Origin: Candidatus Nezhaarchaeales archaeon
GTDB lineage: Archaea; Thermoproteota; Methanomethylicia; Nezhaarchaeales; WYZ-LMO8
Direction of reading: 5' to 3'
Assembly: GCA_038887515.1 (NCBI GenBank)
Contig: JAWAKK010000001.1
Coordinates: 710,205 to 774,204 of the forward strand
Length of the DNA: 64,000 nucleotides
In this document: one piece after another, positions 1-64,000 of the stretch
How the letters are laid out: every line of letters starts with the position of its first letter
How positions within the stretch are numbered: position 1 is the stretch's first letter
Program-made: the position numbers and the translations under genes
Notes under the pieces: model-generated
The model's database searches: none
Seen by the model: the letters and a program-made list of their open reading frames with translations, nothing else
What the model was told of the DNA's origin: nothing

Positions 1-1530
1 ATATACTGTTCCAACATAGTACGTGCAGAAAAAGGCTTTACATACGTTTTCGAAGTAGACGCTGAAGGGTATACTAGCGTTACGGTCCTTTTTTACGACA
101 ATAAAAATGGCAGTTCTTGGCTTCTAGTCCCTAAAGCTCAGAGAGAGGACATAAGCCTTATGGTGAACGAAGGTAGGCTAGTTAATGTAACGTACAGGAG
201 CCTAGTAGAGAAGGGAAAGGAAGATCCATTCTACGTAATCATGGAGTTCGAGTACGAGGCTTCTAGGATAGCCAACATAACCATAAGGTACTTTATGGAA
301 CATGGAGCGCTTATAATAGAGCCTAAGGCCGTATTTATTTCTCCTAGGGTCACTCATGAAGGACCTACGACTACTAGAGTGCTTGTCCACTTACCAAGCT
401 ACGCTACTGTTTCAAGAAGTAGAGTCTCTTCCTTTTCAGGGTTTATTAGAAATGTTGAAGTAATCGAAGGAAAAGGCTGTACCATCGTTGGCGCTATTGT
501 AGGGCCTGACGATAGGATAGTAGTGGAATACACAGTTCCCTTTAAAGGTAACATCACACATTTGACTGCCAACAACTTCACCTTCAGAACGGCTTCTAGA
601 TACCTAAGGTACGCTTACGATGTCCTTGAAACCTTAAACGATTGTTATCCGATTTATGAGAAACTCTTTGAAAACAAGCTATACAACGTAGAGGTAGAGT
701 TCTTTGTTCCATCGATAGAAGAGCTAATGTTAGGAATTGAAGGGTATGTACCCTTTTTAGGCGACAAATTGGGGGCTATTCACTTGAACCTCCTTTACAT
801 CCGAGGAGTTAAGGGTTTTATGGATATAATAGCAATGCATGAACTGGCTCACCACTTTCTATGGAGTATAGGAGTACCACCGTCAAAACTGTGGATTCAT
901 GAAGGGATTGCTGAGTACATAAGCCTAGCTTTAGGGCTACAGAGGGACTACTACGATGCTGTTGAAATTCACGAAAGCTTATTAACGACTGTTTGGAACA
1001 AAATGGACAACTACTTAGGCTTCATTCAGAAGTGGACCCCCTTTTACGTGCCATCGCAAGATCTTAGGTTATGTTATGCTGCCTCTTATTACATTTTCAA
1101 GACACTTTGTGATAGATATGGAGGTTTAGAGTACTTGAAGTCGCTCTTCAAAGCATTTAGGGACATCGATTGGAACAACGATACCCAAGTTATCGAGGCC
1201 TTCGGCATAGCTGCCGGTGATGTAAACGAAGTATTTAAGCTATTTCGCGAATGGGGATTTGAACTTGAAGAATCTTCGCAGCTAGTCCCAAGCCTCTCCA
1301 AAGTTAAGAGAAACGTTTCAGGCATGCCCACCTGGCTTAAACCATATAGGGACATTGCCCAAGCAGTTATTAATGTTGCCGAAGTGTTTCAACAGTACGA
1401 CCTGCCATACCTAAAGATGTTAGCGGTTAAGACTTCGCAAATAATATGCGAGACGAGTTGGGCACTTGCGGCCTTAAGCTTCATAATAGTTATAACGACC
1501 TTGGTCATATTAGTGAGGAGGTCGGCTTAA
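1..1530 (+). CDS. Membrane-anchored protein with HEXXH zinc-metallopeptidase motif (5' end truncated by window edge)
   Basis: Frame 1 is open from nt 1 with no stop, so the ORF starts upstream of the window. HELAHH (HEXXH) motif near nt 835-860. Hydrophobic C-terminal segment ALAALSFIIVITTLVILV suggests a TM anchor. No family recognised with confidence. Confidence 0.4.
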   Translation: MYCSNIVRAEKGFTYVFEVDAEGYTSVTVLFYDNKNGSSWLLVPKAQREDISLMVNEGRLVNVTYRSLVEKGKEDPFYVIMEFEYEASRIANITIRYFMEHGALIIEPKAVFISPRVTHEGPTTTRVLVHLPSYATVSRSRVSSFSGFIRNVEVIEGKGCTIVGAIVGPDDRIVVEYTVPFKGNITHLTANNFTFRTASRYLRYAYDVLETLNDCYPIYEKLFENKLYNVEVEFFVPSIEELMLGIEGYVPFLGDKLGAIHLNLLYIRGVKGFMDIIAMHELAHHFLWSIGVPPSKLWIHEGIAEYISLALGLQRDYYDAVEIHESLLTTVWNKMDNYLGFIQKWTPFYVPSQDLRLCYAASYYIFKTLCDRYGGLEYLKSLFKAFRDIDWNNDTQVIEAFGIAAGDVNEVFKLFREWGFELEESSQLVPSLSKVKRNVSGMPTWLKPYRDIAQAVINVAEVFQQYDLPYLKMLAVKTSQIICETSWALAALSFIIVITTLVILVRRSA

Positions 1531-1700
1531 GTCCCAGCCTTGTAGGAGGCTTCATGACAGTTTTCGACGGACTTAAATAGCTTTTCTAAACTTTAGAGCC
1601 CCTATGGGGGTTATAGATACTTACGCAATTATCAAAGACACCTTCGCCTCCACGCAATTAATATATCTTCTAGGCAAGAAGAAAAGTTTAGAGGTTCATC

Positions 1701-2936
1701 ATGGATCCTAGGAAGTTCAGGTACATAAGACTTGAAGAGGCCTTGAAAAAGATAGACGAGTGCATCAGGGTTACACTACCAGCGGAAGAAGTCAGGATCT
1801 GTGAGGCATATAACAGGTTCTTAGCAGAAGATGTAGTATCGAAAATCGATCTTCCCCCGCACGACGTAGCTCACTTTGACGGCTACGCCTTGAGGAGCCG
1901 TGATGTTGCCTGTGCCTCACCGGTTAACCCTGTAAAGCTGAAGATAAAGGCCAAGATCTTCCCATCATCGGCTGAGGCGCTGAGCATAGGCGCAGGAGAG
2001 GCAGCTTATGTTGCTACTGGTGCTATCATGCCCCTTGGAGCCGACAGCGTTTTACCAATAGAGGCGGCATTGGTTAAAGAGGGTCATGTAGAGGTAAAGT
2101 ATGCAGTTAAGCCAGGAGATCACATTATAAGGGCTGGCAGCGACGTTAAGCAAGGCGACTTGATCCTAAAGAGGGGGCATAGACTTAGGGGGCAGGATAT
2201 AGCTTTCCTAGCACTCGTAGGCTACTCTCAGGTGAAAGTCTCTTCAATGCCTAAGGTATGCATAATGCCTATAGGCGATGAGCTTACCGAAGACTACGGT
2301 ACTTTGAAGCCTGGAAAAGTTCCTTGTAGTCATACTTTAATGATTAGTAGCTTCGTCCTGAGAGATGGCGGAATACCAGTTTATCAAGGCATAGTACCAG
2401 ACGACGCGAATGCTATAAGTGAAGCGATAGCTAAAGCCTCTGCTAGGTTCGACGTTATATTGACTATAAGTGGTGCGTCGAGAGGCGAGAAGGACTTAGT
2501 CTGCGAAGCTATGTCGAGGATTGAAGGGGCGAACATCGTATTTCATGGAGTAATGACAAGGCCTGGCCGACAAACTGGGTTTGCCTTAATAAGAGGGAAG
2601 CCATTAATCATGCTACCAGGTTTATCGCATTCAACCATAGTAGGTTACCAACTAATAGCTAGAAGAGCTATTTCTAGGCTTATGGGCATAGAGGTAGACG
2701 ATTTACCGTTAAAAGCGAGAATAGCCTGCAACTTAGAGCTTCCTCCTCCAAAGGGGTTTAAAAGGATAGTTTTCGTTAGGCTTGAGAACTACGGCGATTA
2801 CTATAGAGCCTGGCCGCTAAAGGGAGAGTCGGCCCTTGCAAGCATACCGGTTAAAGGTCATGGCTACGTTATCTTTAACGAAGGGTTGGAGCGTGTGAAT
2901 GAAGGTTCTATAGTAGACGTTCACTTGCTATATTGA
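1701..2936 (+). CDS. moeA: Molybdopterin molybdenumtransferase MoeA
   Basis: 411 aa. MoeA-like N-terminal and MoCF-binding core (GDHIIRAGSDVKQGD, ISGASRGEKD, PGRQTGFALI...MLPG). Confidence 0.85.
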   Translation: MDPRKFRYIRLEEALKKIDECIRVTLPAEEVRICEAYNRFLAEDVVSKIDLPPHDVAHFDGYALRSRDVACASPVNPVKLKIKAKIFPSSAEALSIGAGEAAYVATGAIMPLGADSVLPIEAALVKEGHVEVKYAVKPGDHIIRAGSDVKQGDLILKRGHRLRGQDIAFLALVGYSQVKVSSMPKVCIMPIGDELTEDYGTLKPGKVPCSHTLMISSFVLRDGGIPVYQGIVPDDANAISEAIAKASARFDVILTISGASRGEKDLVCEAMSRIEGANIVFHGVMTRPGRQTGFALIRGKPLIMLPGLSHSTIVGYQLIARRAISRLMGIEVDDLPLKARIACNLELPPPKGFKRIVFVRLENYGDYYRAWPLKGESALASIPVKGHGYVIFNEGLERVNEGSIVDVHLLY

Positions 2937-2989
2937 TGATAGACAAGCTTATATGAATCATGAGTATTGCGGAGTATAGGGATTAAACC

Positions 2990-3739
2990 TTGAAGCTGGC
3001 CGTTTCGGGAAAAGGTGGTTGCGGTAAAAGCACTATCGTGGCGCTACTTTCCAAGGTCTTCGTAGAGATGGGCTTTAAGGTCTTGGTCGTAGACGCGGAC
3101 GAATCTAACGTAGGTTTGTTGAAGATGCTCGGCCTAGAGAACGTAAAATCATTGGTCGAAGTTTACGGCGGTCGAATAGGATTAAAAGCGGCCTTAGACA
3201 GAGGACTAGAGTTCCTACCGGACGTCAACGCCATAACTGCAGGTGAAGGCAAGCTAAGGGCTGTTAGAGTTGGCAAGATAGAGCGTGGTGGCGAGGGATG
3301 TGCATGTATATTCGGCATTCTAACTAAGGAAGTATTGAGCAAGCTGACGAGTTCAGGAGACGAGATCGTCCTGATAGACATGGAGGCTGGGGTCGAACAC
3401 TTGGGTAGAGGAATTGATCAAGTAGTTGACGCGATCCTCTTCGTAGTGGACCCAACGCTCGACTCTATAGTGCTTGCAGAGAGAGCGAACAAAATGGCTG
3501 CAGAACTAGGAGTGTCCAAGTTCATGGTCGTGCTAAATAAGATAGACTCAGAAACTGCAGAGGTGGTCCAAAGCAGATTACTAGGCTTGGGCGTTAAGAT
3601 TATTGGAAAGATTCGTTACGACCCCGAGGTCGTCAGGTCTGCGCTACTAGGCGAGACTATTAGAGCCCGTACAGCAATGGTTGACGCAGTTAATTTAGCC
3701 AAGGCAATTTTAGAGGAGTTAAGATATGGGATTAGTTGA
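2990..3739 (+). CDS. CooC/MinD-family P-loop ATPase (metal-centre maturation ATPase-like)
   Basis: Deviant Walker A GKGGCGKST at the N-terminus. ~250 aa. ParA/CooC-like architecture. TTG start. Confidence 0.65.
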   Translation: MKLAVSGKGGCGKSTIVALLSKVFVEMGFKVLVVDADESNVGLLKMLGLENVKSLVEVYGGRIGLKAALDRGLEFLPDVNAITAGEGKLRAVRVGKIERGGEGCACIFGILTKEVLSKLTSSGDEIVLIDMEAGVEHLGRGIDQVVDAILFVVDPTLDSIVLAERANKMAAELGVSKFMVVLNKIDSETAEVVQSRLLGLGVKIIGKIRYDPEVVRSALLGETIRARTAMVDAVNLAKAILEELRYGIS

Positions 3740-4508
3740 GGAACTAATTAATACCTTACTTACATTGAAGCCAGAAAATGGTGAGATTAGAGCTGAGAAG
3801 GTAATCATAGGCTTAGGATACACGTGCGTTCTAACAGAGAATGGGTACATAGGGTTATGTCAGACTTTACTGGGAGAGTTAAATGTCCGTTGTTGCAGGA
3901 TAGGAAACAAAGCCGGCACCCTTGCAGGTTCGAAGATGAGAGACCTAGTAGAGCTATCAAAATCGTGGGATTTAGGTGAAAGGATCGTGGGGGTTGCATC
4001 AATCAATGCTCTCTCAGCGCCCTACATAGCTGAAAGCAAAGGGGTTAAGCTTCTGAAGGGGAACCTAGTAAATTACATTGACCTTAGGAAGGGGGATCTA
4101 GTGGTCATGGTCGGAAACATGAGACCCTTTAAGGAGCCCATAAAGGAGAAGGGCTGCAACCTCATCGTTCTTGAGAGGAGCCCCCATCTAATGGACGATG
4201 ATACTTTTCCAGACCTAGCTGCTGAGGACGTTGTCCCTAAAGCTGACGTCCTAATAATCTCCGGTACGAGCATAGCTAACGGAACTATAGATAGACTGCT
4301 GAAATTAGCTAAGAGAGCTAGGGAGATAGCTTTGACAGGGCCTTCAGCGAGCGCTTGTCCTAAAGTACTATTCGACAACGGTATTACAGTGATAGGTTGT
4401 GTAAGGGTACTCGAGCCCTTCATGGTTGTTAAAGTTGTAAGCGAGGGGGGCGGAACATTAGCTTTAAAGCCCTACCTCGAACAAGTGGTTTTGAGGCCTA
4501 GTAGTTAA
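3726..4508 (+). CDS. DUF4213/DUF364-family protein (putative Rossmann-like heavy-metal chelation domain)
   Basis: 260 aa. Overlaps the preceding CooC-like gene by 14 nt (translational coupling). Sequence pattern recognised as DUF364-like from memory; not verified. Confidence 0.5.
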   Translation: MGLVEELINTLLTLKPENGEIRAEKVIIGLGYTCVLTENGYIGLCQTLLGELNVRCCRIGNKAGTLAGSKMRDLVELSKSWDLGERIVGVASINALSAPYIAESKGVKLLKGNLVNYIDLRKGDLVVMVGNMRPFKEPIKEKGCNLIVLERSPHLMDDDTFPDLAAEDVVPKADVLIISGTSIANGTIDRLLKLAKRAREIALTGPSASACPKVLFDNGITVIGCVRVLEPFMVVKVVSEGGGTLALKPYLEQVVLRPSS

Positions 4509-4539
4509 CTTTTTAAAGTTAAAGAGAAAGCTATCGACC

Positions 4540-5916
4540 GTGAATAGAGAAGACGTACTTTTATCACTTAAAAGCCTAGGTCTAACAGAGTACGAAAGTA
4601 GGGTTTACTTAGCCCTTATAGACCTCGGAAGGGCCAAGGCGAGAGATATAAGCGATGTCACATCTATAGCATATCCCAAAGTCTATAGTGTTCTGAACGA
4701 TTTAAAGGAGAAGGGCTTTGTTGAAGAGGAGTTGGGAAGGCCTAAATACTTTAGGCCCGTTAATCCCACTAAGGCCATTAAGAACTACGTCGAAGAAAAA
4801 GTATTCATTCTAAAGGATGTGGCAGAAAAGGTTCTAAGGGTTTTAGCTAATAGGTTTGAAGCTTCAACCAGCGAGAAGAATAGGACCCTTGTATTACAGA
4901 ATAAGCGGAGCGTCTTAGATAAGCTAAAAGATCTAATACTTAATGCTGGTAGAGAGGTTCTCATTTCGGCTCCGAGCTTTGAAGTTCTAGGGATTAAAGC
5001 CTTATTTCTTGATTTGAACGCCGCCAAGAGAAGGGGCGTCGATGTTAGGATATTAACATCTACATCAACGTCGAAAAAGGATGTAGAGAAAGTTATGGAA
5101 GTAGCTGACGTCAGAATTAAAGAGGGCCTTGAAAGTTACTACGTCATAACAGATGCCGGGTCTCTACTCATATCTGGCAAGCTTGATGATCTTAGGGCCA
5201 TACTAATTACAGATGAGCTTGGTGTAAAGCCAACGCGCGAGCATTTCAACTATACTTGGTTTGAAGCTATACCTGCTACAATATACTTGGGATTTAAGAG
5301 CGTTGAACGAGGAGTTATAGTTCTAGCTGGCGGTATGAGTAAACGCATGGGGAGAGATAAGACCTTACTCCCAGTTAAGGGTGTCCCGATGATTAGGAGG
5401 GTTACCGATGTAGCATTAAGTGTTGCAGGCGAAGTCGTAATCGTTACGGGTAGCCGAAGGATGGCGATGAACCTAAGCAGTGCCGTTGGAAAAGAAGTTA
5501 CGATAGTTGAGGACGAAGAAAGGGGTTGGGGGCCTATAATGGGCATACTAACTGGTTGTAAGAAAGCACGTGCTGAATACGTGGCTGTCGTTCCCTGCGA
5601 TGCACCTTTCTTGAATCCTAAAGTGATATTAGAGTTATTCAAAAGGGCTGAAGGACATGACGCTGCCATTCCTAGATGGCCCAATGGTTACTTAGAGCCA
5701 CTTCACTCCGTGTACCGAAGACAATCCGTATTAGAGGTGGCACAGAAACTCGTTGATAAAGGCTCTAGGTCGATACTTCACTTAATAGAGAACTTAAACG
5801 ACGTTGTCTACGTTCCAGTAGAGGAACTTAAGCTCATAGACGAAAAGCTGTTGACCTTCTTTAACGTCAACACGCCTAGGGACCTGTTGATGGCCGAGGC
5901 TATGGACATTTCATGA
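4540..5916 (+). CDS. mobA: TrmB-family HTH transcriptional regulator fused to MobA (molybdenum cofactor guanylyltransferase)
   Basis: N-terminal ~100 aa matches the TrmB wHTH (LGLTEYESRVYLALIDLGRAKARDIS). Middle ~140 aa is TrmB C-domain-like. C-terminal ~210 aa is MobA (VLAGGMSKRMGRDKTLLPVKG...VVPCDAPF). Single uninterrupted ORF. Confidence 0.75.
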   Translation: MNREDVLLSLKSLGLTEYESRVYLALIDLGRAKARDISDVTSIAYPKVYSVLNDLKEKGFVEEELGRPKYFRPVNPTKAIKNYVEEKVFILKDVAEKVLRVLANRFEASTSEKNRTLVLQNKRSVLDKLKDLILNAGREVLISAPSFEVLGIKALFLDLNAAKRRGVDVRILTSTSTSKKDVEKVMEVADVRIKEGLESYYVITDAGSLLISGKLDDLRAILITDELGVKPTREHFNYTWFEAIPATIYLGFKSVERGVIVLAGGMSKRMGRDKTLLPVKGVPMIRRVTDVALSVAGEVVIVTGSRRMAMNLSSAVGKEVTIVEDEERGWGPIMGILTGCKKARAEYVAVVPCDAPFLNPKVILELFKRAEGHDAAIPRWPNGYLEPLHSVYRRQSVLEVAQKLVDKGSRSILHLIENLNDVVYVPVEELKLIDEKLLTFFNVNTPRDLLMAEAMDIS

Positions 5917-6436
5917 AACTTTCTACTGCTCTAAGTAGTTTTTCTTCATCTCGCGGAAGTACTAAACAGTCGGCCCCCAGATATTGAAATTCGAGTAATC
6001 TTTGATTAAATGTACAGAAAGCTATTATTGGCGGCTCCGTTCCTTCGACCCTACACTTAAGGTCGTCGAGATCCTTAAAGGCTATAATCTTGCCGACATC
6101 GGTTCTCCTAGCAACAAGCCTATGGAAGCCTTCTATGACCACAACATCTATCTCTGCCATTTCAACAAGCTTTAAGACCTCTTCAAGCTTTTCAGGTTCT
6201 CCTCTAGTTCTTAATATTGTACCCGCCTCTGATGGAGAAAGATAGGCGGTTACCTTAGCCCCTGCAACCCTGTGCCTCCATGTGTCGCTACCCTCTTTAT
6301 CGATTGTAAAGCCGATGTGATGTATGTGCTTTATTGCGCCGACAGCAAAACCAAGCTTCGTAAGGTACCTTATTACTATCTCCGCAATGCTGGTTTTGCC
6401 CGATTTCTTGCTCCCAATTATGGCTATTTTTTTCAT
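5900..6436 (-). CDS. mobB: Molybdopterin-guanine dinucleotide biosynthesis adapter MobB
   Basis: 178 aa. P-loop GSKKSGKTS. MobB-like sequence (IAIIGSKKSGKTSIAE...AIKHIHH). Overlaps the 3' end of mobA convergently. Confidence 0.8.
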   Translation of the reverse strand: MKKIAIIGSKKSGKTSIAEIVIRYLTKLGFAVGAIKHIHHIGFTIDKEGSDTWRHRVAGAKVTAYLSPSEAGTILRTRGEPEKLEEVLKLVEMAEIDVVVIEGFHRLVARRTDVGKIIAFKDLDDLKCRVEGTEPPIIAFCTFNQRLLEFQYLGADCLVLPRDEEKLLRAVESFMKCP

Positions 6437-6583
6437 AAACCTCCTTACCCCAAGACTGTAAGCCTGAAAATAAATTCCTTTGGTCTCAGAACCGAGTTAC
6501 TAAGCAAGTTGCCCAAATTTACCTCGTTCATTGAGCTCTTAGGATACCTTAAAAAGCTTTGCTGAGAACACTCATAGTTAGTT

Positions 6584-7567
6584 GTGGTTAGTTGTAAAGG
6601 TGATTTTTCGTTGCTACTTGACAAGTACGGTAGACCAATAACCAACCTCAGGATTACGATAACCCATAGGTGCAATTATAGGTGTTTCTATTGTCACATG
6701 GAGGGGGAAAGGGGGTTTGACGAATTAACAGTCAGTGAAATAGCTAGGCTTGTAAGGATAGGTAAGAGGCTTGGCATGGACAAGGTCAAACTAACTGGAG
6801 GAGAGCCGCTTCTACGTTGCGATGTCGTCGACATCGTTAAGGCTGTAAGCGACGTAAAAGTGGCGGACTTGGCGATGACTACTAATGGGTCGTACTTAAA
6901 TAACCTCGCAACTCAGCTCGTTGAAGCCGGCCTAAAGAGAGTAAACGTCAGCTTACCCTCACTAAAGGAGGAAGTCTTCGAGAAAATAACCGGTGTTAGA
7001 TTGCTCAGCAACGTCATAAATGGCCTCCTCGTAGCCAAGGATTGCGGCTTAAGCCCTATTAAGCTTAACATGGTTCTGCTTAAGGGGCTTAATGACCGTG
7101 AAGTTTGGGATTTGATGGAATTCGCAAGGAGGCACGAGTTCATACTCCAGTTAATAGAGCTAGAGCCCGTAGGCATCGTTGATGAATTCTACAAGACATA
7201 CCATGTAAATCTTGACGATGTCGAGAAATGGCTTGAAAGTAGGGCCGTTAAGGTTGATGAGAGGAAAGCAATGCATAACAGGAGACAGTACGACCTCGGC
7301 GACCTCAAAGTTGAGGTCGTTAAGCCCCTTAACAATCCCGACTTCTGTATGCACTGTACGAGACTTAGGATTACTGTTGATGGAAAGTTAAAGCCCTGCC
7401 TCATGAGAAATGATAATCTAATTGACGTGCTCGGGGCTTTAAGGGGTGGAGCGAGCGATGAAGACCTCGTAAAGCTCTTCATCAAGGCTGTTGAAGTGAG
7501 AGAGCCATACTTCAAAGCTAGCTGCAAAGGAGGGCTTGAGGGATCTGTGAGGGCTAGGAGATGCTGA
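6584..7567 (+). CDS. moaA: GTP 3',8-cyclase MoaA (radical SAM)
   Basis: CNYRCFYC radical-SAM cluster motif (RITITHRCNYRCFYCHMEGE). MoaA C-terminal domain. Start could be GTG 6584 or TTG 6611. Confidence 0.9.
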   Translation: MVSCKGDFSLLLDKYGRPITNLRITITHRCNYRCFYCHMEGERGFDELTVSEIARLVRIGKRLGMDKVKLTGGEPLLRCDVVDIVKAVSDVKVADLAMTTNGSYLNNLATQLVEAGLKRVNVSLPSLKEEVFEKITGVRLLSNVINGLLVAKDCGLSPIKLNMVLLKGLNDREVWDLMEFARRHEFILQLIELEPVGIVDEFYKTYHVNLDDVEKWLESRAVKVDERKAMHNRRQYDLGDLKVEVVKPLNNPDFCMHCTRLRITVDGKLKPCLMRNDNLIDVLGALRGGASDEDLVKLFIKAVEVREPYFKASCKGGLEGSVRARRC

Positions 7568-7674
7568 ATACGTAAGTTGCTAATCTAGACGATGTTTGCG
7601 TAGCATAGACCTCACGAATATGTTAGCTCTGAAATGTTGAGGCGAGAAATCTTTATTGCAGATTACACTTAAGG

Positions 7675-8964
7675 ATGAGACAAGAAAGGGGAAGGATTGT
7701 GAGAATGATAAGGGAAGACTGGAAGAGAGTTTTAAAGCTGACTTCGCCCGAAGAGGCTGCTAAGAAGCTTTTGGAAGTAGTGAAAGTTAAGCCGAGGACT
7801 GAAGAGGTGAGCGTTGTTGATAGTCTCGGTAGGGTTTTGGCTGAAAACATTATAGCCAGCCAAGACGTACCACCTTATGACTGCGCTTGTTTTGAAGGCT
7901 ACGCCGTGAGGTCTAAGGATACTTCAAAGGCTTCTAGAGACTGCCCAGTTAAGTTGAAGGTGATAGGTAAAGTTTTGCCTGAAACACGTGAGCTTCCGAG
8001 GATTAAGGAAGGAGAGGCGGCATTCTTAGTTACTGGAGCACCAATCCCCCCGGGGGCAGACGCTCTCGTAAAAGTTGAGGAGACTAGGTTAGAGGATGGA
8101 TACGTATTGGTATTCAGGAAGATAGAAGAGCTTGAAAACGTTGCTGTTAAAGGTGAGGACATTAAAGCCGGGGAACCAGTACTGCGAAGCGGCCACACCA
8201 TAAGGCCAATAGACGTAGGACTGCTTATGGGGCTAGGGATATCTAAGGTTAAAGTCTACGTAAAGCCGAGGTTCGCTATACTATCTGTTGGAAAAGAACT
8301 TTACCTAAAAAGTTTAGAGACGAAGGACCCTCCACCAAACAACTACGCGTACGTCATTAAAGGTCTGATAGAGGAGCTCGGCGGATTGGCCGATGTGATT
8401 GGCATACTGCCCGATGACGTGGAGGCTGTTAAGGAGGCCATCTTGAAGGCAATTAATGAATACGACGTTTTAATAACCATGGGCAGTTGCAGTATTGGGA
8501 TTAACGATACGGTTCCTGACGCTATAAACGAACTAGGAGAACTAGGGGTAATAGTTCATGGTCTCACACTTAGCCCTGGAAAGCCTGCAGGCTTTGGGGT
8601 TTTAAAGGGAAAGCCTATCATAATGTTGCCCGGCCACATAGTCTCGGCTGTAGCGGCATTTTATTCTTTATGTTTGCCCCTAATAGCTTATCTTACAGGA
8701 AGAACCATGAATAACCTGCTACCCTACGTATACGCTGAGTTTAGGGAGGATGAAGAGCCCTGGGGAGGCTATAGGTTTCTGAGAGCTAGAGTCGAGGACT
8801 TGAACGGCAACTTTGTCGCAAAGCCCATGCACGGAGGGGCGAACGTCATGACTACGTTGCTTAAAGCAAACTATTTCGTATTGTTGCCACCTAAGACTGC
8901 TATCAAGAAGGGCGATAAGTTAAGGCTAACAGCATTAAGTCTCCTAGATTCATTGCCACAATAG
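7675..8964 (+). CDS. moeA: MoeA paralogue (second molybdopterin molybdenumtransferase)
   Basis: 429 aa. Same domain order as ORF 1701-2936 (GEDIKAGEPV, MGSCSIGIND, LSPGKPAGFGVL). Alternative start ATG 7705. Confidence 0.85.
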   Translation: MRQERGRIVRMIREDWKRVLKLTSPEEAAKKLLEVVKVKPRTEEVSVVDSLGRVLAENIIASQDVPPYDCACFEGYAVRSKDTSKASRDCPVKLKVIGKVLPETRELPRIKEGEAAFLVTGAPIPPGADALVKVEETRLEDGYVLVFRKIEELENVAVKGEDIKAGEPVLRSGHTIRPIDVGLLMGLGISKVKVYVKPRFAILSVGKELYLKSLETKDPPPNNYAYVIKGLIEELGGLADVIGILPDDVEAVKEAILKAINEYDVLITMGSCSIGINDTVPDAINELGELGVIVHGLTLSPGKPAGFGVLKGKPIIMLPGHIVSAVAAFYSLCLPLIAYLTGRTMNNLLPYVYAEFREDEEPWGGYRFLRARVEDLNGNFVAKPMHGGANVMTTLLKANYFVLLPPKTAIKKGDKLRLTALSLLDSLPQ

Positions 8965-9015
8965 CGTTGCCCTAAATCCTTTGAAGCACCTTATACCCTA
9001 CATTAATTTCAGGGA

Positions 9016-9831
9016 TTAAACCAATAGTCTTAAGGTTTCGACTATACGATCAAGAAATACCAAGTCTCGAACCCTTGGCGTCAAGCTTAGGCTTATCGGT
9101 GTTACGGATATGTAGCCAGATCTTACAGCCTCAACATCAGTATCTTCATAATCTTTGGGGTACAATGTTATATCCCATCTAGCTATCCTATAGCCTCCCG
9201 GGCAATCTACATGTATATCAGGGTAACCCTTTTTGGATGGGCGAGTCAACTTCACTCCTCTTATGCCGCTTCGATAATCTGGGACATTTATAGAGAGTAC
9301 GTCGATGTCTTCGGGCATCCCGACATCGATTACTAACTTTGCCAATAGCCTTGCAATCTTCGCAGCCAACTTTAAACCGGGATCTCGAAGGAGGCAATTA
9401 CTGATATCGTCGTCAAATTCCCTAGCTATGCAATACGAGATGGCGATCGACGGTATACCGTGTATCGCGGCCTCCATTGCGGCTCCTATCGTCCCTGAGT
9501 TTAAGATATCGTCGACTCCTAAATTAGGTCCAAGGTTTATGCCAGCTACAGCAACATCGGGTTTCTCCTTCAGTATTTTGTGTAACGCTATAAGCACGGC
9601 GTCCGCCGGTGTACCGTCTATTGAATAGGCTTCTCCGCATTGAAGCTTAACCTTCTCGACTTTAACTGCATCGCCAACCGTCAGCGCTTTTCCTATCCCG
9701 CTCCTTTCTCTCTTAGGGCCAACCATTATGCAATCGAATTCTGCACTAAGCTCTTCTTTCAACATCGCTATGCCTGTAGAATGAACTCCGTCATCGTTGA
9801 CCACGAGGGCTAACGGTCTCTTCACGTTCAA
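9016..9831 (-). CDS. surE: 5'/3'-nucleotidase SurE
   Basis: N-terminal LVVNDDGVHSTGI motif and overall SurE length and signature. Confidence 0.85.
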   Translation of the reverse strand: MNVKRPLALVVNDDGVHSTGIAMLKEELSAEFDCIMVGPKRERSGIGKALTVGDAVKVEKVKLQCGEAYSIDGTPADAVLIALHKILKEKPDVAVAGINLGPNLGVDDILNSGTIGAAMEAAIHGIPSIAISYCIAREFDDDISNCLLRDPGLKLAAKIARLLAKLVIDVGMPEDIDVLSINVPDYRSGIRGVKLTRPSKKGYPDIHVDCPGGYRIARWDITLYPKDYEDTDVEAVRSGYISVTPISLSLTPRVRDLVFLDRIVETLRLLV

Positions 9832-10463
9832 TCATCCCTTAACACTTTATGTAGATCTACGGTCTTTATGGCTCCTTCCCTAATGACCCTTACCTCTCCG
9901 TCCACTTCAACGACCATGGAAGGCACTCCGAGTGGGCAACTACCCCCATTGATGGCGACGTCGACTTGACTTAAAAGCCAAGTATCAACCTCTTCTAACG
10001 ATTTAGGTTCTCTTTCGCCGGTTTTATTAGCGCTCGTTCCCACTATTAATCCGCCTATGTTTTCAGCTAATATCCTTGCAACCATGCTGTTTGGAATTCT
10101 TACCCCAACCTTCGGTTTACCCATAGTCACTTGAACGGGTAGATAGGACTTTAGTGGCAATACCATCGTTAAAGGACCAGGCCAGAAGACACGGGCTAGC
10201 TTCTCTGCCTTAGAGGTCATATCGACTATTAACTTTATAGCCTCAATACCTGAAGCTAGTATCGGTAGAGGCTTCCCACGGCGACCCTTTAAGTTTAAAA
10301 GTCTCGTTAAGGCCTCTTCATTTCGAGGGTCGCAACCAATGCCATAGACTGTATCTGTAGGGTATATCACTATTCCGCCATCTCTTAGAGAGCTTATGGC
10401 TGGCTTTAAAGCTGCCTTTAATTCATGCTCTTCTCTAAGTCCTCTAATATCTATGGTTAGCAT
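9828..10463 (-). CDS. tsaC: L-threonylcarbamoyladenylate synthase (TsaC/YrdC/Sua5 family)
   Basis: YrdC fold signature VIYPTDTVYGIGCDP. 211 aa. Overlaps surE by 4 nt. Confidence 0.85.
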   Translation of the reverse strand: MLTIDIRGLREEHELKAALKPAISSLRDGGIVIYPTDTVYGIGCDPRNEEALTRLLNLKGRRGKPLPILASGIEAIKLIVDMTSKAEKLARVFWPGPLTMVLPLKSYLPVQVTMGKPKVGVRIPNSMVARILAENIGGLIVGTSANKTGEREPKSLEEVDTWLLSQVDVAINGGSCPLGVPSMVVEVDGEVRVIREGAIKTVDLHKVLRDD

Positions 10464-10525
10464 CGATAGGCACTAGTCTTAAAGCTCTATAAATACGCTT
10501 CGTCTCAAAGGCTCTACGAGCGCGT

Positions 10526-10927
10526 ATGGACAGGGGCGTAGCTTCTTCACTAGCACTCTTAGCTTCAATTATGATATTGATGAGTCAGATAAGCATAAAT
10601 GTAGCTTTCGTAGAGGTCGTAAACGAAGAGGTTGCGAAGACTGTTCAGAAGGTCGTTGAGAGGGCTCGTCTTAGTCAGCTAAACTTAGTCGTCGCTACTG
10701 AGGGTTCATCGATAATTGTGTTTAATGGTCGAGAGAGTGGGGTATCTATAACTAGCTTATCGCTATGCTACATCAACGGTAGCGTTGTGGACCTTAAAGT
10801 AGATTGGTTCATTCCAGCAAAATCTGCGTGTAAGCACCATGTTCCTTTATCCATCTCTGATTGCGTGGCAGTAATATTGGTGTTAAATGAAGGAGAAAGA
10901 ATGCTATTGCCCGTAAGTAAGGTTTAA
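10526..10927 (+). CDS. Hypothetical small protein with hydrophobic N-terminus
   Basis: 133-aa ORF from the track. N-terminal hydrophobic stretch may be a signal or TM segment. No recognisable domain. GTG start. Confidence 0.3.
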   Translation: MDRGVASSLALLASIMILMSQISINVAFVEVVNEEVAKTVQKVVERARLSQLNLVVATEGSSIIVFNGRESGVSITSLSLCYINGSVVDLKVDWFIPAKSACKHHVPLSISDCVAVILVLNEGERMLLPVSKV

Positions 10928-11899
10928 CTATGATGCTATGGGGATTTTGAGCTTCCTTATAAGCTCTTTGTACCGGTTCCTCACAGTTACCTCAGTGACT
11001 TGAGCTGCCCTAGCTATCTCCTTTTGAGTTTTTCTTTCACCAGTCAGTAGAGACGCTATGTATATAGAGGCTGCAGCTAGGCCGGCTGGATCCTTACCTG
11101 CTGTTAAGCCGGCTTTTCTAGCTTGCTGTATTATTTCGATGGCTTTCTTCTGTAGCACGCCGCTTAGACCTAGAGAACTAGTGATTCTCGGTACGAAATC
11201 TATCGGGTCTACTATCGGTATGTTAACTTTGACGTGTCTTAGCAATAATCGATAACACCTGGCAACGTCTTTTCTACCAGCTTTAGTGCAATCAGCTATT
11301 TCGTCGAGGGTTCTAGGAATTTTAAGCGTCCTGCAGGCAGCATGTATAGAGGCTGCCATAACCGATTCTATTGAACGCCCCCTAACTAGACCTGCTCTTA
11401 CGGCTTCTCTGTAGATCTTCAACGCCTCCTCCTTAACGTTCTGAGGTAGGTTTAACCTGAAGGCTATTCGTTCAAGGTGATTCGTTGCCTGCTGAATATT
11501 CCTATCTTGTGAAGTTTGGATCCTACTTCTTATCTGCCAGCGTCTCCACCTAGAGACTTCAAAAACCTTTTGAGGACTTAGCTTGTGGCCCGTCGCATCC
11601 CTAATGGGCCATTGTATAACCGTAGGAGAAACGCCTTCAGCTAATGTAGTGGAGATCGGGGGTCCAACTCTATCCCTCTTTTCCCTCTCTTCTGGCGTAA
11701 AAGCTCTCCACTCCGGGCCTTGATCAATAAGCCTTTCATCTATGACTAAACCGCAATTCATACATGTGAGTTCTCCACGATCATAACTCCTTACTATGTT
11801 CGAACTACCACATTCTGGGCACCGATCAATACCCTTAAAATCTACATCAGGCTTCTTATCCTCCATCCCCTTTCCAACATACAACTTATTCTCGGCCAT
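10928..11899 (-). CDS. tfb: Transcription initiation factor IIB (TFB)
   Basis: N-terminal zinc ribbon CPECGS...CMNCG followed by two cyclin-like repeats. GGAGG located 8 nt upstream of the ATG. Confidence 0.9.
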
Positions 11900-12114
11900 T
11901 CTCTAAACCTCCAAATTTGGTAATTAAATATCCACTTTACATACCATTACCTTAAAATACCCCGGTAAAGGGAGACCTCTACGATTAGAGATATTTAAAT
12001 TTTTCTGGTAAATTGAAGAAAACAGGAGAGACTTATATAACCTTTTCGCAACATTTTCCCCAAACGTCGTTAAGGCATTAAGGTTATAAGGAATCCACCC
12101 TTCTTCTTTAAAAA

Positions 12115-12211
12115 GGGCCCGTGGCGCAGCCCGGATAGCGCGGCGACAACCGTTAAGGTTGCCGTAAGCCTCCTAAGCCGTTGGTCGTGGGTTCAAATCC
12201 CACCGGGCCCG
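12115..12211 (+). tRNA. Intron-containing tRNA-Arg (anticodon CCU or CCG depending on intron position)
   Basis: 7-bp acceptor stem GGGCCCG/CGGGCCC. D-arm GCGC-AGCCCGGATA-GCGC. T-arm GTGGG-TTCAAAT-CCCAC. 97 nt, about 22 nt too long between the D- and T-arms. Removing nt 34-55 of the gene (genomic 12148-12169) gives a canonical loop CUCCUAA (U33, A37, anticodon CCU). A canonical 37/38 intron would give CCG with U at position 37. No CCA encoded. Confidence 0.7.
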
Positions 12212-12289
12212 TCATCTTCACTGCAAAACTTAAAATACTTCCGTATTAAAGCAAATTGACGTTATAGGAGCGAGGGCTGGTGCTAAGGG

Positions 12290-13180
12290 TTGGATGAGAA
12301 GGAGCCCTTAGTCTATATAGATGGACAACTAGTGCCTAAAAGCTCAGCTAAGATCTCCGTGTTCGATCACGGTTTTCTTTATGGCGACGGCGTTTTTGAG
12401 GGCATCATGGTCTACAACGGCGTTGCCTTCAAGCTCAAAGAGCATGTCGATAGGCTCTACGACTCTGCGAGAGCGCTATGTATAGACATACCCATGAAGG
12501 AGGAGGAAATGATAAAGACCATTGTAAACGTTATTCGCGCGAACGGCTTCAAGAATGCTTACGTAAGGGTAATAGTCACGAGGGGCGTTGGGGACTTAGG
12601 ATTGGATCCTAGAAAGTGCTCTAAACCGACGATAGTCATCATAGTGGACAAGATAAAGCTATTTGATGACGAGGTGTGGAAGAGGGGCATTACTGCTATA
12701 ATATCGTCCGTTAGGCGCGACAGCGTTGACGCTACAACTCATGAAATAAAATCGATGAACTACTTGAATAGCATATTAGCTAAGATAGAGGCCAATGCCG
12801 TGGGAGCCGATGAAGCGATAATGCTTGACGAGAGGGGGTTTGTAGCCGAAGGAACTGGCGAGAACGTATTCATCGTTAAAAATGGAGTGATATATACGCC
12901 TTCAAGGGCGAGCGGTATACTACCGGGTATCACCAGGGCTAGGGTTATAAAGCTCGCTGAAGAGATGGGGTATAAGGTCGTTGAAAGGGATATAACGCCG
13001 GCTGAATTACTAACTGCAGACGAAGTTTTCTTAACGGGTACAGCTGCTGGCATAGTCCCGGTTACCAAGATAGCTGGAAGAACTATAGGAGATGGCAAGC
13101 CAGGGCCGATTACGAGAAAGCTCATAGAGAAGTTTAGAGAGCTTAGAGAAGACCCTTCAGAAGGAGTCAAAATTTTTTGA
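12290..13180 (+). CDS. ilvE: Branched-chain amino acid aminotransferase (class IV PLP enzyme)
   Basis: Class IV aminotransferase motifs (VFDHGFLYGDGVFEGI, EVFLTGTAAGIVPV). TTG start; stop codon 3 nt upstream excludes extension. Confidence 0.85.
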   Translation: MDEKEPLVYIDGQLVPKSSAKISVFDHGFLYGDGVFEGIMVYNGVAFKLKEHVDRLYDSARALCIDIPMKEEEMIKTIVNVIRANGFKNAYVRVIVTRGVGDLGLDPRKCSKPTIVIIVDKIKLFDDEVWKRGITAIISSVRRDSVDATTHEIKSMNYLNSILAKIEANAVGADEAIMLDERGFVAEGTGENVFIVKNGVIYTPSRASGILPGITRARVIKLAEEMGYKVVERDITPAELLTADEVFLTGTAAGIVPVTKIAGRTIGDGKPGPITRKLIEKFRELREDPSEGVKIF

Positions 13181-13205
13181 GCAATAAAGAGAGTAAAGAA
13201 GTTTG

Positions 13206-13916
13206 TTAAGTAAATACTTCAGTACGCTGGTAGAAGGGCTGAACGGAAGCTACAACCTCTATCGGAAACGGATGCTCCGCTCTCAGGTTCTGGACTACCT
13301 CCTCGCCAACACTAACTAGAGCAAAAACACCAGCCACGTTAGCCTTCAACTTCTTAACTATATTTATGAGAGCTTGAATGGTACTTCCTGTCCTTATGAG
13401 GTCGTCAACTATTAGAACGTCATCCCTACTAGTTATCGAAGTCTTAGAAACGTAGAGCGAAGTTACGTAGGGGCCAGTCGGGTACGACTCTTCTATATAG
13501 TCCCTGACGCCCATTTCCTTAGTCCTCTTAGCTACTACCAAGGGTACTTCAAGTAAAAGAGATATGGAAGTGGCTATGGGGACTCCATTGACGGCAGGAG
13601 CCAATACCTTTGTTATCCTCTTACCCGCAAACTTCATCATCACGTAATGCGATGCCCTCATGAGGATTAAAGGGTCGTTGACTATGTTAGTTGTGTCAAC
13701 ATAACCGTACGGATCCACGGATATCTTTTCATATATTACTTGGTCAAACTGCTCAATCTTATCTAAGGAGTCCCAAAGCTTCTTGGCAGTATCATCCCCT
13801 GGAAGAACGTCCCCCTTAACGTACCTACAGAGGACTGTTTCGGGAATTCCGGTTCTTCTGGCAAGTTCACTATAAGAATAAAACTTTTTTAATAACCTCA
13901 ACCTTTCAATGGTCAT
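13206..13916 (-). CDS. HTH domain fused to phosphoribosyltransferase (PRTase) domain; putative PRPP/nucleotide-responsive regulator
   Basis: N-terminal HTH (YSELARRTGIPETVLCRYV). C-terminal type I PRTase PRPP-binding motif VLIVDDLIRTGSTI. Same architecture as GfcR-type archaeal regulators. Confidence 0.65.
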   Translation of the reverse strand: MTIERLRLLKKFYSYSELARRTGIPETVLCRYVKGDVLPGDDTAKKLWDSLDKIEQFDQVIYEKISVDPYGYVDTTNIVNDPLILMRASHYVMMKFAGKRITKVLAPAVNGVPIATSISLLLEVPLVVAKRTKEMGVRDYIEESYPTGPYVTSLYVSKTSITSRDDVLIVDDLIRTGSTIQALINIVKKLKANVAGVFALVSVGEEVVQNLRAEHPFPIEVVASVQPFYQRTEVFT

Positions 13917-14378
13917 GAACCTAAACCTTAAGCTGGCCTCGCGCCTTCTCGTAAGTACCTGCCCCCAAGTAATGTTCGACTTTATGGTCTTCTACGTAAT
14001 ACTTGATATTTATAAAATGCTTTTTAATTTTTACCCTTAAAAGCCCTAATTTACATAAAAAGTATCGGTACTGATGTGCTTCCCCACATAAAACTTTATG
14101 TAACATGAAGCGAGGGGGCCCGCTTTTAGGTCGACAATGTAAAGGTTTGAATACCTACGTGCAATCGTTTCAACGCACGATTTTCAAGTAATGTAAAGAG
14201 CTTTGACGTGATGTTCATTTATTTGAAGTAAAGTTTATTGGGATCCTTCTAAAGGAGTTTTCCCTATGGGAGGGAGACAAAGGACGACGCTACTGGAGAT
14301 TTTTGAAGAGAAGAAGAGTGGAACCGAGAAAAAAGCTAAAAAGTAGAAAGCCGTGAAAAATAAAAATGCGAAGTGTAA

Positions 14379-14398
14379 GGGGGGGGGGGGGGGGGGGG
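14379..14398. repeat. G20 homopolymer tract
   Basis: Twenty consecutive G at 14379-14398, read directly. Lies 31 nt upstream of the ATG at 14429. Overlapped only by an implausible poly-Gly N-terminal extension of the track ORF. Confidence 0.95.
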
Positions 14399-14428
14399 TC
14401 AACCGGAATTAATGAAAGGAGTAAGGGA

Positions 14429-15415
14429 ATGTCTCAGAAGCACAACGCCGTGGCAGAGAAGCTCTCAGAATATTGTAGATCTAATAAAGCTATAACCTCT
14501 TTCCTACAAGAAATGGTCCTAAGAGGTATTAGCGAAATAAGACCTATCATATCGAGTAACGTAGAATACCCCGAACTTTCAGAATTCTTTGGCAAAGAAG
14601 CCAGTAAGATGCTTGAAGTGATGATTAGGGATGGCATACTTAAAGGCGTGGTCGTTGATAGGATATTGATGTGCCCCGAGTGCAACGCAATAACAGTAAG
14701 GACGCGCTACTTATGTCCTAGCTGTAAGAGCTTTAACGTTGAGCGTGTCTCGCTTATAGAGCACATAATTTGCGGCTTTATTGGATCAAACAGGCTATTC
14801 AAGAAAGGTGAAAGCGAAGTGTGTCCACGCTGTGGCCGTACCTTAAAGAGGGCTCAAGTGGACTGGAGGATCATAGGTATGACCTTTGAATGCTACGATT
14901 GCGGACTCATGTTTGATGAGCCCAAGATAGCCCACAAGTGTCTACCAAACGGTCACGAATTCGACCCAACGAATTCGAAGTACGAAGCCGTTTACAAGTA
15001 CGTGATCAAAGACGAGGTCGTGAAAATGGTACAAGAAGGCTTCCTGGTAACTTCTACCATTCATCAAGTCCTCGCATCGTCAGGATACGAAGTCCATGTC
15101 GACGGGGCCGTAAGAGGCCTTTCTGGCGTCGACCATAGATTTAACGTCGTAGGATCAAAGGACGGAAAGTTGACAGTAATCGAAACTAGCAACTTGCAAT
15201 CGGGCAGAGAGCAGTTAATGCAGATGGTCGCTAAGGTCATAGACACCAAACCTTCGCGAGCACTATTAGTAGTGCTTTCTCAAAGCGAAGAGGGTTTAAG
15301 AGAGCTTGAATCTCTTGCCTCATCGTTAAACATACGACTTATTGCGGTCAAAAACTTAATGGAAATAGGGGAAGCTATCCGGCGGATATTAAGTGAGGAA
15401 AGCGAAAAATCTTAA
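14429..15415 (+). CDS. Multi-zinc-ribbon protein, candidate regulator of the adjacent type IV pilus locus
   Basis: Start moved to ATG 14429 (GGAG about 10 nt upstream), dropping the poly-Gly extension. Three CxxC pairs (CPECN...CPSCK, CPRCG, CYDCG) follow an N-terminal helical region. C-terminal ~130 aa of unknown fold. No confident family assignment. Confidence 0.5.
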   Translation: MSQKHNAVAEKLSEYCRSNKAITSFLQEMVLRGISEIRPIISSNVEYPELSEFFGKEASKMLEVMIRDGILKGVVVDRILMCPECNAITVRTRYLCPSCKSFNVERVSLIEHIICGFIGSNRLFKKGESEVCPRCGRTLKRAQVDWRIIGMTFECYDCGLMFDEPKIAHKCLPNGHEFDPTNSKYEAVYKYVIKDEVVKMVQEGFLVTSTIHQVLASSGYEVHVDGAVRGLSGVDHRFNVVGSKDGKLTVIETSNLQSGREQLMQMVAKVIDTKPSRALLVVLSQSEEGLRELESLASSLNIRLIAVKNLMEIGEAIRRILSEESEKS

Positions 15416-15419
15416 GAAC

Positions 15420-16280
15420 CTACAGTAGCTGCGTAAAGACTAAGATCAGTACCGCCAACATCAATGCCGAGTGCCTCAACCCAGTTAACATAGACCCCTT
15501 AGATATCTTTCCTATTGCAAGCCCAGCAGCTATGGCCTCTATTACCCCGCAATAGAAAAATATGGCTTTGTAGAAATCGATGCCCCTAAATCCCTTAACT
15601 ATCTCTCCAAAACCCTCCGTAAGCGTTAGGGGGGTTACTAGCTGAGTCATCAGTATGTAGACCGTTAACAGGTACACCACAAAGCTTACGTACATGATCC
15701 AGGTGTAGGACTTGAGCTCTGTCTCCTTCTCAGTTTCGTACGATTCCAAAGCTGAGTGTAATGTGAGGAAGGATTGAAGAATGTTTAGGGCTTTAGCTCC
15801 ACTCCTCATAACCTCTACGAGTAGTATAGATACCTTATCCATGAGCGGGGTCCTAGCCATCTTAGCTATGTCAATTATCGAAATTTCAGGGTCGAACCCT
15901 AACATCATCTTGGCGACTACTCTATTCAACTCCTTTGAAAGTGGACCGTAACGGTTTTTAGCGCACTCTTTAAGGGCAATCGTCAATGGAACGCCAGTCC
16001 TCACGTAATCTACTAAGTCCCTGATGAATTGGGAGACGCCTTTCTCAATCCCTCTCTTCCATCTATGCTCAAGGTCTTCAACCACTCCAACTATAAGGCA
16101 CAAGACCAAGATCCCTACACAGAATATAGAGTTGACCAGTTGGCTAGTAGGTATGAATATTGGAGGGGCGGGAGTGTAAAGCTTCAGGTAGAATGGCAAG
16201 TAGAATATCGCCACGGCAGATGCAATGGCCACAAAGTAAGTAGCCGCCTTCTGGCGGGGAGAGAAGAAGCGCCCGTTCAT
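15420..16280 (-). CDS. Type II secretion system F-domain membrane protein (TadC/FlaJ-like, second half)
   Basis: Polytopic membrane protein with one T2SSF-like domain. Its ATG lies one codon after an in-frame TAA that ends the upstream T2SSF gene (TAA-GCC-ATG). Confidence 0.6.
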   Translation of the reverse strand: MNGRFFSPRQKAATYFVAIASAVAIFYLPFYLKLYTPAPPIFIPTSQLVNSIFCVGILVLCLIVGVVEDLEHRWKRGIEKGVSQFIRDLVDYVRTGVPLTIALKECAKNRYGPLSKELNRVVAKMMLGFDPEISIIDIAKMARTPLMDKVSILLVEVMRSGAKALNILQSFLTLHSALESYETEKETELKSYTWIMYVSFVVYLLTVYILMTQLVTPLTLTEGFGEIVKGFRGIDFYKAIFFYCGVIEAIAAGLAIGKISKGSMLTGLRHSALMLAVLILVFTQLL

Positions 16281-16283
16281 GGC

Positions 16284-17174
16284 TTACACCGACGAAAGCG
16301 CCTTGTCCATCAATACCAACACTATGGCCGCGAGTACCGGCATCAATACGAATGCTGTAAGCATAGTTACTGAGACCGGGTCAACGCCGAAGAGTTGTTG
16401 GCCGAGCATGGCCACTATGATCAGTATGGTTATGATAATTATTGGACCTACTATAACCAAGGCTACGTACATCTCGGATAGATATCCCATAGCCGTCAGG
16501 ACCTTGCGTAGAGTTGATCTCCTGAACTCTACGAGACTTTTCGCGTAGTCCATTAAGTACCCCGATACGTCTCCGCTCGAGCCTATGACGGTTGAGAGTC
16601 CTTCCAATAGTGTCTTCAAATGAATCGAGGGGGACCTATTGGCTGCTTCGTATAGGGCTTTTATGGGATCTACGTTGAATATAGCCATCTGTCTAAGTAT
16701 AAAGCAGAACGTGTTTTTAATGGCTTTCTCGCTCTCGATCTCCACGGTCCTCCTGATCAAGGTCTCGATAGTTGTTCCAGCTGAAGCCAGCGCAGCCATG
16801 TACTCCACAGTATATGGGAGGGCTCTGTCTATTCTAAAAGCCAAGTTCTTGGACCTTACATAAGGGTAGTATGCGCCTACCGTAAAAGTGACCGAGAAGC
16901 CTAGGATAGCCCATACAACTACGAGCACCAGCACATAGAGCATGGGTAGGCCCAGCACTAGGGCGTTGACTATAAAGGAAACAATGGCCGAGGCTACGCA
17001 GACCATTATGCTCATGAAGACGACTGCTGAGGCGTAAGCCGGAAATGGAATGCCCATCTGAGCCTTAAGGTACCTCTCCCTTACGAAGGAGATGAATGGA
17101 GAATTTGAGCTAGGCTTAAAGAGCCTGTAACTGAATGAGGATATGGCTTCGAGGAGACCGTTTCCCTTCGACAT
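16284..17174 (-). CDS. Type II secretion system F-domain membrane protein (TadB/FlaJ-like, first half)
   Basis: 296 aa. Cytoplasmic T2SSF-like domain (LPYTVEYMAALASAGTTIETLIRR) flanked by TM segments. Follows the ATPase gene after a 6-nt gap. Confidence 0.6.
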   Translation of the reverse strand: MSKGNGLLEAISSFSYRLFKPSSNSPFISFVRERYLKAQMGIPFPAYASAVVFMSIMVCVASAIVSFIVNALVLGLPMLYVLVLVVVWAILGFSVTFTVGAYYPYVRSKNLAFRIDRALPYTVEYMAALASAGTTIETLIRRTVEIESEKAIKNTFCFILRQMAIFNVDPIKALYEAANRSPSIHLKTLLEGLSTVIGSSGDVSGYLMDYAKSLVEFRRSTLRKVLTAMGYLSEMYVALVIVGPIIIITILIIVAMLGQQLFGVDPVSVTMLTAFVLMPVLAAIVLVLMDKALSSV

Positions 17175-17182
17175 GGCCTCAC

Positions 17183-18703
17183 CTAAGGGGTAGCTACCAA
17201 CTTTAGCAACTCACTCCTAGCCCTCTCGTAGGTTTCTCGAGGCTTTAAGTAGTAGCTTCTAATAACCTTGGCTACGTCGTCGTGCCTCGATAGGTCCTTC
17301 TTCAACATCCATTCAAGCACAACCTTCCTGTTCTCTAGTTCACTCGTAACGTTATCAAAACCTAGCCTCTTGACTATGATGCTGCCATCTGCTATCAACC
17401 TAGTGAAGGAATCGGTAAGCGGATCCCAACGATATATGGGATTTATCATGATTTCCCCGCTTCTAGGGTCTATCCCCGTGACCTCGTTTACCTCTATAAC
17501 CCTTCTAACCGTAACCCCTCTCACTTTTCTTCTAGCAACTAGTATTATGGTTTCAATCATTGGTATAAGTTCTCTAGGAACATTCATAGGCTTAGACTCG
17601 AGCCTCCTTATGGCCGCCTCTATGTTTTCAGCGTGTATGGTGCATAGACCTCCGTGGCCTGTAGCCACGGCTTGAAAGAGAGCGTAGGCTTCTTCGCCCC
17701 TGACTTCGCCGACGATTATGTAGTCGGGCCTTTGCCTTAAAGCGGACTTTAATAGGTCGAACGCCGATATCTCTGGGGCTCCATCGGTCGTGCTGGGCCT
17801 AGTAACTAAAGGGACCCAGTTCTCATGTGGGAGCATTAGCTCCCTCGTTTCCTCTATAGTTATTACCTTGGCTTCAGGCCTTATCAGGGCGGCTATAGCG
17901 TTTAGGAGAGTAGTCTTGCCGGACGCAGTTGCACCGCAAATAAGCATAGACCTCATTTGCTCGACCATAATCCATAGGTAAGCTGCTACTTCGCTCGACA
18001 AAGTACCTAACTTTATTAGGTCTATTATAGTAAACTTTTCAGGCCTATACTTCCTAATGGTAAAGGTCGACCCCCTCTTAGAGACCACGTCTAGGGTTAG
18101 GTGGACTCGATGTCCTTCAGGTAGCACGCCATCGATGACCGGCCTTGCAATGGAAACCTGCTGCTTAGCCTTAAACGACAGGGTCATGACGAAGGAGTTT
18201 AGTTCCTCCTCACTTTCAAAGGATACGTTCGTTGGAAGCTCCTCGTACTTTACGTGCCAAACGTATATTGGGATCCCGACGCCAGCGCAGCTTATATCTT
18301 CGATGTTGGGATCCCTAACTATGCCGTCTATCTTTCCGTAGCCCAGCAGGTCCCTAACTATGTAATAAAGTATCTTATCTAGGGCTTCTGAGGCCACCTT
18401 GAAGCCGTACTTCTTAATAACTTTCTTAGTTGCTTGGACTATGAAGGACCTCGCCTTTTCCGGGTCTTCTACGTCCTCTACGTCTACGTCAACCGACTCC
18501 TTGATGAACTCCTTGACCCTACGTACTACCTCCACCTCGTCCTGTAGAAGCGTTGGCTCTACGACTTCGTACCTAAGCTTCCCGACGGGATCCATTACTA
18601 TAGCTATGTGGCAGAAGGGGGGATTCACGGCGTAGAAGTCTCTTAAACGAGCTAGCTCAACTTGTTCTAAGCCCTTAGAGTCTCCAGCCCGCTTAATACT
18701 CAT
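17183..18703 (-). CDS. Type IV pilus/archaellum-family secretion ATPase (FlaI/CpaF/VirB11 superfamily)
   Basis: Walker A GATASGKTT, Asp/His boxes and typical length of 506 aa. Confidence 0.85.
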   Translation of the reverse strand: MSIKRAGDSKGLEQVELARLRDFYAVNPPFCHIAIVMDPVGKLRYEVVEPTLLQDEVEVVRRVKEFIKESVDVDVEDVEDPEKARSFIVQATKKVIKKYGFKVASEALDKILYYIVRDLLGYGKIDGIVRDPNIEDISCAGVGIPIYVWHVKYEELPTNVSFESEEELNSFVMTLSFKAKQQVSIARPVIDGVLPEGHRVHLTLDVVSKRGSTFTIRKYRPEKFTIIDLIKLGTLSSEVAAYLWIMVEQMRSMLICGATASGKTTLLNAIAALIRPEAKVITIEETRELMLPHENWVPLVTRPSTTDGAPEISAFDLLKSALRQRPDYIIVGEVRGEEAYALFQAVATGHGGLCTIHAENIEAAIRRLESKPMNVPRELIPMIETIILVARRKVRGVTVRRVIEVNEVTGIDPRSGEIMINPIYRWDPLTDSFTRLIADGSIIVKRLGFDNVTSELENRKVVLEWMLKKDLSRHDDVAKVIRSYYLKPRETYERARSELLKLVATP

Positions 18704-18794
18704 CCTAAAGCGCCTAGAAAAATCTAGAAGGCGAAGCTCAAAACTTTTCCGGAGCGAGTAAAGCCTAGCAGACGAGTTCTTTTAACGATAGATT

Positions 18795-18808
18795 TATTTA
18801 AATGGTAT
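18795..18808 (+). promoter_or_regulatory. Putative BRE/TATA element for the pilin gene
   Basis: TTTATTTAAAT about 30-40 nt upstream of ATG 18837, in the divergent intergenic region between the ATPase operon and the pilin genes. Confidence 0.3.
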
Positions 18809-18836
18809 CGCAAATTATTATCGTTCGGTGAACACC

Positions 18837-19265
18837 ATGAAGAAGGTTAAAGGGGTCTCCCCCATAGTAGCAGTACTATTACTCATAGTCATAGCTGTAG
18901 CGGCAGCTGCAATGACGTATGGCTTCGTAATGGGCTTCATAGGTGGAGCCGCAACAACTACAACAACGACGCAAGCAATGATAAGGGTAGAAGCAGTAGA
19001 TGCCACTACTGGTACTGATGCCACAGTATACGTTAGGAACATAGGCTCCATCCCTGTAACTGTCGACTTCATATATGTGTACCACGCTAATGGAACCCTC
19101 ATGAGTACACAACGGCTTTCGACTTCGATCACGATTCCTCCGGGTAATGTAGGTATAGTTTATGTCGATGGCCTAGATTTAAGTGGAGGGGTTACGTACT
19201 ACGTCAAGGTAACGACCAAGGAAGGAGCTATCGCGACATCGGAGCCCTTTAAAGTTAAAAGCTAG
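18837..19265 (+). CDS. Archaeal type IV pilin (class III signal peptide, DUF361-like N-terminus) with one beta-domain
   Basis: N-terminus MKKVKGVSPIVAVLLLIVIAVAAA matches the K-G-(V/I)SP-hydrophobic class III pattern. C-terminal ~90-aa domain is homologous to the repeats of the next gene. Start set to ATG 18837 rather than the track's GTG 18828. Confidence 0.7.
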   Translation: MKKVKGVSPIVAVLLLIVIAVAAAAMTYGFVMGFIGGAATTTTTTQAMIRVEAVDATTGTDATVYVRNIGSIPVTVDFIYVYHANGTLMSTQRLSTSITIPPGNVGIVYVDGLDLSGGVTYYVKVTTKEGAIATSEPFKVKS

Positions 19266-19411
19266 CCCGTAGTAGTGTGAGTAATACTATACGCAGTTAC
19301 TATAGTGTTTCGGGTCTAGCTTTTTTAACATACAATCAATTTTTCCTCCTTGTTATGTTTACCACAATAGTTATACCTAAAGCTGTTATAAAGAAGGATT
19401 TAGCGACGCCT

Positions 19412-20707
19412 ATGAGTGGAGGCAAGGGGATCTCTCCGATAGCTTCTACGCTATTGCTAATAATGGTTGTAGTTGCTGCTACGGTAACCACGTACAACTT
19501 AGTTATTGGACTTGTAGGAGTAACCGCTACATCGCCTCTACGATCTGTAATAAGGGTGGACGAAGTTAGCATCTCTGGTAGCGAGCTTACTGTTTACGTC
19601 AGGAACCTTGGTCCGGCTCCAATGACGCTAGATTCGGTATACGTGTACTCTGTTGACGGGGTACTAGTCGGGCGCGTTCATATTAACCCCAAAACGATAG
19701 ATGCGGGAGAGGTTGAGGCTATTACGGGCATACCAATTGGTTACTTGAAGGAGGGGGGTGTCTACTACATCAAGGTAGCTACAATGGAGGGAGCTATCGC
19801 GTCTTCCCAAGCATTTAAAGTCGGATTAGCTAAATCAGCTAAAGCTATAATAGTGATAGAAAGATTGGAGACCGAGCCAGCTACATTGAACACATTCAAT
19901 GCTACACTGTACGTCAAGAATGCGGGCGACGTCCCAGTGACGATAGACGAAGTACGCGTATACTACTCGTTATCGAAGAAGACTTTACTGGAAAGCATTG
20001 ACATTGCAAAGAGATTAAATCCTGGAGAGACTGTGAGGATCGTTATTGACAAAATACCATACGACATAGAGCGGCAGAGGCCTAGCTACGAGATTGAAGT
20101 AACAACTATAGAAGGAGTTATAGCAACTACGAAGGCTATGGTACTAGCAAGAGAAATGTTGGTAGAAACAGGATTAAGTGCGGAAGGATTCAACATAGAC
20201 GCCTCCATATACGTTATAAATTATGGCGCTGCCCCAGCAATAATAGATAAAGTACAAGTATACATCGATGGAGAGTTGGACAGTATCGTAAACCTTGGGA
20301 ACTTGTCGCTAGGTGTGACGAGTTCAACAACCATTAATTTCAACGTTACTATAGATCCAAGCAAGTCCTACTCCTTCAAGATTGTAGGAAGTGATGAGGC
20401 TTTAACGTCGTGGCGAGCAATAGTGGTAGCTGAAGCGAGTGCAACACCGATAAACGATCGCAGTTACAGCGTTACTGTTTACGTTAGGAACGTCGGCTCC
20501 ACCCCCGTAACGATTTACGGCTTGTACATACAATCTGAACGAGGGGACTTAATAGTGCCCCTGATAGATGTAGGGGAGGTGATAAAGCCAAAAGAGATTA
20601 AAGAGATAATTAATCCAATTACCCTAACGAATGGGACATACTACATATTCGTGTTTACTGATGAGCCTTGGTTTTTAGAAGCGAAGACGAGGCTAGAATT
20701 GGTATGA
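19412..20707 (+). CDS. Modular type IV pilin/adhesin with class III signal peptide and four tandem beta-domain repeats
   Basis: Internal ATG 19412 gives MSGGKGISPIASTLLLIMVVVAA, a class III signal. Four ~90-aa repeats share an xxYVRNxGxxPVTID-like core (TVYVRNLGPAPMTLD, TLYVKNAGDVPVTID, SIYVINYGAAPAIID, TVYVRNVGSTPVTIY). The 45-aa extension in the track ORF is probably not translated. Confidence 0.65.
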   Translation: MSGGKGISPIASTLLLIMVVVAATVTTYNLVIGLVGVTATSPLRSVIRVDEVSISGSELTVYVRNLGPAPMTLDSVYVYSVDGVLVGRVHINPKTIDAGEVEAITGIPIGYLKEGGVYYIKVATMEGAIASSQAFKVGLAKSAKAIIVIERLETEPATLNTFNATLYVKNAGDVPVTIDEVRVYYSLSKKTLLESIDIAKRLNPGETVRIVIDKIPYDIERQRPSYEIEVTTIEGVIATTKAMVLAREMLVETGLSAEGFNIDASIYVINYGAAPAIIDKVQVYIDGELDSIVNLGNLSLGVTSSTTINFNVTIDPSKSYSFKIVGSDEALTSWRAIVVAEASATPINDRSYSVTVYVRNVGSTPVTIYGLYIQSERGDLIVPLIDVGEVIKPKEIKEIINPITLTNGTYYIFVFTDEPWFLEAKTRLELV

Positions 20708-20826
20708 TTAAGATAGCGGTCGAGGATAGAACGTTGAAGGGAGAAACTATTATTACCATAAACTCTCGTCTGAAGGCTTAATATGGTATCTGGGGTCTCG
20801 AGCGATATCCACCCGATTCCTTGCCC

Positions 20827-21417
20827 TTATTTAACTCTCTCGCGTTGCTTCTTCTTCCACTTGTAGTTGTGGGTCCCTCTTAGGCCCCTCGACTTCCTCA
20901 GGCCCCTCATCTTCTTTCCGGCTGAAGTTAATCCTCTGAACGCCCTTCCCCTGTTGGCTGGACTGCAAATCCAGTTTATGTCTGGGTCGTTTTGTACTGC
21001 TGGGTGGTGGGGGTCGACCATTATCACTTCGTACCACTTGTAGCGCCCATCCTCGCCGACGTAGTAGCTGTTGAGGACTTCTAAGTTCGGGAACTTCCTA
21101 GCCGCCCTCTCCTCAGCTATTAGCCTTAAGCTCTTCCAGGTTGCGTAGCCGTAGACCCCCATCCTCTTGGGTCTCCTACCAGAGTCCGGTCTCGGCTTCC
21201 TCTGTCCTCCCTTCCTTACCCTGACCCTTACAACTACGAATCCCTGCTTGGCTTTGTAGCCTAGAGCTCTAGCCCTGTTTAGCCTAGTGGGCTTCTCGAC
21301 TCTAACTACTGTTGGCTCTCTCCTCCATTCTATGAGGCGTTGCCTCATTATCTCCTTTATTTCTCCGCGATAAGGCTTCTTCCAGAGCTCTGCTATGTAG
21401 TGGTACACGGACTTCAA
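20827..21417 (-). CDS. rpl15e: 50S ribosomal protein L15e
   Basis: Strong L15e similarity ([21 protein letters not shown]). TTG start bounded by an upstream stop. Confidence 0.9.
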
Positions 21418-21526
21418 CTCCTACACCTCTCGGTGGTAAGGTTATGAGCTCACTTAAATGTTTTCGCTTAAATCTTGGACGGTGAGTTAATTTTCCTCCG
21501 ACTAAAATAACTTTTTGAGAGGTATA

Positions 21527-22636
21527 ATGTTCGAAGCCTTTCTACTGAGACCGGACGCTCATAGAGTTTGGAATAACCGTGAGGTTAAGAGGAGACTTAG
21601 CTGGTACTACGGGGTTATAGTTGACGAGAAACCATCAAAGTACAGAATATGTAAGAGGGTCGGTGTAGACGTCGACCTGTCTGCCGACGACGAGGAGCTT
21701 TGGAAGATGCATAGAGAAGGCTCCGCGAGGTTCGTTAATGTTTGGAGGAGAATAGCTTCTAGCGAGCTAAAGCTTGAGGATCTTGAGGAACCGGATGTAA
21801 GCCTGTTAGACGTTAAGATTGAGCTCGTTAAGAGGATGTTGAGGTCCTGCACATTTTGCGAGAGGAGATGTAAAGTCGACAGAGAGAAGGGCGAAGTAGG
21901 TTTTTGTAGGCTAGACGCTAAAGCTAGGGTTTCAAGCTTCTTCCACCACTACGGTGAAGAGGCACCTCTAGTGCCGAGCGGTACAATATTCTTTACAAGC
22001 TGTAGCTTCAAGTGCGTCTATTGCCAGAACTGGGACATATCGACAGATCCACACAACGGAGTTGAAGTGACCGCAAGGCAGCTCGCCTCCATAGCTACCA
22101 AGCTTAGGAGAGAAGGTTGCAGAAACGTAAATTACGTAGGCGGGAACCCAGATCAGTCCATGCACGTAATCGTCGAGTCCCTGAGGTACATGGACGTTAA
22201 TGTGCCAATACTTTGGAATAGCAATGCCTATGCCAGCTTAGAGGCCATGGAGATATTGAAGGACCTTGTCGACATATGGCTACCGGACTTCAAGTACGGT
22301 AACGACAGGTGTGCTGAGAGACTTTCTATGGTTCCCAAGTACTTTGAAGTCGTTACTAGGAACCTGAAGATAATGCACGAGAGTGGAGACATGATAGTTA
22401 GGCACCTAGTCCTTCCAAACCATGTAGAGTGCTGTACCAAGCAGGTGCTAGAGTGGTTAGCTAGAAACTGTCCTAGGTGCCTAGTTAACATAATGGAGCA
22501 GTATAGGCCGGAGCATGAGGTTGCTAGAAGACCGCAGTTGTACCCGGACATTAGTAGGAGGCCCACGGCGGGCGAGATGAATAGGGCTTATAGCATAGCT
22601 AAGGAGCTTGGGATAGTGTGGGAGCCTGTATCTTAA
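21527..22636 (+). CDS. Radical SAM protein, PflX-like (COG1313 family)
   Basis: CSFKCVYCQN radical-SAM Cx3Cx2C motif. N-terminal Cys-rich extension (CTFCERRC) typical of PflX-like proteins. ATG 21527 preferred over TTG 21515. Confidence 0.65.
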   Translation: MFEAFLLRPDAHRVWNNREVKRRLSWYYGVIVDEKPSKYRICKRVGVDVDLSADDEELWKMHREGSARFVNVWRRIASSELKLEDLEEPDVSLLDVKIELVKRMLRSCTFCERRCKVDREKGEVGFCRLDAKARVSSFFHHYGEEAPLVPSGTIFFTSCSFKCVYCQNWDISTDPHNGVEVTARQLASIATKLRREGCRNVNYVGGNPDQSMHVIVESLRYMDVNVPILWNSNAYASLEAMEILKDLVDIWLPDFKYGNDRCAERLSMVPKYFEVVTRNLKIMHESGDMIVRHLVLPNHVECCTKQVLEWLARNCPRCLVNIMEQYRPEHEVARRPQLYPDISRRPTAGEMNRAYSIAKELGIVWEPVS

Positions 22637-22651
22637 CGTGGAGCCTTAACT

Positions 22652-23200
22652 TCAACTCCTTAGGGCTGAGGAGATCCTTTGAACTATCAAGTTCGTTAAC
22701 GAATCCCTATTCGATAGCGTAAGCTCTATAACTTCGAAATCCCTTCCGCTCCTTATGTAGTCTAGGAGCGGGTGCCTAAGCTTATAGTGGAGCGTCGCTA
22801 GTAGAGGCTTCTCAGAATCTAAAGCTCTCTCGACCGCTTCAATGAACCTCTGGGACTTGAGCTCCATGGGTCCTATCTCGTCTACGACTAACAAGTCGCA
22901 TTTTTCTAAAGCTCTCGATATAGAGTTAACGGCGAAGGAGTCCAAGTTCTCTACGTGTACCAGGTACTTACCAACCCTAGGCCCTGAAGCCGAGCTTACT
23001 GATGCCAGTTGGGCTTCGGCCCCGCTTTCAACGTCAACGATCTTGAAGCCCGTTCTAACCCCCCTACTTCTAACTTCAAGCGTTACTATTCCGCCAACCT
23101 TAAATTTCATGCTTTTTAGCTTTTCAACCACTTTAAATACCAGTGTGGTCTTACCTACCCCGGGTCTACCAGTCACAAATATCTTGTTCTTCAGGGCCAT
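22652..23200 (-). CDS. Nucleoside-triphosphatase THEP1 family
   Basis: FVTGRPGVGKTT Walker A. ~180 aa. THEP1/COG1618 architecture. Confidence 0.75.
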   Translation of the reverse strand: MALKNKIFVTGRPGVGKTTLVFKVVEKLKSMKFKVGGIVTLEVRSRGVRTGFKIVDVESGAEAQLASVSSASGPRVGKYLVHVENLDSFAVNSISRALEKCDLLVVDEIGPMELKSQRFIEAVERALDSEKPLLATLHYKLRHPLLDYIRSGRDFEVIELTLSNRDSLTNLIVQRISSALRS

Positions 23201-23268
23201 CCTAACTACATCTTGAAGGCTTAATAATTAAGTGTTACTTAGGTATTTTTATCTACTTGAAGCTTCTT

Positions 23269-24018
23269 ATGGAACCTGACGTTGATATTGCATGTTTGGA
23301 GTTAAGGGCCAGCCTAACGAACAGCGAAGCGATAATAATGGTTGGAGGCTGCGAAGTCGAATATAGTGGGCGCGCAAGCTCAACGTTGACTAGGGGTGAA
23401 AAATAGTCGTAGTAAAGCAAGATGGCTCTGTTCTAGTCCATGGACCTGAAGGTTACGAGCCCGTTAACTGGCAACCGCCCGGCTGTCTATTTAAGGTGGC
23501 TAGCCTAAGTGGACTACTAAAGATCGTTGCTACGAGGCCTAGCCCTCGCGAGGTTTTGACGATATCGTTCCATAAGATCCATATGATGGCCTGTAGGAAG
23601 CTACATGACGCAGGAGCATTCTCTATGTATGTGAGCGAGGACGAGATGAAGGAGGCTATAAGGCTTAACCCATCGTTAATCGAGGAGGGGGCTTAAAATC
23701 TTGACCTCAGAGAAGGGTCTCGGAGAAGCTGGCTACGCAGGTTTTGTAGGCGAGGATTCTAAAGGAAACTTCGTAGTGATAGAAGTCAAGAGAGGAACTA
23801 CGGGAGAAGAAGTCATACAGCTCGCTAGGTACGTTAACGAAGCTAAACAGAGGGTTAATAGATCCGTTAGGGGAATACTCGTCGCCTCCCCATTGAAGAA
23901 GAAGGGGCAACTACTCTTAGAACGATTTAAGCTCGACTTCAAGGCGTTAACGCCTGAGAATTGTAGGAAGTTCTTAAAGAAAGCTTCAGGTACGAGCCTA
24001 CTTGAGTTCATGGAGTGA
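23269..24018 (+). pseudogene. nucS: NucS/EndoMS mismatch endonuclease gene interrupted by two frameshifts
   Basis: Three consecutive frame segments read as one NucS. Segment 1 (23269-23409): MEPDVDIACLELRASLTNSEAIIMVGGCEVEYSGRASSTLTRGEK. Segment 2 (23403-23696): KIVVVKQDGSVLVHGPEGYEPVNWQPPG. Segment 3 (23680-24018): GYAGFVGEDSKGNFVVIEVKRG, the PD-(D/E)xK nuclease core. Frame shifts occur at an A5 run (23402-23406) and at a G5/A4 run (23687-23698). Confidence 0.7.
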
Positions 24019-25540
24019 GCGAGATTAGCTTCAAAACTGCGCTGTTCATCTCTTCAGTAAAGATCGTCGGGTACAAGCCCAGGAACAGCGATATGATAGC
24101 CATGACTATTAGCGGAGCGAGGAAACTTAATGAGGCCTCTTTAACTCCATTAAGTTGCGGTGGGGTTTGTCCGAAAAGTATTCTCCTTATGGGCCAAAGC
24201 GCGTAAGCGAATGTTAAGACTGTTGCCACTATGGCCACTACGACTATAAATATCTTAAACGACTCGGAGGCTAGAGAGGCAGAACCTATAGCGCTCGTAA
24301 ATATCATCCATTCACTTATGAAGCCGCTAGTGAAGGGTACTCCCATTAGTGTGAAGAAGCCTATAAACATAGTTACAGCAGTGTAAGGCATTTTACCCGC
24401 TAGCCCTCCCATCTGGCTTATGCTCCTCGTACCGACTTGGAGCGTAAATACGCCGACTAAGAGGAACAATATCGCTTTGCCCATGGCGTGGGCTACGTAA
24501 TGAAACATGGAGCCCGTGGCGCCTATAATGGCTAAGTTCTCGGCTTTCATGCTTATTGCTAAGGCCGCAGCTCCAAGGCCTAGCAATATGTAGCCCATCT
24601 GGCTTATGCTCGAGTAGGCTAGCAACCTCTTAAGGTCCTCTTGACTTAAAGCGTTGGCAGCTCCGTATATCATAGTTATAGTGGCTAGGACTATCATCGC
24701 CGTAGAGACGTATTGCAAGGCAGGCGTGTAGAGGAAAACTATCCTAACTATGGCGTAGGCCGCCAAACCGCTCATAGCTGACGAGAGCAGAGCCGTTATC
24801 GGTGTAGGGGCTTCGACGTAGGTGTCTGGAAGCCAGCTGTGAAGTGGGAAGATCGCCATCTTCACGAAGAAGCCTATGAGCATCGCCGAAACGATTGCCG
24901 TTAGGACCTCAACGCTAGGGTTAAGTTGCGCTATCTTTAATGGAATTTCATATATCTCAAGAGTATGAAGGTAGCCGTTGGTCGCAACTATCCCTGCTAG
25001 GAAGCAAAGCGCTCCAGCTTCGGTGAACAAGAAGTACTTTAAAGCGACCTTCTCCTTCTCGCCGGTGCCCCACTCGTTTATTAGGGCCCAAGAGGCTACG
25101 ACCGCGATTTCGAAGAATACGAAGAACTCTACTAGGTTTGTGGAGAGAGCTAGCCCTATCATTCCTAGGAAGAATAGCTGGTAGAGACTGAAGAAGATGC
25201 CCATGTTTGGCGAGTCCTTCATGAGTTTTATCGTGTATAGAGCAGTTAGAGCCGCGACTATTGCTACCGTCAAAGCTATTGGCGAGCTTAGGCCGTCAGC
25301 CTTGAAACCAAACCTCAACGCTATGCTGTCCGTTATAACCCAATCGTACACCTTCTCATAGGATGAAGCTACGCCCGTAAAGATCTTATACGTCGAAATT
25401 CCGAAAATTCCTATCGAAAATAATGAGAGTAAGAAGGATATAAGGCCATTCCACCTGCCTAAGAGCTTGTTGAGCCCTAAGATTATTAGCGACGCTATCG
25501 CAGGTAATATTACGGTGTAAGGAAGAAGTTCTTCTATCAT
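24008..25540 (-). CDS. nuoN: NADH-quinone oxidoreductase antiporter-like subunit (NuoN-like)
   Basis: 510-aa polytopic membrane protein of the Mrp-antiporter/NuoLMN family. Last gene of the nuo cluster. Assignment of N versus M is by position only. Confidence 0.75.
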   Translation of the reverse strand: MIEELLPYTVILPAIASLIILGLNKLLGRWNGLISFLLSLFSIGIFGISTYKIFTGVASSYEKVYDWVITDSIALRFGFKADGLSSPIALTVAIVAALTALYTIKLMKDSPNMGIFFSLYQLFFLGMIGLALSTNLVEFFVFFEIAVVASWALINEWGTGEKEKVALKYFLFTEAGALCFLAGIVATNGYLHTLEIYEIPLKIAQLNPSVEVLTAIVSAMLIGFFVKMAIFPLHSWLPDTYVEAPTPITALLSSAMSGLAAYAIVRIVFLYTPALQYVSTAMIVLATITMIYGAANALSQEDLKRLLAYSSISQMGYILLGLGAAALAISMKAENLAIIGATGSMFHYVAHAMGKAILFLLVGVFTLQVGTRSISQMGGLAGKMPYTAVTMFIGFFTLMGVPFTSGFISEWMIFTSAIGSASLASESFKIFIVVVAIVATVLTFAYALWPIRRILFGQTPPQLNGVKEASLSFLAPLIVMAIISLFLGLYPTIFTEEMNSAVLKLISLTP

Positions 25541-27586
25541 CTACCACAACCCCCCTAGCTTAAGCAACATTAATGCTATTATTATGAGTCCTATCAACAT
25601 GCCTACGATGTTGTAGTTGAGGAAACCTGTCTGCAACCTCCTAAACCTGGAGGCAAAGCCTACAACGCTCGATGCAAAGCCGGTTACTGCTCGATAGAAC
25701 CCCTTGACTTCAATCCAGTTGTAGAGGCCCCGAGACGCTGAAATTAGAGGGTACACAAAAGCGTTGTAGTACATTTTATTTATGAACCACCTCTTGAAGA
25801 AGAACGTATGGAGTGCACGTAGCACCAGACTCTTAGACACTATAGCTGAAGGATTTACCCTCTTACTTATGTACATGAAGTACGCTGGGACTGCGCCTAT
25901 AATGAGCATGGCTATCGCTATTGGTAACGTTATGAACTGGGGACTTACCGCCTCGGCTTCTACATGCATCGCTAGCGAATGTAATACCGAGTATGGAGCC
26001 ATGCTTGAGAAAGCATGGTGAAGAGATTCTTCTACCCACAATCCAACAATCCCTATGCCGAGGGAGGATATAGCCAGTATTGCGTAGGGCACGTACATTA
26101 TCGGGCTTGCCTCCTCGATCTTATGCCCTTCAGCCTCGAGCTCTATAATCCTATGACTTTTCTCTCCATGGAACGTAAGCCCCATCATTCTAACAGTGTA
26201 AAAGGCCGTTAGCGCCGCTGTTACTATTGCTAATACGAATGGGCCTACTAGACCCGCCTCCCAGCTTACAGTTAAGACGGCTTCTTTACTCCAGAAACCG
26301 CTGAATGGTGGTACTCCTGCTAGCGATAGGGCGGCAAGCCAAGTTGCTACATACGTTATAGGCATATACTTTCGGAGGCCACCCATGTGGTACATAAACC
26401 TAGACTCGACAGCGTGTATTATAGCTCCAGCCGCGAGGAATAGAGCTGCTTTAAAGATTGCGTGGCTCATTAAGTGAAACATTCCTGAAGTTAACCCTTC
26501 AACTACTCCGTGCGCTAATAGGCCCCCAGCCCCCAGCGCTAAGAACATGTAACCTATTTGGCTAATGGTTGAATAGGCCAACACCTTCTTTATCTCCCTT
26601 GAAACCATTGCTTGTGTCGCAGCGAGGAAGGCTGTAAAGGCACCTATCCACGCAATCGTAGTGAAGAAGGTCGATAGTTCCGATATACCTAGTACGTGAT
26701 AGGCAAACCAGAATATAGGGAGGACTCTTGCTACTAGGTACACTCCAGCCTTAACCATGGTAGCAGCATGTATAAGGGCGCTAACGGATGTTGGACCAGC
26801 CATAGCGTCGGGAAGCCATTCGTGAAGCGGAAACTGAGCCGACTTTCCCACCGGGCCCATGAAGAATAGGATTGCCGCCGGAAGTAGAAGCCCAGCGCTT
26901 CTTAACGCCGGAGCCCACTGATCAACCTTATGTAGGAGCTCTGAGTAGCTGAAGGTTCCTGCAAATGCATAGATCATGAATATCGAGGCTAGCAAGCATA
27001 TGTCACCAATTCTGGTGGTTATGAAGGCTTTCATACCTGCATGTGATGGTGGATAGGCCTCATCGCCTTCCCCAACCCAACACTTCAACCAGTCATCCTT
27101 CGAGTCCCTATACCAAAAACCTATGAGAGCGTAGCTGCAGATGCCTACGCCCTCCCAGCCAAAGAACATAAGGAGCAAGTTGTCGGACATCACCAAGAGG
27201 AGCATACTACCGATGAAGAAGTTCATAAAGAACCAATACCTAGTAAGGCCCGGTTCTCCGTGCATGTACTTCAAGGAGTAGATCATTATCAGAAAGCTGA
27301 TCCAGGCGACTACGTTGGCCATTATTATGCTTAAGGGGTCTACTACGACGCCCATATCGATTCTTAGCGACGGTATCCAGCTAAAGCTCTCAGAGTTAAA
27401 TAGCGGAGGGGGTTCCTTGAACAATAGTGGTATCATGGTCGAGGCGGATACGGCTGCGAATAGCGAAAATAGAACGGCAACGTAATCCCTAACGCGCGAA
27501 TTAATTTTTGCGAATAGTGGAGTTAAAGTGGCGCCAACCATTGGCAGGATCCAGCAAAGCCAAGCGCCGACGTATTTAGGCAACAA
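25541..27586 (-). CDS. nuoL: NADH-quinone oxidoreductase subunit L (NuoL-like)
   Basis: 681 aa, the longest antiporter-like subunit, with a C-terminal extension. TTG start bounded by an upstream stop. Confidence 0.8.
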   Translation of the reverse strand: MLPKYVGAWLCWILPMVGATLTPLFAKINSRVRDYVAVLFSLFAAVSASTMIPLLFKEPPPLFNSESFSWIPSLRIDMGVVVDPLSIIMANVVAWISFLIMIYSLKYMHGEPGLTRYWFFMNFFIGSMLLLVMSDNLLLMFFGWEGVGICSYALIGFWYRDSKDDWLKCWVGEGDEAYPPSHAGMKAFITTRIGDICLLASIFMIYAFAGTFSYSELLHKVDQWAPALRSAGLLLPAAILFFMGPVGKSAQFPLHEWLPDAMAGPTSVSALIHAATMVKAGVYLVARVLPIFWFAYHVLGISELSTFFTTIAWIGAFTAFLAATQAMVSREIKKVLAYSTISQIGYMFLALGAGGLLAHGVVEGLTSGMFHLMSHAIFKAALFLAAGAIIHAVESRFMYHMGGLRKYMPITYVATWLAALSLAGVPPFSGFWSKEAVLTVSWEAGLVGPFVLAIVTAALTAFYTVRMMGLTFHGEKSHRIIELEAEGHKIEEASPIMYVPYAILAISSLGIGIVGLWVEESLHHAFSSMAPYSVLHSLAMHVEAEAVSPQFITLPIAIAMLIIGAVPAYFMYISKRVNPSAIVSKSLVLRALHTFFFKRWFINKMYYNAFVYPLISASRGLYNWIEVKGFYRAVTGFASSVVGFASRFRRLQTGFLNYNIVGMLIGLIIIALMLLKLGGLW

Positions 27587-27723
27587 AGCTTGTCACCTTC
27601 GCAACGCCTTTCTCTGGTTTTGTAGAAATGTATTTAACATTTACTCGTTGAATTACTTGGAGATTAAGCTTCAAATATAATTATAATGCTAGGTGCAATG
27701 CATTGGTAGACGTGGTTTCGTTG

Positions 27724-28353
27724 ATGATGAGTTTTGCAGCGAAGTACTCTTATCTAGGGGTTTTCATAGTCTCGATACTTTCGAACATGGTGCTATTCCT
27801 TCCTATGCCGTACTTGGCAGCCATACTTCTTCTAGCTGCAACAACCAATATGAATCCATTACTACTTGCCGTCGCAAGCGGCTTAGGATCGGGCGTTGGA
27901 AAGTTGTTTGCTTACTTTATAGGATTCTTTGGAAGAACCTTCCTAAAAGGAAGGCGTAGAGAGAACCTTGACTCCTTAGCTAAAATCGTGGGCAGAGGCG
28001 GGATGATAGCCGCGCTAGTAGTTTCAGCCATCCCTCTCCCGGACGATATAGTCCTTGTCCCCCTAGGAACTATAAAGTACAGCCTAATGAAGTTCTGGGT
28101 GGCGACTACGCTCGGAAAGACGCTCTTAGCGCTACTTACCTGCTACTTTGGAAAAACGCTAGCCATTTTCGTGGAGTACGTCGGTGGGACGCCGTTAATG
28201 TCGGCTCTGATATCAATAGCTATAGTCGTCATAGGCATGGCCATCGTCATAAAAGTCGACTGGATAAGGATAGCGACGATAATCGACGAGGAAGGATTAA
28301 GAGGGGTCGCTAAGAGGATAAGACGCGAAGGGTTTAAGTGGCTATTTACTTAA
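27724..28353 (+). CDS. DedA/TVP38-family membrane protein
   Basis: Polytopic membrane protein with DedA-like pattern (SYLGVFIVSILSNMVLFLPMPY). Start set to ATG 27724 rather than the track start 27703. Confidence 0.65.
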   Translation: MMSFAAKYSYLGVFIVSILSNMVLFLPMPYLAAILLLAATTNMNPLLLAVASGLGSGVGKLFAYFIGFFGRTFLKGRRRENLDSLAKIVGRGGMIAALVVSAIPLPDDIVLVPLGTIKYSLMKFWVATTLGKTLLALLTCYFGKTLAIFVEYVGGTPLMSALISIAIVVIGMAIVIKVDWIRIATIIDEEGLRGVAKRIRREGFKWLFT

Positions 28354-29644
28354 AGAAGTCTGCGATACTTGTTTGGCCTCGGCGATCTCTAGTAGCTGTG
28401 TTAGAGTTAAGGCATTCGTCGTCGAGCATGAGCTTACCATATACGCCGTCGTAACCCGGCTTTACAGCGATAAGCCCACTCCTTACTTTAACTATAGCTT
28501 CAGCTATCCTACCCGGAACTATGCTCTGGAGTTCTTTAAGGTTAGCGTTCAAGAGTACATTGAACTCGTTGCCAAAGCCCTTTATCAACCTCATGTATAG
28601 CTCCCACACTTGCCCGGAGTATAGCTTTGCCTCCCCTCTAACCTTCAGGCACTCTGCTATGATCTCTGCTAATGGAAGAAGTTTTTTAAAGCCTATAACA
28701 TTAGGAGGTTTAAACCCTCTAGGTCTGTCAGCAAGCTCTTCGACCCTCTGTTCGACGCCCTTAGTTAATGGCTTTCCACAAACTGGACATTTATTGCCCA
28801 GCTTAATAGCCTCTTCAGGGGGCATTGAAACTCCACACCTTCTATGGCCGGTCCAATGGTACTTACCATAAGCTGGGTCTACCTCTATGGTCATTAGGAA
28901 CTTAGAAGGATTCTTGCTAACTATAGCCTCCATTAGTTCTCGATAAGAGGGCTCTTTCAAGTAGAAGACGTTCGATTCTCTGCCTAGTCTGTGAGGGTAG
29001 GGGCTATGACTGTCGCTGTTACTCAGGAGGGCTAACCTGTCAAGCGATGAAACTCGCCAGTTCATCTCCGGGTCGGAGCTAAGCCCCGTTTCAAGAGCCT
29101 TTATCTTGTGGCTCTTGTCTCCATAGCATTCTTCAAGGCTATCTACACCACCAATAGAGCCAAAGATCGACCACCACGGAGTCCAAGCGTGAGCGGGAAA
29201 TACGAAGACGTCGTCGTCTATATGCAGGAGCGTTTCTACAAGTTCTGCCGGACTTATGGTAAAAACCGGGCGACCATCAGCCTTAAGGTCGCAAAGGTTA
29301 GAGAAAACATCAATTACTTGCTCCGCGACTTCAAGGCTTGGCATCAGTAGGACGTGGTGTATCCTTCTCTTCTTTTTGTCAACTTCATGTATCGTTCCAA
29401 CTTCTGCCTGAACCACGAAGTACAGGTCGACCTGAGAATTCTTGATCCTATATAAGCCTGTACCAGGTACTTCTTCTAAGTTTTCCTTTAGCTCTTTAAG
29501 CCACAGCGGGTGAAGTGCGTCACCGGTTCCAATGAGGTTTACTCCCTTTATAGGGGCATATATTGAGAGCCCCTTTATATCCATCTTCTCAGAGGTAGCT
29601 CCGCTATACTTCGAATGGATGTGTAGGTCCGCGTATATAATCAA
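28346..29644 (-). CDS. endoQ: PHP-domain phosphoesterase with zinc ribbon, EndoQ-like (COG1379)
   Basis: N-terminal PHP motif YADLHIHSKYS. Internal C...CPVCG zinc-binding segment. 432 aa, matching archaeal endonuclease Q architecture. Assigned from memory of the family. Confidence 0.55.
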   Translation of the reverse strand: MIIYADLHIHSKYSGATSEKMDIKGLSIYAPIKGVNLIGTGDALHPLWLKELKENLEEVPGTGLYRIKNSQVDLYFVVQAEVGTIHEVDKKKRRIHHVLLMPSLEVAEQVIDVFSNLCDLKADGRPVFTISPAELVETLLHIDDDVFVFPAHAWTPWWSIFGSIGGVDSLEECYGDKSHKIKALETGLSSDPEMNWRVSSLDRLALLSNSDSHSPYPHRLGRESNVFYLKEPSYRELMEAIVSKNPSKFLMTIEVDPAYGKYHWTGHRRCGVSMPPEEAIKLGNKCPVCGKPLTKGVEQRVEELADRPRGFKPPNVIGFKKLLPLAEIIAECLKVRGEAKLYSGQVWELYMRLIKGFGNEFNVLLNANLKELQSIVPGRIAEAIVKVRSGLIAVKPGYDGVYGKLMLDDECLNSNTATRDRRGQTSIADFFK

Positions 29645-29727
29645 TTGAGGTTACCCGCTTACAGCTACGGTTTACGGTTTCGCAGGGAAAAATGTTTCTT
29701 AACTTAATTTATGGATATGTTGTGGAG

Positions 29728-31290
29728 TTACGGCAATCTGAATAGGGATATCGCTGCTTTCTGGGCTGCATCTATTATTGGCCAAGGATAGCACCCGATC
29801 ACTATTAGGACTACCATGAGAATTACGAGCGGTGCGACCACTATCGGTGAGACCTCGCTGAGCCCTTTAGTTCTCTCTCCTTTCTGTCTAATAACGCATA
29901 TTTGGAGTAGCCTCAAGTAGTACGCCGCGGCAAAGACGCTGTTTACAAGCATTAGTGAGGTTGCTACGTTCATAAACAAGTCGCCTACGCTGTAACCAGC
30001 CATCAATAGTACAAACTTGCTAACAAAGCCAGCTAGAGGAGGAGCTCCACTTAACGATAGTAGACCTATAGAGAATGAGGCCCCCGCCCACGGCATTGCC
30101 CTCCCCACGCCCTCGAGGTCATAGATGTTCCTCGTCTTTGCCTTCGTGATGAAGGATCCTGCCGCAAGGAAGAGTAACCCTTTACCTACCGCGTGTGATA
30201 ATACATGCAGTAACGCTCCTACAATGCCCATCATTCCTGCGACGAGCGCCGGCTCGGCGCCAGTCATTGACCATAATCGTAGACTGTAGGCTGCTACACC
30301 TAGCCCGAAGATTATGAAGCCTATATTGACGGTACTGGAGAAAGCTAGGAGTCTCTTTAGGTCCCTCTGTAGCAGGGCCATGATGTTTGCGACCGTTGCA
30401 GTTATAATGGCGAAGACTACGAAGAGGACTCCATAACTAAATGCGGATGGAGAGAATATCGTAAAAGAGCTCCTCGTAATAGCGTAAACAGCCACTTTGA
30501 TTACTAAACCAGACAACATTGCACTTATGGAGCTCGGAGCGGCTGGGTGAGCGTCTGGAAGCCACGTGTGGAAGGGTACTATTGATGCCGTGACGCCGAA
30601 ACCTACGAATATAAGCGCCAAAGTGATATAGCCGAACCAAGGATCAATAGTAGACTTGGAAAATATCACAGAAAGAGCGGAGAAGTTTAGTGTACCAGCA
30701 TAACCATAAAGTAGAGCGATGCCTAGCAACGCTATGAGCGAACCGAAAGTGCTCATAACTAAGTACTTGAACCCAGCTTCTATGGGCTCCCACCTGTACT
30801 TCCTGAACGAAACTAGGGAGTACGAAGATATGCTCATAAGCTCCCAGAATACGAAGAGCGTGAAGAAGTCTCCGGCAACCGCCACCCCAATCATGCCAGC
30901 CACCAATAAGAGTAACAACGTGTAGTACCTGTCTAGGCCCGTATCGTGCTCCATGTACTTTATGGAATAAATAGACACGAGTAACCCTAGTGCACTAAAT
31001 AGTAGGACCATGAACATGCTCAACGCATCTACCTTGACCTCGACCCCTAATGGTGGCCCAAACCCTGGGAACGACGATACAATACCTTCAGCTGGCAGAA
31101 GCCCATACATATCTATAGATAGAACTAGAGCTATTAGGAAGCCCAGTGTAGCAAAGATCCCTGAAGAATACTTGAACCCAGCCTTTCCCTCTATATAGCC
31201 TACTATCGGAGTTAAGGCTGAAAAGACCATAAGCGCTATTATTGGCTTTAAGGCGGTTACAATATCTACCTCGATTGCCAAAGCTACCAC
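29728..31290 (-). CDS. nuoM: NADH-quinone oxidoreductase antiporter-like subunit (NuoM-like)
   Basis: 520-aa NuoLMN-family membrane protein. Overlaps nuoK by 7 nt. GTG start. Confidence 0.75.
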   Translation of the reverse strand: MVALAIEVDIVTALKPIIALMVFSALTPIVGYIEGKAGFKYSSGIFATLGFLIALVLSIDMYGLLPAEGIVSSFPGFGPPLGVEVKVDALSMFMVLLFSALGLLVSIYSIKYMEHDTGLDRYYTLLLLLVAGMIGVAVAGDFFTLFVFWELMSISSYSLVSFRKYRWEPIEAGFKYLVMSTFGSLIALLGIALLYGYAGTLNFSALSVIFSKSTIDPWFGYITLALIFVGFGVTASIVPFHTWLPDAHPAAPSSISAMLSGLVIKVAVYAITRSSFTIFSPSAFSYGVLFVVFAIITATVANIMALLQRDLKRLLAFSSTVNIGFIIFGLGVAAYSLRLWSMTGAEPALVAGMMGIVGALLHVLSHAVGKGLLFLAAGSFITKAKTRNIYDLEGVGRAMPWAGASFSIGLLSLSGAPPLAGFVSKFVLLMAGYSVGDLFMNVATSLMLVNSVFAAAYYLRLLQICVIRQKGERTKGLSEVSPIVVAPLVILMVVLIVIGCYPWPIIDAAQKAAISLFRLP

Positions 31291-31610
31291 CTCAACCTCC
31301 GGAGCTTCTTTAAGTCAAGGGTCTTAAAGTGGCGGTAGGCGTTGATTACCAATGAGAGGGCTAACGCGGCTATCGCTCCTCCAATTACTATCGATATTAT
31401 GACGAAAGTCTGAGCTAAAGGATCTATAATATTGGCAGGATACATCCTCATCCAGCCCAACGATATGAAGGCTGTGTTAACGGCTATGGTCATTATTTCT
31501 ATGCCTATAACGGTCTTTATCATGTTCCTCTTTGAAGCAAGACAGTAGACTCCTATCGCTAGCAGTATTATGGATGTTGCAAAGTAGGCTTGAGGTGGTA
31601 AATACTCCAC
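31284..31610 (-). CDS. nuoK: NADH-quinone oxidoreductase subunit K
   Basis: 108 aa with three TM segments. Conserved position between nuoJ and nuoM. Confidence 0.75.
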   Translation of the reverse strand: MEYLPPQAYFATSIILLAIGVYCLASKRNMIKTVIGIEIMTIAVNTAFISLGWMRMYPANIIDPLAQTFVIISIVIGGAIAALALSLVINAYRHFKTLDLKKLRRLRW

Positions 31611-31613
31611 TCC

Positions 31614-31985
31614 TTACACCTCCTCCTCAATAGCTTCCTCGCCAAGGGGTTCTACAACAGCTTCCTCTTCTTTAATCACTTCTTTGGGGGGCTCAATTCT
31701 AAATAGAGCCGTTACACCACAAGCAGCCCCCAATATCAGGAAGGCTTGAGCAAGCATGTCTATTGCCCTATAGTTCCATAGAGTCGTACCCAGCTCTAGG
31801 TTGGATAAGAAAGCCTTGTTGTATAGCTCCTGGGGTACTATGTTCCACCACTTTACTTCAAGTTCTCTAAGCCCTTGACTTAACGTTGAAGCATCCACGT
31901 AAGGTTGCGGTAGAGGCATAAAGTAGAGGACTGCCAATACCGCTAACGCTAGAATAGCGCTACACGTCACAAGCCCCTTACTCAT
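31614..31985 (-). CDS. nuoJ: NuoJ C-terminal module (split nuoJ, second part) with acidic tail
   Basis: 123 aa. Two TM segments followed by a Glu-rich C-terminus. Overlaps the upstream nuoJ N-terminal ORF by 4 nt. Confidence 0.5.
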   Translation of the reverse strand: MSKGLVTCSAILALAVLAVLYFMPLPQPYVDASTLSQGLRELEVKWWNIVPQELYNKAFLSNLELGTTLWNYRAIDMLAQAFLILGAACGVTALFRIEPPKEVIKEEEAVVEPLGEEAIEEEV

Positions 31986-32218
31986 GCTGCCCGCCTCCTC
32001 CTAATGGTATGTTCAGTTACTGCAAGGAGAACCGAGACGGCGCCAGCGTATATTAGGAGCTGGAACACTGAAGCATAGGGTGCGCCCATCAAATAGTAGA
32101 TTATAGCGACGAAGACACTCATTGCCGAGAACGCTATTATGCACCTTACGAGATTTTTAGACTCGACGGCAAATATAGCCGTCAATAACGTTAAGAATAT
32201 CAGCACTATTTCCCACAT
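31982..32218 (-). CDS. nuoJ: NuoJ N-terminal module (split nuoJ, first part)
   Basis: 78 aa. NuoJ-like N-terminal TM pattern (IVLIFLTLLTAIFAV...LLIYAGAVSVLLAV). Confidence 0.6.
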   Translation of the reverse strand: MWEIVLIFLTLLTAIFAVESKNLVRCIIAFSAMSVFVAIIYYLMGAPYASVFQLLIYAGAVSVLLAVTEHTIRRRRAA

Positions 32219-32565
32219 GGCTCAACCACCTCTATCCTCCTATTGTAAGTGGCTAATTCGTAAACTTGAGTCATCTTAATAGCTTTCCGAGGACAGGATT
32301 CGGCACACTGAGAACAGAAGGTACATCTGGATACGTAATATTTGGGCTTCTTTTTGCCGTCAGGGGTCACGACAAGCTCAAGAGCGCTCGACGGGCAATC
32401 CTTAACGCATAGGCCGCAACCAATGCATGTATTGTAGTCTATCTCGATCTTACCTCTATAGTCCGGAGGAGGGTTTCTCTTCTCGAATGGATAAAGGATT
32501 GTAGCTCTCTTTTGAAATGCGTTTTTCAGCACTTCACCGAATAGTGGCACTGCCAACCACCTCAA
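32206..32565 (-). CDS. nuoI: NADH-quinone oxidoreductase subunit I (2x[4Fe-4S] ferredoxin)
   Basis: Two CxxCxxCxxxCP motifs (CIGCGLCVKDCP, CTFCSQCAESCP). Confidence 0.85.
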   Translation of the reverse strand: MRWLAVPLFGEVLKNAFQKRATILYPFEKRNPPPDYRGKIEIDYNTCIGCGLCVKDCPSSALELVVTPDGKKKPKYYVSRCTFCSQCAESCPRKAIKMTQVYELATYNRRIEVVEPCGK

Positions 32566-33557
32566 CTAAATAATAAGCGTGGAATTATTACGGCTAAGAA
32601 TAGTTGGAGAATAGAAAGCGGCACTAAGTATTTCCAAGCAAAATTAACCATTTGATCTATCCTAAACCTAGACATGGCTGCCCTTATGGTTGTTAGGATT
32701 AGAAGTATTATGACCGACTTAACCACGAAAAGTATCGTTGAAAGGATTGCTCCTAAAATGCCTGGAAGTATTGGTTGAGGCCCACCTAGAAATAGCGTTG
32801 CCCCTAGACCACAAAGGAAGGCTAGCTCTATGTCCCTCGCCAATCTAAGTAGCGCAAGCTTCTTCCCCGAATACTCTGTAAGCCACCCAGCAACTATCTC
32901 AGTCTCTGCTTCTGGTATATCAAATGGAACCCTCTCAAGCTCGGCCTGCGCTGACAATAGAAATATCGCGAAGCCAATTGTCTGAATTCCAAGTATTCCC
33001 CACCAGCCGCTTTGAGCCTCCACAATACTCTTAATTGATAGCGAGCCACCCACTTGAATAGTCACGGCCGCCGCTCCCAGAACTGAAGCTACGAGAGGTA
33101 TCTCGTAGCCCAAAAGTTGTAGTATCGACCTTTCAGCCCCCACCTCAGAGTACCTACTCGCAGATGATAATCCTCCCAAAAAGACTAAGATTACGAAAAA
33201 TGTTAACACAGTCATTATTACGATCACGTCCCCTTCAAATGATAGTACGCCTCGAACTTCGTACACTGGCAAGAAGAGTACAGCAAATAGGCTTAATGCT
33301 AGGGCAAATACGGGGATTGAAGAGAATACAGGTTTGTCGGCTCCCTCCGGCACTACGTCCTCCTTAGCCATAAGCTTAACAAAGTCAGCAAAGGGTTGGA
33401 ATAAGCCCCAAGGCCCAGCGTAGAGCGGGCCAACCCTATTTTGAAGCTTTGCATAAAACTTTCTATCTATCCACTCAAATAGGAGGCCTAAGATGGAAAA
33501 GAATAGAAAGCCTGGAAATACAAGTATTCTAAAGAGGTCTACGAGTTCTTGAACCAT
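32562..33557 (-). CDS. nuoH: NADH-quinone oxidoreductase subunit H
   Basis: 331-aa polytopic NuoH/ND1-like membrane protein in the conserved position. Confidence 0.85.
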   Translation of the reverse strand: MVQELVDLFRILVFPGFLFFSILGLLFEWIDRKFYAKLQNRVGPLYAGPWGLFQPFADFVKLMAKEDVVPEGADKPVFSSIPVFALALSLFAVLFLPVYEVRGVLSFEGDVIVIMTVLTFFVILVFLGGLSSASRYSEVGAERSILQLLGYEIPLVASVLGAAAVTIQVGGSLSIKSIVEAQSGWWGILGIQTIGFAIFLLSAQAELERVPFDIPEAETEIVAGWLTEYSGKKLALLRLARDIELAFLCGLGATLFLGGPQPILPGILGAILSTILFVVKSVIILLILTTIRAAMSRFRIDQMVNFAWKYLVPLSILQLFLAVIIPRLLFS

Positions 33558-33561
33558 GATT

Positions 33562-34743
33562 TCAACACCTCCAGTACATACGCTTTATCTGGTTAAAACT
33601 CCATATCCAACTCCTTCCACTTGAGACGTCAACGAACTTTACAGCTCTATCAGTACAACTCATGCAGGGGTCTATGCTAGCAAAGGTTATGGGGACGTCG
33701 GCTATGTGGACTACGTAGTCCCCCTTAGACGTAAGCATAACAGGTATTGAGAGAAAGTTAGCTAATGTCGGTGCTCTTACCTTCCACCTAAATGGCTTTT
33801 CAGTTCCGTTAGCTCTAACGTAGTGAAAGACCTCTCCCCTAGGCGCTTCCGTTCTTCCAACCCCCTCTCCAGTCGGCACAACTCTTGGTAACCTAACCCT
33901 TATCGGTCCAGAAGGCATCTTCTTTATGGCTTCTCTCACTATGTTTATCGATTCGAGCGTCTCATCGATCCTAACTAGAAGCCTAGCCGTCACGTCGCAG
34001 GTATCATATGTAATGACCTTAAACGGGATCTCGCCATAGGCTGCATGCGGATCATCTGCCCTAACGTCAAAGAGAACTCCCGACGCCCTTGCCGTAGGAC
34101 CTACGGCACAAAGTGCTATTGCATCCTCCTTTCTCAGTATTCCGACACCATCACATCGCATCCTTATGGTCCTTTCTTCTAAGCACATCTTCTTGTACTT
34201 CTTAACCCTATCCTCGAGGACGTCCATTACCTTCAGTATCTTCTCGGCCTTCTCTTGTGGCACGTCCCTCCTAACGCCACCTATAGTTACTAATGCATAC
34301 GTAACTCTGTTGCCAGTTAACTCCTCTATCACGTCCATTACCATCTCTCTGTCCCTCCAAACGTACATGAAGAGTGTGTCGAAGCCTATCTCATGGGCTG
34401 CGACCCCGAGCCATAGTAGGTGGCTATGTATCCTGTTGAGTTCTAAACCCATGGTCCTTATGTAGTCAGCCCTTTTGGGTATCTCCTTGCCTATAATGTC
34501 TTCAGTAGCTTGAGCAAGACTAAAAGCATGAACTATTCCACAAATCCCACAAATCCTTTCAGCTATATAGAGGTTCTGGATATAAGTTTGATATTCACCA
34601 GCCTTCTCGATGCCTCTATGGTTGTAACCTAACCTAAGCCTAGCTCCAACAACCTGTTCGCCATCTACGTAACAAGTTACATTAATAGGTTCTTTGAGTG
34701 CGGGGTGTTGAGGACCTATAGGTATATCGACTATGCTACTCAT
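33562..34743 (-). CDS. nuoD: NADH-quinone oxidoreductase subunit D (49 kDa)
   Basis: 393 aa. NuoD/NiFe-hydrogenase large-subunit-like sequence (RICGICGIVHAFS, TLFMYVWRDRE). Confidence 0.9.
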   Translation of the reverse strand: MSSIVDIPIGPQHPALKEPINVTCYVDGEQVVGARLRLGYNHRGIEKAGEYQTYIQNLYIAERICGICGIVHAFSLAQATEDIIGKEIPKRADYIRTMGLELNRIHSHLLWLGVAAHEIGFDTLFMYVWRDREMVMDVIEELTGNRVTYALVTIGGVRRDVPQEKAEKILKVMDVLEDRVKKYKKMCLEERTIRMRCDGVGILRKEDAIALCAVGPTARASGVLFDVRADDPHAAYGEIPFKVITYDTCDVTARLLVRIDETLESINIVREAIKKMPSGPIRVRLPRVVPTGEGVGRTEAPRGEVFHYVRANGTEKPFRWKVRAPTLANFLSIPVMLTSKGDYVVHIADVPITFASIDPCMSCTDRAVKFVDVSSGRSWIWSFNQIKRMYWRC

Positions 34744-34745
34744 AT

Positions 34746-35222
34746 CTAGTCCCTCTCTTTCGTTATCCTCCTAACTAGGTCTTGAAGGTCAACGTCCTTC
34801 CTGAGCGGGTATAGGCCTTCAGGCCAATCGTCCGGCAACTCTAGGTGAGTAAGATCTGGATGATCCTTAATATTTATACCAAACATTTCGTGAACCTCCT
34901 TCTCGTAGAATAGCGCCCCAGGAATTACATCGCTTATCGTATCAATTTCGGGGTTGTCTTTTGGAATCAACCCCCTAACCGATATGACTATTCCCTTATA
35001 CGAAAAGTGAGGAATTACTTCAAACCTATCTATTGCGTCTACGCCCGACATTGTGGATAGGTGGGTTACACCGATCTCGTCCCTCAAGAACTTGACGACA
35101 TCTTTGTAAGCTGACCTGTCAACCGTTATGAATATCCTCCTAGCCCTTTGAATCTTAGCTTCCGATATTTTATCCTTAAACCTGTCCCTAAGTTTACTTA
35201 TGACTTCTTCCTCAAGGTTCAA
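34746..35222 (-). CDS. nuoC: NADH-quinone oxidoreductase subunit C (30 kDa)
   Basis: 158 aa with NuoC-like sequence. Sits between nuoB and nuoD. Confidence 0.8.
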   Translation of the reverse strand: MNLEEEVISKLRDRFKDKISEAKIQRARRIFITVDRSAYKDVVKFLRDEIGVTHLSTMSGVDAIDRFEVIPHFSYKGIVISVRGLIPKDNPEIDTISDVIPGALFYEKEVHEMFGINIKDHPDLTHLELPDDWPEGLYPLRKDVDLQDLVRRITKERD

Positions 35223-35647
35223 GAACCGCCACCCCTAAGCTTCTCAATAAGCTTGACTACTCCATTTATTATTGCCTCAGGCTTTGGAGGACAACCCATA
35301 ACGTACACGTCAACTGGTATTACGTTGTCAAGTCCAGGATAGACGTTGTAGCAGTTTCTGAAAGCTCCGCTACTGGCACAACAATTTCCAACAGCCACTA
35401 CGAATTTTGGTTCGGGCATCTGTTCGTAAATTCTCTTGAGTCTCTTCTCTACTTGCTTAGTTACCGGGCCTGTGACTACCAGTATGTCGGCGTGTCTCGG
35501 CGAGCCTACAAGTCTTATCCCGAACCTCTCAACGTCATACCTAGGAGTAAGCGCTGCAACTACTTCGATATCGCAGCCATTACATGCACCAGTATTAAAG
35601 TGTAATACCCAAGGGCTCCTAATTCTAGCCCAGTCTATTAGCCCCAT
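35219..35647 (-). CDS. nuoB: NADH-quinone oxidoreductase subunit B (20 kDa, N2 cluster)
   Basis: Conserved Cys pattern GACNGC...GNCC...GCPP of NuoB. Confidence 0.9.
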   Translation of the reverse strand: MGLIDWARIRSPWVLHFNTGACNGCDIEVVAALTPRYDVERFGIRLVGSPRHADILVVTGPVTKQVEKRLKRIYEQMPEPKFVVAVGNCCASSGAFRNCYNVYPGLDNVIPVDVYVMGCPPKPEAIINGVVKLIEKLRGGGS

Positions 35648-35648
35648 A

Positions 35649-35990
35649 TCACCACTTCCTCCTAGCTAGCAAGAGTATGGCTTCTAAAGTTATCAAAGCA
35701 TATATTGCAACTAAGAAGGATGTTTGAAGTAACATTGACGGTGATAATATGGCGAATGCTATGACCATGGAGACCATGTCGAAGACCAGAAACAAAGTTG
35801 CGAAATTTATGAGGTGAATGGTTATCGGAACGACTTCAGCGGGGACATCTTCACCGCACGCATACGGCTTAATTTTTTCAGGACTAGGTTTCGGCTTGGG
35901 AGCCGTTTTGGCGCCCCAGGCATACGTCAAGGCGGAGACGATAAGAGCTACAACAAAGGATATTATGGGGACCGTGACCGTCGAATTCAT
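35649..35990 (-). CDS. nuoA: NADH-quinone oxidoreductase subunit A
   Basis: 113 aa, three TM segments. First gene of the cluster. No nuoEFG nearby, consistent with an archaeal 11-subunit complex. Confidence 0.7.
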   Translation of the reverse strand: MNSTVTVPIISFVVALIVSALTYAWGAKTAPKPKPSPEKIKPYACGEDVPAEVVPITIHLINFATLFLVFDMVSMVIAFAILSPSMLLQTSFLVAIYALITLEAILLLARRKW

Positions 35991-36106
35991 GTCGCAACCC
36001 TCTATGGGTACACTAGTCCATCTCTCTCGACTTGGAGTTTAAAATATAAATCCTTCGACTAGCTTCACATAAAGGGCAAAACCGAGTAATAGTGGTGCCT
36101 GAAGTT

Positions 36107-37543
36107 ATGGTGTTGCCGCGAAGTAAAAAGAGCGAGAACTTTAGTGAATGGTTTGAAGAGGTCACGCTGACGACTATGGTTTACGACTATAGGTTCCCCG
36201 TGAAGGGCTGCGGAGTCTGGCCTGGCTACGGGTTTAAGCTTAGAAAGCTAGTGCTAGACATCATGAGGAGATTACTTGACGAGAGCGGCCACGAAGAGTG
36301 TCTTTTCCCAATGCTAATCCCAAAGAGCTTGTTAGAAAGAGAGGCCGAACACATAAAGAGCTTTGAGGGAGAGGTCTTCTGGGTCACGAAAGGAGGATTT
36401 ACAGAGCTCGGAGAGAAACTAGCCCTAAGACCGACCAGCGAGTCCATAATAATGCCCATGTTGAGCCTGTGGATTAAGGACCACAAAGATTTACCAGTTA
36501 AGCTCTACCAAATAGTGAGCGTTTTCAGGTATGAGACTAAAGCTACTCATCCGATGATAAGGGTGAGAGAGGTAACGACTTTTAAAGAGGGGCATTCAGC
36601 CCATGCAACTTATGAGGACGCCGAGAACCATGTGTGGAACATGGTTGAGCTATACAAGAAGTTCTTCGATGAGCTCTGCATACCTTACCTGATATCAAAA
36701 AGGCCTGACTGGGACAAGTTTGCTGGAGCTCTTTACAGCATAGCCTTTGATACCATTATGCCGGATGGAAGGGCCCTCCAGATAGGCACCGTTCACCATC
36801 TAGGACAAAATTTCTCGAAAGCCTTTGACGTCAAGTATTTGAAGCCTGATGGAAGTCACGAGTATGTGTGGACTACTAGTTACGGCATATCTGAACGTGT
36901 AATAGCTGCTCTGATAGCAATACATGGAGACGACCGTGGCTTAGTGATACCACCCAACGTCGCGCCGATACAAGTAGTAGTCATTCCAATACCCTATAAG
37001 GGAAAGGAGCTAGAGGTTTATTCTGAAGCTGAGAAGATACACAGCGAGCTTAAGTCGGCCGGCTTTAGAGTAGCCATCGACGATAGAAAGGAGGTTACCC
37101 CTGGCTCTAAGTTTTACGAGTGGGAACTGAAGGGGGTCCCAATTAGGGTTGAAATAGGCCCTCGAGACGTCGAGAGAGGGACCGCTACGGTAGTTAGGAG
37201 AGATAACTTATCCAAAGAAGTCATTCCTCGAAGCGAACTCGTAAGCTCACTTCGCATGTTATCCGAGAAACTCGTAAGAGACCTTAGAGATGTTGCCTGG
37301 AACCATTTGAAGGAGAGAACATTAAGGACTTGTAAGCTTGAAGAGGCCGGGGAGTACATTAAGGCTAGAAGGGGGATAGTAGAGGTAACGTGGTGTGGAC
37401 GTAGCGAGTGCGGTTCAGCCCTCGAAGAAAGCCTTGAAGCCAAGATACTGGGATCGGCAATAGAGTATGTAAAAGTTGAAGGGAAGTGCGTTAATTGTAA
37501 TGGAGAGGCAATAAAGATTTTGAGGGTCGCCAAGAGCTACTAA
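36107..37543 (+). CDS. proS: Prolyl-tRNA synthetase (archaeal/eukaryotic type)
   Basis: Class II aaRS motifs with an archaeal ProRS N-terminus ([10 protein letters not shown]) and C-terminal zinc-binding domain. ATG 36107 preferred over GTG 36092. Confidence 0.9.
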
Positions 37544-37611
37544 GGATAGCGCAAAATCCTTATAAGATAAGGAAGTCTCCTGCTTTACACAGCTAGAATT
37601 ATTAGGGTTGA

Positions 37612-37947
37612 TTGGAATTGCCAAAAAAGAGGAAGAATCGAGGAAGATCTAAGGGTGATAAGGGAAGGGACTCGATAGTATTATGCGATGGTTGTGGAAG
37701 GCCGATCCCCAGGGGAAAGGCAATAAAAGTGACTAAGTATGTGAGCTTTGTGGATCCTCAATTGAGGAAAGAGCTTGAAGATAAGGGGGTCTCGATAAGC
37801 AAGACCTTAGTCACCAAGTACCTCTGCGTCAGTTGCGCTATATTTCAAGGTGTGAGGAAAGTTAGATCTGAAGAGGGAAGGAAAATACTCCCAGGTCAAT
37901 CCAAGCCAAAGATAATTAGAGGGGAAGGCTGGAAGGGCTCAGCTTAA
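37612..37947 (+). CDS. rps26e: 30S ribosomal protein S26e
   Basis: Basic N-terminus KKRKNRGRSKG, then CDGCG...VSCAIFQG zinc-finger-like S26e signature. Start is TTG 37612 or 37618. Confidence 0.8.
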   Translation: MELPKKRKNRGRSKGDKGRDSIVLCDGCGRPIPRGKAIKVTKYVSFVDPQLRKELEDKGVSISKTLVTKYLCVSCAIFQGVRKVRSEEGRKILPGQSKPKIIRGEGWKGSA

Positions 37948-37988
37948 AAATCTTTAAATTTCTTTAGGATGAGCACTAGTGGTGTTCC

Positions 37989-38573
37989 TTGCTTGGCAAG
38001 CTAAGAGAAAAGTATGAAAGGTTCATGGAACCAATTGGCAAGTTGCTGAGTAACCTTGGATTATCGCCCAACGCTTTGACAATACTTAGCGTTATCTTGG
38101 CTTGCTTAGCCGGGACCTTATTTTACTTAAGAAAACCAATACTAGGCGTTATTGGGATCATAGCAACTGGAATTGTTGATATGCTCGATGGAGCCCTCGC
38201 ACGGGCGATTGGCAAGGTTACAAGGTTTGGCGGCGTTCTTGATCACGTGTTAGATAGATACGCAGAGTTCGCGATAATAACCGGGATGACCTTAGGCGAC
38301 TACCTAAACCCCCTTTTTGCGCTCTACGCCATCTTCGGGATGGTTATGGCAAGCTACGTTAGAGCTAAGGCCGAGTCCATCGGAGGCTTAAAGAGCTGTA
38401 CCGTTGGGATAATGGAAAGGCAGGAGAAGCTCGTACTGCTGATGGTAGGGGGAACGCTCGTTTATTGGCTTAAAGATGTGTTGAACGTGGTAGCAATAAT
38501 AGTTGGCACGCTATCCCACGTAACTGCCTTCCAGAGACTCCTCTACACATATAAGCAGACGGGTGGTGCATAA
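37989..38573 (+). CDS. CDP-alcohol phosphatidyltransferase family protein (archaetidyl-inositol-phosphate/serine synthase-like)
   Basis: D-G-x2-A-R-x8-G-x3-D-x3-D motif (DMLDGALARAIGKVTRFGGVLDHVLD). 194-aa membrane protein. Confidence 0.75.
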   Translation: MLGKLREKYERFMEPIGKLLSNLGLSPNALTILSVILACLAGTLFYLRKPILGVIGIIATGIVDMLDGALARAIGKVTRFGGVLDHVLDRYAEFAIITGMTLGDYLNPLFALYAIFGMVMASYVRAKAESIGGLKSCTVGIMERQEKLVLLMVGGTLVYWLKDVLNVVAIIVGTLSHVTAFQRLLYTYKQTGGA

Positions 38574-38574
38574 A

Positions 38575-39495
38575 ATGTTTAATTTGGTGGCCGTCGGCAA
38601 TCCGGTTTACGATATCATTAAGACCCCCTTCGTCGAAAGCCTGGGTAGAGTTTTATCGGGGTGTAGCGTTAACGCTGCTTTGACGGCCAGAAAGCTGGGA
38701 ATGAAGAACGTAGTAGTGGTTGGCCGCATAGGAAGGGACTTCGAGAAGCGCTTTGTCAGCGAATTGAGGAGTAAAGATGTACAATTCATGAAGGTCGGAA
38801 CGGCTAACGAGACTACAGGCTTTAAGCTAAGGTACATCGACTTCTCGGGCAATAGGGAGCTGGAGATCCTTGGATCAAGCGGTAAGATTTCTCTAAGTGA
38901 TATACCTAGAGAGGCATTTGACACCAAGGCAGTAATAGTTGGCCCTGTCATAGGCGAAGTCGAAGTAGACATCCCCTCTTCCTTTAAGAGGAGGGGCGTA
39001 ACGGTTTTCCTCGATCCTCAAGGCTTCCTCCGCCGAGTGAATAATAGGGTTGTCGAGCACTACGCTAGCTCTGAAGCGATAGAAGCTTGCTGTGAAAGCC
39101 ACTTCGTAAAGCCAAACGAGTTAGAGGCAAAGTTACTTTCGGGAGTTGATGAACCGTTGAAAGCCGCTCTCTCCATTTATAGCAAGACTGAAGCAATAAC
39201 GGCTCTAACGTTAGCTGAAAGAGGCTCAATAGTTGTCGATGGAAAGAGGGCAATAATAGTCCCAGCCTACCCCACTTACCTTGTAGACCCTACAGGAGCT
39301 GGAGACGTCTACTTTGGGGCTCTAGCTTACTATCTGCTTAATGGATTTAGCCTAGAGGATGCTGCATCTTATGCTTCAGCCGTCGCTTCCATAAAGGTTG
39401 AGAACGTAGCTGCGCACTTTAACTTTTGTCAAAGTGAAGTTATCACTAGGGCTTCGTGGATAAGATCTAACATTAAGATAAAGCAACTACATTAA
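38575..39495 (+). CDS. PfkB-family carbohydrate/nucleoside kinase
   Basis: Ribokinase-like motifs (VAVGNPVYDII, DPTGAGDVYFGALAY). ATG 38575 preferred over GTG 38563. Confidence 0.75.
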   Translation: MFNLVAVGNPVYDIIKTPFVESLGRVLSGCSVNAALTARKLGMKNVVVVGRIGRDFEKRFVSELRSKDVQFMKVGTANETTGFKLRYIDFSGNRELEILGSSGKISLSDIPREAFDTKAVIVGPVIGEVEVDIPSSFKRRGVTVFLDPQGFLRRVNNRVVEHYASSEAIEACCESHFVKPNELEAKLLSGVDEPLKAALSIYSKTEAITALTLAERGSIVVDGKRAIIVPAYPTYLVDPTGAGDVYFGALAYYLLNGFSLEDAASYASAVASIKVENVAAHFNFCQSEVITRASWIRSNIKIKQLH

Positions 39496-39526
39496 ACCAT
39501 ACATTCTAAATCGTTCGTTATCTAAA

Positions 39527-39688
39527 TCATATAGGCCATTCGTGCCCGCAACTCGGGCATCTAGCATACTTACATCCTACAGCCGCTGAGGGACAACCTC
39601 CACAGGCAAATGTTCTAGCATAGGTTATATCGAATTCGTAGCCACACTTAGGGCACCTTACTAGCTTAGTAGAGCCTCTTAGCCTCAT
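39527..39688 (-). CDS. Small zinc-ribbon protein (53 aa), absent from the supplied ORF track
   Basis: Reverse strand translates to MRLRGSTKLVRCPKCGYEFDITYARTFACGGCPSAAVGCKYARCPSCGHEWPI. It has CxxC...CxxC...CxxC spacing. Intergenic between the PfkB kinase and the peptidase gene. Confidence 0.4.
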   Translation of the reverse strand: MRLRGSTKLVRCPKCGYEFDITYARTFACGGCPSAAVGCKYARCPSCGHEWPI

Positions 39689-39761
39689 TCTCCTTCTCCT
39701 CCATTAACAGAGGATAAAAGCCCTTTAAAAATAGTTCTACAAAAAATAGTTGAGATGAGCC

Positions 39762-40574
39762 TTGAATCTACTTCACCTAACCGCTATTGCTAAGATTTCG
39801 TTGTGCTCCATAATTCTCGGCTTCGCATCCTTTCAGGATTGGAGGACCAGGGAGATAAGCGACGTAGTCTGGATAGTCATGGGGGGCTTTGGGGCTACGC
39901 TAACCACCATAGAGTTGTTGACCGACTTCTCTTACGGCTTCCTTCTAATGCTTGCTGCATCGGTAGCCACGTGTTTCTTCCTTGGCTTCGGCCTATACCG
40001 CTTGGGCTTCTTTGGAGGAGCAGATGCAAAGTGCTTGTGGTGTATAGGCGTAACCCTCCCCTATAACCCGCTTACCAGCCTAGGGCTTAGCCCCGTTGGC
40101 CTTCAAAACCCCATCTTCTCGATCTCAATATTCAATAACTCCATATTGACTGCCGCTTTCTTAGCGTTGGGCATCATGTGCTTTAACGCCGTAATGAAGA
40201 CGAGGCGCCATCTATTTTCAGAAAGCGAAGAAAAGAGTTTATGGAAGAGGTTCGTTGTCCTAGCATTGGGCTACAAGATGAAGATATCAAGAGTCTTAGA
40301 GAAGAAAGACTTCTACTTCCCTCTTGAGGTATTCTCACACGAAAACGGCCGTGTTAAAAGGAGATTTAAGTTTACGGCAAGGTGTATGGACGACGATCCC
40401 TACGCAGAGCTTACGAGACTTGTAAACGCTGGAATTGTAAGTGTAGACGAGGAGATATGGGTCTCTCCAGCAATCCCGCTTATAATCAACATAACAGTCG
40501 GGTTCCTGGTATCATTACTTTACGGCGACTTAGTACTATCTATAGCTAGGGCAGCCCTAAGCTTAACACTATAA
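39762..40574 (+). CDS. Prepilin/preflagellin peptidase (A24 family, PibD/FlaK-like)
   Basis: Polytopic membrane protein with the second catalytic-Asp motif FGGADAKCL and a conserved Asp in the first cytoplasmic loop (REISDVVW). TTG start. Confidence 0.55.
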   Translation: MNLLHLTAIAKISLCSIILGFASFQDWRTREISDVVWIVMGGFGATLTTIELLTDFSYGFLLMLAASVATCFFLGFGLYRLGFFGGADAKCLWCIGVTLPYNPLTSLGLSPVGLQNPIFSISIFNNSILTAAFLALGIMCFNAVMKTRRHLFSESEEKSLWKRFVVLALGYKMKISRVLEKKDFYFPLEVFSHENGRVKRRFKFTARCMDDDPYAELTRLVNAGIVSVDEEIWVSPAIPLIINITVGFLVSLLYGDLVLSIARAALSLTL

Positions 40575-41579
40575 CGTTGCAAGTATATTCTTAGCAAGCC
40601 TTGCAATTTCACCCGCTACATCAAGTGTCTTAGCGCAACCGCCCATATCTGGCGTCAACACCTTACCGTCCGAGATTAACTTGTCGACAGCCATCTCTAT
40701 CGCTATGGCCTTCTTAGTCTCCTTTAAGTGTCTTAACATAAGTGCCGAGGAGAGTATTGACGCTACTGGGTTTGCTATGCCCTTGCCAGCTATGTCGAGA
40801 GCTACTCCGTGAACTGGCTCAAACATGGCGTACTTGTCACCTATATTGGCCGAGGGCGCAAGCCCTAGACCGCCAACGACTCCTGCAGCGACGTCGGAAA
40901 GAATGTCTCCAAACATGTTTGTAGTCACCAGGACGTCAAGGGTCTCCGGGGCCACCACTATCCTGTACCCAGCTGCATCGACGACCAGCTCGTCTGCCTG
41001 AATTTCAGGGTATAACTTAGCGATTTCGAAGAAGGCTGAGCGAAAGAGACCGCAGGATTCCTTCATTACGTTTGCTTTGTGGACTACTGTAACTCTCCTC
41101 CTTCCCTCTCTCTTAGCTAATTCAAAGGCGAACTTTGCTATTCTCTTAGAAGCCTTCTCGCTTACGATCCTTAACGTGATAGCCGTAGAGCTAACCTTGA
41201 ACTCTAGACCCGAGTAAAGGTCTTCGGTGTTTTCCCTAACGATTACCATATCTACTTTCTTTGGGCTCCTACCAAAGGTCTTAAATGGTCTAACGTTAGC
41301 GTAAAGGTCTAGCTCTCGCCTCAAAGCTACGGTAACAGATTTATAGCTCTCGGGACCTGGAGGCGTCATCAATGGCCCTTTCAATATACAGTTGCAGCTC
41401 TTTATGGTGTTAAGCGCTCCATCTTCGATAGGCTTACCTGTCTTTCTCCAATACTCGTAGCCAGCCTTTATCTCTACGTACTCAGCATCGAAGTCCAGAG
41501 CCTCCAAGACCTTGAGGGTGGAATCGATTACCTCCGGCCCTATCCCGTCGCCACGTATGACCGCTATCTTAAAATTCAA
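40569..41579 (-). CDS. leuB: 3-isopropylmalate/isocitrate/homoisocitrate dehydrogenase family enzyme
   Basis: N-terminal KIAVIRGDGIGPEV motif and overall length of the family. Start set to TTG 41579 so the product begins MNFKIAV. Specific substrate not assignable. Confidence 0.8.
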   Translation of the reverse strand: MNFKIAVIRGDGIGPEVIDSTLKVLEALDFDAEYVEIKAGYEYWRKTGKPIEDGALNTIKSCNCILKGPLMTPPGPESYKSVTVALRRELDLYANVRPFKTFGRSPKKVDMVIVRENTEDLYSGLEFKVSSTAITLRIVSEKASKRIAKFAFELAKREGRRRVTVVHKANVMKESCGLFRSAFFEIAKLYPEIQADELVVDAAGYRIVVAPETLDVLVTTNMFGDILSDVAAGVVGGLGLAPSANIGDKYAMFEPVHGVALDIAGKGIANPVASILSSALMLRHLKETKKAIAIEMAVDKLISDGKVLTPDMGGCAKTLDVAGEIARLAKNILATL

Positions 41580-41636
41580 GTTAAGGGCCCCCACACTTTT
41601 AGGAACTTAAAGTCTTGAGATTTAGGTGCTTAAAAA

Positions 41637-42590
41637 GTGAGATTTAAGGATTTATGCGAGGAATTAGACAAGACCTTGAGACTGGACCTAGGGTTTAGAG
41701 GTATAGTCGACGAGCTATACTTAGCGGCTAGATCCCGCGTTAACAAGCCCCTCGTACAGCTAGCCGTAGAGTTAATTGCTAGCGTAGAACCTAAAAGAGC
41801 GGTAATAGCTACTGGATTTAAAGTAACGCCTAAGTTCGTTCAAGAGACCGACGGGCCTCTAGGTGCATTAGTTTTAGCTCAAACGCTTGATGTGCTAGGT
41901 TTCGACGTCCTCCTCCTTATAGAGGAAGACTCCACCGGAGTTTTAAACGCTGGGCTTGATGTGCTAGGTTTAAGCTGTAAGGTATGTCCTCTGCCAGTAA
42001 ACTCGTCTTTAGCGCCTTTCTCTCGTAGATTGATGGAAGATTTCGGACCTAAGGTACTGATATTCGTTGAGAAGGTTGGAGCGAATGACGTCGGAGTTTA
42101 TCATACGATGTCTGGGGTCGACGTCAGTAGGTATCACGCTAGAGTTGAAGAGATAATATATGAAGCCCGGAGAGTGGGCTGTAAAGTTATGTCTGTAGGT
42201 GATGGTGGTAACGAAGTCGGGTTCGGACTCATAAAGGAGGCAGTAGAACTGCTAGTTCCTCGAGCACGGGATTGTGGTTGTCCATGTGGTAGAGGTATAG
42301 CCGCATCATCGATGGTTGATGTATTGGTAGTTTCTTCCATATCTAATGTCGGGTGCTATGCCATTTCCTCCGCACTTTCAGCTTTTTACGGTTATGAGTG
42401 GCCGCATAATCACGAAGTGGACCTTAAACTGTTGAAAGCAATTGTAGATGCAGGTGCGGTTGATGGATTAACAGGCGAAGGCGACATGAAGGTTGACGGC
42501 GTGCCGGCCCAAGTCCTAGCATTAATGGTTGACTTGGATTCCTACCTCGCTACTAAGTTCCTTGGCAAAATGGGAGTATTAAAGAGGTAG
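41637..42590 (+). CDS. Conserved hypothetical protein (possibly DUF4392/DUF1445-like)
   Basis: 317-aa ORF with no motif recognised with confidence. Domain guess is from weak recollection only. Confidence 0.35.
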   Translation: MRFKDLCEELDKTLRLDLGFRGIVDELYLAARSRVNKPLVQLAVELIASVEPKRAVIATGFKVTPKFVQETDGPLGALVLAQTLDVLGFDVLLLIEEDSTGVLNAGLDVLGLSCKVCPLPVNSSLAPFSRRLMEDFGPKVLIFVEKVGANDVGVYHTMSGVDVSRYHARVEEIIYEARRVGCKVMSVGDGGNEVGFGLIKEAVELLVPRARDCGCPCGRGIAASSMVDVLVVSSISNVGCYAISSALSAFYGYEWPHNHEVDLKLLKAIVDAGAVDGLTGEGDMKVDGVPAQVLALMVDLDSYLATKFLGKMGVLKR

Positions 42591-43092
42591 GGGGTAGTCC
42601 CAAGCGGCGATACGTTCCCTCGACGAACTTTATGCATTCATGAGCGCTCGAAAACGGTAAGAGCGCTAAGTGAGAATTGCATTTGCAGTCGCTACACCCA
42701 AAACCTTCAACGAATCTCGTCAGGGAATTAAGCGTAGAAGCTACTATGCACTCAAACTTCCTATCAACAAGTGAGGCAACGATCCCAACTACTACAGACG
42801 ATCTAGAGGAAGTGAGGTAGTCTATGTGCCACCTCAACTTTTTATCCCTTTTGATATGCCTCAGAACTCTACTTCGAAGGCTTAAGGCTCCTCTACCCAT
42901 GGCCGAGCCAGTGTACGCATAAAAACCCTTTCCTACGGTTATGGTACCCAAGGAGCCGACCCTTATCTCCTCATCTTCTTTTAGCTGAACTACTATAGTA
43001 TATATGCCGTTTCGTGGAAGAAGGCTTAGGGCAGGAGGCTCATCGAGCCTGTCAACATCACTCAAAATATCAGGACCCGGGTTACAAATCAT
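42553..43092 (-). CDS. DUF123-family protein (GIY-YIG/Uri-superfamily endonuclease-like)
   Basis: GIYTIVVQL...GFYAYTGSA GIY-YIG-like N-terminus. Characteristic DUF123 motifs WHIDYL and GFGCSDCKCNSHL. ATG 43092 preferred over GTG 43101. Confidence 0.65.
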   Translation of the reverse strand: MICNPGPDILSDVDRLDEPPALSLLPRNGIYTIVVQLKEDEEIRVGSLGTITVGKGFYAYTGSAMGRGALSLRSRVLRHIKRDKKLRWHIDYLTSSRSSVVVGIVASLVDRKFECIVASTLNSLTRFVEGFGCSDCKCNSHLALLPFSSAHECIKFVEGTYRRLGLPPTSLILPFCQGT

Positions 43093-43315
43093 TGCCCCCA
43101 CCCACTACGTAGGCTAGAAGAGCATTAAAGTTTTGCATATATACGCGGTTATCTAGGTTCTTGCCGGGGCTGTGATCGGGGGGTTCAAAGCGCTGAGGAG
43201 TGAGGAGGCCGACTACATGGTGAGCCCCTAGAAACCTTTAAAGTTAAGCAATTAAGTGCTTAAGTGTAGGACTATGTTGTATGTGTCCATACTTTGAACT
43301 GTGAGGGTGTAGCTG

Positions 43316-43837
43316 ATGTCTAAACATAAAGACTTGAAGAAGCAGGAGCTCCATGAAGAAAGTACTGAAAAGTCCATACTCATACACTCCGAAAGGGGGA
43401 ATATCAAGAGAGTTGTTGAGATGGACGGGCCCCTTCATGAAACTGTTAAGAAGGCTGCTCTTGAGGCTCTACAGATGTGGAACCCCGAGACTTCGGACTT
43501 TGTAGTCATGAAGGACAGCTACACTAAAACCCTTAAGCTTCCACTATCCAAAGAAGACTACGATTTCTACTCGAAGTTCGAATTGCGTCGAAGCTCCAAA
43601 GAGGCTGAAGTCGTAATACCGATCTACATAACGTCGTTTAATAACGAGTGGAGAGAGACCGATTACTATGACAATGAAATTTTCATAATTGCCCCTAAAC
43701 TTCCTCCCGAAGACTTGGAGGAACTCAAGAAGAGAGCCATGATAGCTACTTCCGAAGAGCAACTCGAAGCTAGCGACTTGGGCGGACTAGTTGAAGACAT
43801 GGAAGAGCTAGGCGAGGAGGAAGAGGAAGAAGAGTAG
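43316..43837 (+). CDS. Hypothetical acidic protein with poly-Glu C-terminus
   Basis: 173-aa ORF. Charged and low-complexity, with a C-terminal EELGEEEEEEE tail. No known domain recognised. Confidence 0.35.
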   Translation: MSKHKDLKKQELHEESTEKSILIHSERGNIKRVVEMDGPLHETVKKAALEALQMWNPETSDFVVMKDSYTKTLKLPLSKEDYDFYSKFELRRSSKEAEVVIPIYITSFNNEWRETDYYDNEIFIIAPKLPPEDLEELKKRAMIATSEEQLEASDLGGLVEDMEELGEEEEEEE

Positions 43838-46447
43838 TCACTTACTATTGCAGAAAAACGAAGTTATACTTCTAACTCCAAGGATCTCGTCGAAGTCTAA
43901 ACCTAGAGCCGTAAGTACTTGCTCGAAAGTAGTCCTCATATGTTCCACGTACTTCTCTACGTCTACTTCATCTATCCTAGCCAACTGGATAGGTTTAACG
44001 CCAGGTTCTCCCTTAACCTTTACGAACCTTATTATCGAGCCTGCGTCCACGTTCTTCTTGTAAGCCATTAAGAGTTTGGCAGCCTTCACATGTTGGGAAG
44101 ATACGGCATAATCTGACGGATGTTTTGATAGCATGACGGTAAAGGCCAGCTCGTCTAAGCTATACTTCCTCTCTCTCAGTTTCTCGTAGACCTTTCGAGC
44201 CAAGTCCCTAATAACCTCCTTCGATCTTTCGAAATCTTCAGGGGTCCTTACTCTGCTCAATATGCTTACAAAGTTTAAGAAGGCCTCCTTTAAGAATGGG
44301 GGCGTGTTCCTCTTCTTTCCTACAAGACCTTTAATATCCACTTCGCCGTTGACTAGCGTGCCTACGTAGTTCTTCTTTAAGCCTGAGAAGGCAACGAACT
44401 TGTAGTTCTTGTCGTAGTCTAGGTCGACTTTAAGTACCTCCTCGGCCCACTCCATGAGTTCCTTGATCTTCGATTCGTCGGGGTTATGTATGAAAATACT
44501 GTCCGTATCGCCATATACGACCTCAAGCCCTAGGCTTTGAGCTTTTTCAATGGTCTTAGTTATTATGTATCTGCCTATCGCTGTTGTACTCTCAGCAACT
44601 GGCGGGCAATATAGAGAGAAGTTTGAGGATCCCATCACACCGTAGGAGGCATTCAATATGACCTTTAAGCTCTTCTCTACAACCTCGTAGAGACTCTTTT
44701 TAGCCGGATCCTTTACTTTCTTCGACATAGGCTTAAACCACAGAGCCCTTATGTCCCGCAACATCCCTATCAATATCGATGTTAAGCCCTGTCTCTTAGT
44801 GCAGACCCAGTGAGGCGTTGAAGGTATCACGTTAGACCTACATTCTTGGTGGTTACAGTTTATAACTTCGTAGGATAGGTTCCTCGTTTTAACTATGCTT
44901 GGATACAGTGATGTGAAGTCGAGGACCGCTACATTGAAATATACCCCAGCGGGTGGCTTCAGCACTATTGCTCCCATGTACTTCTTGCCTTTAATCTTAG
45001 CTTCAGTTGCCGCCTGACCCTTAACGGCTATTATCTCGTCCTTCCTAGGTATCAAGAAGTTCCTCTTGCGATGCTCAAAGTATAGCATGTTCCTTATCCA
45101 GTTGGATATGCCCTGCCTCGTTACGTCCTCCATGCTCATCTTGGATATGCGCATGAAAAGCACTATGAGCTTCATTATGAGGTTATCGTTGAACTTAGTA
45201 AATTGAAGAGTTATGTATGCGTCCCTTAAACAGTAAGCTGCTAGCTGAGCATAACTTAACTGCGATACTGAAACTCTAAGTTGAATCTTCTTGACTGATA
45301 GAAGAGCTTCGGCTACTGCATCTAAAGTCACGTCTCTGTACTTATTACCGAAAGCATAACCTTGAATCGACCTGTTGTGGAAGAACTTGTAGAGGTCTAC
45401 GTGAACCGATGCCGGTAGCAGAGCAGAGGGGTTTTCGCCTGCAGTCATTGATATAGGCACTTTATCTCGAGGGAAGCCAAGCTTAATGGCTCTGTGAAGA
45501 ATGTAATTTAAGTCGAAGTTATCTCCATTAAAAGTTAGCACTATCGGGTAATCGTTTAAAAGCTTGAATATCTCCTCCAACATCTTGTACTCATCGTAGA
45601 AGAACCTTACTTCAGCATCTTCAGGAAGTTCCTCCGACTGACCAGCTTCCACGCCGTCCCTCCTCAATAAGAAAACTAGCTTCCTTCCATCAGAGTCTAC
45701 AAGGCTGAAGGCTATTATTGGGTATAGTGCCTCCTTAGGGTTTGGAAGCTTATCTGGGTCTGGAGAGTAAACCTCTATGTCTATCGCTGCCCTCCTTATG
45801 TCCGGTATAGGAGCTAGGAATAAGGGGAGCCATTCTTTGACAACTTCTTTGGCCGCTTCTTGACCTTCAAAAAGCTTCATAACGTCTTCGGTTTCATCCC
45901 CACCAAACTTTGCATCAGTTTTGAGTAGCTTTCCATCCTCAATTCTATAGAACATGCCTGGCACGAGCTGCTTATCGAAAATGTAGCAGTTATGATACTT
46001 TATATCGGCCTCCCAAGCTTTAGGTAGAAGGTCCCTTATAGCCCCCTTCTTACCGCCTATAGCGAGAGGATCTGACGCCATTACTTTTATCAGCTCGACC
46101 TCCTTCTCCCTCAGGACGTCAAATTTCCTAACTTTCTCGAAGCCAATAAATCCTGGGTGGGCTACAACCTTGCTTCTCTTAAGCTCCTCAATGCTCATAT
46201 CCGTTAAACAGTAGGGCTTGTGTCCGGAATCGTCGTACCAAAAGTGCATAACTCTCTTTTCAATATCGTAGAGCTTAAGGAGGGCTTTCTTAGTCTCGCC
46301 ACTATATGATACAGACAAGAGGATGCATGTACCTGAGCTTCGAGAGGGCTTGAGGTCTATCTTTCCCGTGATGTAAAGTTCTTCTTCGTGTTCGGTTTCA
46401 AGTACCTCTTCAGTCTCTAGGTATTCTTCAAGTAGTTCGCTCACCAT
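43838..46447 (-). CDS. polB: Family B DNA polymerase
   Basis: Exo I motif IDIEVYS. Pol motifs including YGDTDSIF and KxxxNSxYG. 869 aa. Confidence 0.9.
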   Translation of the reverse strand: MVSELLEEYLETEEVLETEHEEELYITGKIDLKPSRSSGTCILLSVSYSGETKKALLKLYDIEKRVMHFWYDDSGHKPYCLTDMSIEELKRSKVVAHPGFIGFEKVRKFDVLREKEVELIKVMASDPLAIGGKKGAIRDLLPKAWEADIKYHNCYIFDKQLVPGMFYRIEDGKLLKTDAKFGGDETEDVMKLFEGQEAAKEVVKEWLPLFLAPIPDIRRAAIDIEVYSPDPDKLPNPKEALYPIIAFSLVDSDGRKLVFLLRRDGVEAGQSEELPEDAEVRFFYDEYKMLEEIFKLLNDYPIVLTFNGDNFDLNYILHRAIKLGFPRDKVPISMTAGENPSALLPASVHVDLYKFFHNRSIQGYAFGNKYRDVTLDAVAEALLSVKKIQLRVSVSQLSYAQLAAYCLRDAYITLQFTKFNDNLIMKLIVLFMRISKMSMEDVTRQGISNWIRNMLYFEHRKRNFLIPRKDEIIAVKGQAATEAKIKGKKYMGAIVLKPPAGVYFNVAVLDFTSLYPSIVKTRNLSYEVINCNHQECRSNVIPSTPHWVCTKRQGLTSILIGMLRDIRALWFKPMSKKVKDPAKKSLYEVVEKSLKVILNASYGVMGSSNFSLYCPPVAESTTAIGRYIITKTIEKAQSLGLEVVYGDTDSIFIHNPDESKIKELMEWAEEVLKVDLDYDKNYKFVAFSGLKKNYVGTLVNGEVDIKGLVGKKRNTPPFLKEAFLNFVSILSRVRTPEDFERSKEVIRDLARKVYEKLRERKYSLDELAFTVMLSKHPSDYAVSSQHVKAAKLLMAYKKNVDAGSIIRFVKVKGEPGVKPIQLARIDEVDVEKYVEHMRTTFEQVLTALGLDFDEILGVRSITSFFCNSK

Positions 46448-46677
46448 CTCAACCTCTCAAGATCGCGTTCCTCCTTGCTCTTCTTCTTATATTCCTTATA
46501 GTGCTTCTTGCATAGGTAAATTCTTCCACGTGCCTCGGGCTTGATGTTAAAGTACTTAGCAGCTTTAACGGTAGAGACGGATCTTACCGCAATATCATCG
46601 CAGAAGGCGCACTTCTCCCCCTTAGAGGTCCTACTCAAGTTAACTTGCCTCCTCAGTAGAAAGGTTAGGGTAACCAA
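46441..46677 (-). CDS. Small basic zinc-finger protein translationally coupled to polB (candidate PolB-binding accessory subunit, PBP2-like)
   Basis: 78 aa. CAFCDD...CKKHY Cys2-Cys/His pattern. Lys/Arg-rich. Stop overlaps the polB ATG by 7 nt. TTG start, so the true start is uncertain. Function inferred from position only. Confidence 0.4.
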   Translation of the reverse strand: MVTLTFLLRRQVNLSRTSKGEKCAFCDDIAVRSVSTVKAAKYFNIKPEARGRIYLCKKHYKEYKKKSKEERDLERLRW

Positions 46678-46836
46678 CTTTTAAGGTTACCATGGATTGA
46701 AGTGTTAAGCTACTCTAGGTAATATCAAAAAGAATTTAAGTTTTGAAGTGAAGCGACAAGTTCATAAACGTTGGAGGAGCTTACTGTCTAACCTTACCTT
46801 CATTTAAAGGCCTATGCGGCTACCTTTAATAAGTAT

Positions 46837-47670
46837 GTGTTCGAAGCACATACTACATCGAGGGGACGAGAAATCACGGAAGGAAGGAAAACAGCGAAGG
46901 ATGCTTCGCTCGCCTCCCTATTCGGCTTAACCATCGGGTGTGTTGCTGGACTAATAGGTGTCGGTGGAGGCGAATTTAGGATCCCAGTCTTGCTTCACAT
47001 TCTTAGGCTCTCAGCCGTCACAGCCGTGACAGTTAACCTCTTTGTGGGCCTGCTAGTGGTCGTTGCCTCCTTTTTTAGGCGCCTTCAATTAGGCTTATTA
47101 AGTAGCTGTTACGCCAACATAGCCTTTGCAATGTCGGTGTCATCGATCGTCGGCGCCTATGTAGGCGCCCGCTTGTCAGGTAAGCTCCCTGAAAAGACTT
47201 TAAGAAAGTTTCTGGCGGCGTTCCTCGTCATAATCGGCTTAAAAATCGGGATAGAACCGTTTGTCGAACTACCAGCACCCTTTACTTTAACGCTCGACTT
47301 TGCAGGAGAAACCATACTATCCGTGATTATAGGCTTAACGATAGGCATCGTATCGGGGTACTTTGGTGTTGCGGGCGGCGAGTTCCGCATTCCAGCATTG
47401 ATTTACATCTTCGGCATAGATGTCGTCGATGCTGGAACGCTCAGTCTACTCGTCTCCATACCAACAGTATCTTCAGGTCTCTTAAAGCACCATAGGATGG
47501 GACATTTTAACAGAGGAGCGTTTATCATAGCTATCGCTATGGGAACTAGCTCGGTTGTAGGTGCCTCGATTGGAGCTTCTTTCGTAGGAGCCATGGATAA
47601 GGACTTGCTTAAGGTGCTGCTCGGCGTAATTCTTGTATCATCAACTATTCGGATCGTAACTAAACCTTAG
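46837..47670 (+). CDS. TauE/SafE (DUF81) family membrane transporter
   Basis: Two internal repeats, each with the G(V)GGGEFRIP motif (GLIGVGGGEFRIPVL and GVAGGEFRIPAL). GTG start. Confidence 0.75.
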   Translation: MFEAHTTSRGREITEGRKTAKDASLASLFGLTIGCVAGLIGVGGGEFRIPVLLHILRLSAVTAVTVNLFVGLLVVVASFFRRLQLGLLSSCYANIAFAMSVSSIVGAYVGARLSGKLPEKTLRKFLAAFLVIIGLKIGIEPFVELPAPFTLTLDFAGETILSVIIGLTIGIVSGYFGVAGGEFRIPALIYIFGIDVVDAGTLSLLVSIPTVSSGLLKHHRMGHFNRGAFIIAIAMGTSSVVGASIGASFVGAMDKDLLKVLLGVILVSSTIRIVTKP

Positions 47671-47784
47671 ACGTCACCCTAATAGATACTTCTTAGATGT
47701 TAAGTTAATGCGCCTTCTAAACTACATTTAAGTTCGCGACGTGTAAGCTATAAGAGACACAATGACGCTTAAGTGAAAGAAAGT

Positions 47785-47873
47785 GGGCCCGTCGTCTAGT
47801 TTGGATAGGACGCCAGCCTGCGGTTCACGTAGAAAGCTGGAGGTCCGGGGTTCAAGTCCCCGCGGGCCCGCCA
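47785..47873 (+). tRNA. tRNA-Arg (anticodon GCG) with an ~11-nt intron at the canonical 37/38 position and genomically encoded CCA
   Basis: Acceptor stem GGGCCCG/CGGGCCC. D-arm GTCT/GGAC. Anticodon stem CCAGC/GCTGG perfectly paired. Loop CUGCGG followed by insert TTCACGTAGAA then A38. A 4-bp helix TGCG/CGTA flanked by 3-nt bulges resembles a BHB-like motif. T-arm CGGGG-TTCAAGT-CCCCG. 3' end ...G-CCA is encoded. Confidence 0.75.
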
Positions 47874-48270
47874 TCTTTCTAAATAATTAACCTGGCCCTC
47901 CTTTCTTAGGAACCACCGCACGTGAGGTCATTGAAGTTCGCGGGTAGCAAATCTTAAGTAGTAATAGAACGAAACAGTTGTGGTGATGTCTAGCTCGGAG
48001 GGCCAAGGCTCGAGCTGCCTTCACGATAAACTGGAACTATTAGGGGAGCAGAGAGGGGAGAAAGGAGTAAATAAGTACTTTAGATGTTTAAGGTGCGGAA
48101 ACGTCTTGATATTATCGGAGAACGGAGCATTGTACGAGGTGCCTTCAGCTAAGAAGAGTTAAACTACTGGCAAATTGACTTGGCCCCTATCTTCCCTTAC
48201 ACTGTAGGGCAAGTTTAGCAGGACTTCAATAACGAAGGTCGACAAGTTAAAAATAGTCGAAAGTCTCGAG

Positions 48271-50223
48271 CTACATTCTTTGAGCTAACTTAAAGTTTAG
48301 CGCCCTAGCACAGCTCTCGATTACGCTCTTGATCGCGTAGACCAGCATCAACCTTGCTTTGCGGGTCTCCTCATCCTTTTCCTTAATTACGTTGACTTTC
48401 TCGTAGTATGCGTTAAACAGTTCGCTTATCTGGTTTAAGTAGTTTGTAAGCAGTTCTGGCTTAAGTTCATCCGCAGCCTCCACGAAGACTTTGGGGTACT
48501 TAGCCATTTGTATTATGAGTTCCCTCTCATAGCCGTGAGTTAGCTTCGTAGTATCGACTTCTGAAGTGGGCGTAAACCCGCTCTTCCTAAGTATTCCCAG
48601 CGCTCTAACGTAGGTGTAGTTTATGAAGGGGAAACTGTTTCTCTCGAAGTTGATAACTTGGTTCCAGTCGAACGTTATCGGCTTGCTTGCCGTAACGCTT
48701 AGAAGAGCGTACTTGACCGCGCCTACCCCTATGATCTCAGCTATTTCTCTCTTCTCCTCTTCACTTAGCTCCCAGCCCCTCTTCTCGACTTCAAGTTTTA
48801 CCCTATTGACGGCTTCGTTTAGAAGATCGTCCAAAGCAATGTACCTACCTCGCCTACTAGACATCTTAGCCCCGGGGAGCCTTACCAACTCGTACGCATA
48901 GTGTATGTACCGCTTCTCTACATCCCTTACCCCGAGAAGTGCGAGCACGATCTTTAACTGCAACTGGGCTAGGCTCTGCTCTGCGCCTATCACATTTATG
49001 ACCTTATCGGCTTTCGCAAGCTTCCAAAGTGCGTAAGCTATATCCCTGGTAGTATAGAGAGTTGTTCCATCGGCCCTCTTTAATGTCAGCTTTGGAATCT
49101 CCTTTTCCTCCAAGTTCCACTTCTCCTTAAGGCCTAGGAGCGACGCTATTTTGTCAACATTCAATATTAGAGCCCCATCAGATTCCTCGAAGGCCCAAGG
49201 TGCTACCTTCCTTATATCGTCGATTACTTTCTCCGTTGCTCCGCTCCATACCGTTATCTCGCTTTCCCAGTCCCATTCGTCGAAGCGTATCCATAGTCTC
49301 TCCAAAGTCTGCTTGAAGCCTTCTATGACCGCGTTGCATAGCTCCCTAACTATCCTTACGGCTTCTTTGGATCCCCCTTCGTAGTCCCTATTTAGCCTAG
49401 ATATCGTTGCCCTCGGGTCTCCATCAATCGTTATCTTATCTAGTAATAGGTCAAAGAGTTCTGGGTACCTGCTCTTAAGGTCGTAGGCTACTCCAACCCA
49501 TTCGTCGATCTCTTTTATTATTTCCTGTCTCTCATCGTCCGTAGAGACGTTTTCGAGCCTCTTCTTTAAGCTAAGTATTTCAACTATGGCGTTAGTTATT
49601 GGGTAAATTGCCCCTATCGAGTGATCCGGCTTTCCACCTAGAACTTTCTCTTTTACCTTCGAGTGACCGTAGGCAGCTATCATTACTTGAAGACCCATGT
49701 CGTTTATGTAGAAATGCGTCTCCACTTTATGACCTCGAGCCCTTAGTAACGATGCTAAGCTATCGCCTATGATGGCGTTCCTGGCCGTACCTATCGTAAG
49801 CGGGTGTACGGGGTTCCCGCTCGTATGCTCTACTATCGTCTTTAAGGGGTTACTTGTCTCGACTAAGCCGTAGTTTGACTGAAGATTTATTATGGTGGAA
49901 AAAAGTTCTCTTGCAAGCTCGTAGTGATTAGCGTAGAAGTTTACGTAGCCTGCTCCAGCTGATTCAGCTTTATCTACGTACCTCCTATCTTGAGCCATTA
50001 TCCTTGATGCGATGTCGTCCGCTAACCTCCTAGGATTTACCCCAAAGGTTCTAGCTACTTCGAAGCATGGGTATGCTAACTCGCCCATCTCTCTATTAGG
50101 GGGAGGCTCAAGGCCCTTAGCTAAACTCTTCTCAATAATGTCCTTTAAGGGCTCGTCCACAGATTCCCTTATCAGCCTTATACATTCCTCTTCAAACAGT
50201 TGGAACGGAATTACGTGAGGCAT
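48271..50223 (-). CDS. argS: Arginyl-tRNA synthetase
   Basis: 650 aa. Class I aaRS with a degenerate HIGH region (HTSGNPVHPLTIG), KMSSRRG (KMSKS-like) and an ArgRS anticodon-binding C-terminus ending ...QRM. Confidence 0.9.
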   Translation of the reverse strand: MPHVIPFQLFEEECIRLIRESVDEPLKDIIEKSLAKGLEPPPNREMGELAYPCFEVARTFGVNPRRLADDIASRIMAQDRRYVDKAESAGAGYVNFYANHYELARELFSTIINLQSNYGLVETSNPLKTIVEHTSGNPVHPLTIGTARNAIIGDSLASLLRARGHKVETHFYINDMGLQVMIAAYGHSKVKEKVLGGKPDHSIGAIYPITNAIVEILSLKKRLENVSTDDERQEIIKEIDEWVGVAYDLKSRYPELFDLLLDKITIDGDPRATISRLNRDYEGGSKEAVRIVRELCNAVIEGFKQTLERLWIRFDEWDWESEITVWSGATEKVIDDIRKVAPWAFEESDGALILNVDKIASLLGLKEKWNLEEKEIPKLTLKRADGTTLYTTRDIAYALWKLAKADKVINVIGAEQSLAQLQLKIVLALLGVRDVEKRYIHYAYELVRLPGAKMSSRRGRYIALDDLLNEAVNRVKLEVEKRGWELSEEEKREIAEIIGVGAVKYALLSVTASKPITFDWNQVINFERNSFPFINYTYVRALGILRKSGFTPTSEVDTTKLTHGYERELIIQMAKYPKVFVEAADELKPELLTNYLNQISELFNAYYEKVNVIKEKDEETRKARLMLVYAIKSVIESCARALNFKLAQRM

Positions 50224-50420
50224 TCTAGTTCACGCTAGTGTAAAGAGGGGCTGCAATATAGGTGTTAGGGCCTTGGTAAGTTTCGTAAAGGAGAACAGCT
50301 CGATTAAAAGTTGCTCGTCCAAGACTAACATTTAAAGTCGGTCCACGAGTATACATAGCCCTTGGAGTCTGCTTACCTACAATTACGTAACTTCAGCGTT
50401 CCGACGTCGCTCGCAGGATC

Positions 50421-51953
50421 TTAACTAGTTCTTTCGAAGCAAAATACCTCTTCTAGGACGAACCTCTTAGCTGCTCTCAGGAAATCTCTAAACCAAGGAG
50501 ATAGGGCATAGCTTATCGCGAAGTAGATGAGGGCTGCAACGACTACGTGGACCAATAGGATTGGCATATCTCGCCAAAAGGCTTCTACCGTTATGCTGTA
50601 GGATCCAAGTAATTGGTAACATACACCGCTACACAAGCCTGCAATAACGAAGGGGGCTATGTCTCTCCAAGGAAACTTAAATTGCAAGGAGCTCTTAGCC
50701 ATACGGTAATATCTTAGCAGGAAGATGCATGTCCCAGCGAGCCAACCAATTGGATACGCAGAAGCAAGTAAGATTACGTTGTTTAATGGCATGAATGCTA
50801 CAAGTAAAGTAGAACCGACAACTAAACTAACGATTTGAGACATTGCCCCCGTAGAAGACCACTTAAACAGCCTACTCTTGACATAGTCTTTAACTGAAAC
50901 CTCTGGCTTTAAATCTACTTCCTCACGGCCTACGACTACTGTTCCGAAAATTCCTATAGTTCCTTGAAGTATAGCGAGCACGCCAGCAATAAAGACGATC
51001 CAATAGGCATCACGATATGCAGGGTTCAAAAGCGACATTAATGGGTGGGCGAGGCATATAACAGTAATGAAGGTAAACGTAGTGATCGCAAAGTAAAGCC
51101 TAGAAACCTCTTCAACATCGCTGGCACTACCTCCACGAAGCATCTTAGCATATAGTCCTGAAACGGTAGCTCCACCATAAGCTATTGGATTCCTTAAGCT
51201 GTAGCTTGCACTCATGTAAGCGACCGGGACCTCAGAGCCAGATATACATGCAAGTAGGACGCGATCGCTACTACCGAGAAAACCGCTAACGACGTCTATT
51301 ATTGGGATAGAAAAGCCCTTGAACCACTTTTTAGCGAGAGATGAATCAAACCCATCCCATCTAACCCCCCTCCTACGTAGTAGAGCTACGTTGACAGTAC
51401 ATGAAAAAGAGTATGAGAGAGCTAAGGCCATTATTGCTCCGTTAACCCCAAAGCGTAAGACGACTACAAAGATGTAGGCTAAGGGGAGCCTTAAAATTTC
51501 GTGTACGAGACCACTATAACCATAGACCTCGGGCGCAATAGCTCCCGGTAGCGATGTGAAGAAGGAGGATATTAATGAAACAATAAGAAGAACACTGCCG
51601 TACAGAAGCATGCTTTCAAAGCCCCAGCCAATCACTTGCAAGTACATGACATAGGCTATTGCGCAATACGTTACTAAGGCTATAGGAAGATACGTAAAGG
51701 TGATCGTAAGGCCGGTTCCAAAAGATCTAGGTACGTTACGAGCAATTGATCTAGGACACCAGTAGGTCCATAGACCTATCGGCACAAGCGGATAGCTTAT
51801 CAAGCTTCCAATCAACGCCCATAATCCAAACTCTTCAACACTAAGCCTACGAGTAATGATCATAACGAAACCCATACTAATGAGGAGTCTAAACACAGTG
51901 ACGAGGTAATTCATTAGTCCAGCGTAACGAAGTCTAACCTTATTAGGGCACAT
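50421..51953 (-). CDS. Polysaccharide/oligosaccharide flippase (Wzx/MOP-superfamily)
   Basis: 510-aa protein with more than 10 predicted TM helices. Adjacent to sugar-nucleotide and glycosyltransferase genes. Confidence 0.65.
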   Translation of the reverse strand: MCPNKVRLRYAGLMNYLVTVFRLLISMGFVMIITRRLSVEEFGLWALIGSLISYPLVPIGLWTYWCPRSIARNVPRSFGTGLTITFTYLPIALVTYCAIAYVMYLQVIGWGFESMLLYGSVLLIVSLISSFFTSLPGAIAPEVYGYSGLVHEILRLPLAYIFVVVLRFGVNGAIMALALSYSFSCTVNVALLRRRGVRWDGFDSSLAKKWFKGFSIPIIDVVSGFLGSSDRVLLACISGSEVPVAYMSASYSLRNPIAYGGATVSGLYAKMLRGGSASDVEEVSRLYFAITTFTFITVICLAHPLMSLLNPAYRDAYWIVFIAGVLAILQGTIGIFGTVVVGREEVDLKPEVSVKDYVKSRLFKWSSTGAMSQIVSLVVGSTLLVAFMPLNNVILLASAYPIGWLAGTCIFLLRYYRMAKSSLQFKFPWRDIAPFVIAGLCSGVCYQLLGSYSITVEAFWRDMPILLVHVVVAALIYFAISYALSPWFRDFLRAAKRFVLEEVFCFERTS

Positions 51954-52204
51954 AAAACGTCAGATAAAAGGATAGTAATAGCGAATACTTGAAACTTATC
52001 CATAGCATCTAGAGACGCTAAATGCGGTTTAGCAATATGCTAAGAATTAAAGGTTGATAGACAATTCAATACCGATGAGATTTTGGACCACTTACATCCT
52101 AAAAGTGTATTATTTCGCAATTTTATGTCACAATTTATATAATCTGTACTAAAAAATATTTAAATTTCGTAAATTTTCGTGTTAACAACGAGGATGTAAG
52201 AAGA

Positions 52205-53077
52205 ATGATCAAGAAAGTTGTTATTACTGCCGCGGGTCTTGGTACGAGGCTGCTACCAATAACTAAAGAGATACCCAAAGAGATGCTACCAATATGTCTT
52301 GATAATAGTAACGGTCCTACTCTTAAGCCTCTCCTTCAAGCGCTTTTTGAACAACTGTATTCGTTCGGATTTAGAGACTTTTGTTTTGTTGTTGGTAGAG
52401 GGAAGAGGGCTATTGAGGATCATTTTACTCCGGATTGGAATTTCGTCAATAGTTTAAGAAGTAAGGGTAAATTAAACATTGCCGAGGAATTGGAAAATTT
52501 CTATAGGATGATAGAAAGCTCAAGGATACTATTCGTTAATCAACCCGAGCCAAAGGGGTTTGGGCATGCAGTTTTAATGGCTAAACCTTTTGTGGGGAAA
52601 GAGCCCTTCATGGTTTGTGCTGGAGATACTTACATAATTTCAACTAATAACGACTTCTTAAAGAGGTTGGTGTCGGCTTTTTCAGATGATGTTACAGCGG
52701 CAATTCTTCTTCAGAGGGTTGAAGATCCTTGGAATTATGGCGTTGCTCTTGTTAAGCCGAGTAATAGCTTATTATTAGATATAATAGAGGTTGTCGAAAA
52801 ACCCAAAGCTCCTAAGTCAAATATAGCAATAATGCCATTCTACATATTCAAGCCGGAAATAATAGGGGTATTAGAGAATTTGGAGCCAGGCGTTGGCAAT
52901 GAATACCAGCTTACAGATGCCATTCAAAAGATAATTATGATGGGTCGAAGAGTTGTTGGTGTCTTACTTGAAGAAGACGAATTGAGGCTCGATATAGGAA
53001 CGCCAAAGACATACATCGAGGCTTTAAAAGTGTCTTACGAATATCATCGTAGGAGGAATTATAATGTCACATATTAA
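52205..53077 (+). CDS. Sugar-1-phosphate nucleotidyltransferase (GalU/RmlA-like)
   Basis: N-terminal VVITAAGLGTRLLPITKEIPKEMLPI nucleotidyltransferase signature. 290 aa. Confidence 0.8.
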   Translation: MIKKVVITAAGLGTRLLPITKEIPKEMLPICLDNSNGPTLKPLLQALFEQLYSFGFRDFCFVVGRGKRAIEDHFTPDWNFVNSLRSKGKLNIAEELENFYRMIESSRILFVNQPEPKGFGHAVLMAKPFVGKEPFMVCAGDTYIISTNNDFLKRLVSAFSDDVTAAILLQRVEDPWNYGVALVKPSNSLLLDIIEVVEKPKAPKSNIAIMPFYIFKPEIIGVLENLEPGVGNEYQLTDAIQKIIMMGRRVVGVLLEEDELRLDIGTPKTYIEALKVSYEYHRRRNYNVTY

Positions 53078-54068
53078 ATTCGAAGTACGACTACCTTCAA
53101 ATCTTGAGGAGATGGTAAAAGATAAAACATTTCTAATAACCGGGGGGGCTGGTTTTATTGGAAGCTGGCTTACAGAAACTTTAGTTGAACTAGGAGCAAA
53201 AGTAACCGTTTTGGATAATCTCTCATCAGGAAGTATCGAGAACATTAAACATTTGTTTAATTGCGGGAACTTCGACTTTATCGAAGCCGATGTTTCAAAC
53301 TACAAAAACAATAGAATTTATGATTACATAGTTCACGCAGCAAGCATCCCAGCGCCTGATATGTACGTTACGAGACCCGTTGAGACAATGTTACCAAATA
53401 GCATTGGTACGTTAAACATCTTAGAAGTCTCAAGAAAGTATGGAAGTCGAGTCTTATTTCTATCGACTTCTGAAGTTTATGGAGATGCGAGAGTTGTCCC
53501 AACCCCAGAAAACTACTGGGGATATGTAAATCCTATAGGTATAAGGTCTTGTTATGACGAATCCAAGCGCTTTGGCGAAGCATTATGTATGGCATATTTT
53601 AGACAGTATGGTATTGACGTTAGAATTGCCCGAATTTTTAATACGTACGGGCCAAGGCTTGACCCAAATGCTTGTTATGCAAGGGTTATTTCTAAATTTA
53701 TAATCCAAGCCTTAAGAGGTGATCCTATAACAATTTATGGTGATGGAAAACAAACTCGAAGTTTCCTGTATATAACTGATGCGATTGAGGCACTAGTTAA
53801 GTTCCTTTTAATAGATGGGCTAAGTGGAGAAGTTGTTAATATAGGCAGTCCGCACGAAATAACGATATTAGAGTTGGCTAACATTATAAAAAGACTCACC
53901 GGTTCTAATTCTCCAATAGAGTTTCATCCACCAAGACCTGATGATCCAAAAAGAAGGTGCCCCGATATTTCTAAGGCACAGAGAATTTTGAACTGGAACC
54001 CCAAAGTTTCATTACACGATGGACTCGAACTTACCATTGCATGGTTTAAGAAGGTGATAATAATATGA
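53064..54068 (+). CDS. NAD-dependent sugar-nucleotide SDR, UDP-glucuronate decarboxylase (UXS)-like
   Basis: Extended SDR. GGAGFIGS Rossmann motif. YxxxK catalytic region. ARIFNTYGPRL motif characteristic of UXS/ArnA-type decarboxylases. Confidence 0.7.
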   Translation: MSHIKFEVRLPSNLEEMVKDKTFLITGGAGFIGSWLTETLVELGAKVTVLDNLSSGSIENIKHLFNCGNFDFIEADVSNYKNNRIYDYIVHAASIPAPDMYVTRPVETMLPNSIGTLNILEVSRKYGSRVLFLSTSEVYGDARVVPTPENYWGYVNPIGIRSCYDESKRFGEALCMAYFRQYGIDVRIARIFNTYGPRLDPNACYARVISKFIIQALRGDPITIYGDGKQTRSFLYITDAIEALVKFLLIDGLSGEVVNIGSPHEITILELANIIKRLTGSNSPIEFHPPRPDDPKRRCPDISKAQRILNWNPKVSLHDGLELTIAWFKKVIII

Positions 54069-55423
54069 CTGTCATCTCGTACATAGGCATGGGATATGTA
54101 GGACTGGCGAGCGCTGTATGCTTGGCATATAAAGGCTTTAGGGTAATAGGTGTAGACATAGATCCTTTAAAAGTTAAAATTATAAACTCGGGTAAGCCGC
54201 CATACTATGAGCCTAAAGTTGAAGAACTTTTAAAAGATGTGTTAAAAAAAGACCTTTTTTATTGCACCACCGATTACATCAAAGCGGTGCAAGGTTCAAA
54301 TATAACGTTTATAGCTGTTGGCACTCCAAGCAATCCGGATGGAAGCATAAATCTTGATCAAATAAAAAGGGCTGCGAAATACATTGGAGAGGCGCTAAGA
54401 GACAAACATGAATATCACTTAGTAGTTGTCAGAAGCACCGTTGTCCCTGGAACTACGGAGAAAGTGGTTAAACCCATAATTGAGCAAGCTTCAGGAAAGA
54501 GTTGTGGTAGTGAGTTCGGCTTGTGCTTCAACCCAGAATTCCTTAGAGAAGGTTCGGCTGTGGATGATACCTTTAATCCTGATAGGGTAGTTATAGGTGA
54601 ATTTGATGAACGGTCTGGCAATACGCTTGAAAAACTATATAGGGACTTCCACGGAGATGAAGTACCTGTAATCATGAGAACTAATATAGTTAATGCTGAG
54701 CTCATAAAATATGCTAATAATGCATTTTTAGCGATGAAGGTTAGTTTCATCAACATGATAGCAAACCTATGCCAAAAGCTTCCAGGAGCTGACGTTGAGG
54801 TTGTAGCCAAGGGTATAGGTTTAGATAAGAGAATAGGACCTCTCTTTCTTAAAGCCGGGGCTGGATGGGGGGGAAGCTGTTTTCCAAAAGACCTTAAAGC
54901 ATTACTTCATTTCGGCTTAAAGAGTGGCGTAGAACTACCGCTCGTTGAATCAACGTTGAAGGTCAATGAAAATCAACCCTATAAACTCATTGAATTAGCC
55001 AAAAGTCTTATTGGAACCTTGCGTGGAAGGAGGGTTTCCATACTTGGGCTAGCTTTTAAAGCTGGAACGGACGATATGAGAGAGGCCGTTTCAATAAAGG
55101 TTGTTGAGAGACTTTTAGACGAGGGTGCCAACTTAATAGTATACGATCCTAAAGCCATGGAAAACGCTAAGAAAATCTTCGGTAGTCGTATTGAATATGC
55201 TAATAACATTGAAGAGTGCTTAAAGGGATCTGAGTGCGCAATAATAGTTACAGAGTGGGATGAATTTCGTAAGTTAACACCCGAGCGTTACATAGAGCTA
55301 ATGAAAATTCCAGCAATCGTAGATGGGAGAAGAATTTACGATCCACGCGAGTTCTCACGTAAACTTAGATTTGCAGCTATAGGGTATGGACAAGAAACTT
55401 CGGCAACAATTCATTATTCATAA
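54065..55423 (+). CDS. ugd: UDP-glucose 6-dehydrogenase
   Basis: N-terminal GMGYVGL Rossmann motif. Catalytic GGSCFPKD motif. 452 aa. Overlaps the upstream gene by 4 nt. Confidence 0.85.
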   Translation: MTVISYIGMGYVGLASAVCLAYKGFRVIGVDIDPLKVKIINSGKPPYYEPKVEELLKDVLKKDLFYCTTDYIKAVQGSNITFIAVGTPSNPDGSINLDQIKRAAKYIGEALRDKHEYHLVVVRSTVVPGTTEKVVKPIIEQASGKSCGSEFGLCFNPEFLREGSAVDDTFNPDRVVIGEFDERSGNTLEKLYRDFHGDEVPVIMRTNIVNAELIKYANNAFLAMKVSFINMIANLCQKLPGADVEVVAKGIGLDKRIGPLFLKAGAGWGGSCFPKDLKALLHFGLKSGVELPLVESTLKVNENQPYKLIELAKSLIGTLRGRRVSILGLAFKAGTDDMREAVSIKVVERLLDEGANLIVYDPKAMENAKKIFGSRIEYANNIEECLKGSECAIIVTEWDEFRKLTPERYIELMKIPAIVDGRRIYDPREFSRKLRFAAIGYGQETSATIHYS

Positions 55424-55843
55424 CCAAATATGATAATTTCATTTTTACTACGAGAAGGAATTTTTAAAATACATTTTTAAGTTTGTAAAATCTTCTAAAA
55501 AGTTCTGTCAAAAACAAGATGAAGTAAAAGCAGGATATACTCCAGTATTTAATAAATATTGGAGTTTTAGAATTAGACGAATGTTGAGGCGTTTACCTAA
55601 ATCTCCTTTAAGTTCGCAAGGACTTACCGTTTTATAACTTATAATTATTTATTACCTTATAGCTATGCTACTGATGTACCATTACCTGATAGTCAAGTTC
55701 CAGTGGTTGAGATCACTTTGGATGAGCCCTCATGATATTAAATTATAGCTTTAATTGTTGAATTAAGAATGCTGGCTAATCATCAACGTACTCGCCTATT
55801 TTACGAATACTAATACTTAAGCTTACTTTGATTAAAAGCAAGG

Positions 55844-55877
55844 TAAGATATAAGTAGTGTTAAGATATAAGTAGTGT
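55844..55877. repeat. Perfect 17-nt tandem duplication (TAAGATATAAGTAGTGT x2)
   Basis: Read directly. Two adjacent identical 17-mers in the AT-rich intergenic region upstream of the disrupted GT2 gene. Confidence 0.85.
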
Positions 55878-55894
55878 AAGGATGCAACTGTTAA

Positions 55895-57039
55895 GGTAAG
55901 TCAAGGAAGGGGGATTTTGATATAAAAACTGCCATTCTAGTGCCTACATATTGCGGTGCAGATGTATTACCATACTTACTTGAGAGCTTAATAAAAAGTG
56001 GATCTATGCCAGACATGATATTATTTGTTGTAAAGGCTTGTCCTATATCTGAGCTTGAAGGAATTAAAGTTATAGAGGATTTCGTTGAAAAAACATAAAA
56101 GGTCAAACAAAAGCATCTATCATTAAATATAAAGGTCCTTACGGATTAGTTAGACAAATATTGATTGGATTAAGGACTTTATACAAATTAAATTATGACA
56201 TCGTTATATTCTTAGATGATGATTCGTACATTGTTTCTAATAAGTTTGTTGAATTACATGAAAAATGGTACGAAGTAAATGAAGTTGGTGGAGTAGCAGG
56301 TTGTATAATAGACGTATGGAAGCGTGGCGAGGACTTTGTACAAATAGCTGGAAATGTGTCTATACCTCCCAAAAGGCTTTACTTGTGGAGAGAGCCAGCT
56401 ATTAAGATTCTCAATAGGTTTATACCTCAAACATATTTTACAAAGGGAGGCTATGTTGCAGTATGTGGAAACGATACTTATCATCTTAAGAGGGGTGCAA
56501 GGCATGTATTCTCTTTACTGGGCGGCGGATCAAACATGTCAATAAGGTTAGCAGCACTTAGTTGCTTTCTGAAAGGGGATAATATCGCAAAACTTTTACC
56601 TAATACTCCAATCGCTATGAGGTACGAACAGATACTAGCTTATCACATAGTTAAAAGAGGTTACGTAATAGTTAAAGATTACAACATAAAGACTTACCAC
56701 ATATTCAGAGAAGGAGGCGAGACAAGAGCTCCTAGGAATTATCGAAGGAGTACAATTACTGCAACGGATGATTTCCTGTACTTTTACATGAAGCATTCGT
56801 ATCCATGTGATTTTTCATTTATACATAAAATTTTGGCTGTTATACAGAGGCTATATCGATCCATAGTTGTAGAACAAAAGAAAAGTAGTGATATCGAACT
56901 ACTTCTTGCCCGTCTTTTTGGTCACTTATTTGGAAATAGTGTCGGAATATGGTGGAGCCTATCGTCTAACAAAGAGTACGTATATCAATTATTTAGGAGG
57001 TATGAAAGTTTTATGAAGGGTATACTTAAGGAATCGTAA
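55895..57039 (+). pseudogene. Family 2 glycosyltransferase disrupted by a -1 frameshift in an A6 run and lacking an ATG start
   Basis: N-terminal fragment ...DIKTAILVPTYCGADVLPYLLESL...FVEKT*. Reading resumes in the +1 frame as KNIKGQTKASIIKYKGPYGLVRQILIGL...IVIFLDDDSY (DxD motif). One extra A in the A6 run at 56088-56093 would give a continuous ORF. The expected start codon position reads ATA. Confidence 0.65.
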
Positions 57040-57447
57040 TTATAATGATAGGCTTTACAACCATAAAGTAACTTATGGACCACTTTATTAATCGCATGTT
57101 TTCTCTGAAGTACTTCACCAAGAACGTTGAGATTTAAGGTCTAAGCATGCGGTTCGCCCATAAAGATCGGAAGAAGCCGAGAATAAATGCCAGTCCAAGC
57201 CTTTACCATCTTGGCTCATCTACTCTCCGGTAAAGGTCTTGTAACTAAAATCGAAAGGAACAAGTTTAGAAGTTTAGCCTATACTAATAAGCCAAAGATA
57301 TTTACGCTCTTCTTCTGAAGATTACCTCCTTCGTCGGCTTGACGTAAACAATTTCCAGACACCATACGTGATAAGCCTTATTACTTGTTTCCGATAACTT
57401 TTTTGGACGAATAGTCATTGAAGTTAAGCTCGGAGGTCGTTATTTAA

Positions 57448-58689
57448 TTGAAGAAAGCCGTTGTTTCTCACCACTTTTGGGATAGACCTGGTGGTGGGCA
57501 ACTCGTATGTAGTGCTGTGGCTTACGCTTTAAAGGTCCTCGGTTTTAACCCTGTTTTAACGTCTATTTCGTTGTTTGAGAGGGATAAGTATATTGATTGG
57601 TTCGGAATAAACTTGCAGGACTATGAAGTTATACCGTTTTTGAAATTTAGGTTGAGGGCATTTGGGATATACATGAGGCTCCTCGTTTGGGTGCCAATGA
57701 AAAAAGCCATAGAAAAGCTTAACCCGGATATAGTCTTTACTGACGAATGCACCTATAGGCCTGTAGAGAAGCTTGTCGATCGCGAGAAAACCCTATTTGT
57801 TGAGTACATACATTTTCCAATTGAAGTCTCGATTCTAGAGGAGTATAAAGGTAGTGGCTTGTACTATGGTGAGGATCCTTACCTATTAGAGCGCTATAGT
57901 AGGTTCCCCATGAACATATATTGGTGGGGGTACGCGAAGCTTCTCCCCCTCTTTCTACGCAGGAACCCGTTTGAAGTGGCTTCATTGGTGCTGACGAATT
58001 CTAAGTGGACAGCCGAAATCGCAGGAAAGATCTACGGAGAGAGACCTCAGGTGCTGAATCCACCTATAGCGCCAAACGTCGAAATAGCCCAAGAACCTAA
58101 GGTGTTCGAAGAGAGGGAGAACGCCATAGTTATGCTTGGACGCTTCTCCGAAGAGAAGAGGTACCACTGGGTTGTGGAGGAGGTTATGCCGAGACTTCGC
58201 AGAGAGCTAGGAGGTGTAAAGCTGTACGTCTTTGGTGGTGCTAGGACCAAGACCAGTATGATGTATCTAAGCGAAGTAGGAGAAAGGGCTACAAGGAGAG
58301 GCTTAAAAGTGTCTAATAACATTAAAGACTTGGCTGACATATATCTGGTACCTGACGCTCCCAGAAAAGTCATAAACAATGTAATGGACAAGGCGAAGGT
58401 CTTTTTACATGCAACCATAAACGAGCACTGGGGCATAGCGCCAGCCGAAGCCATGGCTAGAGGGTTACCAATAGTAGTTCACAAATCGGGTGGAACTTGG
58501 AGCGATCTTGCTGTCGAAGGTGAGTACGGGCTGGGGTATAATAATATCGAAGAGGTCATAGAATTGCTGTCTAAACTTCTAAATGACGAAAACGTGTGGA
58601 GACATTACTCGAAAAGGTCTATCCTTAAAGCAGGAGATTTAACAATAATTAAGTTCATAGACAGGCTCAAAGGGTTGATTAAAGCTTGA
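57448..58689 (+). CDS. Family 4 (GT-B, retaining) glycosyltransferase
   Basis: C-terminal EX7E-type motif region (NEHWGIAPAEAMARGLPIVVHKSGG). 413 aa. TTG start. Confidence 0.75.
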   Translation: MKKAVVSHHFWDRPGGGQLVCSAVAYALKVLGFNPVLTSISLFERDKYIDWFGINLQDYEVIPFLKFRLRAFGIYMRLLVWVPMKKAIEKLNPDIVFTDECTYRPVEKLVDREKTLFVEYIHFPIEVSILEEYKGSGLYYGEDPYLLERYSRFPMNIYWWGYAKLLPLFLRRNPFEVASLVLTNSKWTAEIAGKIYGERPQVLNPPIAPNVEIAQEPKVFEERENAIVMLGRFSEEKRYHWVVEEVMPRLRRELGGVKLYVFGGARTKTSMMYLSEVGERATRRGLKVSNNIKDLADIYLVPDAPRKVINNVMDKAKVFLHATINEHWGIAPAEAMARGLPIVVHKSGGTWSDLAVEGEYGLGYNNIEEVIELLSKLLNDENVWRHYSKRSILKAGDLTIIKFIDRLKGLIKA

Positions 58690-58805
58690 GATCATTGTTT
58701 ATTAATTTATTAAGAGGGATTTTGAAAGATGGCTTTTTATCAACTACATTCTTAGTTTTTGATGGGATTCTCTAGAGGTTAATAGAATTGGTAATGTTCT
58801 AGAGA

Positions 58806-59090
58806 TTATACTAGTCCTTTCACTTCCTCTTCGCCCGCTTTAAGCTGAGAGTCCTGCTCATTATCGAGTTCCTTGAGTATTGCTAGTAACTCGCCTACGT
58901 GGGTTTTCTCCTCCCTAGCTATGTCCTCTAAGATCCTTCTAACCTTCTCATTTACGCATGCCTTGGCGAACTGTAGGTAGAGGTTAATGGCATCTAGCTC
59001 AGCTATTATCGACATCCTGATGGCTTCTATCATTTCATCGAATGTAAATCTCCTATCTTTAAGCAAGTCTAGAGGGTTCCTCGCCATCAA
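58806..59090 (-). CDS. Small ferritin-like/rubrerythrin-family diiron-motif protein
   Basis: 94-aa helical protein with E...EEKTHVGEL (ExxH) motif pairs typical of ferritin-like four-helix bundles. Confidence 0.45.
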   Translation of the reverse strand: MMARNPLDLLKDRRFTFDEMIEAIRMSIIAELDAINLYLQFAKACVNEKVRRILEDIAREEKTHVGELLAILKELDNEQDSQLKAGEEEVKGLV

Positions 59091-59239
59091 AGTTTTCCAC
59101 CCTTTAAATCGTAATAAAGGAAGTACTATTATTTTATGCTCGAACAGTGGAAAAAGTAGTTATGAGGGACCACTTACATGAATTAAAAGTGCAACCATTG
59201 TAGGCGAATGAATAATATCGCTATTTACAGAAAGGAAAG

Positions 59240-59339
59240 TGGCCCGGCCGGGATTTGAACCCGGGTCTCCGGCTCGAAAGGCCGGGATACTTGACCTGGC
59301 TGTACGGCCCACGCAGGCTGGCCTCTATACGACCGGGCC
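59240..59339 (-). tRNA. tRNA-Glu (anticodon UUC) with a ~25-nt intron in the D-loop (non-canonical position)
   Basis: Reverse complement gives acceptor GGCCCGG/CCGGGCC. T-arm CCGGG-TTCAAAT-CCCGG. Anticodon arm CCGGC-CUUUCGA-GCCGG with U33, anticodon UUC and G37, then a 4-nt variable loop. The region between positions 8 and 26 is 47 nt instead of about 19. Removing about 25 nt (AGGCCAGCCTGCGTGGGCCGTACAG) leaves D-stem GTAT/GTAT and D-loop AGCCAGGTCAA. Discriminator A. No CCA. Confidence 0.7.
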
Positions 59340-59432
59340 TTGCTTTTGTGATTTTTAGAACACACTCTTAAATGTTAGGTTTTTGAATTCTTACGTTAGC
59401 TTTATCTCATTATAAGGATTATTCTATTCTCG

Positions 59433-60176
59433 GTGTTAAACTTGGAAGTAAGGATAGTAGGCAGAGGATTTAAAGGGAGTTGGCTTGTAGTTGGGCTCCC
59501 GGACGCTGGCCTTGTAGGCGCCATATCCGCATCGCACATGGTTAGAATGTTGGGTTTAGAAACTATAGCTCACGTGGAGAGCGAGCTCCTCCCGCCCATG
59601 ATAGTCATCCATCAATCTAAGGTGTACGACCCCGTTAGGGTTTTTGGAAGAGAAGGATTGATGGTTTTGAGCAGCGAAGTACCGTTACCCCCCTCACTTA
59701 TACATCCTTTAGGAAGAAGTGTAGTAGAGTGGGCCGTCAGGGAGGGGGTCAAGGGGATTATCTCCATAACCGGGATAGCCGTTCCCAACAGGCTTGACAT
59801 AGAGACGCCGGAGGTCTATGGCGTAGCTGGAGCTATGGAGTTATATGATTTGTTCGCAAAGGCTAACATTAAAAGCTTCGAGGAGGGATTTGTTGTTGGG
59901 CCTGCAGCCGTAATGATTAGGGAGAGCATGAGGAAGGGGTTATCCTCCTTCATGTTGTTGGTTCAATGCTTCCTCGAATATCCTGACCCGGGGGCCGCAG
60001 CCCAAGCATTGCTAGCCTTAAACCGAATTCTTAACCTTAACATTGACGTAAAGCCGCTACTTGACGAGGCAGAGATGATAAGGGTAAGGACGCGTGAACT
60101 TATGAGACGTACGGCGGAAGCTATGAAGCAAATGAAGAAAGCCCACGAGTTTGAAGTCCCGTTGATGTATACGTAG
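59433..60176 (+). CDS. PAC2-family protein (proteasome assembly chaperone-like, COG1938)
   Basis: N-terminal LVVGLPDAGLVGAISASHMV pattern typical of archaeal PAC2/PbaA-like proteins. 247 aa. TTG start. Confidence 0.55.
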   Translation: MLNLEVRIVGRGFKGSWLVVGLPDAGLVGAISASHMVRMLGLETIAHVESELLPPMIVIHQSKVYDPVRVFGREGLMVLSSEVPLPPSLIHPLGRSVVEWAVREGVKGIISITGIAVPNRLDIETPEVYGVAGAMELYDLFAKANIKSFEEGFVVGPAAVMIRESMRKGLSSFMLLVQCFLEYPDPGAAAQALLALNRILNLNIDVKPLLDEAEMIRVRTRELMRRTAEAMKQMKKAHEFEVPLMYT

Positions 60177-60178
60177 AG

Positions 60179-60610
60179 GTGCAGAACTTGTTTAGAAGGA
60201 GGAAAACCCTCTTCGAATCCATCTCTGAAGTTGTGGAAGAACTTAGAGAGGAAGTTGAAAGGCTGTATTCTTTCTTTGAAGATGTGGACGAACCGATGTG
60301 GGACACGAGCGAATGCTGCCTGACCCCATTGTCAAGCGTGAAGGATCTTGGAGACGAGTATGAAGTGATCGTAGATCTACCGCTAGTGGATAAAGGGAAG
60401 GTAAGTGTTTACGTCGAAGGTAACGATACTTTAAAGATTGAAGCAGAGATAAGAGAGAAAGTTAGGTTTGAACGTTGGGGAACCGTCCAGAAGAATGTTG
60501 AGTTCAGTCGATATAAGAAGGTCATAAGGTTCCCGGAACCCCTGGATCCAACAACCCTTAGAGTGACGTTTAAGCAAGGGTTCCTAATAGCTAGAGTTAA
60601 GAAAACTTGA
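60179..60610 (+). CDS. hsp20: Small heat shock protein (Hsp20/alpha-crystallin family)
   Basis: Alpha-crystallin domain (DEYEVIVDLPLVDKGKVSVYVEGNDTLKIEAE...). 143 aa. GTG start. Confidence 0.85.
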   Translation: MQNLFRRRKTLFESISEVVEELREEVERLYSFFEDVDEPMWDTSECCLTPLSSVKDLGDEYEVIVDLPLVDKGKVSVYVEGNDTLKIEAEIREKVRFERWGTVQKNVEFSRYKKVIRFPEPLDPTTLRVTFKQGFLIARVKKT

Positions 60611-61997
60611 CTGTCAGTTCTACGTCTCCCTTCTTTAATAGGGCCTCCTTGACCTTTTCGGCCATCTCAATGATAGCATTGTAGAGCCTATTAGTTATAA
60701 GGCCCTCGTCCACTAGTCTCTTTGCTTTATCGAGATCTACGATGTTGACCTCGCCGTCGGGTTTAGCGATGACGTCGACTTCAAGGTCTACGTACCTGAC
60801 CTTTCTTGGAGCAAGCTCTACTGACGTAGATATGTTCACGTATACTCCCTTTAAATTATTCCTTTCATCATAGTACTTCGTCTTTGAAATCGGCGAGCCT
60901 ACCCTATACGTTGATAGTCCATAGTCTCCACGTTCCTTTGGCACTCCAAGTCCGTCATAAACTCCCCCTCCCTTAAACTCCCTTTTCAAGGTTATAGTCA
61001 TTTCCTCTTCATCGAATTCCTCTACGACTCCGGGGGTTAACATGTAGACCTTACCATCAGGTTTCATGTGTTCTATCATCATTTTGGCGCCTTCCTTAAC
61101 TAAGCCTCTCATAATTACACGTGCAGCCTCGATGCCCACTTCAGCTCCTAGGGATGGCATTAGTTCCTCGATTACGTCGACAGTGTATGCATATTTCCTC
61201 CCCCAGCTCTTTATTAGGTGATGGTAAGGCATCGTCGCAGCTACGAGGCTCCTCAACTCGTCTAGGGACTTCTTGCTGTCGTAAGGTAACATCACTACAT
61301 AGCAGGTTGGCGGATCGTAAATTAAGTATGGCGCCTTAGATTCGGATGCTTTCTGCAAGACGTTCATTGCCTCCTCCTTCAACCTTTGAAGTTCTTCTAT
61401 CAGCTCACCCATACTTGCCCGCAAGGCCTCCTTCTTCCATTGTATACCCCAGCCTGAAGGTTTTAACATGTGGCCCAGATTCATTAGTTTATTAAATATA
61501 GGTGCCGGTATCCCCTTCGGCGCTGAGACCCAGCCCTCTTTTACTAAGTCAGCGTAGTGGCCAACTATCCTTATCTTTCTAGTTAAAGTAGCCAAGTTAC
61601 CTCTATAAACTTCATTCTTTATAGGCGAGACCACGACTTCCTGCCCTTCGACTAGTTTCTCCGGTAAAAAGCCTATACCGTTACCGTAGTTTACGTAACT
61701 CCCCTTTTCGTTGACTTCTTCCACTATTCCTTTATAAATTTCGTAGCCCACCTTCTTACGGTTCAATATAGAATCAGGCAATGCCTCCATTACGGCAGAG
61801 GCGACTTGAGGGGCCATTAAGCCGTCAATTATTATGGAACCCTTTAGTGGCTTGTAGTCCCTAATCCTCGCGTTCCAATCTTTAGGGGCCTCTTTAAGCC
61901 CAAACCTCCTAGAAGTCGTGGTTGAGGGCTTAGCTATTTTGAAGCCACGGTCTAATAGTAACTTAACTAGAGCCGTAGTGAAAATCCCCCTAACCAT
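60597..61997 (-). CDS. FAU-1-like RNase E/G-family RNA-binding protein
   Basis: N-terminus MVRGIFTTALVKLLLDRGFKI matches archaeal FAU-1 starts (VRIRGIYATALTKLL-like). ~470 aa. ATG 61997 preferred over TTG 62015. Confidence 0.55.
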   Translation of the reverse strand: MVRGIFTTALVKLLLDRGFKIAKPSTTTSRRFGLKEAPKDWNARIRDYKPLKGSIIIDGLMAPQVASAVMEALPDSILNRKKVGYEIYKGIVEEVNEKGSYVNYGNGIGFLPEKLVEGQEVVVSPIKNEVYRGNLATLTRKIRIVGHYADLVKEGWVSAPKGIPAPIFNKLMNLGHMLKPSGWGIQWKKEALRASMGELIEELQRLKEEAMNVLQKASESKAPYLIYDPPTCYVVMLPYDSKKSLDELRSLVAATMPYHHLIKSWGRKYAYTVDVIEELMPSLGAEVGIEAARVIMRGLVKEGAKMMIEHMKPDGKVYMLTPGVVEEFDEEEMTITLKREFKGGGVYDGLGVPKERGDYGLSTYRVGSPISKTKYYDERNNLKGVYVNISTSVELAPRKVRYVDLEVDVIAKPDGEVNIVDLDKAKRLVDEGLITNRLYNAIIEMAEKVKEALLKKGDVELTVKFS

Positions 61998-62142
61998 TAC
62001 TGAGGGCTCCTTCAAACCTTAAACACCCGTTCACCAGTTCTCTCGCAACTTCAAATTTAAATATGAAAGGTTTTTAAGAAAGAGTTTAAGCCTCTCTTAG
62101 TGGGCTTTGTTTATTACGATCTCTTAATGTACCTCGTTTGAG

Positions 62143-62421
62143 GTGTGGTTCGTGTCTGCTGAGAGTAATGTTGAACAGAAAATAGAGCAGGCAATTATGG
62201 TCTTGCAGAGGATAGCTGATGACCTTGGAGTCCCTAGAAACATTAGGAGGGCGTGTAGCGAATCCATAAAGATACTAAGGACTAAGAAGTATACGCCCGG
62301 CGTAAGGGCGTCGAATGCTATAAGTATACTTGATGAATGTAGCCAAGATCCTAACATGCCCCTCTTCGCTAGGACCGCAATATGGCAGGCAGTAAGTATT
62401 TTAGAGCAAGTTAAAGATTAG
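62143..62421 (+). CDS. UPF0147-family small conserved archaeal protein
   Basis: 92-aa helical protein with VPRNIRRA motif typical of UPF0147. Confidence 0.55.
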   Translation: MWFVSAESNVEQKIEQAIMVLQRIADDLGVPRNIRRACSESIKILRTKKYTPGVRASNAISILDECSQDPNMPLFARTAIWQAVSILEQVKD

Positions 62422-62477
62422 AATCTTAAGGCCTGGTGAAGATAGCTGTGAGCAAGAGTGGAGACGATACGGCCAAG

Positions 62478-62810
62478 ATGAGGAGGATGGTAGACCTACT
62501 TAGAAGCGGGGCAACTATGTTAGCTGATGTGTGTCCGATATGCAACTCACCTCTCTTTAAATTAAAGAGTGGAGAGATTTACTGCCCTGGATGCGAGAAG
62601 AGAGTTGTATTCGTAAAGGAAGGAGAAGACGTGGCTAAGGCTACTCAGATTCAAGTTATAAGCGAACTCTCATCAACTGCGAGCCAGAAACTCATGGAGC
62701 TTACGAATATGGCGAAGTACGAGAGCGACGTAGATAGGCTATACGAGCTTGGACGATGTGTACTAACTTGGCTTGAAATATTTGAGAGGGTAAGGAAAAT
62801 ACAGACCTAA
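62478..62810 (+). CDS. UPF0148-family zinc-ribbon protein (autoantigen p27-like)
   Basis: LLRSGATMLADVCPICNSPLF...GEIYCPGCE zinc ribbon typical of UPF0148. ATG 62478 preferred over GTG 62436. Confidence 0.5.
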   Translation: MRRMVDLLRSGATMLADVCPICNSPLFKLKSGEIYCPGCEKRVVFVKEGEDVAKATQIQVISELSSTASQKLMELTNMAKYESDVDRLYELGRCVLTWLEIFERVRKIQT

Positions 62811-64000
62811 CTTGAAGCTCTCTTTTCTCTTAAGACCTTAACAGCCTCACGTAACAAAATTCTGGCCATAGCCCTTTTAGTGACCTTATTAACCTTGAAT
62901 ACGTAGCTCTTCGTTATTACATAGCCTTCGTTGAAGTCAGAGCCGAAACCTACATCAAGTCTTGAGACGTCGTTCGCCAAGACTATGTCGAAGCCGTATC
63001 CTTCCATTCTAGCTTTCGCCCTATCAATGAGCTTCTCGAGGGGCACATCGTGTTCAGCCTTGAAGCCAACTATTATTGCCTCCGGATTTCTTTCTCTAAG
63101 AGCTTTCGATATCTTGGGTGTAGGTTTTAAAGTGACGTGGTAAGCTACGTCCGAGACGACCTTATCGTTAAAGCGCTCTTCGAAGTAGAAGTCGGACGGA
63201 GCTGCTGCGAGCACTATTATCTCTATATCTTTGTTACATACTATGTCCAGACATGCATCGAGCATCTCCCTAGTCGAGGTAACGCTCTTGAAGTGCACGC
63301 CTCTAGGAGGCTTAAGGTTTGTGGGGCCCGAAACAAGGTAGGTCTCAGCACCATTGTTTACGCATACAGATGCTAGGGCATACCCCATTTTTCCAGAGCT
63401 AGCATTACTTAGGAACCTTACTGGATCGAGATGTTCGCGCGTGGGTCCCGCAGTTACGAGGACCTTTAAGCCCCTCAAATCGCTTATTGGATTTAGGACG
63501 TCTTCTACGACGTCGGCTACATCTTCCACCGAGGCCATCTTCGACCTGTTACCTTCAATTTCCGGCTCAACAACTACTATTCCTATCTCCTTCAACCTCT
63601 CAATTCCACTTCTAACTGTCGGGGATGAATACATGTCGATATGCATGGTCGGAGCAATGACCACTGGCTTCTTTGAACCTAAGGCTGTAGTTAGTACGTC
63701 CATAACTACATTGTCACATATTCCGTAAGCTAACTTACATATGGTGTTGGCGGATGCAGGGGCAACGATTATCGCGTGAGCCCACCCGCCTTTACCCGCT
63801 ATTGATATGTGTTCTGTCATCCCTGAAGCTTTAATTATGGGCTTCATCCCCGAAGCCCAGTACATAAGCGTTGGGGTTATGAATTTTAGCGAATTCCGTG
63901 TAGCTATAAACCGCACATTGGCTCCTCGCCTTATCAGCTCGCGAGCTAAGTCGATGGCTCTATAAGCTGCAACACTTCCAGTGACGCAGAGCGCTATATT
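62807..64000 (-). CDS. coaBC: Bifunctional phosphopantothenoylcysteine decarboxylase/phosphopantothenate-cysteine ligase CoaBC (N-terminus continues beyond window edge)
   Basis: CoaC flavoprotein motifs (IALCVTGSVAAYRAIDLAREL readable in frame up to nt 64000, APASANTICKLAYGICDN) and CoaB ligase domain (TAGPTREHLDPVRFLSNASSGKMG). The track start at 63916 is an internal GTG. The frame stays open to the end of the window. Confidence 0.85.
   Translation of the reverse strand, partial: NIALCVTGSVAAYRAIDLARELIRRGANVRFIATRNSLKFITPTLMYWASGMKPIIKASGMTEHISIAGKGGWAHAIIVAPASANTICKLAYGICDNVVMDVLTTALGSKKPVVIAPTMHIDMYSSPTVRSGIERLKEIGIVVVEPEIEGNRSKMASVEDVADVVEDVLNPISDLRGLKVLVTAGPTREHLDPVRFLSNASSGKMGYALASVCVNNGAETYLVSGPTNLKPPRGVHFKSVTSTREMLDACLDIVCNKDIEIIVLAAAPSDFYFEERFNDKVVSDVAYHVTLKPTPKISKALRERNPEAIIVGFKAEHDVPLEKLIDRAKARMEGYGFDIVLANDVSRLDVGFGSDFNEGYVITKSYVFKVNKVTKRAMARILLREAVKVLREKRASS

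Follow-up and report, generated by a model that had tools for sequence, protein, structure and literature searches.

A lineage-specific fusion of TrmB-type domains with MobA in the molybdenum cofactor gene cluster of Nezhaarchaeota

To our knowledge, the regulation of molybdenum and tungsten cofactor synthesis in archaea is essentially unknown; a gene in which an enzyme of this pathway appears joined to a transcription factor raises the question of whether the joined gene is real and, if so, what its regulator-like half contributes. The initial annotation of a 64-kb stretch of Nezhaarchaeales DNA (the window) described such a gene, a single 458-aa ORF in which a TrmB-family transcription factor is fused in frame to MobA inside a molybdenum cofactor (Moco) cluster, and allowed that neighboring genes might have been joined in assembly by the loss of a stop codon. 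The described ORF is confirmed in every detail, and Pfam domains, reading frame and neighboring genes agree on an in-frame TrmB-MobA fusion within a Moco cluster (Table 1). The protein has four parts: a TrmB winged helix, a predicted coiled-coil helix, a phospholipase D (PLD)-like first subdomain of the TrmB effector-binding domain (EBD), and a complete MobA. It is named in databases only as "NTP transferase domain-containing protein" or "MobA"; no description of a TrmB and MobA combination or of an HTH-MobA fusion was found in the searchable literature, in keeping with the initial impression that this architecture is not known as characterized.

Table 1. Features of the fusion gene and its surroundings (nucleotide positions in the 64-kb window; residues of the fusion protein)
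Feature	Position	Strand	Residues	Basis or remark
moeA1	1701-2936	+		Pfam MoeA
CooC-like (CbiA/MinD-type) P-loop ATPase	2990-3739	+		Pfam
DUF4213+DUF364 gene	3726-4508	+		Pfam
Inverted repeat TTAACTTT-TT-AAAGTTAA, candidate operator/promoter of fusion gene	4505-4522	none		18 bp
TrmB-MobA fusion gene	4540-5916	+	1-458	single ORF, 458 aa, GTG start
TrmB-type winged helix-turn-helix	4567-4767	+	10-76	PF01978
Long helix at position of TrmB coiled-coil dimerization helix	4768-4875	+	77-112	AF2 and alignment
First subdomain of TrmB EBD	4876-5274	+	113-245	PF11495, Foldseek
Linker between regulator module and MobA, short and variable	5275-5307	+	246-256	11 aa
Complete MobA (molybdenum cofactor guanylyltransferase) domain	5308-5913	+	257-458	PF12804
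mobB	5900-6436	-		PF03205 86 bits; TIGR00176 89 bits (cut-off 76)
moaA	6584-7567	+		Pfam
moeA2	7675-8964	+		Pfam

A conserved fusion confined to one lineage

The gene lies in a conserved order of moeA, (cooC-like, DUF364), fusion, mobB, moaA, and moeA; the neighbors named by the initial annotation all have the expected Pfam matches, and a second MoeA is also present. mobB is convergent with the fusion gene and their 3' ends overlap by 17 nt; this tail-to-tail overlap is found in all orthologous loci, as are the downstream moaA and moeA2. L001 and L003-L007 keep the upstream order moeA1-ATPase-DUF364, whereas L002 lacks DUF364, and L008 and L010-L012 lack the ATPase as well as DUF364. The rest of the 64-kb window encodes no further molybdoenzyme and no Mo/W transporter, and no Moco riboswitch or other known RNA was found in the window.

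Full-length orthologues of the fusion number at least 18, with 62-100% identity and lengths of 456-461 aa; their sources are independent assemblies at NCBI, JGI, ENA and Logan, for which various assemblers were used, gene order is kept, and one protein, from an NCBI Nezhaarchaeales MAG (P0001), is 100% identical. In the orthologues, an ATG start aligns with the GTG at 4540. The linker has a mean identity of 44% with one invariant column of 11, while the alignment of the junction contains no indels and its flanking residues are invariant. Shorter matches do occur: P0019 is without the N-terminus, P0022 runs off its contig, and the copy of WYZ-LMO8 is divided between L021 and L023; contig ends or the gene call account for these truncations. 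No related locus contains an unfused pair of TrmB-like and mobA genes. It is thus extremely improbable that the fusion is an artefact in which misassembly, a sequencing error or the recent loss of a stop codon joined neighboring genes; in favor of this explanation there is nothing beyond the a priori possibility raised in the initial annotation, and against it stand the same single ORF in at least 18 protein clusters, the indel-free junction, the ready explanation of the short matches and the lack of an unfused pair in related loci. Production of a free MobA from an internal start was also considered and rejected, as no conserved ATG, GTG or TTG was found over aa 233-270.

An exhaustive HMMER scan of 1.84 billion cluster representatives returned one fusion cluster, whose named members are all Nezhaarchaeota; amongst GTDB species representatives, only Nezhaarchaeota-type MAGs have the fusion. 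The Nezhaarchaeota that carry it form a small group of archaea living in hot springs. Bathyarchaeia and Methanotrichaceae are the sources of the nearest free-standing MobAs, which have no TrmB-like gene nearby; within ±6 kb in 35 loci from these and other lineages, no precursor in the form of a TrmB-like gene beside an unfused mobA was found. The fusion is therefore real, conserved and limited to one lineage, with both halves under purifying selection.

Domain architecture of the fusion protein

The N-terminal HTH proposed by the initial annotation is matched by the TrmB model PF01978 over aa 10-76 with 79.5 bits (cut-off 25.6; E 1.6e-22), covering profile positions 1-67 of 68. The winged helix contains the recognition helix SIAYPKVY(S/D/N)VL and the wing GRPxxFRP; over aa 38-76 pairwise identity averages 78%, with 49% of columns invariant, so that recognition helix and wing equal MobA in conservation, in contrast to the more variable linker and coiled coil. 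Tyr49, the equivalent of the DNA-contacting Tyr50 of TrmB, does not vary among 14 orthologues, the reference residues of the TrmB-family recognition helix being those in Table 1 of PMC4158304. DNA binding by the winged helix is inferred from sequence. The following helix, which AF2 predicts as one continuous element over aa 76-109, aligns to TrmBL2 and TrmB and is the least conserved structured part of the protein (50% identity); in TrmB, the amphipathic coiled-coil helix after the wHTH mediates dimerization (PMC4158304).

PF11495 (Regulator_TrmB) matches aa 118-214 with 28.8 bits (cut-off 22.2), but only at profile positions 4-97 of 233; PLDc_2 matches the same stretch at E 1.4e-4, below its cut-off. 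This first EBD subdomain is modeled with a PLD-like fold (AF2 pLDDT 84-91) and features a degenerate HKD-like motif (RxK...GS) and a conserved terminal helix, KPTREHFNYxWFEA. An active PLD was rejected, since Arg replaces His and Ser replaces Asp in the degenerate HKD motif as read from the sequence. The second EBD subdomain, the sugar-contacting β-barrel, is absent: the PF11495 match ends at position 97 of 233, alignment with TrmB 3QPH extends no further than chain residue 161, and aa 257-458 are MobA. The "TrmB C-domain-like region" of the initial annotation thus stands for the first EBD subdomain and falls for the second, sugar-binding one, in whose place MobA is found. The N-terminal module corresponds to a whole free-standing TrmBL2-like protein, and free-standing relatives of ~255 aa end at the KPTREHFNYxWFEA helix. 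A Moco link for the closest of these free-standing relatives was looked for and is inconsistent, P0126 adjoining an FmdE-domain gene and P0181 lying among sugar-nucleotide genes. Taken together, the N-terminal half is a TrmBL2-type module (winged helix, predicted coiled coil and PLD-like subdomain) that probably dimerizes and binds DNA. The AF2 model of the whole fusion is mediocre (pLDDT 68, pTM 0.51); contacts between domains are therefore not readable from it.

The C-terminal domain is a complete MobA, as had been claimed; NTP_transf_3 (PF12804) matches aa 259-414 with 127.3 bits (cut-off 27; E 7.8e-37), and the NCBIfam MobA models match aa 257-453. The NCBIfam equivalog cut-offs are missed (NF001457, 125.5 bits against 164; TIGR02665, 92.8 against 151.85), these models being mainly bacterial and the nearest free-standing archaeal MobAs being 36-45% identical to the fusion. 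The best PDB match by sequence is MobA of Archaeoglobus fulgidus (3NGW, E 4e-23); TM-scores normalized to the target are 0.72 for 3NGW and 0.70-0.72 for E. coli MobA. Invariant amongst the orthologues are LAGGxxxRMGxDK, the acidic residue corresponding to E. coli D71, GPxxG, PCDxP (D101), and NxNT (N180/N182); these motifs align with those of E. coli and archaeal MobAs, the E. coli sequence in the alignment being one we take to be correct, with a 194-aa length that agrees with the 1FR9 chain. The roles of these signature residues are established by mutagenesis. MobA is the most conserved module of the fusion (78% identity), and the domain is inferred to be catalytically competent. No second MobA was found in the 64-kb window or in any ~21-kb orthologous locus, and none of the homologues found is a free-standing MobA labeled Nezhaarchaeota.

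A candidate operator at the fusion promoter

An inverted repeat lies at -35 to -18 from the fusion start codon, overlapping the DUF364 stop codon as well as the TATA-like TTTTTAAA (4510-4517). The 64-kb window has no second copy at up to three mismatches, and a search for degenerate copies in ~250 kb of orthologous loci returned the fusion gene's own promoter as the only site. The exact 16-mer of the repeat is present in L003, L004 and L005, with one mismatch in L006 and a spacer 1 nt longer in L002; the adjoining 17 nt are not conserved. Across five promoter classes it is the sole dyad common to several loci (4 loci vs. a shuffle maximum of 2). Only one subclade conserves the repeat; the 459-aa subclade lacks it, and other subclades have different promoters despite a near-identical recognition helix. 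Autoregulation through this repeat is hypothetical; the repeat overlaps the AT-rich, intrinsically quasi-palindromic TATA/BRE region, hence its retention could reflect promoter conservation alone.

The residue that follows Tyr49 varies with the repeat, being S or N in genomes that have it and D in the subclade that does not, yet L001 has S without a clear copy of the repeat; in most characterized TrmB-family members the residue after Y50 is Asp (PMC4158304). If the MobA domain does act as the sensor of a regulator, this switch would mark co-evolution with the operator. The mobB-moaA intergenic region (6437-6583), suggested by the initial annotation as a binding target, contains no dyad conserved across the 10 orthologous loci, and the same is true of the moeA1, mobB, moaA, and moeA2 promoters; the half-sites of the repeat are not enriched in intergenic DNA or at other promoters of the window. 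No regulon is visible from the window and the Moco promoters.

Possible function and comparison with known systems

The fusion may tie gene control to cofactor synthesis in the cell, and the reading we favor, at about even odds, is a bifunctional enzyme-regulator of the BirA/NadR type. In such a protein, the C-terminal MobA would make the (bis-)molybdopterin or tungstopterin guanine dinucleotide cofactor for formylmethanofuran and formate dehydrogenases; the ligand state of this domain (GTP, Mo/W-MPT or MGD) would modulate DNA binding by the winged helix, and the fusion would follow cofactor flux in repressing or adjusting its own promoter and perhaps further Moco or molybdoenzyme genes. Ligand-gated DNA binding and the coupling of catalysis to it are both hypothetical; because MobA occupies the exact place of the ligand-binding second subdomain of TrmB, ligand-state control of DNA binding would be the most likely mechanism. 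The more specific proposal, in which MobA replaced the sugar-sensing subdomain and the active enzyme itself is the sensor, with occupancy by GTP, W/Mo-MPT or MGD gating DNA binding, is tentative and on balance doubtful.

The N-terminal module may instead not be a gene-specific regulator; it could be an oligomerization scaffold, or it could tether MobA to DNA or the nucleoid without specificity. Pairing of MobA domains might, for example, favor a bis-pterin intermediate, or the enzyme might be concentrated with MobB and MoeA. The module's architecture and best structural match are those of TrmBL2, a chromatin protein that is abundant, largely lacks specificity and assembles into higher oligomers (PMC4158304), and MobA must combine two Mo-MPT, with the way a monomer manages this being an open question (PMC9103625); the candidate operator, moreover, is not family-wide and no regulon-like motif is seen at other Moco promoters. 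A scaffold would, however, be expected to sit uneasily with the conservation within the module, where the recognition helix with its DNA-contacting Tyr and the wing are best kept and the coiled coil, the would-be scaffold, least; free-standing MobA is sufficient in all other lineages, and one subclade has a conserved inverted repeat on the gene's own promoter. We regard the scaffold explanation as rather unlikely. If it is right, the fusion would bear on how MobA joins two pterins into the bis-cofactor.

That the MobA domain only senses, binding a ligand without catalysis while the real MobA is encoded elsewhere in the genome, is improbable, although TrmB-family proteins normally have a non-catalytic C-terminal ligand-sensing domain (PMC9426492) whose position MobA occupies here, the equivalog cut-offs are missed, and the search for paralogues covered the window and the ~21-kb orthologous loci only. 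Against a silent domain, all catalytic and substrate-binding signature residues are invariant down to 62% identity in what is the most conserved module, the gene holds the mobA position beside mobB in a Moco cluster, and neither a second MobA in these loci nor a Nezhaarchaeota-labeled free-standing one amongst the homologues came to light.

The fusion is lineage-wide and selected, and its hosts use W/Mo-bis-MGD enzymes in core energy metabolism; Fwd and FdhA, which need the cofactor made by MobA, are encoded in the lineage (PMC12700198). As a candidate for cofactor-responsive gene control, the fusion is concrete and testable. One member of the class was recently cultivated in a study whose main text does not mention the fusion gene (PMC12700198), thus transcript mapping in culture along with protein biochemistry is feasible. 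If MobA does act as the sensor, the fusion would be the first transcription factor in archaea known to respond to Moco/Wco, and also the first regulator to act at the MGD branch point; work on mobAB of E. coli and R. capsulatus uncovered no regulation of bis-MGD availability (PMC9103625).

Amongst known proteins, TrmBL2 of Thermococcales (PDB 5BPD, 5BOX, 5BQT) and other short TrmB proteins have the same wHTH with its Tyr, the coiled-coil helix that is predicted in the fusion, and the first EBD subdomain; the N-terminal 250 aa of the fusion match TrmBL2 at an HMM E of 1e-16 with an identity of only ~23%, and Foldseek aligns ~260 columns to full-length 5BPD (E 3e-11). TrmBL2 ends after the first EBD subdomain, whereas the fusion continues into a full enzyme. 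The sugar-sensing TrmB and TrmBL1 (PDB 3QPH; PF01978 and PF11495) share the same three N-terminal elements and, like the fusion, carry a C-terminal module after an E-alpha-3-like helix, in the same topological position; six of the seven sugar contacts of TrmB are made by the second EBD subdomain (PMC4158304). The fusion has MobA instead of this subdomain and no sugar-metabolism context, and it shows how, within the TrmB family, an enzyme can take the place of the sensor subdomain. From the enzyme's side, the fold, signature motifs, and association with mobB, moaA, and moeA are common to the fusion and to MobA of E. coli (1FR9/1E5K) and A. fulgidus (3NGW); known MobAs are free-standing or fused to MobB, FdhD or MoaC (NCBIfam names; P0025, P0027-P0032), and a DNA-binding domain is not among their known partners.

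Regulators dedicated to Mo/W cofactor or molybdoenzyme genes include ModE and the Moco riboswitch, both bacterial, and Tfx of Methanothermobacter; the fusion has no Mop/TOBE domain, and these regulators have no pathway enzyme. The bacterial proteins BirA and NadR contain an N-terminal (w)HTH and a nucleotidyl-transferring enzyme of cofactor biosynthesis or attachment, and the ligand state of the enzyme controls repression of the pathway genes (biotin and NAD, respectively). The DNA-binding and enzyme families of BirA and NadR are unrelated to those of the fusion, making the analogy a functional one only; the likeness, at the sequence level, is that a DNA-binding domain and an enzyme of a cofactor pathway are held in one polypeptide.

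Architecture of the TrmB-MobA protein

The fusion gene is a single uninterrupted ORF with a GTG start, and Pfam places a full TrmB winged helix and a MobA-like nucleotidyltransferase in frame within its product, as the initial annotation had claimed; NCBIfam MobA models lengthen the MobA match to aa 257-453. The TrmB C-domain-like region claimed alongside them stands for its first part only, the profile match ending at position 97/233, and the same residues also give a weaker PLD-like match. In both sequence and fold, the first 250 aa match a whole TrmBL2-type protein (HMM E 1e-16; Foldseek E 3e-11, ~260 columns), and the C-terminal 200 aa match the archaeal MobA 3NGW (E 4e-23; TM-score 0.72 normalised to target). 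The AF2 model is moderate only (pLDDT 68), with a confident PLD-like subdomain and unreliable inter-domain geometry.

TrmB recognizes DNA through Tyr50 and, to a lesser degree, Asp51; the family dimerizes via the coiled-coil helix, and the TrmB effector domain consists of two subdomains, of which the second makes six of the seven sugar contacts and is lacking in TrmBL2 (PMC4158304). In the fusion, MobA occupies the place of this second subdomain, directly after a conserved helix matching the TrmB sugar-recognition helix. Free-standing relatives of the N-module (winged helix, coiled-coil helix and PLD-like subdomain) stop at '...EHFxYxW', and free-standing MobAs start 'M(R)RGVIVLAGG'; the two meet at the junction, so that the end of one protein is cleanly joined to the start of the other.

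Features of the fusion, the window and homologous loci (L001-L012, orthologous; L013, other homologue)
Feature	Position	Description	Mean pairwise identity	Invariant columns
Fusion gene	4540-5916 (+)	458 aa		
TrmB winged helix, full	aa 10-76	PF01978, 79.5 bits, E 1.6e-22		
Recognition helix and wing	aa 38-76		78%	49%
Coiled coil	aa 77-112		50%	14%
PLD-like subdomain	aa 113-225		65%	20%
TrmB effector-binding domain, first part	aa 118-214	PF11495, 28.8 bits; profile positions 4-97/233 only		
Linker	aa 246-256		44%	9%
MobA	aa 257-458		78%	44%
MobA-like nucleotidyltransferase	aa 259-414	PF12804, 127 bits		
Peptidase_MA-like ORF	160-1530 (+)	456 aa, hydrophobic C-terminal tail; upstream of moeA1		
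CooC/MinD-type P-loop ATPase, DUF4213/DUF364	2990-4508 (+)	'putative heavy-metal chelation' (DUF4213/DUF364); between moeA1 and fusion		
Inverted repeat	4505-4522	35 to 18 nt upstream of fusion start codon		
mobB/fusion overlap	5900-5916	17 nt, tail-to-tail		
TFB gene	10928-11899	archaeal marker		
tRNA-like element	12115-12211 (+)	ARAGORN, 97 nt, anomalous 4-nt anticodon (cgtt); no Rfam report at gathering threshold		
Archaeal type IV pilus/secretion locus	14366-20707	TackOD1-domain protein, two T2SSF, T2SSE ATPase, pilin, CARDB protein		
Complex-I-like (Nuo/Fpo/Mrp-type) membrane oxidoreductase operon	24008-35990 (-)	three Proton_antipo_M subunits, 4L, NADHdh, 49-kDa, 30-kDa and 20-kDa subunits, ferredoxin		
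Separate prepilin peptidase	39762-40574	Peptidase_A24, Arc_PepC_II		
tRNA-Ala(TGC)	47785-47873 (+)	89 nt; from its length, may contain an intron		
Post-cluster redox genes	L001, L003-L007 ~15200-21100	several loci		
TnpB-type ORF	L011 20606-20812	68 aa, Cas12f1-like_TNB match, near ribosomal L15e gene; probably a transposon-derived fragment		
P0126 locus	L013 1480-3037	closest free-standing N-module relative, 254 aa		

Conservation, distribution and gene neighbourhood

The fusion is real, conserved and confined to one lineage, with both halves under constraint. A search of 5.8 billion proteins for orthologous fusions returned at least 18 full-length examples (456-461 aa, 62-100% identity) from NCBI, JGI, ENA and Logan assemblies, among them a 100% identical protein from an NCBI 'Candidatus Nezhaarchaeales' MAG; shorter matches are cut copies (P0019 has its N-terminus missing, P0020 starts within the PLD-like domain, and P0022, labelled partial, stops '...RGVIILAGG' at a contig end). 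Across 14 aligned orthologues there is no indel anywhere near the junction, and its flanks are invariant or nearly so: KPTREHFNYxWFEAxPA, the 11-aa linker and RGVIVLAGGxSxRMGxDK. The assembly fusion through a lost stop, raised as an alternative in the initial annotation, is ruled out by these fusions from varied assemblies, all one ORF, by the indel-free junction and by 12 orthologous loci with the same gene order.

MobA signature residues, aligned with E. coli and archaeal MobAs, are all invariant in the family (LAGG, Arg, Lys of GxDK, Asp equivalent to E. coli D71, GP..G, Asp of PCDxP, NxNT); the E. coli comparison sequence agrees in length (194 aa) with the 1FR9 chain. Tyr49 of the fusion is likewise invariant, and since the recognition helix and wing are as similar among orthologues as MobA, the DNA-binding surface is as strongly constrained as the enzyme. 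No conserved internal start codon able to yield a separate MobA was found (aa 233-270), and no second MobA occurs in the window or any orthologous locus. Fwd and FdhA enzymes are W/Mo-bis-MGD enzymes; class members encode FwdABCD, FwdBD-Hdr and FdhA (PMC12700198), and MobA activity is therefore required.

An exhaustive HMMER scan with the family profile recovered exactly one full-length fusion cluster (P0007) from 1.84 billion 50%-identity cluster representatives; the rest of the best 150 matches are free MobAs of ~200 aa or free TrmB-like proteins of ~255 aa covering profile positions 3-250. In the GTDB set of species-representative genomes the fusion is restricted to six or seven Nezhaarchaeota-type MAGs, in one of which contig ends divide the copy (L021 and L023), and the closest unfused MobAs (36-45% identity) are from Bathyarchaeia, Methanotrichaceae and Methanosarcinales. 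No TrmB-like gene lies within 6 kb in the loci of these nearest unfused MobAs, which thus show no precursor arrangement. The free-standing proteins closest to the N-module share no consistent Moco context, one (P0126) lying by an FmdE-domain gene and another among sugar-nucleotide genes. P0126 is divergent from an FmdE-domain/zf-dskA_traR gene with an ABC transporter ATPase adjoining, a single case that possibly links its TrmB subfamily to Mo/W.

Pfam matches agree with the neighbours named in the initial annotation, the order being moeA, CooC-like P-loop ATPase, DUF4213/DUF364, fusion, convergent mobB, moaA and a second moeA. Every orthologous locus retains a convergent mobB/fusion overlap, of 14-29 nt. 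The window, L001 and L003-L007 have the ATPase and DUF364 pair, which may serve Mo/W cofactor synthesis as an accessory metal-insertion module; DUF364 is absent in L002, and both are absent in the 459-aa subclade (L008, L010-L012). Several orthologous loci (L001, L003-L007) carry, after the Moco cluster, a Fer4_11 protein, a CCG/HdrD-like protein, a FAD_binding_2 flavoprotein and a convergent ~730-aa molybdopterin oxidoreductase (PF04879/PF00384/PF01568), likely an MGD client enzyme; this oxidoreductase is missing from the window, where SurE directly follows moeA2. Upstream of moeA1, most orthologous loci have PAPS_reduct, a ~530-aa unknown gene and a divergent Thiamine_BP gene instead of the Peptidase_MA-like ORF, and the moeA1 BRE/TATA element CGTAAnTAATATAT is kept despite these changes. 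The window's complex-I-like operon bears on what PMC12700198 discusses, for the class, as 'remodelled membrane redox modules'.

A candidate operator at the fusion promoter

An inverted repeat, TTAACTTT-TT-AAAGTTAA, precedes the fusion gene and overlaps a TATA-like TTTTTAAA at -30 to -23, the spacing of which implies that the gene would be transcribed from a promoter of its own as a leaderless mRNA. No second copy of the repeat lies in the 64-kb window, allowing up to three mismatches; L003, L004 and L005 share the identical 16-bp core, with one mismatch in L006 and a spacer longer by 1 nt in L002, and the adjacent 17 nt are not conserved. In an unbiased dyad search of five promoter classes (moeA1, fusion, mobB, moaA, moeA2) at ten non-redundant loci, it was the only dyad common to several loci (four, vs at most two in shuffles); nothing conserved emerged in the mobB-moaA region (6437-6583), which had been proposed as the DNA target. 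Against an operator role, the repeat falls on an AT-rich BRE/TATA region, no further copies or half-site enrichment were found in the window or orthologous loci, and the 459-aa subclade lacks the repeat and has other promoter elements. A remaining lead is the residue that follows Tyr49, S or N in repeat-carrying genomes and D in this subclade, a difference reflecting one phylogenetic split only; the divergent L001 has S, yet no clear repeat copy.

Function and relation to known systems

BirA and NadR are established models of the enzyme-regulator. By analogy with these, the best-supported reading is a bifunctional protein in which a working MobA would have its ligand state read out by the TrmB-type DNA-binding module; conserved residues suggest catalysis by the MobA half and DNA binding by the TrmB half, and autoregulation of the fusion gene with ligand gating would be hypothetical steps of the mechanism. 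The main rival, that the TrmBL2-like module is an oligomerization scaffold or nucleoid tether for MobA, is plausible because PMC9103625 leaves open how MobA brings two Mo-MPT molecules together and because TrmBL2 itself binds DNA non-specifically; however, the recognition helix is strongly conserved compared with the coiled coil, which argues against a pure scaffold. A catalytically dead MobA domain serving only as a sensor is unlikely, since the active-site residues are invariant.

Both domains of the fusion are from well-known families, and the concept of an enzyme-repressor fusion is established; in databases the protein has only a generic label, and no literature was found that connects TrmB with MobA or reports an HTH domain fused to MobA. 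Work on the mobAB locus of E. coli and of R. capsulatus saw no regulatory effect on bis-MGD availability (PMC9103625). Confined to one archaeal class, the fusion is directly testable because a member is now in culture. The bacterial Moco riboswitch has no counterpart in the window. In known fusions MobA is joined to proteins of its pathway, for example MobB, FdhD or MoaC; the Mo/Moco regulator Tfx differs from the fusion, as does ModE, whose Mop/TOBE domain the fusion lacks (Pfam).

Follow-up and report, generated by a model that had tools for sequence, protein, structure and literature searches.

The window, the whole 64-kb stretch of DNA that was analysed, comes from a metagenome-assembled genome (MAG) of a Candidatus Nezhaarchaeales member, an uncultivated hot-spring archaeon. 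At positions 14379–14398 of the plus strand the assembly reads exactly 20 G (C20 on the minus strand), and this tract is internal to a 776-kb contig. The last G lies 31 nt before ATG 14429, with 30 nt between them, and this ATG is the start annotated by NCBI for the downstream gene (P0001, MEM4576581.1, locus tag QW701_03850), so that the run and its spacing stand as initially annotated. The downstream gene (14429–15415, plus strand) encodes a TackOD1-domain protein of 328 aa. Convergent with it are type IV pilus assembly genes recognized by Pfam, which encode two T2SSF-family membrane proteins and a T2SSE-family ATPase (15420–18703, minus strand), and beyond these lie two pilin-like genes with Pilin_N matches in Pfam (18828–20707, plus strand). 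On the other side of the tract lie a micro-ORF that is unannotated in the window (14266–14346, plus strand) and a divergent gene for an HTH-phosphoribosyltransferase (PRTase; 13206–13985, minus strand). The site was compared with five Nezhaarchaeales-like lineages (L003, L004/L005, L006 and L007, with TackOD1 proteins 57–86% identical to that of the window) and with 60 TackOD1 loci that are more distant, taken from representative genomes in GTDB. The convergent arrangement of the TackOD1 and pilus assembly genes is the same in L003, L004 and L006.

The downstream gene is a member of the TackOD1 family (PF18551/arCOG06883). Its product matches PF18551 with an E-value of 2e-33 and a score of 115.8 bits, against a gathering cut-off of 32, over model positions 13–187 of 188. 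TackOD1 has been described as a Cys-rich output domain of archaeal response regulators that is found in the type IV pilus loci of thaumarchaea, with a function that was termed obscure (PMC5847659). The location of the gene within a type IV pilus locus, both in the window and in its relatives, concurs with this description. The window protein shares PF18551, the Cys-rich motifs and the pilus locus with the TackOD1/arCOG06883 proteins of TACK-archaeal pilus loci; it differs from them in standing alone, without a receiver, and in carrying a C-terminal PD-(D/E)xK-like fold. In the AF2 model (pLDDT 84), N-terminal helices are followed by a Cys-rich zinc-ribbon module and then by this fold, and Foldseek matches for the C-terminal domain (residues ∼195–328) include AF1548 (1y88, E 1e-5) and the nuclease domains of Can2, Card1 and Cdn1. 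Searches of MEM4576581.1 for a receiver domain or a DNA-binding HTH gave no match; of the initial description as a pilus-locus regulator-like gene, the association with the pilus locus is borne out, whereas ‘regulator-like’ is justified only in part, as a loose term. The acidic residue that usually comes first in the PD-(D/E)xK motif is not conserved across nine TackOD1 homologues, so that the C-terminal domain may be a non-catalytic nucleic-acid-binding module.

The interval between the long ORFs on either side of the tract measures 512 nt, with a GC content of 41% when the tract is included and 39% when it is left out, compared with 45% for the window. It had been taken for a 450-nt AT-rich intergenic region; it is in fact longer and only mildly AT-rich, and it is not empty, as both a 5′ extension of the PRTase gene and a 26-codon ORF lie inside it. 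The extension occupies 13917–13985 on the minus strand, where a conserved N-terminal sequence, LTRRREASLRFRF, is encoded 5′ of the first ATG. NCBI starts the 259-aa PRTase at an ATA codon, and the upstream frame is altered by an indel of 1 nt in comparison with L004, L006 and L007. The PRTase gene probably begins near 13985. An RNA element was also considered for the conserved block upstream of the PRTase ATG and was set aside, the N-terminal coding extension of the NCBI 259-aa call giving a better fit. Because the tract lies ∼390 nt from the PRTase start, it is unlikely to affect this gene.

The micro-ORF encodes MGGRQRTTLLEIFEEKKSGTEKKAKK followed by a stop codon, and it lies directly upstream of TackOD1 in all five lineages (at position 631 in L003, 4747 in L004, 201 in L005, 2466 in L006 and 2801 in L007). 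Its versions are 26–30 codons long and lysine-rich, and they follow the pattern MGGRQ[RK]TTLLE[IL]FEEKKS... Over 18 aligned codons, the variable columns at codon positions 1, 2 and 3 number 3, 1 and 13, respectively, which gives the alignment a clear coding signature. The ORF matches no family in Pfam or NCBIfam, and the Bathyarchaeia loci yielded no counterpart. The archaeal TATA box is, as a general rule, centred ∼26 nt upstream of the start site, and a conserved BRE/TATA-like element, GTAAAGTTTATT (14228–14239, plus strand), whose core TAAAGTTTAT is invariant in the alignments of the five lineages, lies 26–28 nt 5′ of the micro-ORF ATG. Since this spacing fits the usual archaeal TATA-to-start distance, it suggests that the micro-ORF transcript is leaderless and could run on through the tract.

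The tract itself is a strong outlier in this assembly, far beyond chance. The longest other homopolymer in the 64-kb window is 7 nt, and the number of G runs drops ∼4-fold with each extra base. An iid model, a Markov model and empirical extrapolation put the expectation for runs of 20 G or more between 1e-8 and 3e-8. The length of 20 is the assembled one, and the true length, or the distribution of lengths, may differ from it. With regard to the composition of the window elsewhere, a low-GC island (35–40%, compared with 45% for the window) at 52000–57500 encodes a nucleotidyl transferase, an NAD-dependent epimerase/dehydratase, a UDP-glucose/GDP-mannose dehydrogenase and a GT4 glycosyltransferase. 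This island looks like a surface-glycan cluster, possibly acquired horizontally.

The sequence on either side of the tract is continuous with that of the relatives. The order PRTase, micro-ORF, TackOD1, T2SSF, T2SSF, T2SSE is identical in L003, L004 and L006, and the L007 sequence, which covers PRTase, micro-ORF and TackOD1 only, agrees with it. The window matches its closest relative, L003 (TackOD1 86% identical), in a single collinear alignment of 5.3 kb at 85% identity. In the pairwise alignment of the junction, the two flanks of the tract pair with adjacent bases of L003 (AAGTATAAGAG directly followed by CTTGCCAGATTAAT in L003; AAGTGTAAG, G19 and then TCAACCGGAATTAAT in the window), with no bases lost or duplicated; on the right, the junction bases are CTTGCC in L003 and TCAACC after G19 in the window. 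A chimeric join at the poly-G is ruled out, because the genes keep their order and the sequences on the two sides of the tract pair with neighbouring bases of L003, with homology at the base level running through the tract. The flanks are thus not discontinuous, and the run is not confined to a contig end, as might be expected of an artefact. The tract can be addressed by unique anchors, AAATGCGAAGTGTAA on the left and TCAACCGGAATTAATGAAAGG on the right.

A second assembly gives a partial view of the same site. The Logan assembly of SRR21619495 holds two contigs that are 100% identical to the window, spanning 12115–14393 and 14425–20280. The first of these (L001) terminates inside the tract, at GTAA followed by 15 G, and the next restarts at 14425, 26 nt beyond the tract. 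SRR21619495 is possibly the MAG's own data, in which case it represents a second assembler and not necessarily a second sample. We take the result to mean that the reads carry at least 15 G at this site, with multi-read k-mer support reaching G15 from the left flank, because spurious poly-G tails start at scattered positions and the junction here is reproducible. The hole between the contigs (14394–14424) is 31 nt, which equals the Logan k, and short reads do not cross the tract cleanly. Failed sequencing of the run, real heterogeneity in its length, or the two together can produce such a break, and it is what a genuine long G run would cause. The hole is also asymmetric, reaching 26 nt into unique sequence on the right and 0 nt on the left; sequencing that fails on one strand, or another variable position close to 14424, could account for this. 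At its other end, L001 stops exactly at 12115, the edge of an ARAGORN call (12115–12211, plus strand) of a 97-nt ‘tRNA-???’ with a four-base anticodon, where Rfam confirms no tRNA; this may be an intron-containing tRNA common to other community members, or a false call.

The tract has no counterpart in any of the five related lineages. L003 has GAG at the place of the tract, and L004/L005, L006 and L007 (TackOD1 57–60% identical) have longer, unrelated spacers. The spacer between the micro-ORF and TackOD1 varies in both length and sequence (82 nt in the window, 120 nt in L003 and ∼165 nt in L004), and a comparable upstream run is absent from 60 of the 60 more distant TackOD1 loci. A comparison of tract length among related strains had been proposed initially; as none of the five lineages has a tract at all, the comparison indicates instead that the tract is not a conserved regulatory element. 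Nor, to judge from the same alignments, is it an ancestral control element, and the repeat is not kept at the orthologous site as it would be in a conserved contingency locus. A second strain with the site was sought in several ways, and none turned up in these collections: exact-protein look-ups with three flanking genes returned the NCBI MAG and one Logan run only, the 90%-identity clusters contained no further members, a scan of JGI metagenomes with both flanks and a gap of 0–30 nt gave no match, and a scan of GTDB representatives gave no relative with TackOD1 above 57% identity.

The TackOD1 homologues studied have no upstream homopolymer, with one exception. The loci fetched, 412 kb in all, contain a single other homopolymer of at least 9 nt, a G9 in L063 (2964–2972). 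There, a T6G9 run lies at the extreme 5′ end of a TackOD1 homologue encoded by a Bathyarchaeia MAG, with the predicted start TTG GGG GGG GGA. The a-priori chance of such a placement is ∼3%, and the run may be a curiosity that arose by coincidence. A general link of G/C runs to TackOD1 starts was considered and is not supported, with 2 of 26 runs of at least 6 nt found near starts compared with 0.8 expected, which is no enrichment.

The 82-nt spacer in which the tract sits (14347–14428, plus strand), between the micro-ORF stop and the TackOD1 start, probably holds, to judge from its sequence and alignments, the core promoter or 5′ leader of TackOD1. It contains TATA-like and Shine-Dalgarno-like motifs, and the locus thus has a long simple repeat within a putative promoter or leader, as contingency loci do. 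An A-rich TATA-like candidate, AAAAATAAAAAT (14356–14367, plus strand), aligns to GAGAAAAACAAAAAT of L003 (MAFFT); if this element is used, transcription would start ∼25 nt downstream, inside the G tract. Another TATA-like candidate, AAGTGTAA (14371–14378, plus strand), abuts the tract directly and is, in the pairwise alignment, the counterpart of the TATA-like AAGTATAA of L003; with this element, the start would fall just 3′ of the tract. A Shine-Dalgarno-like GGAG (14418–14421, plus strand) stands 7 nt upstream of ATG 14429, with GAGG motifs at the equivalent place in L003, and suggests that the TackOD1 mRNA has a leader. Alternatively, TackOD1 may be read through from the micro-ORF promoter, which would make the tract intercistronic RNA. 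In any of these scenarios, the tract would lie within about −30 to +35 of the predicted start site, or in the leader.

Features at the level of RNA were also searched for. Rfam, at E-values up to 10, gave no match in 13850–14500, and the predicted RNA fold across the tract region is less stable than those of shuffled sequences (z = +2.45), with no competing hairpin; a conserved RNA element or hairpin involving the tract was rejected on these grounds. A scan for bacterial-type promoters and terminators, which is not applicable to archaea, gave no match. An upstream start codon, ATG 14366, is in frame with ATG 14429 in silico only if the tract length n equals 2 mod 3. Tract lengths of 17, 20 and 23 would give an in-frame N-terminal extension, 18 and 21 a short uORF, and 19 and 22 a uORF that overlaps the real start. 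We give this frame-toggling variant little weight, because ATG 14366 has no L003 counterpart and no ribosome-binding motif.

The explanation that we favour, with a probability of roughly 60%, is that the tract is a real, recent and strain-specific repeat of ∼20 bp, of uncertain length and prone to slippage, which perturbs the TackOD1 promoter or leader and is not an established control element. According to this explanation, a poly(G).poly(C) repeat of roughly 20 bp would have arisen recently in the chromosome of one Nezhaarchaeales lineage. Replication slippage most likely created the tract and maintains it, in a lineage that is expected to have no MutSL to repair indel loops, and the length of the tract would drift quickly. 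The repeat would lie in the TackOD1 core promoter, where it would separate the TATA-like element from the start site, or else in RNA, as part of the 5′ leader or of an intercistronic stretch, and its most likely effect would be a length-dependent, probably negative, perturbation of TackOD1 expression. The cause could be a block of high GC content at the point of promoter melting, or a G-quadruplex formed by the non-template strand of the DNA or by the leader of the mRNA.

The expected instability of the tract draws on work in other archaea. Hyperthermophilic archaea lack MutSL, and frameshifts in mononucleotide runs dominate the mutation spectrum of Sulfolobus (PMC4471258). A 20-nt run should therefore be very unstable, and the hypermutability proposed in the initial annotation is a reasonable expectation. 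The comparison with the frameshift hotspots of Sulfolobus acidocaldarius (PMC4471258) holds in that both concern hyperthermophiles without MutSL, where single-base indels in homopolymers are prominent; it differs in that the S. acidocaldarius runs are short, intragenic and seen as mutational targets, whereas the tract in the window is 20 nt long and non-coding. The GAG at the L003 site offers no seed G run, and simple slippage would need an unseen intermediate, which counts against this origin. With one occurrence in one population, a neutral transient mutation and a selected one cannot be separated.

The main alternatives concern whether the tract exists as assembled, whether its structure matters rather than its length, and whether it is a working switch. 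The tract could be an artefact, in reality absent or much shorter and produced by dark-cycle poly-G, library preparation or the assembler, or, in a milder form, a longer run that collapsed in a k = 21 de Bruijn graph. It is known from a single MAG, with no independent strain to confirm it, the Logan assembly cannot cross it, and an assembled length of 20–21 is about what a k = 21 graph would make of a longer run, for which reason the number 20 should be treated as uncertain. The argument that 20 = k − 1 proves a collapsed run is retained only as a caveat, as the collapsed length depends on the graph definition of the assembler; in SPAdes, the vertices are k-mers, and a collapsed run would be 21 and not 20. 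Poly-G tails, however, leave contigs that end as left flank + G...G or as C...C + right flank, and do not yield two collinear flanks around a G20, and two different assemblers put at least 15 G after the same GTAA. The instrument may also be relevant, since the HiSeq 4000 is a four-colour instrument and is free of the dark-G artefact. The Tengchong hot-spring MAG project, a possible source of the assembly, used the HiSeq 4000 and SPAdes with k = 21 to 127 (PMC11094006); if it is the source, dark-cycle poly-G does not apply. The artefact alternative raised in the initial annotation is thus weakened, with gene order and flank homology continuous across the site and a second assembler reaching 15 G at the same position in a 100%-identical population, and we regard it as distinctly unlikely. 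Instead, the tract might act through its structure and not through changes in length, as a constitutive G-quadruplex that forms in non-template DNA or in the RNA leader and modulates TackOD1 transcription or translation at high temperature. The potential noted initially is supported by the ViennaRNA G4 model, in which G20 provides the four runs of at least three G needed for an intramolecular quadruplex and forms four layers with single-G loops; this structure is predicted to be stable at 80°C (−11.8 kcal/mol), where no canonical structure forms. Surveys have detected G4 motifs in archaea (PMC7565180; PMC12873603), and the window resembles the sequences described there in that a G-rich tract able to form a G4 lies close to a promoter or 5′ UTR. 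In contrast to those sequences, it has a pure homopolymer and not a G3+N1-7 motif, it is unconserved and its G4 is a prediction. The prediction is thermodynamic only, a pure homopolymer would be an unusual and mutationally unstable G4 element, and none of L003–L007 has a G4-capable sequence at the site, so that there is no sign of selection for one. We therefore consider a constitutive G4 element highly improbable.

It is also conceivable that the tract is a true contingency locus, where slippage toggles or tunes TackOD1 expression, and thereby pilus behaviour, within the population. Changes in length may act on TATA-to-start geometry or leader length, or, if the transcript includes ATG 14366, through toggling of its frame. 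Phase variation by such repeats has well-known bacterial parallels, including poly-C in the fim2/fim3 promoters of Bordetella pertussis, the poly-G that separates the −35 and −10 elements of porA in Neisseria meningitidis and the numerous poly-G tracts found in Campylobacter jejuni. As in these systems, a long G/C homopolymer lies 5′ of a gene linked to a surface appendage, in or near the core promoter, where slipped-strand mispairing is expected; repeats in promoters or leaders classically occupy such a position, and the genes nearby specify a surface appendage. The mod-3 frame relation of ATG 14366, the Logan break inside the tract with its 31-nt hole, which is compatible with length heterogeneity, and the position of the L063 G9 could all be read in the same direction. 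The window differs from the bacterial systems in that its host is archaeal, with TATA/BRE-type promoters, the adjacent gene is an accessory one and not a pilin or known activator, and the tract, known from sequence alone, is unconserved among relatives and is the one such tract in 64 kb, whereas users of this strategy usually carry many. Moreover, G/C runs are not enriched near TackOD1 starts, the contig break would follow equally well from Illumina sequencing that fails on a long run of G, and ATG 14429, preceded by GGAG, is usable in every phase, while ATG 14366 lacks the support noted above. We consider a true contingency locus unlikely. The more specific proposal of a working slippage-driven TackOD1 switch, acting on a TATA/BRE-type promoter or on the leader start codon ATG 14366 and with the L063 G9 as a second independent instance, seems to us slightly less probable still.

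The tract has consequences of different reach depending on what it does. If it is only a transient mutation, it marks a tract length in a MAG that should not be trusted and a site where short-read assemblies break. Bacteria are well known to vary their surface structures by repeat-driven phase variation, a strategy that is hardly documented in archaea; a hypermutable homopolymer beside a surface-structure locus is familiar from bacteria, and an archaeal case would be new. If the tract varies in length within the population and tunes a gene of the pilus locus, the strategy would work with archaeal promoters and at high temperature. Should it be TackOD1 that the tract tunes, this would provide the first functional handle on the TackOD1 proteins.

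Follow-up and report, generated by a model that had tools for sequence, protein, structure and literature searches.

Two kinds of described systems resemble this locus most closely. In Thaumarchaeota and Aigarchaeota, Makarova, Koonin & Albers (2016) catalogued loci, such as that of Nitrosopumilus sp. AR2 (NC_018656, 863 to 871 kb), that contain an arCOG01817 ATPase, two adjacent half-size TadC proteins (arCOG01808), the arCOG06883 zinc-ribbon protein (Pfam TackOD1), and pilins of a "FlaG/FlaF/PilA family," some of 430 to 611 amino acids (aa). The set is tabulated for AR2 and Ca. Caldiarchaeum (their Table S4), and the AR2 ATPase was assigned to "Clade_archaellum." TackOD1 is described as associated with type IV pili (Makarova et al. 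2016; Galperin et al. 2018); in Thaumarchaeota it is fused to receiver (REC) domains, and its cysteine arrangement resembles the Zn-binding insert of PriA (Galperin et al. 2018). The second system is the flagellar-like AT4P of Pyrobaculum calidifontis, whose filaments do not supercoil (PMC10334743).

The cluster at positions 14429 to 20707 of the window (the 64-kb stretch of DNA analyzed, from a metagenome-assembled genome [MAG] of an uncultured Nezhaarchaeales archaeon) joins the arCOG06883-associated loci catalogued computationally in 2016, a kind that has had no experimental study. It shares their gene set, has a large pilin of 431 aa, and, as they do, transcribes its pilins divergently from the ATPase operon. 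It differs at the phylum level in lineage, in having the TackOD1 gene convergent with the platform genes rather than upstream with the pilins, and in having fewer pilin genes and no large "surface protein" gene. With the P. calidifontis pilus it shares a small pilin homologous over its full length, a sequon at Asn85, a FlaG-resembling Ig-like domain, and a large-pilin N-terminal module that superposes on the P. calidifontis subunit (PDB 8FK7; TM 0.61). A KaiC-family ATPase gene present in the P. calidifontis locus and in two related loci (L008 and L009, where it is FlaH-like) is absent from the locus here, and the longer, polar-ended N-terminal helix of the P. calidifontis subunit is not evident, its position being taken by Gly-Gly and poly-Thr. 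These systems, and not the Ups, Aap, or Tad pili named in the initial annotation, are the apt comparators.

The Ups pilus of Sulfolobales (subsystem 4I) likewise has two pilins adjoining ATPase and platform genes, and its Ig-fold protein UpsX is loosely analogous to the large pilin. Both pilins here match the UpsA model weakly (40 bits versus a cutoff of 130), the UpsF platform is a single gene, and the present locus has neither an UpsX orthologue nor a neighborhood of DNA repair genes. The Epd pilus of Methanococcus ("system 1") and bacterial Tad/Flp pili share the two-gene platform (EpdJ/EpdK and TadB/TadC) and an ATPase of the FlaI/CpaF superfamily, but their major pilins (Epd and Flp) lack the globular domain that is Ig-like here, and the locus has no dedicated EppA/TadV peptidase. 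By their description in a 2026 preprint (Sivabalasarma & Albers, bioRxiv 10.64898/2026.04.22.720090), subsystems 4A and 4B also combine two platform genes, an ATPase, and one or two pilins, with an Ig-rich adhesin-like protein adjoining the major pilin. Subsystem 4B is there associated with RecA/KaiC-like ATPases, and its platform genes flank the ATPase, whereas both follow it here. Results section 5 of that preprint does not mention TackOD1.

Gene content and layout

The cluster is a genuine and fairly ordinary type IV pilus gene set. All six open reading frames (ORFs) of the initial annotation are present at their coordinates and on their strands, the T2SSF and T2SSE profiles matched the expected genes, and PF07790 matched the small pilin. 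The TackOD1 gene (14429 to 15415, plus strand) is followed on the minus strand by platform half 2 (15420 to 16280), platform half 1 (16284 to 17174), and the ATPase (17183 to 18703), which is the first gene of the ATPase-platform operon. A divergent intergenic region of 133 nucleotides (nt) (18704 to 18836) separates the ATPase from the plus-strand pilins.

The pilins had been assigned starts that we move inward. The ORF of the small pilin is open from 18828, but translation most likely begins at ATG 18837 (MKKVKG|VSP...; the bar marks the cleavage site), preceded by GGTGA at 18827 to 18831, and the gene extends to 19265. For the large pilin, ATG 19412 (MSGGKG|ISP...) is a more likely start than GTG 19277, giving a gene of 19412 to 20707 with a TATA-like TTATAAAG at 19386 to 19393 ahead of it. 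The divergent region read as a putative pilin promoter is present, with its TATA-like element placed at TTTATTTAAA (18793 to 18802), ahead of the small pilin and kept as YTTTATTW among relatives. On the minus strand, a conserved GAAAAGTTTT box (18740 to 18749) precedes the start codon (ATG) of the ATPase gene by some 40 nt. Both boxes of the divergent region are partly kept in L007, L010, and L011 and presumably serve as promoter elements. In this divergent layout, an operon that runs in one direction in more distant relatives has been rearranged locally.

The combination of ATPase, two T2SSF proteins, TackOD1, and pilins occurs in 9 of the 10 related loci examined (L007, L009, L010, L011, L012, L014, L015, L016, and L017). 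Its recurrence with ATPases ranging from 78% down to 48% identity points to purifying selection on the whole module, which argues for function. CheB, CheW, and MCP genes adjoin one of these loci (L014).

Export machinery

The 506-aa ATPase (PF00437 T2SSE, E = 2.6e-36) retains Walker A (GATASGKT at residue 257), Walker B (DYIIVGE at 327), and a His box (349 to 358), and is 100% identical to a protein of a Ca. Nezhaarchaeales MAG. Among NCBIfam models it matches FlaI best (395 bits, below the model's cutoff of 550), ahead of BasE (233 bits) and TadA (195 bits), and among PDB entries it scores 378 bits with AfGspE (2OAP), 300 bits with Sulfolobus acidocaldarius FlaI, and 165 bits with CpaF, a much weaker match than to the archaeal ATPases that sets it apart from Tad/Flp systems. 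Judging from these profile scores, it resembles FlaI more than any characterized pilus ATPase model.

Both genes annotated as T2SSF proteins contain a single such domain (PF00482). Half 1 (296 aa, E = 6.2e-12, about four hydrophobic segments, TadB-like) aligns to the N-terminal half of the platform profile (ArlJ/FlaJ positions 4 to 242 of 555), and half 2 (286 aa, E = 2.7e-11, about five segments, TadC-like) aligns to the C-terminal half of the FlaJ and UpsF profiles (UpsF positions 285 to 437 of 484). No pairwise similarity between the halves is detectable, and for half 2 the orthologue order is kept in L003 to L012.

The prepilin peptidase placed at 39762 to 40574 (plus strand, 270 aa), some 19 kb away, is borne out by its domains (PF01478 Peptidase_A24, E = 6.5e-11; PF06847 Arc_PepC_II, E = 1.4e-20), by a full-length match to NCBIfam FlaK (83 bits, below the cutoff of 330), and by five hydrophobic segments. 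Candidate catalytic aspartates are D26 (FQDWRTRE) and D88 (GGAD). These features identify its predicted product as a FlaK/PibD-type enzyme, and no other A24 peptidase was found within the 64-kb window.

The FlaI-like ATPase, FlaJ-like platform, FlaK-like peptidase, class III subunits, and FlaG-homologous Ig domain are all shared with archaella. The locus departs from archaella in its split platform, in ATPase and peptidase scores that fall short of the equivalog cutoffs, and in subunits that fit pilins better than archaellins. Moreover, no match to KaiC/FlaH (ArlH), the stator genes FlaF and FlaG (ArlF and ArlG), FlaX (ArlX), or FlaCDE (ArlCDE) was found in the window among 56 ORFs searched against Pfam (from 1 kb to the window's end), eight of which were also run against NCBIfam, the source of the Arl models; a few ORFs of an Mrp cluster fell outside these scans. 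The absence of these archaellum-specific genes from the window supports the original reading of a pilus rather than an archaellum.

Pilins

Both pilins carry the class III signals that had been claimed for them, with Lys at position -2, Gly at -1, and Val or Ile at +1, followed by a hydrophobic helix of at least 19 residues. A 40-member family alignment agrees, having K/R at -2 in 38 sequences, G/A/S at -1 in 39, and V/I at +1 in 39.

The small pilin (142 aa; PF07790 Pilin_N, E = 1.1e-7; TIGR02537, 27.8 bits, above the cutoff of 20) consists of the signal MKKVKG|VSPIVAV..., a poly-Thr linker, and one Ig-like domain. Its closest solved relative is the P. calidifontis subunit 8FK7, to which it aligns from end to end (E = 1.7e-16 for the single sequence, 1.5e-34 when the family profile is used), and the mature N terminus of Iho670 (PDB 5KYH) aligns exactly to its V7. 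The single N-glycosylation sequon (N85, NGT) coincides in the alignment with the glycosylated N85 (NAT) of 8FK7 (PMC10334743). The small pilin contains no cysteine, as opposed to 8FK7, and therefore has no disulfide. The globular domain is distantly homologous to the soluble domain of FlaG (profile E = 9.6e-8), so that the absence of a FlaG homologue holds only in the sense of a separate stator gene. Orthologues occupy the equivalent position in L007, L010, and L017.

The large pilin joins a class III signal (MSGGKG|ISPIAST...) and an UpsA-like N-terminal pilin module to three further tandem Ig-like domains, with four sequons in all and a CARDB match (E = 4e-10). Over its first 137 aa it shares 44% identity with the small pilin (E = 2e-31), and the three downstream domains are additional copies of the small-pilin Ig-like domain. 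The AF2 model (pLDDT 79) has a helix at residues 9 to 38 and four beta-sandwiches, and its Foldseek matches are 8FK7 (the TM score above being on the target), tandem-Ig adhesins, alpha-2-macroglobulin, and complement. Orthologous fragments were recovered (P0131 and P0132). L007 and L017 (77 to 78% relatives) lack the gene at the corresponding place, as expected of an accessory subunit.

TackOD1

The gene first called regulator-like is real, and its identity can be refined to TackOD1 (arCOG06883-type; 328 aa; PF18551, E = 2.6e-33), with a start at 14429 that agrees with homologues and the NCBI annotation. Its N-terminal region is helical, three Zn sites are predicted (10 invariant Cys, 1 invariant His, and 1 near-invariant His), and there is no predicted transmembrane segment. 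In the AF2 model (pLDDT 84), the C-terminal domain (residues ~195 to 328) has a restriction endonuclease-like fold, for which Foldseek retrieved AF1548 (1y88, E = 1e-5) and the nuclease domains of Can2, Card1, and Cdn1 from the PDB. A comparison of seven loci shows that the nuclease motif does not keep its first catalytic Asp, and the domain is probably a binding module. By its distribution, TackOD1 is a conserved component of this family of pilus loci and not an incidental neighbor.

Proposed function and alternatives

We consider it likely that the locus codes for an archaeal type IV pilus other than an archaellum, both its assembly machine and its subunits, with adhesion as the most likely role, and that it belongs to a TACK family with a FlaI-like ATPase, a split platform, and TackOD1. 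Both prepilins would insert into the membrane through their hydrophobic N-terminal helices, and the A24 peptidase would remove the 6-residue leader after Lys-Gly. A hexameric ATPase would then drive a platform that is a heterodimer of the half-size T2SSF proteins, which would extract the mature pilins from the membrane and polymerize them via their helices. Conservation and size suggest that the small pilin is probably the major subunit: it occurs in all close relatives, with its own TATA element, a Shine-Dalgarno-like sequence, and a conserved glycosylation sequon. On the same two grounds, the large pilin is probably a minor pilin or adhesin, perhaps a low-copy minor or tip subunit whose extra Ig-like domains act as adhesin or spacer. 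Cytoplasmic TackOD1 would be a dedicated accessory or regulatory component, and, given its receiver fusions, it is most economically read as a signal-output module whose target is the motor or the pilus genes.

Given the FlaI-like ATPase, the KaiC genes of L008 and L009, and the Che genes at L014, retraction, twitching, or rotation is conceivable in place of static adhesion. Under such a reading, the locus would encode a dynamic, archaellum-related motor (rotary or extending and retracting) instead of a static adhesive pilus, with TackOD1 and the FlaH-like KaiC proteins of its relatives as its cytoplasmic switch or stator-side parts. We regard this as unlikely. The "Clade_archaellum" placement of the AR2 ATPase, the kinship of the small pilin to a "flagellar-like" subunit, the FlaG match of its globular domain, and the REC-TackOD1 fusions agree with it, but the ATPase stays under the FlaI cutoff, the stator pair, FlaH, FlaX, and FlaCDE were not found among the scanned ORFs of the window, Gly-Gly and poly-Thr stand where the P. 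calidifontis helix has its polar extension, the modeled large-pilin helix spans only about 30 residues, and even the P. calidifontis filaments lack supercoiling.

That the machine is bindosome-like or a pseudopilus, serving chiefly to anchor the large Ig-repeat protein, along with further class III proteins, and to display it at the cell surface rather than to build long filaments, is more doubtful still. The large pilin does look like a tandem-Ig stalk for surface display, NCBIfam gives secondary matches to BasE, BasF, and BasA, and Sivabalasarma & Albers (2026) argue that "functionalised" TFF machineries are widespread, but those NCBIfam matches lie far under their cutoffs, the locus has no substrate-binding protein or ABC transporter, the best relative of the small pilin is a genuine filament subunit, and L007 and L017 keep the rest of the machine without the large pilin. 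Least probable of all is a pilus for DNA exchange or uptake, functionally like Ups/Ced or competence pili, in which TackOD1 would sit at the machine's base and bind or process DNA. The PD-(D/E)xK-like fold and PriA-like cysteines of TackOD1 and the weak UpsA- and UpsB-model matches of the pilins could be read this way, but the unconserved first catalytic Asp, the UpsA score far short of its cutoff, and the failure to find Ced, helicase, or other DNA transfer genes nearby speak against it.

Candidate third class III protein

When every ORF was scanned by motif, one further protein of 133 aa was picked up (10526 to 10927, plus strand) that begins MDRG|VASSLALLAS... and whose gene lies tail to tail with a TFB gene. 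It matched no Pfam or NCBIfam domain, and its alignment to the pilin family profile is collinear but weak (hhalign E = 0.004, probability 8%). The motif RG|[VI][SA]SSLALLAS is kept in L007 and L010, and the protein is a tentative third candidate with a class III-like signal. In more distant relatives the class III proteins number three, compared to the two at the present locus plus this candidate.

Gene content and layout of the pilus locus

The initial annotation placed a compact type IV pilus locus with divergent architecture at 14429-20707, and all of its ORFs were recovered in the window, part of a "Candidatus Nezhaarchaeales" metagenome-assembled genome, with highly significant domain content in both Pfam and NCBIfam. 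On the minus strand are a secretion ATPase of 506 amino acids (aa) (17183-18703; T2SSE, PF00437, E = 2.6e-36) with intact Walker A, Walker B and His boxes, and two platform halves, each with a single T2SSF domain (PF00482): a 296-aa product (16284-17174) that aligns to the N-half of FlaJ, and a 286-aa product (15420-16280) that aligns to the C-half of the FlaJ and UpsF profiles. The gaps between these three genes are 8 and 3 nucleotides (nt), indicating that they constitute one operon. Convergent with this operon, and separated from its platform gene by 4 nt, is the plus-strand gene for a 328-aa TackOD1 protein (14429-15415; PF18551, E = 2.6e-33). The two pilin genes are also on the plus strand, one encoding a small pilin of 142 aa (18837-19265; Pilin_N, PF07790, and TIGR02537) and the other a large pilin of 431 aa (19412-20707; UpsA-like N-terminal module and CARDB).

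Among NCBIfam models, the ATPase scores best with FlaI (NF058587, 395.5 bits; cutoff, 550), followed by BasE (233) and TadA (195), and its best solved relatives are AfGspE (378 bits), Sulfolobus acidocaldarius FlaI (300) and CpaF (165). The candidate class III signal peptidase proposed in the initial annotation, at 39762-40574 on the plus strand and 19 kb from the pilus locus, does carry A24 domains (Peptidase_A24, PF01478, and Arc_PepC_II, PF06847) and both candidate Asp motifs, and an end-to-end alignment with the FlaK profile scores 83 bits (NCBIfam equivalog cutoff, 330). Around the locus, the Pfam search of 56 ORFs returned only housekeeping genes (PRTase, class IV aminotransferase, TFB, L15e, radical SAM, NTPase, Mrp/Nuo-type complexes, molybdenum cofactor synthesis, tRNA synthetases and PolB). 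At the gathering threshold, Rfam reported two tRNAs in the window and no match in the pilus locus.

Promoter elements were predicted by inspection of the sequence under archaeal promoter rules; a scan for sigma-70 promoters and intrinsic terminators, which is not meaningful for an archaeon, yielded fewer sites than in shuffled sequences. The best start of the small pilin is the ATG at 18837 (MKKVKG/VSPIVAV..., with the slash at the predicted cleavage site), which has GGTGA 6 nt upstream and is preceded by a TATA-like element, TTTATTTAAA, at 18793-18802, of which YTTTATTW is kept in three related loci. Another conserved box, GAAAAGTTTT, precedes the start of the ATPase by about 40 nt. For the large pilin, the best start is the ATG at 19412 (MSGGKG/ISPIAST...), and the presence of TTATAAAG 19-26 nt upstream suggests that this gene may have its own near-leaderless transcript. 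Placing its start at the GTG at 19277 or at the NCBI start (450 aa) gives, in either case, an atypically long N-region.

Conservation of the locus among archaea

The set of ATPase, two T2SSF genes and TackOD1 is present in nine related loci from other genomes (L007, L009 to L012, and L014 to L017, all compared by ATPase identity). In L007, L010, L011 and L017, the ATPase is 76-78% identical and the flanking genes are identical to those of the window; the gene set also occurs at 48-55% identity in L009 from Nezhaarchaeota and in L012, L014, L015 and L016 from Bathyarchaeota. Among the relatives compared, TackOD1 went undetected in L008 only. A contig search with the ATPase returned only relatives of 34-44% identity, in Thermoplasmata and DPANN (L001 to L006). 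The order of the split platform after the ATPase, N-half and then C-half, is kept out to Aenigmatarchaeota (L006, two genes), and the same two halves are fused in L004 (Thermoplasmata).

In L014 to L016 all genes are co-directional, in the order pilin, pilin-like, large class III protein, ATPase, T2SSF, T2SSF and TackOD1, indicating that the divergent arrangement in the window is a rearranged form of a conserved operon. The gene order and the strands were as initially described, and it is the reading of the architecture that is refined.

Loci of this type have been catalogued previously. In Nitrosopumilus sp. AR2, Makarova, Koonin and Albers (2016) listed a FlaI-family ATPase (arCOG01817), two TadC genes (arCOG01808), a Zn-ribbon protein (arCOG06883) and "FlaG/FlaF/PilA family" pilins, some of 430-611 aa. 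They reported arCOG06883 mostly from thaumarchaeal type IV pilus loci, with a variant of the set in "Candidatus Caldiarchaeum," and their clade table assigns the ATPase of the Nitrosopumilus arCOG06883 locus to "Clade_archaellum." The set listed for Nitrosopumilus sp. AR2 is, by domain content, exactly that found in the window: a FlaI-family ATPase, two half-size TadC genes, the Zn-ribbon protein and FlaG/FlaF/PilA pilins. Rather than representing a novel type of system, the locus adds a member from a new lineage to a family known from the 2016 catalogue and experimentally uncharacterized.

Some relatives carry additional genes. In L009 (10319-12175) and L008 (10657-11319), in which the ATPase is 55-57% identical, a single-domain KaiC/FlaH-like ATPase of 220-230 aa adjoins the platform genes; in L009 it is co-directional with TackOD1 and 16 nt downstream of it. 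Both KaiC/FlaH-like proteins match the ArlH profile over its full length at only 29-39 bits (cutoff, 215). In L014 (1-3142 and 12357-13121; ATPase, ~52%), the pilus operon with TackOD1 adjoins genes for CheB, CheW and a methyl-accepting chemotaxis protein, with a MinD/ParA-like ATPase nearby, a hint that some lineages may place this family of pili under control of a chemotaxis type.

Class III signals and kinship of the pilins

Cleavage sites were predicted by a simple motif rule together with conservation across the family. In each pilin, positions -2, -1 and +1 hold K, G and V or I, respectively; next come S-P-I and a hydrophobic helix at least 19 residues long. This signature is conserved across 40 aligned family members, with K/R at -2 in 38, G/A/S at -1 in 39, V/I at +1 in 39, S at +2 in 37 and P at +3 in 38. 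V7 of the small pilin aligns exactly with the mature N terminus of the Ignicoccus filament protein Iho670 (PDB 5KYH; chain start, VSPVIATLLL). Together with the PF07790 and TIGR02537 matches, these features bear out the class III signals initially assigned to the two pilins.

The closest solved structure to the small pilin is 8FK7, the "flagellar-like" type IV pilus (AT4P) subunit from Pyrobaculum calidifontis, which it matches over its full length (E = 1.7e-16 for the sequence alone; 1.5e-34 for a profile built from 30 sequences). The N-terminal module of the large pilin also matches 8FK7 (Foldseek TM, 0.61). The small pilin has just one N-glycosylation sequon, at N85 (NGT), and this coincides with Asn85 (NAT) of 8FK7, which is glycosylated (PMC10334743). 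The pilin profile further matches FlaG, a stator protein of the archaellum, in its soluble domain (5TUG, E = 9.6e-8), as well as pilins of Haloferax, Natrinema and Saccharolobus, placing the globular domain in the FlaG/FlaF/PilA superfamily.

The "flagellar-like" AT4P is distinguished by an N-terminal core helix that is 5-11 residues longer than in other AT4P, with a polar or charged C-terminal end (PMC10334743). Such a helix is not evident from the alignment of the small pilin, in which GG and a Thr6 linker (TTTTTT) align where 8FK7 has TRATSQAEQLSAAEQ; the helix predicted for the large pilin spans residues 9-38. The P. calidifontis locus includes a KaiC-family ATPase, which is absent from the window but present in L008 and L009.

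The Ups, Aap and Tad pili, named initially as comparators, proved not to be the closest, with scores far below cutoffs and different accessory genes. For Ups, UpsA scores are 40.5 and 24.9 bits (cutoff, 130) and UpsF scores are 25-28 bits (cutoff, 400), the platform is split, and there is no UpsX. Aap and Tad identities were rejected on the same grounds of low scores and differing accessory genes. A two-gene platform is likewise typical of system 1 (Epd), subsystems 4A/4B and bacterial Tad (Makarova et al. 2016; Sivabalasarma and Albers, 10.64898/2026.04.22.720090). The window shares this feature with Epd/Tad (among homologous loci, the platform is split in L006 and fused in L004), but the Epd/Tad major pilin is of the short Flp/EpdE type without a globular domain, whereas both pilins in the window have Ig-like domains, and Epd/Tad has a dedicated peptidase within the locus, whereas that of the window is 19 kb away and FlaK-like.

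Domain multiplication in the large pilin

Over its first 137 residues, the large pilin shares 44% identity with the small pilin (E = 2e-31), and three further segments match the globular domain of the small pilin at 29-35% identity. An alignment of all five domains displays the common motifs t-[VL]-Y-V-x-N-x-G-x-x-P and Y-x-[IV]-K-V-x-T-x-E-G. The AlphaFold2 model, built from 40 aligned sequences (mean pLDDT, 79; above 93 in domain 1), consists of a helix at residues 9-38 and four beta-sandwiches. Foldseek retrieved 8FK7 for the N-terminal module and, for the whole chain, proteins with tandem Ig domains: a large adhesin (extender region), alpha-2-macroglobulin/complement, fibronectin and the C-domains of transglutaminases.

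A word-indexed search with the large pilin returned itself alone. By exhaustive HMMER search of 1.84 billion representative proteins, its three extra domains are matched by only two fragments, P0131 and P0132 (~40% identity), and some 290 other proteins, some of them 390-1470 aa long, match the pilin module only. The sole contig found with a large-pilin orthologue, that of P0131 (L013, 1-1266; 1.3 kb), has a 1-nt frameshift that separates the D1-like first domain from domains D2-D4, the result of an error in assembly or the mark of a pseudogene. In both L007 and L017, the L15e gene comes immediately after the small pilin, indicating that the large pilin is a lineage-specific addition that arose through duplication of a pilin gene and triplication of a domain. 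We infer that it serves as a minor pilin or adhesin. This four-domain protein offers a clean case of a pilin gene gaining an adhesin-like stalk by internal domain duplication.

The TackOD1 protein

Galperin et al. (2018), who named TackOD1, noted response regulators of REC-TackOD1 composition and called the function of the domain obscure. In the window protein, no transmembrane segment was found, and ten invariant Cys residues, together with H112 (invariant) and H169 (8 of 9 homologues), make up three predicted four-ligand Zn sites. In the AlphaFold2 model (9 sequences; pLDDT, 84), residues 195-328 form a C-terminal alpha-beta-beta-beta-alpha-beta domain. Foldseek assigned this domain to the restriction-endonuclease-like fold, with matches to AF1548 (E = 1e-5), the nuclease domains of Can2/Card1/Cdn1, the R2 RLE domain, OkrAI, Bax1 and Mus81/Hef; a KaiC-like C-terminal domain was rejected on the basis of these nuclease folds. 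Across seven diverse loci, G230, S232, G233, F238, K269 and D272 are invariant and the acidic residue of beta-3 is mostly retained, and the canonical first Asp of the nuclease motif is not conserved, which makes nuclease activity doubtful and a binding role more likely, as judged from residue conservation.

In L014 to L016, TackOD1 is co-operonic with the platform genes; very probably, it serves the type IV filament machine as a dedicated component or as a regulator. The module of ATPase, split platform and TackOD1 is kept down to ~48% ATPase identity, and several lineages carry it as one co-directional operon; its conservation makes the obscure TackOD1 a concrete target.

Pilus or archaellum-related motor

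Every component by which an archaeal type IV pilus (TFF) is generically recognized was found: the ATPase, the T2SSF platform, class III subunits and, in the genome, an A24 peptidase. The initial annotation, which inferred a pilus rather than an archaellum from the absence of flaF, flaG and flaH, agrees with the profile searches. Pfam analysis of 56 ORFs detected no KaiC/FlaH, FlaF, FlaG, FlaX or FlaCDE gene in the window, and PF06745/ArlH had no match there. Among the eight ORFs to which the NCBIfam Arl models (including ArlF and ArlG) were applied, the sole ArlG match, at 21.8 bits (cutoff, 110), fell inside the large-pilin repeat. An archaellum, in contrast, encodes ArlF and ArlG as stator proteins with its motor genes, along with ArlH and either ArlX or ArlCDE, none of which was found in the window by these searches, and its FlaI ATPase has an equivalog cutoff that the window ATPase falls below. 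The locus most probably encodes an adhesive type IV pilus.

A dynamic motor related to the archaellum would agree with the FlaI-like ATPase, the archaellum-clade label of its thaumarchaeal counterpart, the FlaG-like pilin domain, the KaiC proteins of L008 and L009, the che genes beside L014 and the existence of REC-TackOD1 fusions, but the searches detected none of the archaellum components just listed, and such a motor is decidedly unlikely. A broader proposal, which we consider unlikely, is that these loci represent an uncharacterized, widespread TACK sister lineage of the archaellum motor, with a FlaI-clade ATPase and split FlaJ, in which the Zn-ribbon/nuclease-fold TackOD1 protein would be an integral cytoplasmic component through which signals of the phosphorelay or chemotaxis type act directly on how the filament is assembled or moves. 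The proposal draws on the TackOD1 genes that are co-operonic with the platform genes in L014 to L016, on the one adjoining the FlaH-like KaiC gene in L009 and on the receiver-domain fusions of Thaumarchaeota; if true, the machine would be a type IV filament system of a new kind, regulated and possibly motile, and would stand as a living link between pilus and archaellum. A bindosome-like display system is highly improbable, and a DNA-exchange pilus that employs the nuclease-fold TackOD1 protein is extremely improbable.

The locus provides a predicted surface filament for the Nezhaarchaeales, a thermophilic lineage that is uncultured and poorly described, and it extends the TackOD1-associated family well beyond Thaumarchaeota. 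The kinship of its pilins with the P. calidifontis flagellar-like pilus and with FlaG bears on the origin of archaella from pili. The initial finding was correct and well described, and a specialist would expect all of it, the type of locus being already catalogued; what is added here, modestly, is the pilin with tandem Ig domains and, for the TackOD1 protein, a nuclease-like fold.

Other features of the window

A 133-aa ORF (10526-10927, plus strand), tail-to-tail with TFB, starts MDRG/VASSLALLAS, and its N terminus is kept in L007 and L010 as RG/[VI][SA]SSLALLAS. It has a beta-rich "IIVxN...NGS" segment resembling the pilin domain and matches the pilin-family profile weakly (hhalign E = 0.004; probability, 8%), making it a possible candidate for a third, minor pilin-like protein with a class III signal.

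Upstream of TackOD1, between it and the PRTase gene, is a conserved micro-ORF of 26 aa (14266-14346, plus strand; MGGRQRTTLLEIFEEKKSGTEKKAKK), without a Pfam match and with a conserved GTAAAGTTTATTGGG box about 30 nt upstream. Its orthologues in L007, L010, L011 and L017 are 28-30 aa long and differ mostly synonymously, and the micro-ORF likely encodes a genuine small protein or is an upstream ORF. A stretch of 20 consecutive G (14379-14398, plus strand) precedes the start codon of TackOD1 by 30 nt. It occurs nowhere else in the window (0.01 chance matches expected), and none of the related loci has it; either two-color Illumina sequencing may have produced it as a poly-G assembly artifact, or it may be a true G-tract belonging to the gene's 5' region.

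MinD-like ATPases have been proposed as regulators of some archaeal pilus systems. The window encodes one ATPase of the MinD/ParA family (CbiA; 2990-3739, plus strand), situated within a molybdenum cofactor gene cluster and probably unrelated to the pilus. A block of low G+C content at ~52000-58700 (0.38 versus about 0.46) is a glycan biosynthesis island, possibly acquired horizontally, with genes for a nucleotidyltransferase, an NAD-dependent epimerase/dehydratase, a UDP-glucose/GDP-mannose dehydrogenase and a GT1 glycosyltransferase and two ORFs without a match; it could supply sugars for glycosylation of the S-layer or the pilins. Finally, ARAGORN predicted a 97-nt tRNA-like gene at 12115-12211 (plus strand) with an undetermined four-base anticodon (cgtt), unreported by Rfam at the gathering threshold, which is probably an intron-containing archaeal tRNA.

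Follow-up and report, generated by a model that had tools for sequence, protein, structure and literature searches.

The window, that is, the whole stretch of 64,000 nucleotides of Candidatus Nezhaarchaeales DNA that was analysed, contains a gene for a 328-aa protein next to a type IV pilus operon. The features of this locus are the following:

14429 to 15415 (stop codon included), plus strand: coding sequence of the 328-aa protein, with a TackOD1 domain and a predicted restriction endonuclease (REase)-fold module; from the list of open reading frames, an identical NCBI protein and homologs
14501 to 15004, plus strand: TackOD1 domain (Pfam PF18551), residues 25-192, E=2.2e-33
14672 to 14725, plus strand: predicted Zn site 1, C82-x2-C85 ... 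C96-x2-C99, invariant in 64 sequences
14762 to 14833, plus strand: predicted Zn site 2, H112-x2-C115 ... C132-x2-C135, invariant in 64 sequences
14891 to 14956, plus strand: predicted Zn site 3, C155-x2-C158 ... H169-x-C171, from the alignment, degenerate in this lineage
15005 to 15409, plus strand: predicted REase-fold (Mrr-like) module without a catalytic site, residues 193-327; from Foldseek, the profile register, the Pfam matches of homologs and the motif table
15420 to 16280, minus strand: T2SSF-family pilus platform protein (TadC/UpsF-like), Pfam T2SSF E=2.7e-11, convergent with the TackOD1 gene
16284 to 17174, minus strand: second T2SSF-family platform protein, Pfam T2SSF E=6.2e-12
17183 to 18703, minus strand: type IV filament assembly ATPase (T2SSE/FlaI-like), the proposed target, Pfam T2SSE E=2.6e-36
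18828 to 19265, plus strand: archaeal type IV pilin (UpsA-like), Pilin_N E=1e-7, UpsA model E=2.6e-10, divergent from the ATPase operon
19277 to 20707, plus strand: large pilin-like protein of 476 aa, with a CARDB domain (Pfam) and internal repeats detected by tblastn

The open reading frame at 14429-15415, which had been proposed in the initial annotation, is a genuine gene, far beyond chance, because it has more than 900 full-length relatives with about 30% identity that keep its whole length, as do nine close relatives. Its product is 100% identical to the hypothetical protein QW701_03850 from a Candidatus Nezhaarchaeales MAG (NCBI; P0001). Translation from the ATG at 14429, which follows AAAGGAG, a GGAG-like ribosome-binding site, yields the 328-aa protein. 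The first ATG of the frame that ends at 15415 is located at 14366 and would give 349 aa; this longer version was rejected as spurious because it requires read-through of a 20-nt poly-G tract (14379-14398, plus strand, about 30 nt 5' of the start codon at 14429, read as 'GGGGGG') that is missing from all relatives compared. A role as a phase-variation or G-quadruplex element was rejected as well, because four related loci lack the tract although both of its flanks align, one of the four being 86% identical and from an independent assembly. An artefact of sequencing or assembly is the most likely origin of the poly-G run, given that two-colour Illumina chemistry calls absent signal as G.

Further upstream, we identified a 26-codon micro-ORF (MGGRQRTTLLEIFEEKKSGTEKKAKK followed by a stop; 14266-14346, plus strand) with a GGAG-like ribosome-binding site, itself preceded by a conserved TATA-like box (AAAGTTTATT, 14230-14239). 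The micro-ORF is conserved in four related loci (L001, L002, L004 and L089), and the nucleotide differences between these relatives are mostly synonymous, which suggests that it is a real small protein gene just 5' of the TackOD1 gene; a search of the Bathyarchaeia loci did not reveal it. A scan for sigma-70 promoters and intrinsic terminators, a procedure unsuited to archaea, returned no more candidates than shuffled controls.

Several other features of the window lie apart from the pilus locus. At 10526-10927 (plus strand), between the Sua5 and TFB genes, there is an ORF for a 133-aa protein with a hydrophobic N-terminus, and a 134-aa gene occupies the equivalent position in the related locus L001; neither matches any family. 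At 12115-12211 (plus strand), ARAGORN reports a 97-nt tRNA of ambiguous identity whose anticodon loop is called with four bases (cgtt); the bacterial-mode scan has probably misread an archaeal tRNA that contains an intron. The block at 52000-58000, with a low GC content (0.38 vs about 0.46 elsewhere), encompasses a nucleotide-sugar and glycosylation cluster (NTP-transferase, epimerase/dehydratase, UDP-glucose dehydrogenase and GT1 glycosyltransferase genes) and is probably a variable surface-glycan island.

The initial annotation had described the gene as divergent from or adjacent to the secretion ATPase operon. Adjacency is confirmed, with the genes nearby matching the UpsA and UpsF NCBIfam models, and divergence is not: the TackOD1 gene and the pilus operon converge, their stop codons (15415 and 15420) being 4 nt apart. 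The assembly ATPase scores 395 bits against the NCBIfam FlaI model, under the cut-off of 550. The 476-aa protein contains an N-terminal pilin segment and three segments that are 31-44% identical to the pilin encoded at 18828-19265, and is an internally repeated 'poly-pilin'. An inverted repeat, CGCCT(A)...(T)AGGCG, is located at 18711-18733, a few bases 5' of the ATPase start at 18703 (minus strand); locus L001 has an equivalent repeat at the ATPase start, with conserved outer arms and a different inner sequence, and this element could be a 5'-UTR hairpin or an operator.

Judging from its Pfam match, which scores 115.8 bits against a cut-off of 32 and covers model positions 13-187 of 188, the 328-aa protein belongs to TackOD1 (PF18551, arCOG06883), a named but functionally uncharacterised family. 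Thus, a protein previously left without any nameable family has one, and the occurrence of this family in archaeal type IV pilus loci had been published already: reports from 2016 and 2018 describe it as Zn-binding and obscure in function (Makarova et al. 2016, PMC4858521; PMC5847659). TackOD1 ('Thaumarchaeal output domain 1') was defined as an output domain of roughly 200 aa in response regulators of the TACK group (Galperin et al. 2018, PMC5847659), with a hallmark of eleven conserved cysteines arranged in five CxxC motifs and one HxxC (PMC5847659). Our literature search found no paper later than these reports that mentions TackOD1.

The window protein shares with the described members the full-length Pfam match, the Cys-rich core with multiple Zn ribbons and, as in the case of thaumarchaeal members, the type IV pilus locus. 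It differs from them in several respects. The type example, AFS80801, is a REC-TackOD1 protein of 318 aa, whereas the window protein has no REC receiver (the Pfam scan yielded no Response_reg match), a domain that Pfam does detect in the relatives P0123, P0158, P0171, P0201 and P0212; it carries an additional C-terminal REase-fold module; and its host belongs to Nezhaarchaeales rather than to Thaumarchaeota. Finally, it contains 10 cysteines instead of 11, the fifth CxxC being degenerate (C174 replaced by N).

An alignment of 64 diverse members reveals invariant metal ligands at C82/C85, C96/C99, H112/C115, C132/C135, C155/C158 and H169/C171, which in the 328-aa protein form four CxxC motifs, one HxxC (H112/C115) and one HxC (H169/C171). 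All the motifs noticed in the initial annotation (CPECN, CPSCK, CPRCG and CYDCG) are present in the protein; the three CxxC zinc-ribbon pairs counted there fall short of the actual 12 ligands, a number sufficient for three predicted Zn sites, with Zn binding itself proposed from the ligand pattern. The fifth CxxC reads C171-x2-N174, so that N174 of the third site stands where the family has Cys; Bathyarchaeia-type relatives keep the full set. The third site is WCxCxxC...HxCxxC in the Bathyarchaeia-type members vs FECYDC...HKCLPNGH in the clade of the window protein (alignment A5), and H176 or H169 may substitute for the lost C174 as a ligand. This change appears to be a lineage-specific degeneration of a single Zn site rather than a loss of the domain.

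We built an AlphaFold2 model of the 328-aa protein from the 64-sequence alignment (mean pLDDT 88.2, pTM 0.76). The model includes helices at residues 3-18, 20-31 and 48-67, a beta-rich Zn-ribbon core (71-193) and a C-terminal alpha/beta domain (195-327), in agreement with the helical N-terminus, zinc-ribbon cluster and C-terminal domain of about 130 aa that had been read from the sequence. A Foldseek search of PDB with the full model, the type of search suggested in the initial annotation, matched only the C-terminal domain, and exclusively with PD-(D/E)xK nucleases: Cdn1 (E=8e-6), AF1548 (PDB 1y88; E=1.4e-5, rank 2) and, further, Can2, Card1, VC1899, the R2 RLE domain, OkrAI, McrC, Mus81 and Hjc. 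The TackOD1 half remained without a match. A separate model of residues 1-195 has a pLDDT of 89.6, and a search of PDB with it produced nothing significant (best E=0.076, probability 0.11), so this fold seems to have no solved homolog; a direct sequence search of PDB with the whole 328-aa protein yielded nothing significant either. We also considered residues 1-80 as a winged helix-turn-helix (wHTH) domain with a Zn ribbon inserted in the wing, an arrangement unsupported by the profile and PDB searches. Among HTH searches of residues 1-81 in 12 diverse members, only TackOD1 was recovered along with a marginal SoFic-like_C match (E=0.07), and no HTH structures appeared in the PDB profile search or in the Foldseek search of the TackOD1 half.

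According to the model, the C-terminal portion of about 135 aa is a restriction endonuclease-fold (Mrr-like) module that lacks the catalytic site. The order of its secondary structure elements in AlphaFold2 (alpha-alpha-beta-beta-beta-alpha-beta-alpha-beta-alpha, residues 195-327), together with the Foldseek matches, shows the alpha-beta-beta-beta-alpha-beta REase core that is shared with Mrr-type PD-(D/E)xK nucleases (Mrr_cat, PF04471; AF1548, PDB 1y88). The best match of a profile of the module to PDB sequences is AF1548, a weak one (E=0.29) whose register agrees with the fold match and aligns the family F-D239 with I-D of AF1548, and D252-L-A254 with E-C-K. By this register, the position of the catalytic lysine is occupied by Ala in the family and by Ser in the window protein, in which the PD-(D/E)xK positions read N239 ... 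E252-T-S254, with Asn in place of the PD aspartate. Position 254 is never Lys in the 318 module copies pooled from all searches, and residue 252 varies. The family conserves instead a signature of its own, G-x-S-G-x-x-H-x-F-D ... K-x-x-D, whose SG occurs in 297 of these 318 copies, its H in 288, its K269 in 278 and its D272 in 312.

The window protein does not match Pfam Mrr_cat at E<=0.1, whereas paralogous copies of the module in other proteins pass the Mrr_cat threshold and two proteins match NA-iREase1 ('inactive restriction endonuclease'). The module resembles the iREase domains (NA-iREase1, PF22722; defence modules, PMC10853773) in being a non-catalytic module of multidomain proteins that has the REase fold without the catalytic residues; it differs from them in its context, which involves pili and surface structures as opposed to NACHT/STAND proteins or defence islands, and in the GxSGxxHxFD...KxxD signature. 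The 2018 TackOD1 paper (PMC5847659) says nothing of a nuclease-like domain in its main text.

These comparisons bear directly on whether the protein could be an active Zn-dependent nuclease, employed in anti-phage defence or in the processing of DNA that the pilus imports or exchanges. In favour of this, DNA exchange is a function of certain archaeal pili (Ups, for instance), Mrr-type and CRISPR-ancillary nucleases are among the fold matches, and Bathyarchaeia-type members retain E200, D239, D252 and E260 (among 58 sequences of this type, E200 is present in 56, and D239, D252, E260, K269 and D272 in all 58). The catalytic Lys, at the position aligned with K of the AF1548 ECK motif, is nevertheless missing from 318 of 318 copies, and the acidic residues at 200, 239 and 260 are gone from the window protein too, its clade having L/M, N/K and R there, respectively. 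The absence of the catalytic motif throughout the family, compounded by the further loss of three acidic residues in this lineage, argues against nuclease activity, as do the matches of homologous copies to an 'inactive REase' family, and we consider such an activity very improbable. Membership in a defence system was rejected, as none of the PADLOC defence models matched the window protein or the proteins P0009, P0123 and P0346.

To assess the genomic linkage, we compared 59 related archaeal loci from GTDB genomes and metagenomes, each with at least 6.5 kb of downstream sequence. In all but one, the T2SSE ATPase and both T2SSF genes are located downstream on the opposite strand, with the ATPase 2.2-5.2 kb from the stop codon of the TackOD1 gene; the exception, L072, is surrounded by housekeeping genes and lacks pilus genes. 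The linkage extends from Nezhaarchaeales to Bathyarchaeia, at about 30% protein identity, and across independent assemblies. Archaeal genomes encode only a handful of such ATPases each, so that by chance no more than a few percent of the loci should have one within a few kb. The conservation of the gene next to pilus loci in its relatives, on which the earlier proposal of a dedicated pilus regulator or accessory protein depended, is accordingly evident in 58 of the 59 loci.

A module-only profile retrieved 930 clusters among 1.84 billion representatives, in which the module is found as a stand-alone protein or in the architectures TackOD1-module, CARDB-TackOD1-module, REC-(Zn ribbon)-TackOD1-module(x2-3), TackOD1-module-TrmB wHTH, GT2 glycosyltransferase-module and [module]x2-MshEN-T2SSE, the latter being a PilB-type pilus ATPase. 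A search with the ATPase N-terminus detected at least 10 [module]x2-MshEN-T2SSE fusions; one close relative is labelled Dehalococcoidia at NCBI. It also retrieved TackOD1-[module]x2 proteins of about 453 aa, one of them likewise labelled Dehalococcoidia, with modules about 40% identical to the ATPase-fused ones. Two distinct Dehalococcoidia loci contain, on the same strand, a TackOD1-[module]x2 gene followed by four genes for proteins of about 141 aa and by genes for the ATPase, T2SSF and N_methyl pilins; the presence of two N-terminal modules in the MshEN-T2SSE ATPase of Dehalococcoidia was confirmed by hmmsearch (iE about 1e-11). The four genes between the TackOD1 gene and the ATPase (L084, 11625-13756; L086, 12246-14499) are paralogous and encode proteins of 131-141 aa. 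These are not pilins; they show a weak match, below threshold, to MAPKK1_Int/MP1 of the Roadblock/LC7 superfamily (E=0.003) and may be further cytoplasmic regulators.

In other loci, a tandem module is encoded as a separate ORF directly 5' of T2SSE, with no TackOD1 gene nearby, and GGDEF/HD-GYP genes are present near some of the module-ATPase loci. REC-(Zn ribbon)-TackOD1-module proteins are common, and in one neighbourhood, a REC-TackOD1-module gene forms an operon with genes for a histidine kinase and a processive GT2 synthase; the single GT2-module fusion lies inside a glycosylation cluster. A Bathyarchaeota subfamily of 350 aa (L094, 8001-9842; L095, 5861-7564) combines a degenerate TackOD1 domain and the module with a C-terminal TrmB-type wHTH, and is encoded outside pilus loci, with a gene for a ParA/MinD-like ATPase starting 3 nt after it. 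The pilus partner is thus not universal, since diverged relatives adjoin genes for GT2 glycosyltransferases or a ParA-like ATPase instead.

Taken together, the strict linkage in archaea, its reappearance in bacteria and the several cases in which the module is fused to a PilB-type ATPase or encoded beside one point to a partnership with the pilus ATPase and strengthen the notion of a dedicated pilus regulator or accessory. The reading that we favour, as a possibility still somewhat short of an even chance, is that the TackOD1-module protein works in the cytoplasm, without catalysis, as a regulator or adaptor of the ATPase that drives pilus assembly. Under this scenario, it would be a soluble, cytoplasmic, zinc-stabilised protein that acts post-translationally on the neighbouring type IV pilus machine, with the assembly ATPase (17183-18703) or the T2SSF platform, rather than DNA, as the target; that it touches the ATPase physically, and in which direction it regulates, are inferences. 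The REase-fold module would be the docking or sensing part, as suggested by those bacteria that build it into the ATPase N-terminus or encode it directly upstream. TackOD1 would be the signal-relay part, which in other lineages follows REC as a two-component output, and the window protein would be its receiver-less, stand-alone form. The abundance of REC-TackOD1-module proteins, one of them encoded beside a histidine kinase, speaks for a regulator or adaptor and agrees with the assignment of TackOD1 as an output domain (PMC5847659).

Several observations count against a regulator or adaptor of this kind. Genes arranged convergently and transcribed separately more typically encode regulators, among them transcription factors, than subunits of a machine; nucleic acid binding is a classic property of Zn ribbons and REase folds; the TrmB-type wHTH in one Bathyarchaeota subfamily ties the family to DNA-binding proteins; and the archaeal ATPase in the window has no module to pair with, none being detected in it by hmmsearch with the module profile. 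Moreover, the partner varies, with diverged relatives located away from pili and one of the 59 loci devoid of pilus genes.

Much of this evidence is shared with the main rival explanation, under which the protein is a transcription factor for the pilus genes that binds their promoters through the Zn ribbons, the inactivated REase-fold module or both. Inactive nucleases are frequently re-used as DNA-binding domains, and both Zn-ribbon and PD-(D/E)xK folds are typical of DNA binders; the gene has a transcription unit of its own and lies in tight linkage with the operon that it would control, the REC-fused forms resemble classical response-regulator transcription factors, and some members are named 'Zn-ribbon and HTH transcriptional regulator' by JGI. 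A role confined to promoter binding is made less likely by the failure to recover any HTH family in residues 1-81 of the 12 diverse members, by the promoters and by the fusions, which join the module to enzymes instead of DNA-binding proteins. A comparison of the promoter of the TackOD1 gene with that of the ATPase and pilin genes, a weak test with two genomes, revealed no shared operator motif or palindrome above chance or conserved in L001, and a promoter-binding domain would hardly be expected where the module is fused, at the N-terminus of ATPases of the PilB type and on a GT2 enzyme. The TrmB wHTH, which extends the link to DNA binding in one subfamily, also suggests, being an addition, that the core itself does not read DNA sequence. 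We therefore rank the regulator or adaptor of the ATPase ahead of the transcription factor, which appears somewhat unlikely.

The fusions also raise the possibility that the REase-fold module acts as a receptor, sensing a small ligand such as a nucleotide second messenger, and that the protein couples this signal to the biogenesis of surface structures, a more speculative refinement of the function of the module that we regard as quite unlikely. In bacteria, such coupling is provided by PilZ and by MshEN, which binds c-di-GMP. In PilB-type ATPases the module adjoins exactly this c-di-GMP-binding domain, and its distribution parallels that of PilZ, including the GGDEF/HD-GYP genes near some module-ATPase loci. 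The polar signature GxSGxxHxFD...KxxD is conserved family-wide and differs from the nuclease triad; the fusion to a GT2 glycosyltransferase and the REC-TackOD1-module gene that precedes a processive GT2 synthase fit the same pattern, but the GT2 evidence amounts to one fusion and one neighbourhood, and the window protein itself has the D239 to N replacement within the signature. To our knowledge, c-di-GMP signalling is not established in these archaea. The parallel with PilZ, FimX and MshEN is one of functional analogy only: these are likewise cytoplasmic, non-enzymatic modules encoded with or fused to PilB/MshE ATPases and GT2 synthases, without any sequence or fold relationship to the REase-fold module.

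Returning to the regulator or adaptor of the pilus ATPase, UpsX and AapX of Sulfolobales are positional counterparts in archaea, an analogy drawn in the initial annotation. Like these, the TackOD1 gene is non-structural, obscure in function and tied to a type IV pilus operon of an archaeon; the Sulfolobales proteins are encoded inside their operons, whereas the TackOD1 gene is convergent and separately transcribed, and no similarity between the proteins was detected. The likeness is one of position only: none of the Ups-named NCBIfam models matched the 328-aa protein, in a model library where the presence of UpsX/AapX is unconfirmed.

The gene in this window is an ordinary representative, in its lineage, of the TackOD1 family. 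Given that the family and its association with pilus loci were already in the literature, what is new here is the observation that the TackOD1 protein ends, by the predicted fold and the missing catalytic motif, in a dead nuclease-like module, and that in some bacteria this module is fused to the motor ATPase of the pilus. The control of pilus assembly in archaea outside Sulfolobales is little understood, as are the targets of two-component signalling in Thaumarchaeota and the TACK group, and TackOD1 is one of the few output domains common to several archaeal phyla. Its stand-alone form is nearly always paired with one type of pilus operon and always with the dead nuclease-fold module; this linkage, together with the ATPase fusions in Dehalococcoidia, gives biochemistry a concrete, testable target, namely, the ATPase. 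A broader proposition, which we deem unlikely, is that the module is an unrecognised regulatory or receptor domain that controls GT2 polysaccharide synthases and the ATPases of type IV pili across archaea and bacteria. If true, TackOD1-module proteins would link archaeal two-component or second-messenger signalling to pilus assembly, with a dead nuclease fold as the basis of a PilZ/MshEN-like system.
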